A stretch of 32,000 nucleotides of DNA from Longivirga aurantiaca (GTDB lineage: Bacteria > Actinomycetota > Actinomycetes > S36-B12 > CAIYMF01), in contig NZ_JBHSTI010000058.1 in NCBI RefSeq assembly GCF_042660085.1, positions 16,665 through 48,664 of the forward strand, given 5' to 3'. The notes beneath the pieces are model-generated. The model saw only the letters and a list, made by a program, of their open reading frames with translations. It searched no databases and was not told the origin of the DNA. The position numbers and the translations under genes were made by a program. Positions 1-32,000 of the stretch are shown piece after piece; the first letter of the stretch is position 1; every line of letters begins with the position of its first letter.

Positions 1-73
1 GCGGGCCCGGGCGGCCCGAGCCCCGCACGCGTCGCGCCGCGACCCGCGCGCCTGGCTCGCCGCCGCGCTCGGT

Positions 74-3000
74 GTGCTGGTCGTCCTTCTGGCGGCGGGC
101 CTCCCGCTGGCCTGGGCCGAGCCGCTCCTCTCGATGCCGGCGTACCTGCTGCCCGTGGCGGTCGCGGCGCTGGCCGCGGCTGTCGCGGCCCGGGCCGCGG
201 CGACCGGCCGGCGTGCCGGCAGCGTCGTCGTCGCCCTCGCTGCTGCGACCGGCTATGTGCTCGCGGTGCGGCTGGCCGACCATGCGCTCGCCGACGTGCT
301 CGGCTGGAGCCCGCCGGCCTGGGGCGAGCCGGGCACGGCGCTGCTCGCGGGCGCCGTGGCGGGCCTCCTGCTCGTGGGCGCCGTGGGCTGGCTGCTCGAC
401 GCGCGGCTGCGGCGGGGCGCCATGCCGGGCCTCGCCGCCCGGGTCGGTCGCTCGGTCCACGCCCCGGTCGCCGCCCTGCCGCGGATCGCGCTTCCCGCGC
501 CCGTTCCGGGCAGCGGCCTGCCCGCACCGGAGCCCGCCCTGGTCGTCGAGGCCACCGTCACCGCCGCCGAGGTCGTGGCGCCGAGCTGGCCGCTGGCCGC
601 GTTCGTGGCGAGCAACCCCCTCGCCGGGCTCGAGCACCTGGACTTCGCCGACGCGGTCGACGCCGCTGCAGCCACCTGGGGTGCGCGCACCGAGATCGAC
701 GCTGCGCTGCTGCGGGCGTCCCTGGACGACGGCGTGCTCGACCCGGCTGCGCTCCAGCGCGTCGCCGCCACGGTGGCCCCGGGCCTCGACCTCCCGCTGC
801 AGGGGTGCGTACGCGAGCGGTCGGCCCTCGTCGCCGCGGCGCTGCTCGCCGAGGAGCCCCCGCAGGACGACGTCGACTGGGTGCGGTCGGCCCTCGGTGC
901 CCGGTCGTGGGGCCGGTCGCGCCGCCGGCTCGTGTCGTCGCCCGCCGAGGCGGCCGCGGACGGACGTCCCGAGCTGGTCGCCCTCGACTCACGCGGCCGC
1001 GACCTGGTCGCGACGTACGCCGCCCGCAGCTACGGCGCGGCGTCGTGGCCCTCGCCGTACCCCGGTGTCTGGGACGCCGTCCGCGGCGACGCCGCGCACC
1101 TCGACCGCCTGCTCCGCACGCGCGGCGCCGCCGGGTGGGTCGCCAGCATGCCGGTCGCACCGGCCGAGGCCGTGGCGGAGGCGCTGGCGCGGTGCGGCGT
1201 GCTCGCCGACGACGTCGTGCCCGCGCTGTCGCGGGTGCTCGCCCGCGACCCGGGCTGGGTCGCGCACCTCGCGTGGCGGCGCCGGGTCGGCCGTGCCGAC
1301 GGCGTGGTCGAGCTGCTCGACCTGCTCGCCGCCCGCCTCGTCCTGGAGTCGCTGGTGGTGGCGGCCGCCGGCCCGCGGGCCGCGCTCGTGCGGGACGTCG
1401 AGGACGACCTCGCTCCGGTGGTGGCGATGCTGATCCGCGCATCCGGCGCGCCCCGGGACTCCGTCGCGCCGGCCGCGCTCGACGCGCTGCGCGAGATCGC
1501 GGTCGAGATGCTCGAGGAGGGCCTCGGGCTGCTGCGGCTGCGCGCGCTCGAGGAGTCGTACCGGCGTCCGCTCATCCAGCACCTCGCCGCGCGCGCCGAG
1601 GTGCTGGCCGGCGCACCCGTCGCCGGGCAGGCGGATGCTCAGGTGGTCGCGTGCATCGACGTGCGGTCCGAGCGCCTGCGCCGCGCGCTCGAGGCGCGCG
1701 GTCCCTGGGAGACCCTCGGCGCGGCCGGCTTCTTCGGGCTGCCGCTGGCGCACTGCTCCGCCTCGGGTGCTCTCACCGAGCGGCTGCCCGCGCTGCTGCG
1801 TCCTGCGCACGTGGTCTCCGAGCCGCAGCGTGCGACGCCGTGGGCCGAGTCGGTCCTGGGCGAGACGTCGGACGCTGTGCACGCGGTCGAGCTCGCGCCG
1901 GCGGCGCCGTTCGCGCTCGCCGAGGCGGCCGGCTGGGTGTCCGGCCCGTCCGCCCTCCTGCACACCGTCCTCCCCCGCCTGTGGGGCCAGGTCCGGCCGG
2001 GCGGGGAGTCGGTCCCTGAGGGCGTGCTCGACCTCGAGCAGGGATCCGGCGCGCCCGCGGGCTTCGGGCTCGACGAGCTCGTGGCGGCTGCGGCGGCGTT
2101 CCTGCGCACGACGGGGCTGCTCCACCCGGCCCCGGTGGTGCTGCTCCTCGGGCACGGCGGTCACGCGGCGAACAACCCGCACGTCGCGGCGTACGACTGC
2201 GGCGCCTGCGGCGGCTTCGCCGGCGACGTGAGCGCGCGGGCCATGGCCCAGGTGCTCAACGACCCTCGGGTGCGCGACGGCCTGCGGGCCCAGGGCATCG
2301 ATCTGCCCGCCGCCACCTGGTTCGGCGCTGCGCTGCACGACACGACCCGCGACCGGGTGAGCATGCTCGTCGACGTCCCGCCCGCGTGCGCGGACGTGGT
2401 CGCGAGGCTCCTCGACGACGTGGCGGGCGCGTGCGACGCCGTGGCGGCGGAGAGGGCGCCGCTGCTGCCCGAGCGGCTGCCGGCCGACACCGCGCGGCTG
2501 CGCGGCGCGCTCGACTCGCGGGCCGTCGACTGGGCGCAGGTGCGGCCCGAGTGGGGCCTGGCCCGGAACGCCGCGATCGTGATCGGGCCCCGGAGCCTGA
2601 CCGATGCGCTCGACCTCGACGGCCGGGTGTTCCTGCAGTCCTACCGTGCCGAGCTCGACGAGGACGGCTCGTCGCTCGACTTCCTCATGAGCGCGCCGCT
2701 CGTGGTGGCGCAGTGGATCTCGTCGCAGTACTGGTGCTCCACCGTGGACCCGCTGCGGTTCGGTGCCGGCGACAAGACCACCCACAACGTCCTGACGTCG
2801 GCGTCCGGCGAGCCCGCACCGCTGACGGCCGTCGTCACCGGTGCCCGCGGCGACCTCCGCATCGGGCTGCCCTGGCAGGCCGTCTCGGCGAGCGCGCCGT
2901 CGGGCGGGCGGTGGACCGAGCGGCCGTTCCACGAGCCGCTGCGTCTGCTGGCGGTGATCCACGCGTCGACCAGCGCGGTCGAGGCGGTCCTGGCACGGCG

Positions 3001-3181
3001 GCCCGAGGTCGCCCGGCTGGTGCTGGGCGGGTGGGTGTCGCTCGTGGTCCTCGACCCCGCGACGGGTGCGGCCTGGCGACGCGATCCGGAGGCCGGCTGG
3101 GTGCCTGCCGAGCACGTCGTGGGCGGCCACGCCGTCCTCGATCGAGCAGGGGACGAGGTGCCGGGGTCGAACGTCGGGTGA
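74..3181 (+). CDS. dabA: DabA-type (DUF2309/YbcC family) inorganic carbon transporter subunit
   Basis: 1035-aa ORF. It carries the DUF2309 hallmarks WPLAAFVASNPLAG, ACIDVRSE (Cys/Asp codons at nt 1652-1660) and GHGGHAANNPHVAAYDCGACGG (about nt 2147-2215), which are the beta-CA-like Zn-ligand motifs described for DabA. The frame is open back to nt 2 and the first ~150 aa are hydrophobic. The true start may therefore lie upstream of the window or at ATG 422. Confidence 0.85.
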   Translation: MLVVLLAAGLPLAWAEPLLSMPAYLLPVAVAALAAAVAARAAATGRRAGSVVVALAAATGYVLAVRLADHALADVLGWSPPAWGEPGTALLAGAVAGLLLVGAVGWLLDARLRRGAMPGLAARVGRSVHAPVAALPRIALPAPVPGSGLPAPEPALVVEATVTAAEVVAPSWPLAAFVASNPLAGLEHLDFADAVDAAAATWGARTEIDAALLRASLDDGVLDPAALQRVAATVAPGLDLPLQGCVRERSALVAAALLAEEPPQDDVDWVRSALGARSWGRSRRRLVSSPAEAAADGRPELVALDSRGRDLVATYAARSYGAASWPSPYPGVWDAVRGDAAHLDRLLRTRGAAGWVASMPVAPAEAVAEALARCGVLADDVVPALSRVLARDPGWVAHLAWRRRVGRADGVVELLDLLAARLVLESLVVAAAGPRAALVRDVEDDLAPVVAMLIRASGAPRDSVAPAALDALREIAVEMLEEGLGLLRLRALEESYRRPLIQHLAARAEVLAGAPVAGQADAQVVACIDVRSERLRRALEARGPWETLGAAGFFGLPLAHCSASGALTERLPALLRPAHVVSEPQRATPWAESVLGETSDAVHAVELAPAAPFALAEAAGWVSGPSALLHTVLPRLWGQVRPGGESVPEGVLDLEQGSGAPAGFGLDELVAAAAAFLRTTGLLHPAPVVLLLGHGGHAANNPHVAAYDCGACGGFAGDVSARAMAQVLNDPRVRDGLRAQGIDLPAATWFGAALHDTTRDRVSMLVDVPPACADVVARLLDDVAGACDAVAAERAPLLPERLPADTARLRGALDSRAVDWAQVRPEWGLARNAAIVIGPRSLTDALDLDGRVFLQSYRAELDEDGSSLDFLMSAPLVVAQWISSQYWCSTVDPLRFGAGDKTTHNVLTSASGEPAPLTAVVTGARGDLRIGLPWQAVSASAPSGGRWTERPFHEPLRLLAVIHASTSAVEAVLARRPEVARLVLGGWVSLVVLDPATGAAWRRDPEAGWVPAEHVVGGHAVLDRAGDEVPGSNVG

Positions 3182-3311
3182 GCCTGCGGCGCATCTCTCG
3201 GTCGGCTCACGGGCGGGGGTAACCCCCAGGAGGAGCGAGCCGGAGCCGATGGCGCGAGCGGGACGCCCTCCCGCACGCCCGGCTCCCGGAGGCTCTTCCT
3301 GCACGTCCGGG

Positions 3312-3947
3312 TCAGGCGGGGCGGTCGACCAGGTGCTCCTTGGCCCACACCGCGGCGCTGGTGCGGTCGCCGACCCCGAGCCGTGTGAAGACGTTCGTGA
3401 GATGCCCCTTCACGGTGCGCTCGCTGATGCCGAGCCGACGCGCGATCTGGCCGTTGGTGAGGCCGCGCACGACCAGGAGCAGCACGTCGCGCTCGCGCTC
3501 GGTGAGGTCGTCGGCCGGGGTGGTGGTGGGGGCCATCCGTCGGTTGAGGGCCACGCGCGCGGCCTTCGGGTGCAGCGGCGACTCGCCACGTGCGGCCGCG
3601 CGGACGGCACCCACGATCTCGTCCGGCTCGGAGTCCTTGAGCATGTAGCCGACCGCGCCGGCGTCGAGCGCGTCGAGGATGCGCTCGGGGTCGGAGAACG
3701 ACGTGAGCGCGACGACCGCGACGGTGTCGTCCATCGCGACGATCTCGGCCGTGGCGCTGGTGCCGTCGCGGCCGGGCATGGACAGGTCCATGAGCACCAC
3801 GTGCGGCTGGTGCTCGCGCACGGCGTCCACGGCGTCGCCCGCGTTGCTCACCGCCGCGACCACGCGGATGTCGTCCTGGGTCTCGAGCATGAGCGCCACA
3901 CCGTGCCGGAGCACGGGGTGGTCGTCGACGACCACGACGTCGATCAC
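3312..3947 (-). CDS. NarL/LuxR-family two-component response regulator
   Basis: Receiver domain (VVVVDDHPVLRHG, VVLMDLSMPGRDG) plus C-terminal LuxR HTH (LTERERDVLLLVVRGLTNGQIARRLGISERTVKGHLTNVF). The GTG start at 3947 overlaps the kinase stop (GTGA, 3944-3947). The 551-aa ORF in the track is an over-extension. Confidence 0.9.
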   Translation of the reverse strand: MIDVVVVDDHPVLRHGVALMLETQDDIRVVAAVSNAGDAVDAVREHQPHVVLMDLSMPGRDGTSATAEIVAMDDTVAVVALTSFSDPERILDALDAGAVGYMLKDSEPDEIVGAVRAAARGESPLHPKAARVALNRRMAPTTTPADDLTERERDVLLLVVRGLTNGQIARRLGISERTVKGHLTNVFTRLGVGDRTSAAVWAKEHLVDRPA

Positions 3948-5524
3948 AGGGGGATCCTCGCTGTGAGCTCGGTGCCCTCGTGGGGCGCCGTACGGACGGA
4001 CAGGGTGCCGCGGACCTCGGCGAGCGAGTCCTCGAGCAGCGCGAGGCCGAGGTGCCCGGCGGGGGTGGCGGCCGAGGGATGAGCGGGGTCCTCGAGCGCG
4101 AATCCCTTGCCGTCGTCGGCCACGGTCAGCGTGACGGCATCGGCGCTCTGCACGATCGCGACCCGCACCCGCGTGGCCTCGGCGTGCTTGACGATGTTGC
4201 GCACCGACTCCTGCGCGACGCGGAACAGCGCGGTCTCGACGTCCTCCGGGAGGTTGGCCGCGCCATCGACGTCGAGCTCGACGTCGATCTCGCGGCTCGC
4301 GAGCTGCGCGGTGAGGTCGCTGAGCGCCGCGGCGAGCCCGGCACGGCGCAGGCCGGGCGGGTAGATCTCGACCAGGAGCGAGCGGAGCCCGCGCACGCCC
4401 TGGCGCAGCTCGGTCGCTGCGTTGCGCACGGTGCTCGCCGCCCAGCTCTGGTCGGCGGAGGTCAGCTGCTCCGAGCGCAGCTTGTCGGCGACGCCGGACA
4501 GCGCATAGCTCGATCCCGCGAGCGACTGCACGATGCCGTCGTGCAGGTGCGCGGCGATGCGCCGGCGCTCGGTCGTCGACGCGTCGAGCGCGTGCTGCAG
4601 CAGCCGCATCCGCTCGGCGCGCGCCCGGTCGAGGCTGCGCGCCAGCGACCACGCGACGGGGACGAGGACGAGCAGCAGCAGCACCATGCCGCCGATCGTG
4701 ATGGGCGCGAACTCGCCGAGGACGTCGCCCTGACGGGCGTCGACCGCGGTGCGCGTCTGGTAGGTCTCGAACAGCAGCGTCTCGCCCGCCGGCGTCCACA
4801 CCGGGAGGTAGACCTCGAGCAGCGGGCCGCTGCCGCCGTCGAAGCGGTTCTCCGGACGTTCGAGGTCGCTCGCCTCGGCGACCGCGACCCCGCCGGTGTC
4901 GATGACCTCGAGTTCCTCGTCGCCGAGGGCGTACTGCGAGCCGATGAGACGCGGCTCGTCCGACCACACGATGACGCCGTCGCGGTTCCAGATCTTCACG
5001 CGGACGACGTCAGCGCTCAGCATCCGCTCCTGCACCAGTGCCGCGAACTCGGCCTGGGCGACGGCGTCGCCGTCGATCAGCGCCTGGGTGAGCTCGGGCT
5101 GCACCAGCGCGGCGGCGAGGGTGATCGTGCGCTGGCGCGCGTCCTCGATCGCCTCCCGCTCGGCGGCGCGGCTCGCTGCGAACCACACACCGGCGGACAC
5201 GAGCAGCAGGGCGACCACGCCCGCGGCGATGAAGCGGGTCATGGCCTGACGCACCACCGTCTGAGGGGGATCAGACGGTGGCGCGCCAGGGGCCGAGGTC
5301 GCTCGCTCGAGCATGTCCACCTCGTCGACCTCCGGATCCCCCTGGGCCCAGGACCCACCGGAGGTCGGAGCCTCGCGGTGGGCGGGCTCGTCGGAGTGGG
5401 CGACGGAGGCCATGACGGTGGCCGACGTCGACGACGAACCCGGTGCCCAGGGCGTGAGGCGCCGACCGGCGGACCGGACGCGAGCACCCTGCGGCACCGC
5501 GGGTAGGGCCCACCAGCCGTCCAT
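3944..5524 (-). CDS. HisKA_3-type sensor histidine kinase
   Basis: Two TM segments (IAAGVVALLLVSAGVWFAA; ITIGGMVLLLLVLVPVAWSLA). H-box RRIAAHLHDGIVQSLAG. HATPase_c motifs (ESVRNIVKHAEA, DDGKGF, GHLGLALLED). The start is uncertain, with alternatives at 5413 or 5314. Confidence 0.85.
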   Translation of the reverse strand: MDGWWALPAVPQGARVRSAGRRLTPWAPGSSSTSATVMASVAHSDEPAHREAPTSGGSWAQGDPEVDEVDMLERATSAPGAPPSDPPQTVVRQAMTRFIAAGVVALLLVSAGVWFAASRAAEREAIEDARQRTITLAAALVQPELTQALIDGDAVAQAEFAALVQERMLSADVVRVKIWNRDGVIVWSDEPRLIGSQYALGDEELEVIDTGGVAVAEASDLERPENRFDGGSGPLLEVYLPVWTPAGETLLFETYQTRTAVDARQGDVLGEFAPITIGGMVLLLLVLVPVAWSLARSLDRARAERMRLLQHALDASTTERRRIAAHLHDGIVQSLAGSSYALSGVADKLRSEQLTSADQSWAASTVRNAATELRQGVRGLRSLLVEIYPPGLRRAGLAAALSDLTAQLASREIDVELDVDGAANLPEDVETALFRVAQESVRNIVKHAEATRVRVAIVQSADAVTLTVADDGKGFALEDPAHPSAATPAGHLGLALLEDSLAEVRGTLSVRTAPHEGTELTARIPL

Positions 5525-5681
5525 GAGTACCGGTACCTCCCGCTCGGGTCGTCGGTGTTCGCCGCGTCGTGAGCAGACTGTGCGCCCTGCCGAGAGGTGG
5601 TTGAAGGGTCACCGACGGACCGTGCCCGAACCTTGGACGAATCTGTGACGTCGCTCCGACGCTCGTTCGCTCTGACCGGTC

Positions 5682-5890
5682 GTGCCGCGCACTGTCCCCA
5701 CGTCGGACGCAGCAGGTCCCCGGTACGTCTCGACGGGCCACCTGCCCGACGCAGCGGACATCGCCAGGCTCGTGGGCGATGCGTGCGCGGAGGCGCGCGA
5801 TGTCCAGGACGGCACCGTCTCGCAGGTGTATCCGGCGCTGGCCCGCTCGCCCGCCGACCTCTGCGGCGTCTGCGTCGTGGGCGCGGCGTC
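5682..5890 (+). pseudogene. Possible 5' remnant of a glutaminase (glsA-like) gene
   Basis: The translation YVSTGHLPDAADIARLVGDACAEARDVQDGTVSQVYPALARSPADLCGVCVVGAAS has the pattern of glutaminase N-termini (x-Y-I/P-P-A-L-A...P..FG..VV..G). The catalytic S-x-x-K core never follows, and the frame runs into the 3' end of the convergent protease gene. Pattern-level call only. Confidence 0.35.
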
Positions 5891-5939
5891 GGTCAGACGA
5901 GCGACGAGAGGGCGAGCCGAGCGGACGTGCTGCTACGCG

Positions 5940-7448
5940 TCACTTCGTGACGGTGGTGGTCGCCGTCCCGCCGTCCCATGAGGTGCCGGCCTTGACCACG
6001 CCCGTGACCGTGTACGTGACGCTGGTGACGTTGAGGCTCAGCGAGACCGACACGCTGCAGGAACCGGTCGAGCCGGTGGTGCAGGTGGCGGTGCCGGTCG
6101 CACCTCCCGATCGGGTCACCGTGACAGTGGCCCCGCTGACCGGCCCGCCGGTGGCCGTGTCCGTCACCGTGGTGGTGGCGGTGGCCGTCCACGACCTCTT
6201 GGCCAGCTTCTTGCTCCCACTGATCGATGCGGCGGTCGTGATCATGGGCGCAGGAGCGGGGGCGGTGAAGAGCAGGCGGTTGGGCGACCCGGTGCCCGGG
6301 GAGCCGACGACACCTGTGGTCGCCTGGCCGACGAGGGCGTCGCGCACCTGCGCCGGAGTGAGGTTCGGCGACTGCTGCAACAGCAGGGCGGCGGCACCTG
6401 CCACGTGCGGGGCAGCCATCGACGTTCCGCTCTTGCTCGTCGACCCCGTGTCGCTCGTGTACGACGCCGACACGATGCCGGCGAACAGCCCGTCGCCACC
6501 CGGCGCGAACAGGTCGAGGCAGGCGCCGTAGTTGGAGTAGTTCGCGCGCGCATCGCTCCTCGTCGTCGCGCCGACGGTGACCCCTTCTGCGACACGGGCG
6601 GGGGAGAAGGTTGCGCAGCCGTCGGTGTTGTCGTTGCCGGCCGCGAGCGTGTAGGTGACGCCCGCCGCGATGGAGGCGCGGACGGCGTCGTCGAGAGGCT
6701 GGCTCGGGTCGCCGCCCAGGCTCATGTTGGCCACCATCGGTACGCCCGGGCTCGCCGTCTTCTGCGACGTGACCCAGTCAATGCCGGCGATCACTTGCGC
6801 GTCGGTGCCGTTGCCGGTGCAGTCGAGCACGCGAACGGCCTTCAGGGTCACGGCCTTCGCGACCCCGAAGCTCGAGCCGCCCACCGTGCCGGCCACGTGC
6901 GTGCCGTGCCCCTGGCAGTCCGCAGCGCTACCGCCCGCCGTGATGGCGTCGTACCCCGTCGAGGCGCGACCACCGAACGTGGTGTGCGTGAAGCGGATGC
7001 CGGTGTCGAGCACGAACACCGTCACGCCCGCGCCCGTGGCGTCGTAGCGGTACGCCGAGTCCAGCGGCAGGGCGCGCTGGTCGATGCGGTCGAGTCCCCA
7101 GGACGGCGGGTTGGTCTGCGTGGTGTCGACATGCTTGCGGCCGTCGCGCGCGACGTAGGCGACCTGCGGTGAGCGCGCCAGCGCCGCGGCGGCGGCCGCG
7201 GACGCCGTGATCGAGAAGCCGCGCAGCGCATGCTGGTACACGAACCCCACCTGGCCGCCCACTCGGCGGGCCTGCTCGGCCGCGACATCGGGCACCTGGT
7301 AGCCCGCCACCCCGTTGAGGACGACGATCCAGGTCGACGTGGGTGTGGCCGCCTGCGCCGGTGCCGCGAGACCCGTAGCCGCCAGGGCCCCGAGGGCCAG
7401 GCCGACGGTCGCCGTCAACGCTGTCGTGCCTCGTCCGAGCATGCTCAT
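5940..7448 (-). CDS. Secreted S8 (subtilisin/proteinase K-like) serine peptidase with I9 propeptide and Thr/Gly-rich C-terminal beta domain
   Basis: Catalytic triad motifs VFVLDTGI (Asp), GHGTHVAGT (His) and GTSMAAPHVAG (Ser). Signal peptide MSMLGRGTTALTATVGLALGALAATGLAAPAQA. ATG at 7448 is preceded by GGAGAG. The ORF-track start 7514 is probably an over-extension. Confidence 0.9.
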   Translation of the reverse strand: MSMLGRGTTALTATVGLALGALAATGLAAPAQAATPTSTWIVVLNGVAGYQVPDVAAEQARRVGGQVGFVYQHALRGFSITASAAAAAALARSPQVAYVARDGRKHVDTTQTNPPSWGLDRIDQRALPLDSAYRYDATGAGVTVFVLDTGIRFTHTTFGGRASTGYDAITAGGSAADCQGHGTHVAGTVGGSSFGVAKAVTLKAVRVLDCTGNGTDAQVIAGIDWVTSQKTASPGVPMVANMSLGGDPSQPLDDAVRASIAAGVTYTLAAGNDNTDGCATFSPARVAEGVTVGATTRSDARANYSNYGACLDLFAPGGDGLFAGIVSASYTSDTGSTSKSGTSMAAPHVAGAAALLLQQSPNLTPAQVRDALVGQATTGVVGSPGTGSPNRLLFTAPAPAPMITTAASISGSKKLAKRSWTATATTTVTDTATGGPVSGATVTVTRSGGATGTATCTTGSTGSCSVSVSLSLNVTSVTYTVTGVVKAGTSWDGGTATTTVTK

Positions 7449-7597
7449 GGGTTCTCTCCGTCGCCTCGCGGGACCCGACCCCCGTCGGCCAGGGTAGGGC
7501 CCACCAGCGGCCACGACCAGGCTTCCACGGGCGGGCAGGGTGCCGCGGCGACGTCAGCGCGGTGGGCTGAGAGGACGTGGTGGCTCCACCCGATTCT

Positions 7598-7627
7598 GAG
7601 CGGGTGACGGGATCCGTCCCGCGTCCC
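7598..7627 (-). repeat. Degenerate copy of the tRNA-Gly 3' end (T-arm/acceptor), a putative old att remnant
   Basis: 7598-7612 (GAGCGGGTGACGGGA) is identical to 11738-11752 inside the tRNA-Gly fragment. Further partial identity follows (TC, CCCGC) after a 1-nt gap. Confidence 0.55.
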
Positions 7628-7639
7628 CCTGCGGAGCGA

Positions 7640-7684
7640 CGAAGCCCTGTCCTGGCCGGCTTCGCCGGCGGGGACAGGGCTTCG
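7640..7684. terminator. Long GC-rich hairpin (13-bp outer stem plus 6-bp inner stem)
   Basis: CGAAGCCCTGTCC (7640-7652) pairs perfectly with GGACAGGGCTTCG (7672-7684). The inner part is GCCGGC-TTC-GCCGGC (7655-7669). No U-tract. The right arm is part of the 20/21 match to 11720-11740. Confidence 0.35.
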
Positions 7685-7698
7685 AGCGGAGAAGTGAC
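7671..7698 (-). repeat. Second decayed copy of tRNA-Gly 3' terminus plus its downstream flank
   Basis: 7671-7691 GGGACAGGGCTTCGAGCGGAG versus 11720-11740 GGGACGGGGCTTCGAGCGGAG (20/21). This is followed by GTGAC in both (7694-7698 / 11744-11748). Confidence 0.5.
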
Positions 7699-7936
7699 CG
7701 CGGACGTAGGGGTTCTGCGCGGCCTGGCGGCTCCCAGAGGCGGATCCGGCTGGACCGCGGACGTCCGTTCCAGAGGCCCGAATCGCTGCACGCTCTGGCA
7801 AAGCAACGTGTGGAAGGTGCGGCCCGCCCGTGTGGCTGCGAGGAGCGATGCAGGGGCTGCCCCTGGAGAGGTGACGTTGTCAGCGTCACGGCGTCACGGC
7901 GTCACGCCGCTCGGCGTCCAGCACGACCGCGGGTCG

Positions 7937-8902
7937 TCAGGCCGATTCGATCTCGGGGAACACCCAGCCGCCGTCGAGGACCTCGGGTCTGGGTCGGTAG
8001 AGGCGCACGGTGTAGTTCCAGCCGTCCATGATCCGCAGACAGTTGGGGCGCCCGTCGCCGCAGCCGCCGAAGTGCACGACGACGGAGCCGTCGTCCTCCA
8101 CCTGCGCGGTGAACTGGTTCACGCTGCAGCCGCCTTCGTCGCTGGCCTCGAAGAAGCCGTCGGCGTTGTAGACGGAGAGGGACCAGAACGCGTCGACGGG
8201 CACGTCGCGGACCACGAGCCGGTACTCGCCGACGGGCAATCCGGGGTCGACGGTGAGGTAGTGGGCCTCGGTGTCGGGAAGGCCGCCCCACCCGATGGCT
8301 GTGCCGATGAGGTGCCGTACCGGGTCCACGTCGTCCTTGCGGCCGAACATGCCGGTCGCGCCGTCCACGGTCCGGCCCAGCGCGAGCAGTGCGGCCCGGA
8401 CGCTGTCGAAGGAGGCCTGGTCGTAGCTCGGCATGGCGAGCGGCACACTGGACGCCGCGACCACGCTCAGCCCGTCCTGGACGGCGTTCGCGGAAGCCAC
8501 GTCAGCGGCGTCGGCCGGGTCGGCCAGGACGCGCGCAACCAGGGTGACGTAGCGCGTGCCGTGGTCGGCCTGTTGGAGACGGTGCTGGCCGGCGTCGTGC
8601 AGCACCTGGTTGATGTAGTGGTCGGCGTTGACGACCGCGACGGACAGGTAGCGCCCGGAGCTGTCGGGGACGGTGACGGTGGCGCCGTCGGCGAGGTCGA
8701 CGACGGCGAAGCTGTAGAGGGTGTCGCGGTTCATCCGGACGACGGTCTGCTGGTCCAGCGGCGTGGGGACCCGGACGTGGTGGAAGCGGTTGATGCCGCC
8801 ACCGCCGGCCATCAGGTTGGTCATCATCCGGGCGGTCTCGGCCGCGACGAAGTTGTCGACGCTGACCTTGATCGCGGCGCCCGCTGGTGTGGTCACGACC
8901 AC
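7937..8902 (-). CDS. DUF1254/DUF1214 domain-containing protein
   Basis: 321 aa. DUF1254-like [13 protein letters not shown] and [35 protein letters not shown]1214-like [18 protein letters not shown] and [13 protein letters not shown]. The GTG start overlaps the upstream gene by 10 nt. Confidence 0.8.
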
Positions 8903-9555
8903 GGGTCGAAGCTGCCGACGCCGTCGATGAGGCCCTGGTACATGTTCGCCAGGTCATCCGGAACGATGTTGGCGACCCCGTCGGTGGTGATCGCGAAGTC
9001 GCGGTCCAGCGTCACGGTGCGGTAGGTCCAGCCCTCCGGGAGGTCGAGGCGGTCTCCGAGCGTGGCCAGCCCGTCCACGGTGAGGTCGGGTGACTTGGCG
9101 TTGGTGTAGGTCTGCATCACCCAGGTGACGTCGTCGGGTGAGCGCAGCAGGTGGACCTGGCGCCCGGCATTGAACTCCCAGACGTTGGTGCGGTGGATCT
9201 GCTGGGGCTGGTACGCAAGGGACGACTGGTCCCGGGTCGGGTCGAAGCCGGCTGGCATGTGCATCTTGGCGAGCAGGTTGAAGTCGACGCCGCCGAGGGT
9301 GGCCGGCTCCCCGACGATGTCGATGGTCAGCGCGTCCATCAGCCAGAAGCGGCGCGGGTTCTTCCACACCAGGTCGCACCCGTACTCGACGCGCAGCTTG
9401 TCGACGTCGATCGCGGCGAACGCCTCGTCCGGGCACGGGCCTCGCCCTGTGGTGTTGTACACAAGAGCGTCGTAGCCACCGTCAGCCTCGGTGAGCAGGA
9501 AGATCTCACCCTGCGGATAGTCGTGCAGGCCCTCGACGCGGATTGTCTCAGTCAT
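8893..9555 (-). CDS. Hypothetical protein (no family recognised)
   Basis: 220-aa ORF with balanced, non-repetitive composition, unlike the Arg/Pro-rich artefact frames. It overlaps the start of the downstream DUF1254/1214 gene, which implies an operon. Confidence 0.7.
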
Positions 9556-9749
9556 GCCTGAACGCTACGCCGCTCCGTGGAGGCGATGCGCGCTCACGTC
9601 ACGATCCGAGCTCACCGCGATCTGCGCGTTGGGTGACGTGAGGTGCGCGCCATTCCGACTGCTGCTGCGCAACGCGCCATGCGCAGTCGTAGTGTCCGTT
9701 CGGGACGTGCATCCCCGTCCGCAGCTGACCTGAGTGGAGGCGGTGAGCG

Positions 9750-11471
9750 ATGCCCGCGCGAAGCCCGCTGCTGCTCGCATCGCTGCGCGGCTACCGCCGG
9801 CCGTGGTTGACCGCGGACCTGCTGGCCGGGATGTCGGTGTGGGCCGTGCTCGTGCCCGAGTCGCTGGCCTACGCGACCATCGCGGGCGTACCCCCGGTCG
9901 TCGGCTTGTACGCCGCCGTGCCGGCGCTCGTGCTCTACGCAGTGCTCGGGTCCTCCCGACACCTGGTCGTGGCGACCATGTCCGCCACCGCGGCCCTGTC
10001 CGCCAGTGTTGTCGCCGTCTATGCGCGCCCGGGCTCCGGGGACTACGTCGCGATCACGGCGATGCTGGCCATCGTCACGGGCGTGCTCGGCGTTGTCGCC
10101 GGGCTGTGCCGACTGGGGTTCCTCGCCACGTTCATCTCCGAGCCCGTGCTCCGGGGCTTCATCGTCGGTCTTGCGCTGACCATCATCGCCGGGCAGCTGC
10201 CCGCGCTGTTCGGAGTGCCCAAGGAGGCCGGCGACTTCTTCGAGCAGATGGCTGGCCTGCTAAGGCAGCTCGCCCACTCCAACGCCGCGACGCTCGGCGT
10301 CGGGCTCGTCAGCCTCGCAGTTGTGCTCGGCTGCCGGCTCTGGCTGCCACGGCTGCCCGGTTCGCTGATCGCGGTGCTGCTCGGCGTCGCCGCAGTGCCG
10401 CTGCTCGACCTCGTCGACCGCGGCGTGGCGATCGTCGGACCGATCCAGGCCGGTCTTCCCACCCTCGGAATCCCCAGCGGACACGGCCTGGCCGACTACC
10501 TCGGGCTGGTGTCGGCAGCCGCCGGCATCCTGCTCCTCGGCTTCGTCGAGGGCCTCGGACCCGCCAAGGCCTACGCCGCGCGGGAGGGCCTCGAGATCGA
10601 CGCGAACCGCGAGCTGATCGGGGTGGGCGCGGCCAACATCGGCGCCGGGATCACAGCGGGCATGGTCGTGAACGGCACACTGGCCAAGACCGCGGTCAAC
10701 GTCAACGCCGGAGCCAAGAGCCAGGTCTCCGGACTCACGGCCGCCTCGCTGACGATCATCACGCTGCTGTTCCTCACGGGCTTGTTCGAGAACCTGCCCG
10801 AGGCCACCCTCGCCGCCATCGTGATCGCCGCCGTCATCGAGCTGGTGAACATCCCGGCGCTCGTCCGGCTCTACCGCGTCTGGACCGGGCATCTGGGCCG
10901 GATCTACGGCTGGGCCGCCCGCGCCGACTTCATCGCCGCCCTCGCCGCGCTGCTCGGCGTGCTCGTCTTCGACACGCTGCCGGGCCTGTTCATCGGCATC
11001 GTGGTCTCGATCCTGCTGCTGCTCTACCGCGCGTCACGCCCGCAGGTGGCCACCCTTGCGAGCACCGCCACGACCGACGGCCGCGACCACATCTGGGTCG
11101 ATGCCGCACGCCACCCCGACCTCCCCGTCCGCGACGACGTCCTCGTCGTCCGCGTCGAGTCCGGGCTCTTCTTCGCCAATGCCGACAACGTCCGCACCGC
11201 CATCCGGGACCGCATCACGCCCACCACGACGGCTGTCGTCCTCGACGCCTCCACCACCCCGGCCATCGACGTGTCGGCCACCGAGATGCTCGCCCAGCTC
11301 GCCGGCGACCTGCGCCGCGACGGCATCGCACTGCTCATCGCGCACGGGATCGGCCAGGTCCGCGACGTCCTGCGACGTGCTGGTGCCGAGCAGGACGTCC
11401 TTCAAGCCCTGTACGACACCGTCGACGAGGCCGTCGCCGCGGCACCCCCCGAGCGCGTCCCAGGCACGTAG
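9750..11471 (+). CDS. SulP-family anion (sulfate/bicarbonate-type) transporter with C-terminal STAS domain
   Basis: 573 aa. N-terminal SulP signature region (LLAGMSVWAVLVPESLAYATIAGVPPVVGLYAA), multiple TM helices, and a C-terminal STAS-like region (VVRVESGLFFANADNV...VVLDASTTPAIDVSATEML). Confidence 0.9.
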   Translation: MPARSPLLLASLRGYRRPWLTADLLAGMSVWAVLVPESLAYATIAGVPPVVGLYAAVPALVLYAVLGSSRHLVVATMSATAALSASVVAVYARPGSGDYVAITAMLAIVTGVLGVVAGLCRLGFLATFISEPVLRGFIVGLALTIIAGQLPALFGVPKEAGDFFEQMAGLLRQLAHSNAATLGVGLVSLAVVLGCRLWLPRLPGSLIAVLLGVAAVPLLDLVDRGVAIVGPIQAGLPTLGIPSGHGLADYLGLVSAAAGILLLGFVEGLGPAKAYAAREGLEIDANRELIGVGAANIGAGITAGMVVNGTLAKTAVNVNAGAKSQVSGLTAASLTIITLLFLTGLFENLPEATLAAIVIAAVIELVNIPALVRLYRVWTGHLGRIYGWAARADFIAALAALLGVLVFDTLPGLFIGIVVSILLLLYRASRPQVATLASTATTDGRDHIWVDAARHPDLPVRDDVLVVRVESGLFFANADNVRTAIRDRITPTTTAVVLDASTTPAIDVSATEMLAQLAGDLRRDGIALLIAHGIGQVRDVLRRAGAEQDVLQALYDTVDEAVAAAPPERVPGT

Positions 11472-11736
11472 GACGACCGGGTGCCCGTCGACCGTCAGGT
11501 GCAGCGAGGCAGGGACTGTCTCCCGCCACGGTCGGCGGTCATGAGCTCGATGCTCGCAGGCTCGGACGACGGATCCGGGCCGTATCGCCAGCACCGAGCA
11601 CGGAGACACTCGCGCGGGATTGCACCGGACGAGTGCGCGATCGGTGCCGTCGCCGCGGGTGAGGTTCGTGAGCCTTCCTGACGGAGGGCCCGCGACAACC
11701 GGACGTCCCCGACCCGGACGGGACGGGGCTTCGAGC

Positions 11737-11783
11737 GGAGCGGGTGACGGGAATCGAACCCGCACTGTCAGCTTGGGAAGCTG
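11737..11783 (-). other. 3' fragment of tRNA-Gly(CCC) (anticodon arm to acceptor 3' strand), the att junction of the integrated element and not a functional tRNA
   Basis: The minus strand reads CAGC-TTCCCAA-GCTGA-CAGT-GCGGG-TTCGATT-CCCGT-CACCCGC-T-CC. The 26-30 nt where the 5' acceptor strand (GCGGGTG) and D arm should be (11784-11812) are unrelated sequence. Confidence 0.75.
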
Positions 11784-11905
11784 TAGGCAGGCTGGACTTG
11801 TAGGGTGCTGACCTGCAGTTATACACATCTGCGATCCTTGCGTGGGCTACACGTGGGCTAACCTAAGGGCGAGTAGAGGTGCTCGTCAGACCCTGAGGGG
11901 GCGAG

Positions 11906-13111
11906 GTGGCGACAACGGCGGGGGCCGCCAAGCGGAAGAGATCGTCGGCCTTCGGGACGGTAGAGCAACTGCCGTCCGGGAGGTTCCGAGTCCGTTGGCA
12001 AGACGACAACGGACGTCGTGTCACCGCACCGCACACCTTCGCGACCAAGTCGGACGCGCGGCGCTACCTCGCCACGGTGGAGGCCGATCGCATCCGCGGG
12101 ACCCTCGGAGCCCGACGGCAGGTCAGCGAAAACTTGAGCACCTACGGGAGCGCCTGGATCGCACAGAGGCCGCAGATCAAAGACTCCACCCGCCACCAAT
12201 ACGACATCGACTTCCGGCTTCACATCGAGCCGTTGCTCGGCCAGCTTCGCCTCATCGAGATCGACGCGGAGGCTGTGCGCCGCTGGCACGCGGATGAGTC
12301 ACTCAGGCTGCGGGAGGAACTGGCTGGATCGGGACGGTCCGGCGCGGCAACCGTCGCGCGTGCGTACCGGCTGCTCAGGTCCATCCTGCAGACGGCAGTC
12401 GACGACGAGATCCTCGGTCGAAACCCGTGCCGGATCTCAGGCGGCGGAGACGCCCGTTCGACGGAGCGGCCGGTCCTCTCCGCTGAGGAGATCGGGTGGT
12501 TGGCCGAAGCGGTGCCCGGGCGGTACCGAGCCTTCGTGCTCGTCGCTGGTTTCACCGGACTGCGCGCCGGCGAGATTGCGGCTTTGCGCATTGCCGACCT
12601 CAACCTGCGATCCGGCAAGGGGAGCGTCACGGTGAATCGTCGCTTCTATCGCGTCGGAGGTGCCATCACCGTCGACACTCCCAAATCGCGGGTCGGTGCC
12701 CGCGTGGTTGCACTTCCGACCTTCGTCGCCACGGAGCTGCGTGCTCACCTCAATGCCTACAGGCCCAGCGCGGATGGTGCTGATCTGGTCTTTGTCACAG
12801 CCGGAGGCCGCGACGTCATCGACGGCTACTCCCAGGTGCTGCGCCGGGGCCTCAACCGAATCGGCCGCAGCGACGCGCGAGCGCACGACCTCCGTCATTC
12901 GGCGTTGACGTCCGCAGCCGAGCACGGGGCGACCCTGGCAACGCTGATGCAGATGGCCGGGCACTCGACGCCGGCGGCGGCGCAGCGGTACCAGCATGCG
13001 ACGCTCGAGCACGCGCGTCGAGTGGCCGCGGCGATGGACAAATCGGCAGCGGGATTCGTCTCGCGTAGCGGGAGCAAGAGCAAGGCTTCAGGACCCGCCG
13101 ACAGCACCTGA
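11906..13111 (+). CDS. int: Tyrosine recombinase / phage-type integrase
   Basis: 401 aa. N-terminal arm-binding style domain (FGTVEQLPSGRFRVRWQDDNGRRV). Catalytic motifs GLRAGEIAALR (Arg), HDLRHSALT (His-x-x-Arg) and GHSTPAAAQRYQH (Tyr). GTG start preceded by GAGGGGG. Confidence 0.9.
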   Translation: MATTAGAAKRKRSSAFGTVEQLPSGRFRVRWQDDNGRRVTAPHTFATKSDARRYLATVEADRIRGTLGARRQVSENLSTYGSAWIAQRPQIKDSTRHQYDIDFRLHIEPLLGQLRLIEIDAEAVRRWHADESLRLREELAGSGRSGAATVARAYRLLRSILQTAVDDEILGRNPCRISGGGDARSTERPVLSAEEIGWLAEAVPGRYRAFVLVAGFTGLRAGEIAALRIADLNLRSGKGSVTVNRRFYRVGGAITVDTPKSRVGARVVALPTFVATELRAHLNAYRPSADGADLVFVTAGGRDVIDGYSQVLRRGLNRIGRSDARAHDLRHSALTSAAEHGATLATLMQMAGHSTPAAAQRYQHATLEHARRVAAAMDKSAAGFVSRSGSKSKASGPADST

Positions 13112-13333
13112 TGGCTCGACAGTCCCCGCAGCGATGAAGGCGTCCAGATCTCTCCGGTCGATCCTGACGTACCTCCCGATCTTGTAGAACCGGATGCGAC
13201 GCTCGGCGACGAGCCGTCGAACGAATCGCACCGGCGTGCCCAGTGCTAGCGCGGCTGTCTCGACGTCCAGAAGCGCGTCGGACGTCGTCGCATCACGCGC
13301 CCTGGTCTCCACGTTCGGCACGTCGCCTCCCAC
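13088..13333 (-). CDS. xis: Excisionase-family (MerR/HTH_17-like) DNA-binding protein
   Basis: LLDVETAALALGTPVRFVRRLVAERRIRFYKIGRYVRIDRRDLDAFI is the typical excisionase-family HTH pattern. It is convergent with int and the 3' ends overlap by 24 nt. The start may be an internal GTG. Confidence 0.75.
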   Translation of the reverse strand: MGGDVPNVETRARDATTSDALLDVETAALALGTPVRFVRRLVAERRIRFYKIGRYVRIDRRDLDAFIAAGTVEPSGAVGGS

Positions 13334-13679
13334 TCAAGCGGTCTGCATCAAGATGCGCGGTCGAGTGACTCGAGCGGTGACCGACGTGTCCAGATAGCGA
13401 GCCTGGTCGACGAACTTACGGCGGTGCTTGCAGCGCGCGCCGAGGTTCCTAGCAATTCGGCGTTGCGCACGTGCACCCAGCTGCAGAGAACCGCGGTGGC
13501 CACCCACCCAACCTGCGGCCAATTCCCCGCAGGTGGGCGACGGGACCGACCGGCTGTGGCTCGACAGGAGCCCTCGCACATCTTCATGCGACGGCGTGTT
13601 GTCCCCAACCTCGTCCACCGCCGCTGGGTGCGCGCTCGCCGTAGGTGGACTCTTCCCGCTGGCCTAAAGGAGGCATCGC

Positions 13680-14063
13680 ATGACTGCACTGGATTCGTCG
13701 GCTCCAGTTCGGCTCTGGGGGGCTCTGGCGTCCAGCCTGACGGAGCTGTATCGCCGCACGTTGACCGCGTCGGCGATGCGGGACGACACCGAGGCCATCG
13801 TGGTGGCGATCGGCCTGCGGGAGGCGCTGGAACGCATCGCCGACCTGACGGCGCCCGACCCAGGCTCGCCGCTTCCCGTGGCGACCTCCGGCGACTCGAG
13901 CCACGACGCGGGCAGGTGGGTGCGAGGCGGACGAGTGGCGATCACGGAGCTGCTCGCTGTCCCCGTCGTGCATGACGTCGCGCCGACGGACCTGCTTTTG
14001 CTGGCCCGGGTGGCGCACCTGCTAGGGCGGGCGGAGGACGTCCTGGCCGAGGCCGCGGCGTGA
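13680..14063 (+). CDS. Hypothetical protein (island orphan 1)
   Basis: 127 aa. ATG preceded by a strong AAAGGAGG at 13666-13673. The stop overlaps the next start (GTGA at 14060-14063). Confidence 0.6.
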   Translation: MTALDSSAPVRLWGALASSLTELYRRTLTASAMRDDTEAIVVAIGLREALERIADLTAPDPGSPLPVATSGDSSHDAGRWVRGGRVAITELLAVPVVHDVAPTDLLLLARVAHLLGRAEDVLAEAAA

Positions 14064-15442
14064 CAACCCCAGCTTCAGCGGGTGCCACCTACGGGGAGCT
14101 CATGCACGCTGCGACCCGGCATGTCGCGTGGGCGGCGATGACCGTGAGCACCGAACGCTTCTCCGACCGTGCCGCAGCGTTCAGCGCCCTCGACGCTCAT
14201 CGCGCGGTGCTGGTGGCCGCGGGCGGGCATCTGCTGTTCCTGGCTGGCGGGCTGCACCGTGGCGAAGGGCTGGTGTCGGCGCCGGACCAGTCGGACCGGC
14301 CTGCGTTGGCGCTGGCCCGGGCACTGCAATCGCTGCAGGCCCGCGACGTGGCCGACCGAGATCAGGGCCGTGGCGGGCCGGCGCAGTCCTGGGTCGCTGC
14401 CGTGAAGGCATTGGGCGCGGCCCGGGACCTGGTCGCCACACACCGGGATGCCCGGGGCGCGGACCGCACCCCGGACGCTGGCGTCTTGGACGACGGCGCC
14501 GAACGCGCAGCCGGGTACCTGCTGGTCGCCGACCTCGTCGACACGGTCGCCGCTGCAGACCGTGACCTGGCGCTGCGCGCCGCCCAGGCCGGCATCGCAT
14601 GGTCGAAGGTCGAACGCGCGATGCCCGGCCTGACCCGGGTGAGTGAGGCAGTGCGGGTGCTGCGCATGCAGGCCGCCTACCCCGCCTCGGGCGCTGCTCG
14701 CCTCGCCCGCCTCCCCTTGGCCCGGCCGGGCGTCACCTCGCCCACGCCAGCCGGTGCGCTGCTGCAACGCACCGACCGGCTGCGTCTCGGGGCCTGGACG
14801 CTGGCGCGGCATCCGCGGCGCGCCAACGCTGCGGACCTGGTCGAGTACGCCGCAGCAGCGGCCATCCTGCACACCCACCTCGCTGCGCACGCTTCCGCCC
14901 TGGAGGATCCCGCCCTGGCCGGGGCGTGGTCGCAGCAGCGCACGGCTTGGGTCGACCAGCACCGACTGCTCGCCAGGTTCACCAGCGGCACCCCCGCGAC
15001 CCTGGGCTTGCGGGCCGACGTCGCGGCGCTGCCCGCCTCCGCGGCGATCGCCCTTCCTCTGACTCGTGACGCCGCCGGGATTCGCGCCTTCGGCGCGGCG
15101 CAGCTCAGCCCCGCGCTGATGCTGGAGCTATCCGCAGCCTGCACCGATCTCGCGGTCACGAACCAGACGACGCTGCGCGCCCTGCTCGATCGGGACGCTC
15201 TGTTCATTGATGCCCGCTACCTGACCGGCGACCAGGTCACCGACCACACCGACCTGATCGAGGCCAAGATGGCCGGGCGGTACGTCCCCGCCGCTGCAAG
15301 CGACTTGGCGCCCGCCCTCGCCGGCTACACATCGCTCGCCGCAGCCCAGCCCACCGCATCAACCTTCCCGCCGGACAGGGCTCCCGCCGATCGCCTGGCA
15401 GCGACCAGACGCGTCGACCGACCCACCCTCGAGCGCACGTGA
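14060..15442 (+). CDS. Hypothetical Ala-rich protein (island orphan 2)
   Basis: 460 aa, translationally coupled to the preceding ORF. No motif recognised. It is the longest frame here, and the opposing frames are Arg/Pro/Gly-rich artefacts. Confidence 0.6.
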   Translation: MTTPASAGATYGELMHAATRHVAWAAMTVSTERFSDRAAAFSALDAHRAVLVAAGGHLLFLAGGLHRGEGLVSAPDQSDRPALALARALQSLQARDVADRDQGRGGPAQSWVAAVKALGAARDLVATHRDARGADRTPDAGVLDDGAERAAGYLLVADLVDTVAAADRDLALRAAQAGIAWSKVERAMPGLTRVSEAVRVLRMQAAYPASGAARLARLPLARPGVTSPTPAGALLQRTDRLRLGAWTLARHPRRANAADLVEYAAAAAILHTHLAAHASALEDPALAGAWSQQRTAWVDQHRLLARFTSGTPATLGLRADVAALPASAAIALPLTRDAAGIRAFGAAQLSPALMLELSAACTDLAVTNQTTLRALLDRDALFIDARYLTGDQVTDHTDLIEAKMAGRYVPAAASDLAPALAGYTSLAAAQPTASTFPPDRAPADRLAATRRVDRPTLERT

Positions 15443-15472
15443 CCGGCTCGCCGACTTCCGGCGAGCCCGTCA

Positions 15473-15814
15473 CCGACTCCGTCACGAGCACGAACCGACT
15501 CCGTCACGAGCAGGTGCGGACTCCGTCACCGACTCCGTCACCGGCGTCAAGGGCCGCCATCGCCGCAGGTCAGGGCGCTACCGAAGTTCGCGACGGAGTC
15601 CATGACGGAGTCGGCCACCACGCTTGCCACACACCGGATACATCGCAGAGGAGGTCGCCGTGGCTACCCAGCACATCCTCGATGTTGAGCCCCGGTCTGG
15701 CGGTCGCCGGCTCCGACCTGGACTCCGTCATCGACTCCGTCTCGAAACTAATCGGTCGGTCGAGAGGCGGTTCCTTCCTCGGAAGTCGCCCGCGACGGAG
15801 TCCATGACGGACCC
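15473..15814. repeat. Array of at least 10 copies of the 10-bp motif GACTCCGTCA in both orientations (iteron/operator-like)
   Basis: Forward copies: 15475-84, 15497-506, 15519-28, 15531-40, 15721-30, 15733-42 (9/10). Reverse copies (TGACGGAGTC): 15591-600 (9/10), 15603-12, 15793-802 (9/10), 15805-14 (8/10). See findings. Confidence 0.85.
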
Positions 15815-15863
15815 CCTCACAACGCTGGCCCTGCCATCGACCAACCCGATGCAGGAGGACCAC

Positions 15864-16751
15864 ATGACCCCCATCACGACCCTGGATCACGCCCGCCCCG
15901 CGGGTGAGCCCACCGCGGTCCTGGACCGCACCCGCATGAGCCTGCTGGCGTACCTGGACCTCGTCGACGTCCACGGCTGGGATGGCCCTGCCGGCTGCGC
16001 ACTGCTCTCGTACGTCCGCGACACAGTGGTGCGTCCCCAGGTCTCCTACCGCGGTCTGACCGGCCCCGTCGCCGCACAGGCCGAGGCCACTGCATGGACG
16101 ATGACGTGGCGAACGCTGACCTCCCCCCGGATCCGGGATGCCGAGTCGCCCTGGGGGATCCTGTGGTCCGCCGCGCGCCGGGCGATCGAGGACGAGTCGA
16201 TCGCGGCCGCTTACGGCACCCAGCCGCGTAAGGCCTGGCAGCAGCGTGCGAGTCAGCGTCTCGCCGCCCGCAGTTCCGACCCGTGCCTTGTCAGCGTGTC
16301 GCTGCCGCCGTTGAGCTGGGAGCTCCTCTCCGAACATGGGCTGGAGCCCGCATCTAGCGTGGGCGGAGGGACTTGGGCGGCTGGCGACGCGCCGATCCTG
16401 ACCGCGGTGGTCGCGGTCTTGCTCGAGGCCGGTTGGCAGCTGGAGCCGGCCTCACGGGCGCTGCTGTCCGTCGCCGCCCGCAGTCGCCACCGCGGCGGCC
16501 GTCCGCACGTCCTGGGCGGGTACCGCGGGGTCGCAGCCGACGCGACGATCCCCGGCTGGCAGGCGCGCCGACTGGTGCACGTGCTCCTCGGCACCCAGCA
16601 GTGGCCCGGCCTCATTGAACGTCTGGCGGTACGGCCCGACCGGGGAGCGATCGACGCCGTCATGCACGCGGCCCTCCGAGCCACGCTCGACAAGACACTC
16701 ACGAGCCCAGACATGCTCATCCGCAACGCCACCCTTCAGGCCGCGTCGTGA
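15864..16751 (+). CDS. Hypothetical protein (island orphan 3)
   Basis: ATG 15864 is preceded by GGAGGA (15853-15858). The upstream part of the 375-aa ORF (from 15624) overlaps the repeat array and is probably non-coding. Confidence 0.6.
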   Translation: MTPITTLDHARPAGEPTAVLDRTRMSLLAYLDLVDVHGWDGPAGCALLSYVRDTVVRPQVSYRGLTGPVAAQAEATAWTMTWRTLTSPRIRDAESPWGILWSAARRAIEDESIAAAYGTQPRKAWQQRASQRLAARSSDPCLVSVSLPPLSWELLSEHGLEPASSVGGGTWAAGDAPILTAVVAVLLEAGWQLEPASRALLSVAARSRHRGGRPHVLGGYRGVAADATIPGWQARRLVHVLLGTQQWPGLIERLAVRPDRGAIDAVMHAALRATLDKTLTSPDMLIRNATLQAAS

Positions 16752-16930
16752 CCCGGCCCATGAGTCGCGCGGCGACCGGCCGTTCGAGGTCACTCGATCG
16801 AGTACACCCGGAGCGCGCGCTGTCCACAGGTTCCGGCGAACAGGGTGCCGCGCGTCAACGAGAGGGGGTACAAAGAGCGGATCGACGGGGGAACGTCCCG
16901 TCACACCGACGCAGCAAGGCGGTGGTGACG

Positions 16931-17503
16931 ATGATCAGCGGCCATGCCTGCCGCGCGGTGCTCGCAGCGCTACTCGGAGCCTTCGTCCTCGTCGGCTGCA
17001 CCGAAGCCCCGCAGGACCCGCTGCCTACGTCGTCGTCGCCCGGTACGCGACCGTCAGCGTCCTCGACCGCCCCGACGGTGTCGACTACGCCTACCGAGTC
17101 CGTTGAGGCACTCGCCGCTTACGACCGGTTCTGGGCGGCGAAGGTTGCGTCGCAGGCGGATCCGACCAAGCAGCCGCCGAAGGCCTTGCGCGCCAACGCC
17201 ATCGACAAGGCCTTGTCCGATGCTCTCGCGACGGTGCTCCTGCTGCGCCGCAATGGAGTGGAGATGCGCGGGGAGCCCGTTCACGAAACATCCGTGGTCT
17301 CAGTGACGGCTGGGGCGCGACCCGAGGTGGCCATCACGGACTGCCTGGACTCCACTGAATGGCTTCCCGTCGTCGTGGCGACCGGCGAGTCTGCGCTCGC
17401 CCCAGGCCAATCACCGCGCGTCGTTGTCGAGTCGGTGGCGACCATCTTCGATGGGCGCTGGGTCATCAAGACTTCGACTGCGTTCCGGGATCGCTCGTGC
17501 TGA
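16931..17503 (+). CDS. Putative lipoprotein
   Basis: MISGHACRAVLAALLGAFVLVGC has a lipobox (LVGC) and is followed by a Ser/Thr/Pro linker. An alternative coupled GTG start lies at 16748 (GTGA overlap with the upstream stop). Confidence 0.6.
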   Translation: MISGHACRAVLAALLGAFVLVGCTEAPQDPLPTSSSPGTRPSASSTAPTVSTTPTESVEALAAYDRFWAAKVASQADPTKQPPKALRANAIDKALSDALATVLLLRRNGVEMRGEPVHETSVVSVTAGARPEVAITDCLDSTEWLPVVVATGESALAPGQSPRVVVESVATIFDGRWVIKTSTAFRDRSC

Positions 17504-18411
17504 CGCGGGTCGTCGTGTCGCTCGCTGTGGCGGCGATGGCAGCGCTCGCGACCGCCGCCAATGCGGAGGCGACCGGCACCTCCGGCGGCGTCACGTGTCC
17601 ACCGGATCAACCCATCTGCATCATCGTCGTCGAGGGTCCCGGCAGTCCCGGGTCGACGCCGACTCCCACACCGGGCGGCGGTACGACGCCCGAGTGCCGC
17701 CTGCCGATCACCGGCGAGGCAGTCGACTGCTACGACCCCACCTTCGGCTGGTGGAGCAATTCCCAGGGCTGCTACTTCATGCTGGTCGACCCTCAGCCAG
17801 TCAGTAGCGACCCAGTCTGGTCCGGACGCCCAGCCGGGGGCGCCATCTACCTGGCGACGTGCCTCAGCACGGGAGGCTCCGGCGGGGGATGGGTGTGGCT
17901 GTCGGGACCTCCTGACGGTTACGGCGGCACCGCGACGCCGGCGACGTTGGCGCAGCGGGCGCTGGACTCGATGCGCCTGGACGGTCCGGACATCGGCATG
18001 GCACCGGATCCCTCGGGCACAGGGCTCGTCGGTCTGCCGGTGTGGATGTGGACCGAGGTGCGTGCCTCGACGTGGGGTCCGACGTCGGCGACGGCGTCGA
18101 TCCCGGGAACGTCGGTGACCGCGACGGCGCGGGCGTCGAAGGTGGTGTGGGACATGGGCGATGGCTACACGGTGACGTGCACGTCGCCCGGCACCCCATA
18201 CACGACGTCGGCCGGCGATACGCAGTCCCCGACGTGCGGGCACGTCTACAACCGGTCCTCGGCGTCGCAGCCCGGCCACGCCTACGCAGTCACGGCGACC
18301 ACGACGTGGGTGGTGTCGTGGGCCGGCGGCGGGCAGTCCGGCGTGCTGACGGTGACCCGGACGTCGTCGACGAGCGTGCGCATCGGCGAGCTTCAGGTGC
18401 TGGTCACATGA
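17497..18411 (+). CDS. Secreted Cys-containing hypothetical protein
   Basis: The GTG at 17497 overlaps the upstream stop. Signal peptide (M)LTRVVVSLAVAAMAALATAANAEA. The mature part has 9 Cys, some in pairs (CPPDQPIC, ECRLPITGEAVDC). Confidence 0.6.
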   Translation: MLTRVVVSLAVAAMAALATAANAEATGTSGGVTCPPDQPICIIVVEGPGSPGSTPTPTPGGGTTPECRLPITGEAVDCYDPTFGWWSNSQGCYFMLVDPQPVSSDPVWSGRPAGGAIYLATCLSTGGSGGGWVWLSGPPDGYGGTATPATLAQRALDSMRLDGPDIGMAPDPSGTGLVGLPVWMWTEVRASTWGPTSATASIPGTSVTATARASKVVWDMGDGYTVTCTSPGTPYTTSAGDTQSPTCGHVYNRSSASQPGHAYAVTATTTWVVSWAGGGQSGVLTVTRTSSTSVRIGELQVLVT

Positions 18412-18451
18412 GCACCGGCGCGCGGCGTGCCATGCGACGGGAGGTGGGGCG

Positions 18452-19135
18452 GTGACGACCACGAGCAGGTCGAGCACGGCACGTGCCGACGGGCCGACGC
18501 GGGCGATGCCGGTCGCTGCAGCGCTGCGCGCCCCACGGCCGCGGCGCCGCCCGGGGCTGCTGGCCCTGGGCGTGGCCCTGGTCGCGGTGGGAGCGCTCGC
18601 GGCTGCGTGGCTGGTGTCGACCAGCAGCGCCCGCGTCGCTGTGCTGGTCGCGGCGCGCGACGTTCCCTATGGGACGGTCCTGACCGACGCCGACCTGTCG
18701 ACCGTCGAGGTCTCCGGCACGAGCGGGGTCGCCGTCATCCCGGCGGGCGAGCGTGACCAGGTCGTGGGCCAGGTCGCTGCGACGACGATCGTGGCCGGGT
18801 CGCTGCTGGCGCCCGCGCAGCTCACCGACGCAGCACCCCCGAAGGCGGGGGAGGTCCTGGTCGGTGTTCCGCTCAAGGCGGACCGGCTGCCCGCCGGTGG
18901 TCTGACGCCGGGGGACCGGGTCCTCATCGTCGAGACCCCTGGCGTGGACGGCGACCCGCCGATCGGGCTGCCCGCGACTCTGGCGGCGACTGTCGTGCGG
19001 GTCGGCCCGGCTGACCTGAACGGGGTGTCGGTGCTCGACGTCACGGTCGCGGCCGGGGACGGTCCGGCGCTGGCCTCGCGGGCCGCGACCGGGCGCATCG
19101 CGCTGGTGCTGCTGCCGCGGGTGGCCGGGTCATGA
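18452..19135 (+). CDS. SAF-domain / CpaB(RcpC)-like Flp pilus assembly protein
   Basis: N-terminal TM (GLLALGVALVAVGALAAAWLV) followed by a SAF-like region (VLVAARDVPYGTVLTDADL). Its position is immediately upstream of the CpaE-like and CpaF genes. GGGAGGTGGGG lies before the GTG. Confidence 0.75.
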   Translation: MTTTSRSSTARADGPTRAMPVAAALRAPRPRRRPGLLALGVALVAVGALAAAWLVSTSSARVAVLVAARDVPYGTVLTDADLSTVEVSGTSGVAVIPAGERDQVVGQVAATTIVAGSLLAPAQLTDAAPPKAGEVLVGVPLKADRLPAGGLTPGDRVLIVETPGVDGDPPIGLPATLAATVVRVGPADLNGVSVLDVTVAAGDGPALASRAATGRIALVLLPRVAGS

Positions 19136-19968
19136 CCGTGATCGCGGTGTGTTCGGCCAAGGGTGCGCCCGGGGCGACCACCACCGCGCTGGCCCTGGCC
19201 CTGGCCTGGCCGCTGAACGGGGGCTCGGTGCTTCTGGTCGACGCCGACCCGGCCGGCGCGGATCTGGCCTCGGGCTACCTACAGGGCGCGACCGGGCCGG
19301 GCGCCGGAGCCGGCGCCGTCGCGACGGCACGCAGCGACCTGCTCGACGCGGTCCACGGTTCCGCGGTCGCGCTCGACGCGACCGGGTCCCGGCTCCTGCT
19401 CGCCGGGCCCGCACCGTTCCCGCCGACCAGGCCTGGTGCGGCCCCGGCCTGGTCGCGGCTGCGCGACCTCGACAGCACAGGCGAGGGGAGCTGGTCGGTC
19501 CTCGTCGACCTCGGACGACTGCCTGCCGGCGCTGACGCATCGCTGCTGGCGGCCGCGGACCTCGTGGTGCTCGTGACCGGGTCGTCGTTGCGCGCGGTCG
19601 CGGCAGCACGCCCCGCCGCGAAGGCGATGCGCACAGCCGAGCCGGCACACTCGTCGTCGCCGCGGGGGTGGCTGCTGGTCGTCGGGGAGCGACGCCCGTA
19701 CCCGGCCGATGAGGTCGCATCCTCCCTGGGGCTGCCGCTGCTCGGATCGCTGGCCTGGGATCCGCGGGCGGCGGCGGTGCTCAGCGACGGCGCGCCTGCC
19801 GGGCGGTGGTTCGCCCGCACCGCGCTGATGCGTTCCGCGACCGCAGTGACCGCTCGGCTCCGCGACAGCGCCGAGCGTCGCACGCCGTTGTCCGCCCCGA
19901 CGTCCGACGAGTCGCTGCTGCACACCTCCGTAACGGCCCCCGACGCGGCGACGGTGGTGGGCTCGTGA
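19132..19968 (+). CDS. ParA/MinD/CpaE-like protein with degenerate P-loop
   Basis: MTVIAVCSAKGAPGATTTALALALA aligns to the deviant Walker A xKGGxGK[ST]T, but the P-loop Lys is replaced (KGAPGATT). LLVDADPAG is Walker A'-like. ATGA overlap upstream and GTGA overlap downstream. Confidence 0.7.
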   Translation: MTVIAVCSAKGAPGATTTALALALAWPLNGGSVLLVDADPAGADLASGYLQGATGPGAGAGAVATARSDLLDAVHGSAVALDATGSRLLLAGPAPFPPTRPGAAPAWSRLRDLDSTGEGSWSVLVDLGRLPAGADASLLAAADLVVLVTGSSLRAVAAARPAAKAMRTAEPAHSSSPRGWLLVVGERRPYPADEVASSLGLPLLGSLAWDPRAAAVLSDGAPAGRWFARTALMRSATAVTARLRDSAERRTPLSAPTSDESLLHTSVTAPDAATVVGS

Positions 19969-21425
19969 CCGAGCAGCTGCGCGCCGGGCAGGTCGACGAC
20001 CTCGACGCCCCCGCGCTTCACGCGTGGCCCGAACCCGAACCGCCCGCAGCCGACCCGGGCGTCGGGTTGTCCGTCGATCACGGGCTGGTCCGTGAGCTGC
20101 GCCGCGAGGCCGCCGAACGCCTCGCCGCCCGCCTGCAGGCGAACCCGCTGACAGACGCGACGGCCCGCCAGGAGCTGTGCCGCTCCCTGCTCGCCGATGT
20201 CCTAACGGCCCGGTCCCGCGACGCGGCCCGCGCGGGCGCCCCGGGGTGGAGCGTGGAGGAGGAGTTCGCGCTCGCCGACGCGGTCATGTCGGCGCTGTTC
20301 GGCCTGGGACGGCTGCAGCCGCTGGTCGACGACCCGATGGTGGAGAACATCGAGGTCAACGGCCACGACCAGGTCTGGGTGTCCTATGCGGATGGCCGGG
20401 AGGAGCGCGGTCCCGCCGTTGCGGACTCCGACGCCGAGCTCCTCGAGCAGCTCCAGCACCTGGCCGCTCGGGTGGCGGGCAACGAACGCACGTTCACCAC
20501 TGCGAACCCGCGCTTGCACCTGCGCCTGGAGGACGGGTCCCGGCTGGCGGCGATGGCGTGGACGACACCGCGCCCTCAGGTGGTGGTGCGCCGCCACCGG
20601 GTCCGCGACGTCGACCTTGACGACCTCATCGCCCTCGGGATGCTGGACACCGCGCTGGTCGCGTTCCTGCGCGCGGCGCTGCGGTCGGGGAAGAACATCA
20701 TCGTCACCGGGCTGCAGAACGCGGGCAAGACCACGTTGATCCGGGCGTTGGCCAACGAGTTCGACCCGATGGAGCGGTTCGCGACGATCGAGCGGGAGTA
20801 CGAGCTGCACCTGCACGAGCTCCCCGACCGGCACCCCCGGGTGGTGGCGATGGAGGCCCGCGAGGGGTCCAGCGAACGCGACGCTTCGGGCCGCCGCGCG
20901 GGCGAGGTGACGCTGTCCGAGCTGGTGGTGGATGCGCTGCGGATGAACCTGCGCCGCATCATCGTCGGCGAGGTCCGCGGCAGCGAGGCCGTCCCGATGC
21001 TGGAGGCGATGTCGACCGGCGACGGGTCGCTGTGCACGATCCACTCCCGCACCGCCGCGCACGCCCTGGACCGCCTGGTCACCCTGTGCCTGTCCGCGGA
21101 CATCGGGATGACCGACACGTTCGCCTACCGCCTGGTCGCAGGCTCCGTGGACCTCATCGTCCACGCCCGGCTGCTAGACGAGACCCACATCGGGGGGCGG
21201 CGGCACCGGTTCGTGTCCGACATCGTGGAGATCAACGGGATGGGCGAGTTCGGCCGCCCCACCACCACGACCGTCTTCGCCCCCGGACCCGACGGGCGCG
21301 CCGCCCCCACCCACGCACCGGCATGCCTGCCGGAACTGATCAGAGCCGGGTTCGACCCCGGGTTCCTCGACCACCGCACCGGCACCTGGACCATGCCGCT
21401 GGACCTGGTCGGGGCACCGTCATGA
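19965..21425 (+). CDS. cpaF: TadA/CpaF-family secretion ATPase
   Basis: Walker A IIVTGLQNAGKTTLIRAL, Walker B/Asp box RRIIVGEVRGSEA, His box SLCTIHSRTA. About 486 aa from GTG 19965. Confidence 0.9.
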   Translation: MTEQLRAGQVDDLDAPALHAWPEPEPPAADPGVGLSVDHGLVRELRREAAERLAARLQANPLTDATARQELCRSLLADVLTARSRDAARAGAPGWSVEEEFALADAVMSALFGLGRLQPLVDDPMVENIEVNGHDQVWVSYADGREERGPAVADSDAELLEQLQHLAARVAGNERTFTTANPRLHLRLEDGSRLAAMAWTTPRPQVVVRRHRVRDVDLDDLIALGMLDTALVAFLRAALRSGKNIIVTGLQNAGKTTLIRALANEFDPMERFATIEREYELHLHELPDRHPRVVAMEAREGSSERDASGRRAGEVTLSELVVDALRMNLRRIIVGEVRGSEAVPMLEAMSTGDGSLCTIHSRTAAHALDRLVTLCLSADIGMTDTFAYRLVAGSVDLIVHARLLDETHIGGRRHRFVSDIVEINGMGEFGRPTTTTVFAPGPDGRAAPTHAPACLPELIRAGFDPGFLDHRTGTWTMPLDLVGAPS

Positions 21426-22336
21426 CCGCCGTCCTGGCCGCGGTCACCGGCGCGATCCTTGTCGCCGGATTGCTGCTGGTAGTCGCCGGGCTGTTCCCCG
21501 CGCTCGCACCCGCACCGGTGCCGCGTCGCACTGCGACGACGCACCCGCGGCGGCTGCCGGCCGGGTCGACGGCGCGCGCCATCGTCGCGGTTCTGGGTGC
21601 GGCCGTGGCGTGGCTGGTCACCGGGTGGCCGGTCGCGGCGCTCATCGTCGCCGCAACCGTGTGGGGCCTGCCGATCCTGCTCGGGACCTCGACCGTCGCG
21701 GCCGCGGGTATCGACCGGATCGAGGCGCTGGAGGAATGGACGAGGCGCCTGTCCGACGTGCTGGTGGTCGGTGTCGGTCTCGAGCAGGGCATCGCCGCGA
21801 CCGTGCGCACCTGCCCGCAACGCCTGGAGGGCGAGGTGTCCGCGTTGGCGGCGCGGCTGGACGCGCGCTGGTCGACAGAGGCCGCGCTGCGCGCGTTCGC
21901 CGACGACCTCGACGACGCCACCGGCGATCTCGTCGTCGCGACGTTGATCCTGGGCGCCCGTCGTCGGGGCCCCGGCCTGGCACGGGTCCTGGCCGCGGTC
22001 GCGGACTCTGTCGCCGAGGAGGTCGCGATGCGCCGCCGGGTCGAGGCCGAGCGTGCCAAGCCCCGCACCACCGCCCGCGCGGTCACCGTCATCACCTTCG
22101 GCGTGGTCGCCGTCGGCGCGCTCAACGGCACCTACCTCGCCCCCTACGGCACCGTGCTCGGGCAGCTGGTGCTCGCGGTGATCGCGTGCGGGTTCATCGC
22201 CTCGCTGGCGTGGATGCGGGCGCTGACGTTGACCCGACCGCAGCCGCGGCTGTTCCAGCCCACCGGCTCGACGCGACTCGGCGACGCGGCAGGACTCACC
22301 AGCATGCCGGCCGTCGCTGTAAGGGGGGACTCGTGA
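21422..22336 (+). CDS. tadB: TadB-like (T2SS F family) pilus assembly membrane protein
   Basis: Polytopic membrane protein of 304 aa in the position immediately after CpaF. ATGA overlap at 21422-21425. Confidence 0.75.
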   Translation: MTAVLAAVTGAILVAGLLLVVAGLFPALAPAPVPRRTATTHPRRLPAGSTARAIVAVLGAAVAWLVTGWPVAALIVAATVWGLPILLGTSTVAAAGIDRIEALEEWTRRLSDVLVVGVGLEQGIAATVRTCPQRLEGEVSALAARLDARWSTEAALRAFADDLDDATGDLVVATLILGARRRGPGLARVLAAVADSVAEEVAMRRRVEAERAKPRTTARAVTVITFGVVAVGALNGTYLAPYGTVLGQLVLAVIACGFIASLAWMRALTLTRPQPRLFQPTGSTRLGDAAGLTSMPAVAVRGDS

Positions 22337-23220
22337 TCGACCCGTGGGTGATCGCCGCCGGCGCGAGCGTGGGCGCGGGTGTCGCGGTGCTGATCCGCGC
22401 CCTGGTCCCCGACGTCCCCGACCTCGCTGCGGCCCTGGCCCGCCTGGACACCGCCGATCCCGAACCCGTCGCCGTGGTCGGGGCGTCGCGGTGGCATCGC
22501 ACCAGCACCAGCGTCTTCACCGACCTCGGTGCCCGTCTGCACCTGGACCGCTACGCCCGCGACCTCGCCCTGCTCGGCGAGACCCCGGCGACGCTGGCGG
22601 CGCGCAAGACCGGCTACGCGCTGCTCGGGCTGGCGTTCCCGCCGGTCCTGCTCGCCGCGGTCGCGCTGCTGGGCATCGTGCCCCCGATCGTCGTGCCCGC
22701 GGCGGTGTCGCTGCTGCTGGCGGCGGTGCTGTTCTGGGTGCCCGACGCGGACCTGCGCCGCCGCGCGCAGACCGAGCGGGACGCGATGCGCCTGGCGGTG
22801 TGCGCCTACCTCGAGTTCGTCGCCCTCGAGCGCGCCGGCGACGCCGGCACCGTGCAGGCTCTCGAGCGCGCCGCCTGGGTCGCCGATGCGCCGGGGTTCG
22901 TGCGGATCCGCGACGCCCTGACCCGCGCCGAGCTCGCCGGGCGCCCGCCGTGGGACGCGCTCGGCGACCTCTCGGAGCAGGTCGGCGTCCCCGAGCTCGG
23001 TGACCTCGCCGACATCATGCGCCTGTCCGGCACCGACGGCGCCGCCGTCTACGCCACCTTGCGCGCCCGCGCCGCCTCGCTGCGCCACCAGCTGCTGGCC
23101 GCGTCCGCGGCGGAGGCGAACGCCGCAAGCGAGCACATGATCATCCCCGTCGCCCTGCTGGGCATCGCCTTCATGGCCCTGATCGGCTACCCCGCCTTCG
23201 CCCGGATCCTGTTCTCCTAG
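22333..23220 (+). CDS. tadC: TadC-like (T2SS F family) pilus assembly membrane protein
   Basis: 295 aa with TM segments at the N-terminus, the middle and the C-terminus. GTGA overlap with tadB (22333-22336). Confidence 0.75.
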   Translation: MIDPWVIAAGASVGAGVAVLIRALVPDVPDLAAALARLDTADPEPVAVVGASRWHRTSTSVFTDLGARLHLDRYARDLALLGETPATLAARKTGYALLGLAFPPVLLAAVALLGIVPPIVVPAAVSLLLAAVLFWVPDADLRRRAQTERDAMRLAVCAYLEFVALERAGDAGTVQALERAAWVADAPGFVRIRDALTRAELAGRPPWDALGDLSEQVGVPELGDLADIMRLSGTDGAAVYATLRARAASLRHQLLAASAAEANAASEHMIIPVALLGIAFMALIGYPAFARILFS

Positions 23221-23282
23221 AAACACGTCCCATCCCACCGTGCAACGCCCATGCACGCCGTACCGGACAGGAGCACCTCCCG

Positions 23283-23483
23283 ATGACCAGCACCCTGCTC
23301 GCCGCCCGCGTCCTGCTCGTCGGCCACCTCGCCCGCACCCGCCGCACCCTGCGCAATCGGGGTGAGGACGGTGTCTCGACCCTGGAGCTGGTGATCATCG
23401 TGCTCGGGCTCATCGCGGTCGCGACGCTGCTGGTCACCGCGATCACCCTGGCCGTCACCCGCCGCACCGACCAGATCAACTGA
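23283..23483 (+). CDS. Flp/DUF4244-type small pilin precursor
   Basis: 66 aa. A basic leader is followed by G/VSTLELVIIVLGLIAVATLLV, which resembles the Flp G/xxxxE[YL] processing motif plus a hydrophobic helix. GGAG lies upstream. Confidence 0.65.
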   Translation: MTSTLLAARVLLVGHLARTRRTLRNRGEDGVSTLELVIIVLGLIAVATLLVTAITLAVTRRTDQIN

Positions 23484-23500
23484 CCAGGCCCGCCGCAGCC

Positions 23501-23941
23501 ATGCCCGCCCGCCCACTGGCAGGAACCGTCGGCACCGCCCGGTGCCGTCGGTGGCATGCCCGGGGGCAGGACGGGTCGGTGAGCCTGGAGATCGCGATCC
23601 TCGCGCCCGCACTGCTGCTGCTGGTGTTCTCGATCGTCCAGGGCGGCCTGTGGTTCCACGCCCGCAACCTCGCCCAGGCCGCAGCGCAGGAAGGCGCCGC
23701 CGCGGGCGCTGCCTACAACTCGACCACCGGCGCGGCGGTGGCGCGGGCCCGGTCCTTCCTCACCGACCACGCCGGGGACTCGCTGACCGGGACGTCCGTC
23801 ACGGCCGCAGGCACCACAACCGCGTTCGTCCGGATCGAGGTGAGCGGCCGGGCGCTGTCGGTGCTGCCCGGTGTCCCCGGCCTGACCGTCACCCAGGACG
23901 CCCTCGTCCCGGTCGAGCGCTTCACCCCGGACATCCCATGA
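23501..23941 (+). CDS. TadE-like pseudopilin
   Basis: GSVSLEIAILAPALLLLVFSIVQGGLWFHA is the TadE N-terminal motif (xxE followed by a hydrophobic helix). Confidence 0.7.
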   Translation: MPARPLAGTVGTARCRRWHARGQDGSVSLEIAILAPALLLLVFSIVQGGLWFHARNLAQAAAQEGAAAGAAYNSTTGAAVARARSFLTDHAGDSLTGTSVTAAGTTTAFVRIEVSGRALSVLPGVPGLTVTQDALVPVERFTPDIP

Positions 23942-24414
23942 CCGGCAGACGCCCGGGACAGCGGCGCGCCGCTGACCACGCTCTGGGCGCGGCCCGCCGC
24001 GCCGACGCGGGGTCGGTGACCCTCGAGCTGTCGATCCTCGCTCCTGCCGTGCTGGTCCTGCTCGCCCTCGTCGTCGTCGCCGGCCGGCTGTCCATCGCGC
24101 ACCAGGCGGTCGACCACGCCGCCCAGACCGCCGCACGCGCCGCGACCCTGGCCCGCGACCCGGCGGCCGCCACCAGCACCGCGACCAGCGCCGCGCGCCG
24201 CGAGCTCGACACCGGCGACCTGCACTGCGCCACCGTGCGCGTCACCGTGGATACCAGCGGGTTCGCCGTCCCCGTCGGACGCCCGGCATCGGTCACCGCG
24301 ACCGTCACCTGCACGGTGTCGCTGTCCGGTCTCGCCGTGCCCGGCATGCCCGGATCGCGGCAGGTCACCGCGACGGCGACCAGCCCGCTGGACACCTACC
24401 GGGGCCGGTCATGA
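23938..24414 (+). CDS. TadE-like pseudopilin (second copy)
   Basis: GSVTLELSILAPAVLVLLALVVVAGRL is a TadE-type N-terminus. ATGA overlaps at both ends. Confidence 0.7.
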   Translation: MTGRRPGQRRAADHALGAARRADAGSVTLELSILAPAVLVLLALVVVAGRLSIAHQAVDHAAQTAARAATLARDPAAATSTATSAARRELDTGDLHCATVRVTVDTSGFAVPVGRPASVTATVTCTVSLSGLAVPGMPGSRQVTATATSPLDTYRGRS

Positions 24415-24857
24415 CCCCCCGACGTCCCACGCGGCACCGAAACGGCGGGCGCTGCGATGAGGGGTCGGCGACGGTATTCCTGTCCATCACCGTCCTCGGG
24501 CTGCTCGTCCTCATCGGCCTCGTCGTCGACGGCGGCGCCAAGATCCGCGGCATCCAACGCGCCGACGCCCTGGCCGCCGACGCCGCCCGCGTCGCCGGGC
24601 AGCGCATCGACGTCCCCGACGCCATCACCGGCCAGGACCCCACCCTGGACACCCGCGCCGCGACCGCAGCGGCCCGCGCCTACCTCACCGCCCGCGGCGT
24701 CACCGGGACCGTCACCACCACCGGAACCACCGTCACCGTGACCGTCACCGATTCGACCCCGACCGTGTTCCTCGGCCTCATCGGCATTCACACCCTCACC
24801 GTGAACGGGCGTGCCAGCGCCACCCTCGTCCCCGGCATCTCCGGAGCCGCACCATGA
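24411..24857 (+). CDS. TadG/Rv3654c-like pilus assembly protein
   Basis: EGSATVFLSITVLGLLVLIGLVVDGGAKIRGIQRADALAADAAR is a Tad(G)-type N-terminal domain pattern. Confidence 0.65.
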   Translation: MTPRRPTRHRNGGRCDEGSATVFLSITVLGLLVLIGLVVDGGAKIRGIQRADALAADAARVAGQRIDVPDAITGQDPTLDTRAATAAARAYLTARGVTGTVTTTGTTVTVTVTDSTPTVFLGLIGIHTLTVNGRASATLVPGISGAAP

Positions 24858-27800
24858 CCAGAGCCACCACCCTGGCGACCAGCCGAGGGGCAGAGTCCGT
24901 GACCCACGCCGGGCGCCGCCGGCGCGGCGCCGAGATCGTGCGCGCCGTGGCCGCCCTGCTCGTGCTCGCAGCGCTCATCGTCGGCATTCCCGCACTGCTG
25001 CTCGTCGTCGCCCCGGCGCTGGACTGGCCCACCCTGTCTTGGCAGGCAATCACCTCCGCGCTGACCCGCCCCGACGACGGGCACCTCCTGCTGACCGCGC
25101 TGACGCTGCTGGCATGGGCTGCGTGGGCGGTGTTCGCCGTCTCCGTGGTCGTGGAGACGGTCGCGATGCTGCGCGGCCTGCCCACGCCACGACTCCCGCT
25201 GGCCGGTGCGCCACAGAAGCTCGCCGCGTCCCTTGTCGCCTCGGCCGCGATGCTCCTGGCCGCACCCAGCGGTACCGCACCCGGACACATCCCGCCTGTC
25301 CCGGCCGTCGCCGCAGACCCGGCACCAACCGGGTCGGCTTCGTCGGCCCAGCTCCCGACCTCGGCCCCGGCTACGGGGCGCCCTGCGGCGCAGCCGACGG
25401 CCGCCCCGACCTCGCCTCAGCCGCGGGCCGACCACGGCGCAGCCCGCGCGTCCGCATCCTCGACCTCGGTGCACGCCCATGCGAATGATCAGGTCCATCA
25501 GGCGGGCCGGGCTGCTCGCGACCTCACGATCACCGTCGTGCGTGGCGACACCCTCTGGGACCTCGCAGCCACTCACCTCGGCGACGGCGCACGCTTCCGC
25601 GAGATCGCCCGCCTCAACTACGGGCGCCCCCAGCACGACGGCCGCACCCTCACCGACACCCACTGGATCCACCCCGGCTGGGTCCTGCTCCTGCCCGAGC
25701 AGCACGCGGCCGCACCCGACACCGCCCACGCGCCGAAGCCGACGCCGCAACCGGCGACGCAGAACGGCGGCTCGGAGCACCGCACCTATGTGGTGCAGCG
25801 TGGCGACACGCTCTGGGACATCGCCGCCCACCAGCTCGGCGACCCCCTGCGCTACCGGGAAATCCACCAGCTCAACCGCGACCGCACCCAGCCCGACGGC
25901 CAGCACCTCGACGACCCCCGGCTCATCCAGCCCGGCTGGATCCTCCTGCTGCCCGCCCGTCACGACGCCGACCCGGCTCCTGGGACCGCACCGACGGCAC
26001 CACCCCGGACGCCCGAAGCGCCTCCCGTCGACGAGCCGGACGGTCGAGCACCGGTGATACCTGCCCCGACGACGCCGCGAGCTGTCACGGCCCCGCCCCA
26101 CCGCACCCCCGCAGTAGAGCCCGAGCGCACAGCCGCAGCGACGCCCGCCCCGACGGAGCCGAGTGCACAGCAGACAGCCACCCCGGCAGCGGAGGCCGAA
26201 GCCGGAGATGCGATCAGCAGGAGCTGGTCGCAGATCGTTCTCGGACTCACCGCCCTGACCGCCACCGGGTTTCTCGCCGAACTCGCCCGACGACGACGAC
26301 GCCAGCAGCAGCAACGCCGCCCCGGGCAGCGCCTCCCCCTGCCCACCGGGGACCCCGCCGCCGCGGAACGCATCCTGCGCAGCGCCCGGACTCCCGTCAC
26401 CCTCGACACCGTCGCGTCGGCACTGCAGCAGATGGCCGACGGCTGCCGCACCACAGGACGGCCCATGCCACGGCTTCTGGCCGTCCTCGTCGGCCAGCAC
26501 CAGCTCGACATCATCGTCGACGTGTCGATGGGGAACGGTGCCGCTGGCGACGAGCCTCCCCCTGCTGCACCGTTCACCAACGCGCCAGCCGGAGAGGCGC
26601 CCGTCGGCGACAACGTCGTTCTGTGGCGGCTCGACCCGACGGCGCTGGAAAGCGCACCCGGTGAGGATTCCGCGCCGTCGATGTCCGGGATCGTCGCCTA
26701 TCCCGCCCTGGTGACCCTCGGCACGGTCGAGGACCGCATGTTCCTGCTCAACCTCGAAGCGGCCGGCACCTTCGAGCTGGTTGGCGACGACCACGCGACG
26801 GCGGCAGTCCTTCGGACGCTGGGCGTCGAGCTGGCCACCAGCCCCCTCTCCGCGGCGTCCACGCTCATCCTCACCGACCATCTGCGCGACCTCGCCGACG
26901 TCGCCGATCCCGACCGCGTCGCCGCCGTCGACGACACCGCCGCTGCCCGTCGCGCGGACGTCCGGCTCGCCACCGTGCGCCAAGCGCTCGACGCTGAGGA
27001 CCTGCCCGACCTGCATGACGCGCGCTCGACCGGACGCGCACTGGACCACTGGGCTCCCGAGGTGCATCTGGGGCACGACAACGCCATCTGTCCGGCACCG
27101 TGGTCGGGTGTCGCCGTCGTCACGACCGCCAGCGCGTCACGGGAGAGCGCTACCGGGTGGATGATGCGCGTCCACGCCGACGCGGACGCCGTCCTCGAAC
27201 CGCTCGGCGTGCACATCGTCGCGTCCCGGCTCTCCGACACCGACTACGAATCCCTGCTCGCGCTGCTGGACGCCGCCAACCAGCAACCCGAGTACGTCAC
27301 CGAGGTTGCACCCGGCTGGGAACGGCCTGCGACCGGCTCGACCGCGCATATCGGCGAGTTGGACGAATCCGAGGAGGCCGACGACGTCGAGTCGCTCATC
27401 GAGCAGCTCATCTCGACCGCCCCGCTCGCCCTGAGATCACGGCGAGCTGCCGTCATAGCGGCCCTGCCCGACATCCCCGGCACGGCCGACGAGCGAGACC
27501 TCGAGCCGGACCCGGACACCCCCCGGATCATGCTGCTCGGCCGCGTCGACGTCGCCGGCGCCAGCACCCCCGCCACGGCGCGCCGAGGCCGCTCACTGGA
27601 GCTGCTCGCCTACCTCGCCCTGCACCCCGGCGCGAGTGCCAGCGAGCTCGACGACGCACTCTGGCCCGGCCAGCGCGTCACCTACGACATGCGGAACTCC
27701 CTCATCTCCCGAACCCGCACCTGGCTCGGCACCGACCACGACGGGCGGCCCTACCTCGAACACAGCAACAACTCCGGCCGCGGGTACCGGCTGCACCCGG

Positions 27801-28237
27801 CCGTGCGCACCGACTGGCACGACCTGCTCCGTCTGGCCCGCCACGGGCTTATCAAGGACGACGGCGACCAGCTGAACGCGGCACTCAGACTCGTCCGCGG
27901 CCGCCCCTTCCTCGGAGTCGACCCGGCCGGCTACGCGTGGGCAGAGGCCGACGCGCAGACGATGATCAGCACCATCGTCGACATCGCCCACGACACCGCC
28001 ACCCACCTCATGGACAACGGGAGACCGACCGCCGCTCGGTCCGCACTCGCCACAGGACTCACCGTGGAGCCCGCCAGTGAGGCCCTCGCCTACCAGGCCA
28101 TGCTCCTCGCGGCACGAACCGGCGACCGCTGCGAACTCGAGCGGCTTGCCCACCGACTTCGCGAGCAAGTCAGGGCTATCGACCCCGACGCGACACTGGA
28201 CGCGACCTTGAGCGCACTACTGACGACGAGCAAATGA
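24854..28237 (+). CDS. Membrane protein with two LysM domains and a C-terminal wHTH + BTAD (SARP-like) domain
   Basis: 1127 aa. N-terminal TM helices. LysM 1 is VVRGDTLWDLAATHLGDGARFREIARLN...GWVLLLP and LysM 2 is VVQRGDTLWDIAAHQLGDPLRYREIHQLN...GWILLLP. A Pro-rich linker follows, then TM IVLGLTALTATGFLAELA and RRRRRQQQQRR. The C-terminus is OmpR-like/BTAD (RIMLLGRVDV...LELLAYLALHPGASASELDDALWP...GYRLH...WHDLLRLA...LRLVRGRPF). ATGA overlap with the tadG-like gene. Confidence 0.85.
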   Translation: MTRATTLATSRGAESVTHAGRRRRGAEIVRAVAALLVLAALIVGIPALLLVVAPALDWPTLSWQAITSALTRPDDGHLLLTALTLLAWAAWAVFAVSVVVETVAMLRGLPTPRLPLAGAPQKLAASLVASAAMLLAAPSGTAPGHIPPVPAVAADPAPTGSASSAQLPTSAPATGRPAAQPTAAPTSPQPRADHGAARASASSTSVHAHANDQVHQAGRAARDLTITVVRGDTLWDLAATHLGDGARFREIARLNYGRPQHDGRTLTDTHWIHPGWVLLLPEQHAAAPDTAHAPKPTPQPATQNGGSEHRTYVVQRGDTLWDIAAHQLGDPLRYREIHQLNRDRTQPDGQHLDDPRLIQPGWILLLPARHDADPAPGTAPTAPPRTPEAPPVDEPDGRAPVIPAPTTPRAVTAPPHRTPAVEPERTAAATPAPTEPSAQQTATPAAEAEAGDAISRSWSQIVLGLTALTATGFLAELARRRRRQQQQRRPGQRLPLPTGDPAAAERILRSARTPVTLDTVASALQQMADGCRTTGRPMPRLLAVLVGQHQLDIIVDVSMGNGAAGDEPPPAAPFTNAPAGEAPVGDNVVLWRLDPTALESAPGEDSAPSMSGIVAYPALVTLGTVEDRMFLLNLEAAGTFELVGDDHATAAVLRTLGVELATSPLSAASTLILTDHLRDLADVADPDRVAAVDDTAAARRADVRLATVRQALDAEDLPDLHDARSTGRALDHWAPEVHLGHDNAICPAPWSGVAVVTTASASRESATGWMMRVHADADAVLEPLGVHIVASRLSDTDYESLLALLDAANQQPEYVTEVAPGWERPATGSTAHIGELDESEEADDVESLIEQLISTAPLALRSRRAAVIAALPDIPGTADERDLEPDPDTPRIMLLGRVDVAGASTPATARRGRSLELLAYLALHPGASASELDDALWPGQRVTYDMRNSLISRTRTWLGTDHDGRPYLEHSNNSGRGYRLHPAVRTDWHDLLRLARHGLIKDDGDQLNAALRLVRGRPFLGVDPAGYAWAEADAQTMISTIVDIAHDTATHLMDNGRPTAARSALATGLTVEPASEALAYQAMLLAARTGDRCELERLAHRLREQVRAIDPDATLDATLSALLTTSK

Positions 28238-28537
28238 CTCCGCCGGGAAGCCGCCGAGGCTGGACGTGTCCACGGAGCATTGCCGGAGCGGGCTGGACGA
28301 GATGCAGGGCATTCACTTCAGCTTCCGCGGTGCGATGCTGGGCATCCGCAATCCCGAGCTCACGAACTGTTCGGACACGAGGACCCAGAGAGCGCCCGTG
28401 AGTACCTCGGGTCCGCGAGTCTGCTGCACCGCCGCCTCGATATCGCTCAACAGAAGCTCGACGCGGGCTGATCTGGTCGCCTCAGCCATCTCCCCCAGGT
28501 CCCTATTCGCGAACTGCGTAGAGTTGATGGCGATCGG

Positions 28538-29260
28538 CTAGGCAGGCAGCAAGGGCAGGGCGAGTTGTGCCCTCGCAGCTCGCCGGACTTCGGACCTTCT
28601 CTGTGGGTCGCGCAAGGCGTCCTGCCGTGTCGGCCCGTCGGCGCTTGGCTGGCTGCGGAGGAAGTCGTGACACTCGTGTTCGGCGGCGGCGGGGTCGGCC
28701 CCCTGGGTCACACGCTCGCTTACCCAGTCCTCGGTCAGTTCCGCTTCGGCAGAAGGCCCCGCGGTGACTTCTGCGAAGAGATGGGTCGGGACGATGACTC
28801 GGCTGTTGTGGTGGACCCACCGCTGAAGGAGGAGGTTCACACCGACCTCGGAAAGGCAGGCGACACGGTCGTACGCGGCAAGGTCCTCCGGGGTGACCAC
28901 CAGGATCTGGTTGAACTTGCCCGCGCGGTGACCGGAGTCGCCTCCGACGGCTTCCAGCAGCTCAGGCAGTGGCATGAGCTTGAAGCTCCCCTTCCACTGT
29001 TCCGTGGAGAGCAGCGGTGCCGGCTCGACCTCCGCTACGAGAATGCGCGGGACAAGGTCAACTCCGTTGATGCGGAGCGCGCAGGGGTGCTGGAGTACGA
29101 GCAGCTGCGAGGGACCGACGGCCTCGCTGGCCTGGCCCTCCGCAAGCGGGCGCGGAGTGAACACGTCTCCGGTGAAGACGGGCCGCTCATCAGCGACGTC
29201 CTCTCCACGCGCGAGATACAGCTCTCCCCAGTCATGGGGTGCCTCGAGCTCACTGGGCAT
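28538..29260 (-). CDS. Hypothetical protein, third gene of the three-gene operon (no family recognised)
   Basis: 240 aa. The ATG at 29258-29260 lies 1 nt from the upstream stop (29262-29264). Non-artefactual composition. Conserved-looking blocks are RPVFTGDVF and LLVLQHPCALR. Confidence 0.65.
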   Translation of the reverse strand: MPSELEAPHDWGELYLARGEDVADERPVFTGDVFTPRPLAEGQASEAVGPSQLLVLQHPCALRINGVDLVPRILVAEVEPAPLLSTEQWKGSFKLMPLPELLEAVGGDSGHRAGKFNQILVVTPEDLAAYDRVACLSEVGVNLLLQRWVHHNSRVIVPTHLFAEVTAGPSAEAELTEDWVSERVTQGADPAAAEHECHDFLRSQPSADGPTRQDALRDPQRRSEVRRAARAQLALPLLPA

Positions 29261-29261
29261 G

Positions 29262-29900
29262 TCAGCCCTTGGTCCGGATGGACAGTTGCCCGTCCTCGGC
29301 CGCGAACACTTCGAAGTCCGAGCTGTACTGCTGACGCCAGTCGGGGTTCAGCTGGTTGAGGACGGTCTCCGTGTCTGTGTGGTTGCCCGCGTAGTCGAAC
29401 AGAAGCTGGTACTGCTCCTGTGCGTAGAGGTCGACGGGGGTGACCGGGATGCCCGTGACCAACGGCATCTCGAACCAGGACGCGACCTCACTGACGAGGT
29501 AATCCTCGGTGATCAGGTCGCAAGCTGCGACGAGGTTGGCGAGCATGCGCCGGTTGTCTCCAGTGACCTTGCCGCCCCGCCGCCACTTCTGCACTGACGG
29601 CACGCTCACGCGGACCATGCGGGCGATGTCTCGCCAGGAGAATCCGAGGTCTGACAGGTGACCCAGGAGTTCGAGGGGTGCCTCCTTGCCTCGACGCATT
29701 GCCCGGTCGGTCCACTCGTTGAGCTGGGTGTCGAGGTGTAGCCCTTGGGTGTCGTCGCTGAGCTGGCGCACCTGATGGCGTAGGAAGCCCGCCTTCTCCG
29801 TGAGCTGAGTCGATGTCTGGGTCGAGGAGCGCTGCGCTGCTTCCAGGCGGGGCACGCCGAGCTGCGACTCGGCTGTGGCCAGGTCGTTGTCACTTGCCAT
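29262..29900 (-). CDS. HTH (XRE-like) protein with C-terminal region resembling the MbcA/ParS (DUF2384) antitoxin toxin-binding domain
   Basis: 212 aa. HTH FSWRDIARMVRVSVPSVQKWRRGG. C-terminal VASWFEMPLVTGIPVTPVDLYAQEQYQLLFDY fits the W..P....G..P.dl pattern. The start overlaps the upstream gene's stop by 11 nt. Confidence 0.65.
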   Translation of the reverse strand: MASDNDLATAESQLGVPRLEAAQRSSTQTSTQLTEKAGFLRHQVRQLSDDTQGLHLDTQLNEWTDRAMRRGKEAPLELLGHLSDLGFSWRDIARMVRVSVPSVQKWRRGGKVTGDNRRMLANLVAACDLITEDYLVSEVASWFEMPLVTGIPVTPVDLYAQEQYQLLFDYAGNHTDTETVLNQLNPDWRQQYSSDFEVFAAEDGQLSIRTKG

Positions 29901-30732
29901 CGCGGCGAAGCACCTCGTCTCGGAGTCGGTCGGTGATCGAGCTTTCGAACAGGGTTCTCACTGGTCCGTGGAGCGCCTCCAACGCGCTCGTGACCGCGTT
30001 CAGGTCAAGCTCCGGAACCGCCTGTGTGGCCGGACCCCAGTAGCTGTCGATGTCGATCAGGAAGAAGGGTCCGGGCGGCGGGGTCTTGCGCCGTAGATCG
30101 CCGTCGGGGGCGAGGGCGTATCCCTCCCCGGTTCCGTAGCGCAGGACGAGCGACATCTGCTCGAAATCGCCAGCGTCCAGCTTGCCGGAGTAGGTGGAGA
30201 TGCCCTGCCACGCGTCGTTCGTCAGCTCCAGCTGATCAGCCAGGTGGTTCGGCCCCAGAAGGGTGGGTCCGATCCAGTCTCTCCATGAGCTGGTGTCGCC
30301 GACGCTGGGTACTCGGATCTCGTCGATGTAGCGCAGACCGAGTCGTTCCACCCCGTCGAGCGATCCGACGCTCAGCCGGGCTGAGAGCACCCGTTGGGTA
30401 AGCGCAAGAAACGCCTCGAACCCAGGGTATTCAGTCGTCTCGATGACCACGGCGTCCGCATGGAACGTCGCGCTCGTAATCAGGTCGCGGCTGAGGAAGC
30501 GGGGGGAGCTGATGGCCGTGGTGGGTTGGAACTGAGGGGCGGCGACGCCGGGACCGATGGTGGCGACCATGCCAGCGGGGCGATTGAGCGGCCTAGCCAC
30601 AGGCAGTTCGTCTGCCAGCGCACGCTTGAGTTGCTGCTTCTCCCTGTCGCTCAACGTGCCGGCATCGGGGTGGCGGATCTCCGCTGCCACCAGGACCAAG
30701 GGCGCGTTCGGGTAGACCTCGCGGCTGGACAC
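29890..30732 (-). CDS. TIGR04255-like uncharacterised protein
   Basis: The N-terminal VYPNAPLVLVAAEIRHP matches my recollection of the family's Y-x-N-A-P-[IL] opening. About 280 aa from GTG 30732, with AGGAG 13 nt upstream. The Cys-rich 48-aa extension to 30876 in the ORF track is probably not translated. Confidence 0.65.
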   Translation of the reverse strand: MSSREVYPNAPLVLVAAEIRHPDAGTLSDREKQQLKRALADELPVARPLNRPAGMVATIGPGVAAPQFQPTTAISSPRFLSRDLITSATFHADAVVIETTEYPGFEAFLALTQRVLSARLSVGSLDGVERLGLRYIDEIRVPSVGDTSSWRDWIGPTLLGPNHLADQLELTNDAWQGISTYSGKLDAGDFEQMSLVLRYGTGEGYALAPDGDLRRKTPPPGPFFLIDIDSYWGPATQAVPELDLNAVTSALEALHGPVRTLFESSITDRLRDEVLRRDGK

Positions 30733-31072
30733 GTTCGAGATGGTACTCCTCTCGCTACCCCAACGACAACCGGAACAACAACTGAAACAGTGACCGCAAT
30801 GTCGCAGGTGGCAATTGGGTTGGCCCCAAGACATCCCGTCGACCCAGCTTGGAGCCCCGCGCTGCCGCAGTAACAACAGTAGGAACCGGTCGGCCGCCGG
30901 CAGCTGGGCTGCACGGTGTCCCGGGTGGGTGCTTCACTGCCACGCCAGCCGTGGGGTGCTATGGCGCCATGTGTCGCAGCTCGACCCGGACTTCGTGCAC
31001 CATTGCCTTTGGGGGGTTACCGAGGTTTAGAGAATCTGGCTAAAGCGAACTAACATCGATAACATTGCCTGT

Positions 31073-32000
31073 GTGGACCCGCTGCGCAACCCCTACACGC
31101 CCAACGCTGGCGCGCGACCGCCGGTGATTTTGGGTCGCGACGACCAGTTGCAGACCTTCGCGCTGCTGCTGGCCCGGATGGCGGCCGGTCGCACCGAGCA
31201 GTCGATGATCATCACCGGTCTTCGCGGGGTTGGGAAGACGGTCCTGCTGGGAAGCTTCCGCACGGAGGCGCTCGGGCAGAGCTGGGTCGTGATCGACAGC
31301 GAGGTGAGCAAGCACTCCGACGACGCGTTCCGCCGCGACCTGGTGTCGGACTTCCGGACCGCGCTGTTCGAGCTGTCCCCGAAGGCGCGGTGGAGCGATC
31401 GGCTCAAGCGCGCTGCCTCGGTGTTGCGTTCCTTCTCGATCTCCGTCGACCCGTCCGGGTCGCTGACGGCTGGCGTCGACGTGGCTGCGCTGGAGGGGCA
31501 GGCGGACAGCGGCAACCTGCACCGCGACCTGAGCGATCTGTTCGTCGCGATCGGCGAAGCGGCGCAGGAGCAGGGCCGCGGGGTGGTCCTGCTCTACGAC
31601 GAGGTGCAGTTCCTCACCCAGCCCCAGCTCGAGGCGCTGATCGCGGCTCTGCACAAGACGGTGCAGCGCGGCCTCCCGGTCACTCTGGTTGGTGCGGGCC
31701 TTCCCCAGATCGCTGAGTTGGCAGGGGACGCGAAGTCGTACGCCGAGCGCCTGTTCAAGTTCCCGCGGATCGGCAGCCTGAGCGACGCGGACGCGAGCCG
31801 CGCGCTGGCCGACCCGGCCGAGAGCGAGGGCGCGACCTTCAGCCCTGGTGCGCTGCACCTCGCCGTCGAACTGACCGAGGGCTACCCGTACTTCATCCAG
31901 GAGTTGGGCTACGCCGTGTGGGGTGTGGCGGGCGGGCCGACGATCACCCCCGATGACGTCGAGGCGGCTCTGCCCCTATACGAGTCGAAGCTGGACTCCT
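31073..32000 (+). CDS. Large P-loop NTPase (AAA_16/Arch_ATPase-like 'ATP-binding protein'), 3' end outside the window
   Basis: Not in the supplied ORF track because it has no stop in the window. My translation from GTG 31073 is VDPLRNPYTPNAGARPPVILGRDDQLQTF...SMIITGLRGVGKTVLLGSF (Walker A) ... GRGVVLLYDEVQFL (Walker B) ... GYPYFIQELGYAVW. The frame is open to nt 32000. Confidence 0.8.
   Translation, partial: MDPLRNPYTPNAGARPPVILGRDDQLQTFALLLARMAAGRTEQSMIITGLRGVGKTVLLGSFRTEALGQSWVVIDSEVSKHSDDAFRRDLVSDFRTALFELSPKARWSDRLKRAASVLRSFSISVDPSGSLTAGVDVAALEGQADSGNLHRDLSDLFVAIGEAAQEQGRGVVLLYDEVQFLTQPQLEALIAALHKTVQRGLPVTLVGAGLPQIAELAGDAKSYAERLFKFPRIGSLSDADASRALADPAESEGATFSPGALHLAVELTEGYPYFIQELGYAVWGVAGGPTITPDDVEAALPLYESKLDS

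Follow-up and report, generated by a model that had tools for sequence, protein, structure and literature searches.

Results

Two orphan genes precede a conserved Tad-pilus module

The window (the whole stretch of DNA analysed here, 32 kb in length) carries an island that has an integrase and adjoins a tRNA-Gly fragment; a scan of the window for tRNA genes returned none. An HTH_17-like protein is encoded on the minus strand at approximately 13088-13333, and is followed by a two-gene operon on the plus strand. The first gene of this operon (13680-14063), an open reading frame with high GC3, encodes an orphan protein of 127 aa that has no match in Pfam, NCBIfam or PHROG searches; syntenic counterparts of 118-138 aa are present in the homologous loci L001-L004 and L013-L018. 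The second (14060-15442) encodes an orphan 460-aa protein from a rare family with 17 homologues among 5.8 billion clusters. This family displays many invariant Arg, His, Asp and Trp positions and matches no Pfam, NCBIfam or PHROG family.

The array under study separates the 460-aa gene from the first gene of a conserved Tad/Flp-pilus module, in which every gene described here lies on the plus strand. In all clades the module begins with a gene for a two-domain helical protein (15864-16751), 295 aa in the window, whose family has 251 representatives. The AlphaFold2 model of this protein (mean pLDDT 82) returns a Foldseek top list composed mostly of sigma factors, including sigma-32, sigma-E (1or7, probability 0.72) and SigA, yet with E-values of 0.2-3, and no sigma family match was found in Pfam, in a PDB profile search or with hhalign. 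We describe the protein only tentatively, on the strength of its predicted structure, as sigma-70-family-like. The pilus genes themselves (18452-24857) match Pfam families for CpaB/SAF, TadZ-like, CpaF, TadB/C, Flp, TadE and TadG-like proteins, and their order is identical in L001, L003 and L019-L022. The only ParA/MinD-like gene (19132-19968) occupies the TadZ position of this pilus operon. The last gene of the module (24854-28237) encodes a membrane protein of 1127 aa, described below.

A dense array of short boxes in two orientations

The original prediction placed densely packed copies of a 10-bp motif here, and this array is real. There are seven exact copies of GACTCCGTCA in total, including those at 15475, 15497, 15519, 15531 and 15721 on the plus strand and 15603 on the minus strand, and three copies with one mismatch (15591, minus; 15733, plus; 15793, minus). 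A copy with two mismatches occupies 15805-15814 on the minus strand, and degenerate copies at 15463 and 15709 each lie 12 bp upstream of an exact one (15475 and 15721, respectively). The 8-mer core ACTCCGTC occurs ten times in the 32 kb, nine of them inside 15476-15801, against a mean of 2.4 (maximum 5) when the whole 32 kb is shuffled. Nor is the motif spread across the window: when the window was scanned with a position weight matrix trained on other loci only, the sole tandem pair with 12- or 22-bp spacing outside the array was a weak one inside a gene, at 5387-5420. A degenerate copy predicted at 16895-16904 is present and conserved in close relatives, but it is single.

Core-to-core spacing within the array is 12 or 22 bp. 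The distal forward copies (15463-15542, plus strand) run from the degenerate copy at 15463 to that at 15531 with successive spacings of 12, 22, 22 and 12 bp. They are followed by a conserved central block, GCAGGTCAGGGCGC (15565-15578, plus strand), and by reverse pair 1, CGCGACGGAGTCCATGACGGAGTC (15589-15612, minus strand), two copies 12 bp apart that form the promoter-proximal box of unit 1 and are centred 66 and 54 nt before a GTG codon at 15660. Unit 2 consists of forward copies at 15709-15742 (plus strand; 15709, 15721 and 15733) and reverse pair 2 (15791-15814, minus strand), its promoter-proximal box, centred 68 and 56 nt before the ATG at 15864. Reverse pair 2 is the only element of the array whose position is conserved in every locus. 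The geometry given in the original prediction holds throughout: its forward spacings (22, 22 and 12 bp) are correct, as are the direct repeat of 18 bp, the pair of 94-bp units and the 21-bp repeat whose copies lie 202 bp apart.

The array region has a G+C content of approximately 70%. At its upstream edge, a hairpin with a 15-bp stem and a 5-nt loop (15439-15473) overlaps the stop codon of the 460-aa gene. This inverted repeat is 93% complementary, is mostly invariant in close relatives, and holds the first degenerate motif copy in its right arm. It is probably a terminator lacking a T-run; a scan of the array region for intrinsic terminators returned nothing.

The two units resemble a duplicated translation start region

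The two 94-bp units had been read as conserved sites and not as a duplication. That view is open to doubt, since homology passes the reverse arms and takes in a ribosome-binding site and a start codon: similarity runs 40 nt beyond the reverse arms at 83%, and a Shine-Dalgarno sequence with a start codon lies at an equal distance after each unit. For unit 1 these are GAGGAGG and the GTG at 15660 (15648-15662, plus strand); for unit 2 they are GGAGGA and the ATG at 15864, the start of the sigma-like gene (15851-15866, plus strand). Judged from the sequence, the units look like a diverged tandem duplication of approximately 202 bp that includes ribosome-binding site and start codon.

The frame from GTG 15660 is open into the 295-aa reading frame. 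Variable sites after this GTG number 10, 10 and 19 at the three codon positions, a third-position excess that is weak and not significant. We favour ATG 15864 as the start of the 295-aa gene, given family-wide lengths of 285-305 aa. Unit 2 is not unambiguously intergenic, because it lies downstream of the in-frame GTG.

The array is conserved in fixed register with the downstream gene

The original prediction named two outcomes that would count against it, a motif scattered at large and homologous islands without an array here; as the motif is not spread across the window and homologous islands do keep an array, the test comes out in favour of function. The array is kept in all nine independent homologous loci with readable downstream DNA, across neighbouring-protein identities from 92% down to 43%. 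These loci are built alike, with forward TCCGTCRC copies in differing numbers, a conserved GCAGGTCA block and a pair of reverse copies. All TCCGTCA-type loci contain the central block, 22-25 nt ahead of the reverse pair. The distance from the last forward to the first reverse copy is 55-57 bp in most loci (69 in L001 and 89 in L003). Distal forward copies range from 0 to approximately 10 across clades, and among close relatives their number differs through indels of ~22 bp and ~34 bp; one of the two reverse copies in unit 1 of L014 is degenerate.

In every locus the gene-proximal pair is centred approximately 69 and 57 nt before the start codon (range 54-70). The centres fall at 69 and 57 nt in L001, L005, L013, L014, L015 and L017, at 70 and 58 nt in L002, and at 66 and 54 nt in L003. 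This fixed register of the proximal pair to the gene is a promoter-like geometry. The boxes also resist change: 8.9% of motif columns are variable, compared with 26.5% of other intergenic columns (Fisher p = 2.6e-4), and in the close clade none of the 14 columns of the central block varies. These comparisons indicate that the motif sites are under purifying selection and change at a third of the frequency seen in the intergenic DNA around them.

The 127-aa and 460-aa genes are missing from more distant loci, which come from Cellulomonas, Actinotalea and metagenomes. Here repeated boxes with a CGTCA-like core lie upstream of the same sigma-like gene, with a 12-bp-spaced pair 46-61 nt before its start. 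In L015, the upstream operon also has the motif in its divergent promoter region, an apparent second target as a regulon would show. The array accompanies the Tad module with or without an adjacent integrase. Related Tad and LysM-SARP modules reside on actinobacterial plasmids, and on a Streptomyces linear plasmid the neighbours of the Tad/LysM-SARP module include a Replic_Relax protein and a large ATP-binding protein. A search for a comparable array on a Streptomyces plasmid that bears a homologous module (LysM-SARP and Tad) found none, and a scan of viral contigs with the 18-mer GACGGAGTCCATGACGGA gave a single chance match inside an unrelated contig.

The module ends with a SARP-domain membrane protein

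According to the original prediction, no Rep, ParB or TraB protein would be recognisable on the element, with which our family scans agree, and the protein binding the array would have to be one of the orphans. The latter step is unnecessary. Recognisable DNA-binding domains do occur on the element, in the HTH_17-like protein and, with confidence, in a SARP-type domain at the end of the module. The 1127-aa protein encoded there comprises N-terminal transmembrane helices, two LysM domains matched by Pfam, a further transmembrane helix and a cytoplasmic C-terminus, and its homologues carry the source names SARP/AfsR. Residues 890-1127 (27521-28234; 238 residues) form an OmpR-type winged helix and a BTAD. 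In this region the Pfam BTAD score of 22.4 bits exceeds the cut-off (22.1), and the match to Trans_reg_C is weak (E = 0.04). The AlphaFold2 model of the domain (mean pLDDT 95, pTM 0.91) matches AfsR (8K60, 8HVR) and EmbR (2FEZ) over its full length in Foldseek, with E-values of 1e-7 to 1e-5 and TM-scores of 0.67-0.69. From this predicted structure we confidently assign residues 890-1127 as a SARP domain of the AfsR/EmbR type, and it is our preferred candidate for the array binder.

Two other groups of proteins were considered as binders and set aside. The small divergent HTH_17 protein was rejected in view of the 'MNR...LPPLVDVPTAARVLGIGR' orthologue, which is found in L001, L002, L014 and L015 and is missing from the window, where the array is intact. 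The downstream proteins of 190-250 aa and ~300 aa were rejected as signal or lipoprotein sequences are present in both.

A model for control of the Tad-pilus module

The array is most likely a promoter/operator at which an island-encoded DNA-binding regulator switches on the Tad-pilus cluster. With moderate confidence, we propose more specifically that it is a SARP-box-like promoter/operator of the first gene of this mobile module, with the SARP domain as the preferred putative binder. We infer that the sites are bound, and likewise which protein would bind them, where transcription would start and whether it would be activated or repressed.

In the proposed mechanism, a sequence-specific DNA-binding protein encoded by the module would occupy paired boxes of ~9 bp arranged head-to-tail, with the core TCCGTCR (the full box in the window's clade being GACTCCGTCA) and a spacing of 12 bp, or 22 bp among distal copies. 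The proximal pair as a whole is centred ~63 nt before the start codon; given a leader of ~30-33 nt, this positionally conserved pair just upstream of the gene would correspond to a SARP box near -30. The bound pair would then recruit or stabilise RNA polymerase on a promoter without good housekeeping -35 and -10 elements. A scan of the region for sigma-70 consensus promoters found none, which is consistent with an activator-dependent or alternative-sigma promoter, and inspection by eye of the position 8 bp past the proximal pair revealed no convincing -10 element. The upstream copies in the opposite orientation, whose number varies, may help as auxiliary operators, through cooperative loading, titration or repression. 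Binding by the cytoplasmic SARP domain would link a cell-wall signal to the sigma-like gene and thence to the pilus operon, and the apparent tandem duplication of boxes, ribosome-binding site and start codon in the window's clade would provide two promoters, possibly with long and short protein isoforms.

Discussion

The original reading of the array as a set of protein-binding sites holds in so far as an operator is the closest match and the sites are under selection; the iteron, centromere and clt versions of it are poorly supported because the array is locked to a start codon, is kept with or without an adjacent integrase, is 70% G+C, and has no Rep, ParB or TraB protein to serve it. That the array is an operator with a different binder from the module, either the 295-aa sigma-like protein acting through its C-terminal helix-turn-helix in autoregulation or one of the 127-aa and 460-aa orphans, is the alternative we take most seriously, while considering it unlikely. 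In all clades the array is immediately followed by the sigma-like gene, whose product is modelled with a helix-turn-helix-like C-terminal domain and has sigma factors as its best structural matches. However, lone sigma factors normally do not bind arrays of one repeated motif, and the sigma assignment is itself weak (Foldseek E-values as given above, hhalign not significant, Pfam without a match). The co-occurrence of TCCGTCA-type arrays with the 127-aa and 460-aa pair is perfect, clades without the pair using other motifs, and therefore either protein might take the place of the SARP domain as binder; the many Arg, His and Trp positions that are invariant in the 460-aa protein point the same way. 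Against this, neither orphan matches a known DNA-binding family, and repeat boxes remain in the clades that lack both genes. A site for plasmid-like maintenance or transfer of the excised island, of the iteron, centromere or clt/oriT type, is very improbable in our judgement. Iterons and centromeres are likewise short bidirectional repeats with 22-bp spacings, this island has an integrase and a tRNA-Gly fragment alongside, related modules occur on actinobacterial plasmids (one beside Replic_Relax and the ATP-binding protein), and a membrane-anchored DNA-binding domain could hold DNA at the pilus machine. Yet the conserved module encodes no Rep, ParB, TraB/FtsK or relaxase: searches of Pfam, NCBIfam and PHROGs assign no Rep initiator to any neighbouring open reading frame, and family scans find no ParB, ParR or ribbon-helix-helix protein. 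Its only ParA-like protein is the pilus TadZ. Further, the array stands in fixed register with the start codon and was apparently duplicated along with it and the ribosome-binding site, no A+T-rich unwinding region interrupts its ~70% G+C, and L003 and L014 retain it without an adjacent integrase.

Two further readings carry very little weight with us. The attP sites of lambda and L5 have arm-type sites arranged around a core, and the direct copies, conserved block of ~14 bp and inverted copies of the array resemble such an attP, as though they were arm-type sites of the island's tyrosine integrase/excisionase; the 8-mer GCAGGTCA of the central block is also found beside tRNA-fragment att sites in the window (11809-11816) and in L001, L005, L006 and L020. 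There is, however, no extended similarity between att region and array, and 49 of 300 shuffles score equally well. The window has a different int/xis cassette from L005, because homology between the two starts only at 13576, yet their motif and array are identical; moreover, the array lies 2.4 kb from int, internal to the integrated element, and the arrays of L003 and L014 have no integrase next to them. We find it equally hard to credit that the inverted copies act in RNA, whether as an attenuator, a processing site or a long leader hairpin. Pairing between forward and reverse copies is feasible (the predicted fold of 15455-15625 has an MFE of -76.5 kcal/mol and a z-score of -2.9), and arms I4 and I7 are 88-90% complementary, but a hairpin has no need for extra direct copies of variable number, the unit 1 reverse pair of L014 lacks a forward partner, the arms in L003 lie 89 nt apart, positions between the cores in L002 show no co-variation between arms, and an Rfam scan of 11500-16000 returned no match.

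A reading that goes beyond an operator, in which the array is a docking platform of many sites where the membrane-anchored SARP domain tethers island DNA to the Tad-pilus machine, so that it would be recognised in cis, in the manner of a clt or DUS site, when the pilus exports or takes up the island, strikes us as very improbable. Three observations are compatible with tethering: every occurrence of the module is on an integrative island or a plasmid, Replic_Relax and a large ATP-binding protein are joined to it on Streptomyces linear plasmids, and DNA uptake in Micrococcus luteus is mediated by Tad pili (PMC4322843). If it were true, it would represent a previously undescribed pilus-linked route of DNA transfer in Actinomycetota.

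Taken alone, the array is a fairly ordinary promoter/operator, and the surrounding module carries most of the interest. If the model of a SARP-controlled operator holds, the module would contain a self-contained control circuit for a mobile Tad pilus that is widespread on islands and plasmids of Actinomycetota, in which a wall-facing LysM membrane protein binds an unusually large array of 12-bp period before a divergent sigma-like gene. SARP regulators would then extend beyond antibiotic clusters and beyond soluble proteins. Such a circuit would also offer a testable handle on the switching of actinobacterial Tad pili, including those of naturally transformable Micrococcus, and a defined DNA target for three protein families currently without annotation.

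Several known systems resemble parts of this arrangement. In parC/ParR of plasmid R1 and the omega-protein heptad arrays of pSM19035, many short repeats, direct as well as inverted, flank or overlap a promoter, are bound cooperatively and mediate transcriptional autoregulation, and the same arrays double as centromeres with a ParM or ParA partner. By contrast, family scans recognise no partition ATPase or ribbon-helix-helix protein in the conserved module, and the period and motif of its array are unrelated to theirs. The clt/TraB repeats of Streptomyces and plasmid iterons are likewise clusters of 8-10-bp repeats on mobile elements, here too in a high-G+C actinobacterium; the present array differs in lacking TraB/FtsK or Rep, in being locked to a start codon, and in being conserved with a pilus operon instead of transfer or replication genes. 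Like ToxR and CadC, which bind direct repeats at promoters, the 1127-aa protein is a transmembrane protein with an OmpR-family DNA-binding domain, and the best PDB sequence match of its winged-helix part is CadC, with a weak E-value of 0.46. In ToxR and CadC, however, the DNA-binding domain is N-terminal and has no BTAD, whereas the winged helix of the 1127-aa protein is C-terminal, is followed by a BTAD, and comes after an uncharacterised cytoplasmic domain of 370 residues.

The SARP operators of Streptomyces (AfsR, ActII-ORF4, DnrI and PimR) share with the array a tandem arrangement of a short conserved core and a less conserved spacer. SARP operators consist of direct repeats 11 or 22 bp apart that are bound by two protomers side by side, and 8 bp separate the SARP box, which overlaps the -35 region, from the -10 element (PMC10936776); a SARP promoter can combine a main and a secondary operator that are bound cooperatively (PMC5930380). 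Compared with the published 11 or 22 bp, the 12- and 22-bp spacings of the array also amount to approximately one or two helical turns; the distal 22-bp spacing fits SARP periodicity, and the 12-bp pairs of all loci are one base off 11. As in SARP systems, a SARP-domain protein is encoded in the same cluster and the presumed target promoter lacks good -35 and -10 elements. Unlike the SARP operators described, which have one orientation, copies in the array face each other across a conserved 14-bp block, number up to approximately 12, and belong to a unit that is duplicated as a whole. The usual SARP is a soluble protein with an N-terminal SARP domain, whereas the regulator presumed here, 1127 aa long and membrane-bound, has its LysM domains outside the cell and its SARP domain at the C-terminus, and its target would be a pilus and sigma-like operon in place of the antibiotic gene clusters that SARPs control.

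Geometry of the repeat array

The sequence at 15473-15814 of the window, between the genes for the 460-aa and 295-aa proteins, is a repeat array with copies in both orientations, and when we re-read the sequence and recounted the copies it matched the original prediction. A motif search of the window places seven exact and three one-mismatch copies of GACTCCGTCA within 15475-15802; outside the array, the whole 32 kb holds two one-mismatch matches only, at 1457 and 16653. The 8-mer core ACTCCGTC occurs ten times in the window, nine of them inside the array, compared with an average of 2.4, and never more than 5, in a shuffle control. Following the register yields a further two-mismatch copy (15805-15814, minus strand) and two degenerate copies, one 12 bp ahead of 15475 and the other 12 bp ahead of 15721. 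Forward copies are spaced 12, 22, 22 and 12 bp apart, and each reverse pair 12 bp; in both 94-bp units (unit 1, 15519-15612; unit 2, 15721-15814), 57 bp run from the last forward to the first reverse copy. A weight matrix trained on loci other than the window confines tandem pairs to the array, bar one weak intragenic pair.

The same prediction held that the two units share conserved sites and are not a duplication; the second half of this claim is contested, as similarity extends 40 nt past the reverse arms at 83%. Unit 1 is followed by GAGGAGG-GTG (15648-15662) and unit 2, at the same distance, by GGAGGA-ATG (15853-15866), in which GGAGGA lies five bases upstream of the plus-strand 295-aa gene start, ATG 15864. 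From the two copies of the unit 1 reverse pair to GTG 15660 the distances are 66 and 54 nt, the register to the true start in other loci; this GTG shares its reading frame with the 295-aa ORF and has a strong Shine-Dalgarno sequence. Initiation there could yield a 363-aa isoform; a codon-position test of the extension (10, 10 and 19 variable sites) is suggestive at most. The extension (15660-15863) would comprise 68 Arg-rich residues, partly encoded by the unit 2 repeat boxes. Members of the 295-aa family span 285-305 aa, and gene callers disagree on the start of this tentatively sigma-like gene in relatives (295-388 aa). L014, a homologous locus of another clade, likewise has two units.

Island setting

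The window, from a high-G+C actinobacterium (65-80% G+C), has as its closest genome records metagenome-assembled genomes labelled Actinomycetota and Candidatus Nanopelagicales. The 3' half of a tRNA-Gly(CCC) gene, anticodon stem to acceptor end, lies on the minus strand at 11737-11784, ~120 bp ahead of the integrase gene; across the whole window, ARAGORN detected no complete tRNA. This fragment is probably an att-site remnant at the island's left end, which would put the right end and the intact tRNA past 32000. After it come a tyrosine integrase (11906-13111) and an excisionase-like HTH_17 protein (~13088-13333, minus strand). A long plus-strand block is headed by orphan genes of 127 aa and 460 aa and continues with the array, the 295-aa gene, a lipoprotein, a secreted protein, the full set of Tad/Flp pilus genes (CpaB, TadZ-like, CpaF, TadB/C, Flp, TadE/G) and, last, a 1127-aa LysM protein (24854-28237).

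Relative to the homologous locus L005, the int/xis cassette (window 11906-13575) is exchanged, between relatives with 92% identity over the module; other relatives have different integrases, or none adjoining the module. The sequence GCACATCT is conserved ~100 nt before the 127-aa gene (window 13576-13583; L005 ~9510; L015 ~1868; L002 ~7122) and in the window marks the exact point where homology to L005 begins. It probably serves the 127-aa/460-aa operon as a promoter element, and it marks where the conserved module begins on the left.

Conservation of the array in homologous loci

The 460-aa family is rare, with 17 clusters among 5.8 billion. We compared contigs carrying members with identities between 92% and 43%: synteny is kept in all contigs fetched, and the array stands at the same place in every locus with readable downstream DNA. 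The shared layout begins with zero to ~10 forward copies of TCCGTC(A/G)C at 12- or 22-bp spacing, followed by a conserved central block, GCAGGTCA(G/A)(G/A)(G/C)C (window 15565-15578), two reverse CGCGACGGAnnnnnTGACGGA copies 22-25 nt past it (one of them degenerate in L014 unit 1), a short conserved TGCCTGAGGA, which is CTCACAACGCT in the window's clade, and then a Shine-Dalgarno sequence and start codon. Measured back from the start codon, the gene-proximal pair centres at 69/57 nt in L001, L005, L013, L014, L015 and L017, at 70/58 nt in L002, 66/54 nt in L003 and 68/56 nt in the window. Among five close relatives, 8.9% of motif columns vary versus 26.5% of other intergenic columns (Fisher p = 2.6e-4), and the central block shows zero variation; distal forward copy number differs among close relatives through ~22-bp and 34-bp indels. 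A generic repeat, or one missing from homologous islands, had been named as the outcome that would speak against function; because the array is kept in place and its motif columns are less variable, the comparison favours a functional element. We conclude that the array is real and functional. In L015, four GACTCCGTCA-type copies form a second cluster (1661-1769), in the divergent region between the small HTH and 127-aa genes; this cluster is missing from the window.

The 295-aa family is wider, with 251 representatives at 50% identity, including Cellulomonas and Actinotalea isolates. In these and two further metagenomic loci, the homologue still heads a Tad module, without the 127-aa and 460-aa genes. 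All four upstream regions carry repeated boxes in both orientations: L021 (CCGTCATCGA, five times) and L020 (GCGTCATCG, four times), each with a pair spaced 12 bp lying 46-61 nt before the start codon, L022 (GCGTCAG) and L019 (TGATCGAT). Since boxes precede the homologue where the 127-aa and 460-aa genes are missing, the element, on this comparison of sequences, belongs to the module's first promoter region, and its box sequence drifts between clades.

Past the sigma-like gene, (T)GTCCACAG is conserved in all clades (window 16821-16829; just past the stop in L002 and L019-L022). It resembles the actinobacterial DnaA-box consensus TTGTCCACA and may be part of the lipoprotein/Tad operon promoter. 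In metagenomic relatives (L002, L003, L021 and L022), the flanks of the Tad module hold defence systems, among them Wadjet/Mks, type I restriction enzyme, ORC/Cdc6-like plus PRTase and TIR/Thoeris-like genes, DndB-family genes with those for 7-deazaguanine (queuosine-type) biosynthesis, and hypermodified-base genes.

Candidate binding proteins

The strongest lead for a binder is the 1127-aa LysM protein. Its sequence suggests N-terminal transmembrane helices, two extracellular LysM domains, a further transmembrane helix around residue 510 and, on the cytoplasmic side, a C-terminal part made up of a ~370-residue unknown domain and a C-terminal SARP domain, a membrane-anchored SARP architecture. 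In Pfam, the final 238 residues match BTAD, and Trans_reg_C weakly, and their homologues carry source names of SARP/AfsR regulators. The model of this region (mean pLDDT 95, pTM 0.91) superposes full-length on the AfsR SARP domain in RNA polymerase complexes (8K60, 8HVR) and also on EmbR (2FEZ), with E-values of 1e-7 to 1e-5 and TM 0.67-0.69. By tblastn, the region has hits in 221 plasmid records from actinobacteria (Streptomyces, Rhodococcus, Micrococcus, Cutibacterium); among the matches listed (12 of 221), all are from Streptomyces, with the gene annotated just 'LysM peptidoglycan-binding domain-containing protein'.

The 295-aa protein had no match by the sequence methods applied (Pfam, a PDB profile search and hhalign). 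Its model has two helical domains (mean pLDDT 82) and its Foldseek list is mostly sigma factors, at E-values of only 0.2-3; we tentatively regard it as sigma-like. Other candidates were set aside: the small divergent HTH_17 protein, conserved in L001, L002, L014 and L015, is absent from the window, whose homology to its nearest relative begins only at 13576, and the two proteins following the 295-aa gene are both exported.

Alternative readings of the array

Several points speak against replication iterons, a centromere or a clt site: no Rep, ParB or TraB was found by the family scans, the array region is G+C-rich, and the array keeps a fixed register to a start codon with which it has been duplicated. 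Integrase arm sites draw some support from the 8-mer GCAGGTCA, which recurs beside tRNA-fragment att sites at three independent loci; against them, an identical motif is retained with different or absent integrases, and similarity between the att region and the array is not significant. This 8-mer, the core of the central block, lies ~10-45 nt from the tRNA-fragment att sites in flanks without extended similarity (window 11809-11816, minus strand; L001 8753; L005 8847; L006 8856; L020 1185, minus, and 1289, plus). The region also folds well (z = -2.9), as an RNA hairpin would, but three things count against selection for pairing: there are extra direct copies, L014 unit 1 has lost its forward copies, and positions outside the core do not co-vary.

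The main live alternative is a different binder, either the sigma-like 295-aa protein or the 127-aa or 460-aa protein. Counting this jointly with binding by a SARP domain, the array is very probably a transcriptional control region of some kind. We prefer, with rather less assurance, a promoter/operator for the mobile Tad module under a SARP domain; that the module's own SARP domain is specifically the binder is a tentative proposal, at slightly under even chances.

Comparison with SARP operators

SARPs bind to direct repeats that are 11 or 22 bp apart, with 8 bp between the 3' repeat and the -10 element; two protomers sit side by side on a 22-bp box centred at -29.5 in promoters with poor -35/-10 elements (PMC10936776). 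PimR binds a triplet main and a doublet secondary operator cooperatively (PMC5930380). The array agrees with these descriptions in several respects. In its region, no sigma-70 consensus promoter was detectable, which is in keeping with them; a misfit is that no clear -10 element was seen. The gene-proximal pair centres ~63 nt before the start codon; were this box centred near -30, the leader would be ~33 nt long and carry the ribosome-binding site.

A comparable array was sought at the homologous module on the Streptomyces albidoflavus linear plasmid NZ_CP109595.1 and none was found, a further misfit with the SARP reading. There (1556-17133), the Tad and LysM-SARP module is preceded by a 719-aa ATP/GTP-binding protein and a Replic_Relax (PF13814) protein, in the places taken elsewhere by the 460-aa gene and the sigma-like gene; these neighbours hint at a possible link between the module and the processing or transfer of DNA on plasmids.

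The surrounding module, with its sigma-like first gene, Tad genes and membrane LysM-SARP protein, is more novel than the array, which is itself a variant of an already known element type. The array resembles SARP operators in the 22-bp spacing of its distal copies; unlike them, its pairs have a period of 12 rather than 11 bp and its forward copies face the opposite way.

Follow-up and report, generated by a model that had tools for sequence, protein, structure and literature searches.

A candidate three-part toxin–antitoxin-like module with a TIGR04255-family protein on mobile DNA of Actinomycetota

INTRODUCTION

The described systems that come closest to the locus studied here include the RES–Xre pairs, for which MbcT–MbcA of M. 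tuberculosis, ParS–ParT, NatR–NatT, the P. putida Xre–RES pair and VPA0769–VPA0770 served as comparators, and the MazEF, PemIK (Kid–Kis) and CcdAB systems. In three-component toxin–antitoxin systems, such as the HigB–HigA–SecB-like chaperone TAC system of M. tuberculosis and paaR–paaA–parE, three genes are co-transcribed and the third protein modulates the toxin–antitoxin pair. A MazF-like domain has a precedent as a defence effector in GajC of type II Gabija (PMC13069673), and RES–Xre homologues with non-canonical, domesticated behaviour have been reported, as in the case of GndRX (PMC12457610).

Here we analyse a 32,000-nt stretch of Longivirga aurantiaca DNA (the window), in which a sequence-only reading had singled out three adjacent genes, g1, g2 and g3, as a candidate undescribed toxin–antitoxin-type or defence module. 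A literature search on similar three-part systems returned nothing describing the trio, and the combination is described in no library or paper that we searched. An undescribed three-part toxin–antitoxin or abortive-infection module best explains the trio; the earlier proposal is supported in this respect by predicted folds, co-occurrence and mobility, with no match in PADLOC or PHROG and only weak HTH matches in Pfam.

RESULTS

Organization of the operon and its surroundings

The operon lies on the minus strand and opens with g1, a TIGR04255-family protein of 280 aa with a GTG start (29890..30732), followed by the HTH protein g2 (212 aa, 29262..29900) and by g3 (240 aa, 28538..29260). The tight packing claimed from the letters alone was confirmed when the sequence was read: the g1 stop and the g2 start overlap by 11 nt, ATGGCAAGTGA (29890..29900, minus strand), and a single base, GGCTGACATG, separates the g2 stop from the g3 start. 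The proteins are exact matches to three consecutive annotated genes of L. aurantiaca (MFC6239679-81), and in all three frames the G+C at the codon positions is typical of coding sequence (GC3 0.78–0.84, GC2 0.43–0.49). A 328-aa, TTG-started version of g1 was rejected, as homologues and the deposited annotation favour the 280-aa GTG start.

The trio has a G+C content of 65.9%, against 72.5% for the remainder of the window, and the base counts on which its lower G+C had first been proposed are exact (38/60 at 29281-29340, 45/60 at 20041-20100). The low-G+C stretch extends from ~28.2 kb to the window end and also contains a divergent ATPase gene (31073 to the window end). The sequence-only reading called this a STAND-like ATPase facing the operon; it does face the operon and encodes an AAA_16 protein (E = 7e-18), but its STAND-type matches are only faint, and it was rejected as a fourth component since it is missing from all 55 other genome loci.

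The intergenic region between g1 and the ATPase gene (30733..31072, no strand assigned) is presumed to be the promoter and operator region, and GAGAGGAG is located within it, 14 nt upstream of the g1 GTG. No sigma-70-type site or notable palindrome was found in this region, and a search of the operon surroundings revealed no promoter, terminator or notable palindrome. Inverted repeats upstream of g1 are not enriched across 112 loci (best perfect arm 5.67 nt, compared with 5.40 nt in shuffled sequence), and an Rfam search of 27.5–32 kb gave no match. The mobile context recognized previously was also found: a tyrosine integrase gene (11906-13111) and an excisionase-like gene lie ~15 kb from the trio in the same island, and the integrase, the Xis-like gene, Tad-type secretion genes and TrbL/VirB6 make the carrier ICE-like.

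g1 is a TIGR04255 protein with an invariant polar constellation

g1 matches NCBIfam TIGR04255 over model positions 2-250 of 252 (E = 3.3e-40; 138.5 bits, cut-off 30), the family to which its opening YPNAPL motif had already pointed. Sequence searches of Pfam, PADLOC, PHROG and PDB gave no match to g1, a profile of g1 made diverse on purpose gave nothing significant against PDB, and no toxin family matches g1 in searches of Pfam, NCBIfam, PADLOC, PHROG and PDB. A literature search for TIGR04255 and IPR026349 found no paper mentioning TIGR04255. Alignments A4 and A5, which take in Acinetobacter, Klebsiella, Thermus and phage-contig members at 19–25% identity, reveal an invariant R-x-G-x-R-Y (R-L-G-L-R-Y in g1, aa 130-135; 30328..30345, minus strand), an invariant D-x-D (D-I-D, aa 227-229; 30046..30054, minus strand) and an invariant H. 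These family-wide residues suggest a ligand-binding or catalytic site.

g3 is predicted to combine a toxin-like barrel with a family-specific helical domain

The AF2 model of g3 (pLDDT 92.8, pTM 0.88) contains an N-terminal β-barrel (aa ~15-136; 28853..29218, minus strand) with a MazF/PemK/CcdB-like fold by Foldseek. MazF, MoxT and CcdB account for all of the top 33 PDB matches (E 6.5e-4 to 0.16, probability 0.92–1.0, TM on target 0.51–0.72), which span only ~130 columns, and PemK-like proteins come out on top in BFVD. The N-terminal half of the model thus adopts the SH3-like β-barrel fold of the MazF/PemK/CcdB toxins. The second half is predicted, from the secondary structure of the model and from alignment A1 (40 sequences), to be a helical domain (aa 138-233; 28562..28849, minus strand), which opens with an invariant GVNLLLQRWVHHNSR block in which QRWVHHNSR occupies 28799-28825. 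The barrel carries a second motif, Q-H-P-C-A-L-R (aa 57-63; 29072..29092, minus strand), in which H58, P59, C60 and R63 are invariant in A1. A search for g3 gave 526 homologues, and 729 clusters were obtained at 50% identity.

At the level of sequence, neither whole g3 nor its halves match anything in Pfam (including E<=1), NCBIfam, PADLOC or PHROG; PDB sequence and profile searches gave nothing significant for any of the three families, and no PemK, CcdB, Xre_MbcA_ParS_C or RES match to the trio proteins appears in Pfam at E<=0.1. The sequence-only reading was right that g3 is not RES-like, as there is no Pfam RES match and the predicted fold differs. Its statement that g3 matches nothing is true of the sequence libraries, but with a MazF/PemK/CcdB fold in its N-terminal half g3 is no complete orphan. 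Two automatic calls were discarded: the UniRef name 'uroporphyrinogen III synthase domain-containing', which has no Pfam support, and an apparent g2–g3 fusion (P0392), whose N-terminus is an out-of-frame Arg/Pro-rich mis-call.

Alignment by hhalign of the g3 profile with B. subtilis MazF is not significant (4% probability). In it R25, the catalytic Arg of the β1–β2 loop of MazF, falls on a K/R-rich but variable g3 column that holds Ser in the Longivirga protein, and T48, the catalytic Thr/Ser, also falls on a variable column. Judged from this non-significant alignment, the classical MazF catalytic Arg and Thr may not be kept in g3, and ribonuclease activity should therefore not be assumed.

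g2 resembles antitoxins of the RES–Xre family in its predicted fold

In the AF2 model of g2 (pLDDT 85), a disordered N-terminus (aa 1-25) is followed by a long helix (30-70), an HTH (75-107), a helical C-domain (114-191) and a β-hairpin (196-210). The HTH, matched by Pfam HTH_23, HTH_3 and HTH_17 at aa 79-108, LGHLSDLGFSWRDIARMVRVSVPSVQKWRR (29577..29666, minus strand), is the most conserved block in alignment A2; the HTH_23 match (E = 3.2e-5) is just below the model cut-off. The C-terminal helical domain (29328..29561, minus strand) carries a conserved ASWFEMPL...PVTPxDLY block in A2 and is the candidate partner-binding domain. There are 125 g2 homologues.

The top seven Foldseek PDB matches of g2 are NatR, MbcA and VPA0769 entries (8qnl, 6fkg_C, 8qnq, 8gug), all of the RES-antitoxin family (E 0.015–0.18, probability 0.98–1.0, TM on target 0.51–0.62, with 0.62 for 6fkg_C). 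The matches to this family cover ~100 columns, and the P. putida Xre entries 9r35 and 6gw6 match with probabilities of 0.77 and 0.38. The predicted architecture is thus that of the solved MbcA, NatR and Xre structures, in which a helical toxin-binding domain comes after the HTH. The Xre-like HTH and MbcA-like segment proposed from the sequence are accordingly borne out at the level of fold, whereas the Pfam models miss the MbcA likeness: Xre_MbcA_ParS_C/DUF2384, Xre-like-HTH and Xre-MbcA-ParS_M give no match to g2 at E<=0.1. The only PADLOC-DB 2.0 match of g2 is to CARF (E = 0.0018), at chance level. As to a cognate toxin of the RES type, no Pfam RES match was found in g1 or g3. The fold-search E-values are modest for both proteins (6.5e-4 for g3, 1.5e-2 for g2), and both come from predicted models.

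The trio is conserved as a unit and is horizontally mobile

A pattern scan for g3 in 185,579 species genomes, which may miss distant copies, found 56 loci, in 54 of which the trio is present in the same order. Starting from g1 instead, g2 is present on 69/69 and g3 on 51/51 of the metagenome contigs with enough room. The co-occurrence check proposed along with the sequence-only reading therefore finds the trio together almost always across Actinomycetota, without the ATPase elsewhere. The tight coupling is preserved in relatives: in 46/46 intact loci, residue 1 of g3 projects to within ~30 nt of the g2 stop. The surroundings are unrelated between loci (353 flanking proteins form 310 clusters), and the G+C of the trio is below that of its flanks in 45/47 loci, with GC3 lower in 50/52.

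Besides the ICE-like element of L. aurantiaca, carriers include a Rhodococcus plasmid, on which the trio adjoins a MobF relaxase, Pseudarthrobacter plasmids and a few IMG/VR viral contigs; recombinases and integrases occur among the flanks, and many copies are found among ordinary chromosomal genes. The module occurs in Mycobacterium, Rhodococcus, Arthrobacter and Frankia and, by protein matches, in Bifidobacterium and Streptomyces; no copy of g1 or g3 was found in 50,697 sequenced phage genomes. The trio is thus conserved as an adjacent, coupled unit that is horizontally mobile, as are type II toxin–antitoxin systems. Few defence genes occur in the flanks, and most of them come from a single group of related type I R-M loci. 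For the candidate toxin–antitoxin-type or defence system of the earlier reading, a defence role is possible, as is plasmid or ICE addiction.

Frameshifts fall selectively in g3

Eight loci carry a frameshifted g3 beside intact g1 and g2, and the position of the frameshift differs in each of them. Were disruptions distributed over the three genes according to their length, all eight would land in g3 with a probability of 1.3e-4. The set found via g1 shows the same g3-only pattern, and overall there are about nine independent frameshifts, g3 being the sole gene of the trio found in this state. All frameshifted copies come from metagenome assemblies, but assembly errors should not single out g3. 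Such g3-only frameshifts are what would be expected of the toxic part of a module; the intact g1 and g2 beside a broken g3 also fit an addictive pair formed by these two.

Related layouts beyond Actinomycetota

On Acinetobacter and Klebsiella plasmids, a more distant TIGR04255 gene is followed by an HTH gene and then by a differing third protein, WP_001258235 in Acinetobacter and WP_065808898 in Klebsiella. The Acinetobacter counterpart of g2 has weak Pfam matches to Xre-like-HTH (2.3e-4) and Xre-MbcA-ParS_M (0.04). In some phage and Thermus contexts TIGR04255 genes have no HTH neighbour. No similarity was detected when the g3 profile was compared, by hmmsearch and hhalign, with the third proteins of Acinetobacter and Klebsiella and with the neighbour on the L071 phage contig. 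The Acinetobacter, Klebsiella and Thermus versions match no system in PADLOC-DB 2.0, and no copy of the Klebsiella-type trio was found in E. coli genomes. Third and neighbour proteins share the look of a β-strand followed by xxC (SQDCDIA and TPCCSM, compared with QHPCALR in g3), for which homology is not claimed.

DISCUSSION

Our results favour, with a probability of roughly 0.55, the view that the trio is a self-contained, horizontally mobile three-part toxin–antitoxin-like module. In this module g3 would be the toxic effector, with its MazF/PemK/CcdB-type barrel, family-specific helical domain and invariant QHPCxxR and QRWVHHNSR motifs. g2 would neutralize it and probably repress its own operon, the Xre-type HTH being combined with an MbcA/ParS-like helical domain that may bind and block the partner; its disordered N-terminus could render it unstable. 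The order of g2 and g3 is the classical one of antitoxin, then toxin. g1, which is translated first and is translationally coupled to g2, would be an obligatory third component that is most likely a sensor or modulator timing toxin release, or that possibly contributes a second activity. Carried by ICE-like elements, plasmids and prophages, the module may stabilize its carrier by post-segregational killing, abort phage infection, or both; a PADLOC-DB 2.0 search gave no match for g1 or g3.

The roles of the genes could also be distributed differently, with g1 as the toxin and g2 as its antitoxin, toxin first as in higBA or mqsRA, and with g3 as an accessory regulator or adaptor that happens to contain a MazF/CcdB-type barrel. 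Several observations are consistent with this: TIGR04255 is the most widely kept part, in a layout that recurs, with a varying third protein, on plasmids of Acinetobacter and Klebsiella; the polar constellation of R-x-G-x-R-Y, D-x-D and H is strictly invariant in g1; g1 and g2 overlap by 11 nt; and both stay intact wherever g3 is frameshifted, as an addictive pair would. However, the recognized toxin fold lies in g3 and not in g1, which no toxin family matches, g3 is the gene that is inactivated, the usual fate of a costly part, and in phage and Thermus settings some TIGR04255 genes lack an HTH gene beside them. We regard this distribution of roles as improbable.

Slightly less likely still, in our view, the trio could serve mobile elements as a regulatory or sensory cassette without toxicity, in which g1 and g3 would set the activity of g2 as a transcription factor and thereby control, for example, element transfer or lysogeny without killing. 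The DNA-binding HTH of g2, the position of the module between ICE-like secretion and conjugation genes and beside the relaxase on pNAPH, the apparent non-conservation of the MazF catalytic residues in g3 and the existence of domesticated RES–Xre homologues (GndRX, PMC12457610) would all agree with such a cassette, but frameshifts confined to g3 are hard to square with a harmless co-regulator and many copies sit among ordinary chromosomal genes. Furthermore, flanking genes are wholly different between loci, so that there is no common regulon to control. An ordinary host housekeeping or metabolic operon with incidentally low G+C, to which only the automatic 'uroporphyrinogen III synthase domain-containing' name of g3 in one source would point, is close to refuted, as neither that name nor any enzyme family has Pfam or NCBIfam support, a pattern scan, which can overlook distant copies, found the trio in only 56/185,579 species genomes, its flanks are unrelated, its G+C is below that of the host in most loci, and copies lie on plasmids and viral contigs.

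The three-part toxin–antitoxin-like module might be one instance of something wider. We tentatively entertain, as a single joint proposal that is possible but less likely than not, that TIGR04255 is the conserved core of a large, unrecognized class of modular conflict systems, in which a TIGR04255 sensor or enzyme would be combined with an Xre/MbcA-like adaptor and with an effector that can be exchanged. Members would be spread over Actinomycetota, Gammaproteobacteria, Deinococcota and the genomes of phages, in which they would form small cassettes inserted beside terminase genes. In Actinobacteria the class would use a new MazF/CcdB-fold effector with a His/Cys-rich site whose activity is neither classical MazF RNA cleavage nor CcdB gyrase poisoning. 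If this proposal is true, it would provide the first MbcA-type antitoxin controlling a non-RES toxin.

The trio provides a first functional context for TIGR04255, which is a curated family with annotated members in many genomes. With g3 it also brings out a new family of toxin-like proteins, ~730 clusters at 50% identity, in which a MazF/CcdB barrel is accompanied by a novel conserved site and by an additional domain. The predicted fold of g2 suggests that RES toxins are not the only partners of MbcA/ParS-type antitoxins; if so, this would be one more case of antitoxin domains re-used across toxin families. Should the module help to maintain plasmids or ICEs, or make its hosts resistant to phages, this would, in view of the genera that carry it, be relevant to actinobacterial genetics and to phage-based applications.

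Comparison with known systems

With the RES–Xre systems the trio shares the predicted fold of g2, which best matches RES–Xre antitoxins in its HTH and helical toxin-binding domain, and the position of g2 directly upstream of the proposed toxin, tightly coupled to it and on mobile DNA. Unlike these systems, neither partner of g2 has a RES or NAD-phosphorylase domain, g2 itself is lengthened by a disordered N-terminus and a 40-residue helix and is missed by the Pfam models of the family, and the trio has an obligatory third gene.

MazEF, PemIK and CcdAB resemble the trio in the barrel of the N-terminal half of g3, in the downstream position of g3 in a coupled pair and in its toxin-like loss by frameshift. 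However, g3 is double the size, with a conserved helical C-terminal domain absent from classical MazF or CcdB, has no sequence similarity to these toxins and possesses invariants of its own (HPC...R and QRWVHHNSR), and its partner is Xre/MbcA-like rather than of the MazE/AbrB, PemI or CcdA type. Three-component toxin–antitoxin systems likewise consist of three genes, but the third protein here is TIGR04255, neither a SecB-like chaperone nor an additional repressor; its gene comes first in the operon, and any action of it on the antitoxin would be conjectural.

The likeness to GajC of type II Gabija (PMC13069673) lies in the combination of a MazF-like barrel with a helical element in the effector of a multi-gene conflict system. 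In GajC the helices split the barrel, whereas in g3 they come after it, and GajC is partnered by a UvrD-type helicase, whereas the partners of g3 are an HTH protein and a TIGR04255 protein.

Results

The three genes are tightly packed on the minus strand, at the coordinates the sequence-only reading gave throughout: g1, encoding the TIGR04255 protein (29890-30732), overlaps g2, encoding the helix-turn-helix (HTH) protein (29262-29900), by 11 nt (ATGGCAAGTGA), and a single base separates g2 from g3, encoding the 240-aa protein (28538-29260). Their products match exactly those of the consecutive Longivirga aurantiaca (Sporichthyaceae) genes MFC6239679-81, and G+C content by codon position indicates that all three are real coding frames. 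The window is high-G+C actinobacterial DNA (72%), and the trio is lower, as claimed earlier (65.9% versus 72.5% for the rest of the window; the earlier counts of 38/60 and 45/60 are exact), with the low-G+C stretch extending through the divergent ATPase gene to the window end. Upstream of the accepted GTG the g1 frame has no stop for 48 codons, back to a TTG (30733-30876), and this stretch codes for a Cys/His-rich sequence, CHLRHCGHCFSCCSGC; it is probably untranslated, since the homologues and the deposited annotation begin at the GTG. The space separating the LysM gene from the g3 end is occupied by a plus-strand ORF of 91 aa (28266-28541, high GC3 of 0.82), with a 4-nt overlap at the g3 stop; this ORF may be spurious.

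The trio is a real, conserved and mobile module. A scan seeded with the g3 motifs, using one genome per species (185,579 species), returned 56 loci, and the three genes are contiguous, in the same order and orientation, in 54 of these, the two exceptions being decayed remnants. A separate metagenome scan was seeded with g1 and, counting contigs with enough room, found g2 in 69/69 and g3 in 51/51, so that the trio proposed from the sequence as one system does co-occur across genomes. Identities across the genome loci are 36-65% for g1, 40-71% for g2 and 38-65% for g3, and the close spacing is also retained in other loci. Hosts include Actinomycetes (Arthrobacter, Mycobacterium, Rhodococcus, Frankia, Humibacillus, Propionibacteriaceae and Bifidobacteriaceae, with Streptomyces and Bifidobacterium longum added by protein matches), Acidimicrobiia and Thermoleophilia. 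The 353 flanking genes fall into 310 unrelated clusters, and therefore no fourth gene travels with the trio. Its G+C is below that of the flanks in 45/47 loci (mean difference -6 points) and its GC3 is lower in 50/52. The flanks include resolvases, serine recombinases, tyrosine integrases and transposases, as well as a type I restriction-modification system in four related loci, and are otherwise ordinary chromosomal genes. On the Rhodococcus plasmid pNAPH the trio lies directly 3' of the MobF relaxase gene; Pseudarthrobacter plasmids carry two copies and IMG/VR viral contigs a handful, and none was found in 50,697 sequenced phage genomes.

An ICE-like island encloses the trio in the window, and the trio's predicted association with an integrase holds: a tyrosine integrase gene on the plus strand (401 aa, Phage_integrase with a SAM-like N-domain), followed by a convergent gene for an 81-aa HTH_17 excisionase-like (Xis-like) protein, spans 11906-13333 and marks one end of the lower-G+C region. 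The window as a whole yielded no tRNA gene. The island contains a Tad/Flp-type secretion cluster (19806-24857) with a T2SSE ATPase (19806-21425), a T2SSF membrane protein (21610-23220) and, judged by appearance of the sequence, a 66-aa Flp-like peptide (23283-23483) and two TadE-like small membrane proteins (23501-23941 and 24411-24857). The 1127-aa protein that follows (24854-28237) begins with a membrane segment, contains two LysM domains and long linkers rich in Pro, Ala and Thr, and at its C-terminus weakly matches BTAD, a bacterial transcriptional activator domain; a relative lies beside the trio in one other locus (L038; L numbers denote loci collected in our scans). The divergent gene (31073-32000, running past the window; 401 aa in full at L001 4982-6187) does encode an ATPase facing the operon, of AAA_16 type with the Walker A motif GLRGVGKT and low G+C like the trio, but the STAND-like label drew only faint nSTAND matches, alongside faint BrxC/D ones. 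The next gene in L001, beyond the window end, encodes the island's TrbL/VirB6-like conjugation protein. Elsewhere the ATPase accompanies the trio only in a metagenome-assembled genome near-identical to the window and in no other genome, and it was rejected as a partner.

Membership of g1 in TIGR04255, called from its sequence, is unambiguous (138.5 bits, cut-off 30), and searches of Pfam, PADLOC, PHROGs and the PDB gave no match besides TIGR04255 itself. R-x-G-x-R-Y, D-x-D and a His are invariant across distant relatives.

The predicted structure of g2 (AlphaFold, pLDDT 85) has a disordered N-terminus, a 40-residue helix, an HTH (weak Pfam match, residues 79-108), a helical C-domain and a terminal hairpin. 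Its best Foldseek matches in the PDB are NatR, MbcA, VPA0769 and Pseudomonas putida Xre, all antitoxins of RES toxins; the first three make up the top seven (E 0.015-0.18, probability near 1), and two Xre entries rank 10th and 47th (E 0.63 and 3.4). The earlier MbcA/ParS assignment is therefore right at the level of the predicted fold, although g2 escapes detection by that family's Pfam models.

The remark that g3 matches nothing recognisable holds for profile searches of Pfam, NCBIfam, PADLOC, PHROG and the PDB, but not for its structural model (pLDDT 92.8, pTM 0.88, very high confidence), in which a barrel spans residues ~15-136. The 33 best PDB matches to this barrel are without exception MazF, MoxT/PemK or CcdB toxins; a search of a viral structure library gave PemK-like proteins. 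Residues 138-233 form a helical domain absent from classical MazF and CcdB. The family numbers 729 clusters (50% identity) in a set of 1.84 billion representatives. Its members invariably keep QHPCxxR, which follows the second strand, GVNLLLQRWVHHNSR, with which the helical part begins, and the residues E172, E177 and W179. These appear to differ from the MazF catalytic pair, the positions of which fall on variable g3 columns in the sole, non-significant alignment obtained. The UniRef name of g3 (MFC6239679.1 / UniRef100_A0ABW1T623), 'Tetrapyrrole biosynthesis uroporphyrinogen III synthase domain-containing protein', found no support in Pfam and NCBIfam searches.

In eight genome loci (L016, L042, L045, L048, L049, L052, L053 and L056) a frameshift, at a different position in each, divides g3 between two reading frames, and g1 and g2 are intact in 8/8; if disruption is proportional to gene length, the chance of all eight falling in g3 is 1.3e-4. 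Two further loci hold g3 remnants only. In the g1-seeded set at least one additional g3 frameshift is independent, and g1 and g2 have none; outside the eight loci, g3 is frameshifted, with g1 and g2 intact, in L083/L085 and L120, the last apparently of the same lineage as L056. The affected copies all come from metagenome assemblies, but errors of assembly would not be expected to favour g3 over its neighbours. In toxin-antitoxin modules, a gene that is lost preferentially is usually the one for the toxic component.

TIGR04255 genes of 20-25% identity head similar operons, with overlapping or nearly overlapping genes, on an Acinetobacter baumannii plasmid (NZ_CP043459; L057 3977-6153) and a Klebsiella pneumoniae phage-plasmid (pVA126-339; L059 3824-6088), where they are followed by an HTH protein (189 or 213 aa) and a 273- or 278-aa hypothetical protein. 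The middle proteins share with g2 the HTH and the next helix at the same protein position (hhalign probability 90% for Klebsiella; weak Xre-antitoxin Pfam matches for Acinetobacter). Between them the third proteins share 30% identity, and neither has detectable similarity to g3. A phage tape-measure gene lies nearby on the Klebsiella record. More distant TIGR04255 genes adjoin terminase genes in phage contigs and have other small partners. Among the IMG/VR loci (L069 4986-6731, L070 4653-6163 and L071 4983-6622), one gene sits between large terminase and portal with two coupled small ORFs (169 and 141 aa), another is 5' of terminase genes, and a third, with DNA methyltransferases on its flanks, precedes a 249-aa protein whose RFGDVV...VVMTPCCSM stretch recalls g3. 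The g1 homologue P0298 was called as a 425-aa protein whose N-terminus is a small-terminase (Terminase_6) domain; this is a genuine fusion, or else the gene caller joined two neighbouring phage genes. On Thermus brockianus plasmid pTB1 (L058 2599-4453) a TIGR04255 gene lies beside a CopG/VapC toxin-antitoxin pair, a DNA methylase and cas6, and the next gene encodes a 147-aa hypothetical protein, not an HTH protein. From these few examples, TIGR04255 looks like a conserved core whose partners can be exchanged, a pattern typical of conflict systems.

Discussion

Our preferred reading, to which we assign a probability of roughly 0.55, is that the trio is a three-part toxin-antitoxin-like module. 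The g3 protein would be the toxin, combining a MazF/CcdB-type barrel with a family-specific active or binding site; g2 would be the antitoxin and probably an autorepressor, its MbcA-like domain holding the partner; and g1, as the third and obligatory part, would sense or modulate. For the carrier the benefit may be stability, phage exclusion or both. What the data show is the arrangement of the genes, their predicted folds, the co-occurrence and mobility of the trio and the decay of g3; toxicity, binding, autoregulation, the target and what g1 does are inferences. The main rival, that g1 is the toxin of a toxin-first pair with g2, accounts for the persistence of g1 and g2 where g3 breaks and for TIGR04255 being the most widely kept part, but it leaves the toxin fold of g3 unexplained and we consider it unlikely. 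The distribution of the trio is a poor fit to both a non-toxic regulatory cassette, which is rather improbable, and a housekeeping operon, which is very improbable.

Recent work has reported defence effectors built on a MazF-like barrel with added helices, namely GajC of type II Gabija (PMC13069673), which makes it plausible that the trio may act in abortive infection. The trio is best filed among toxin-antitoxin or abortive-infection systems. Many candidate systems of this general kind exist. This one would join, on its predicted models, a toxin fold of the MazF/CcdB type to an antitoxin fold of the MbcA type; it also places TIGR04255 in a context for the first time and offers a clear residue set for testing. 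It is apparently undescribed, as first suggested: neither TIGR04255 nor its InterPro names came up in a search of the literature, and none of the three components has a model in PADLOC 2.0.

The trio would work like a type II toxin-antitoxin system, but it belongs to neither the RES-Xre nor the MazEF/CcdAB family. It differs from RES-Xre in that the RES partner is absent, as the sequence-only reading had noted, and in the failure of the Pfam models for g2. From MazEF/CcdAB it differs in that Pfam models fail for g3 and the antitoxin type is mismatched with the toxin fold, and g3 departs from MazF and CcdB themselves in its extra domain and apparently different conserved residues. The third gene sets the trio apart from both families.
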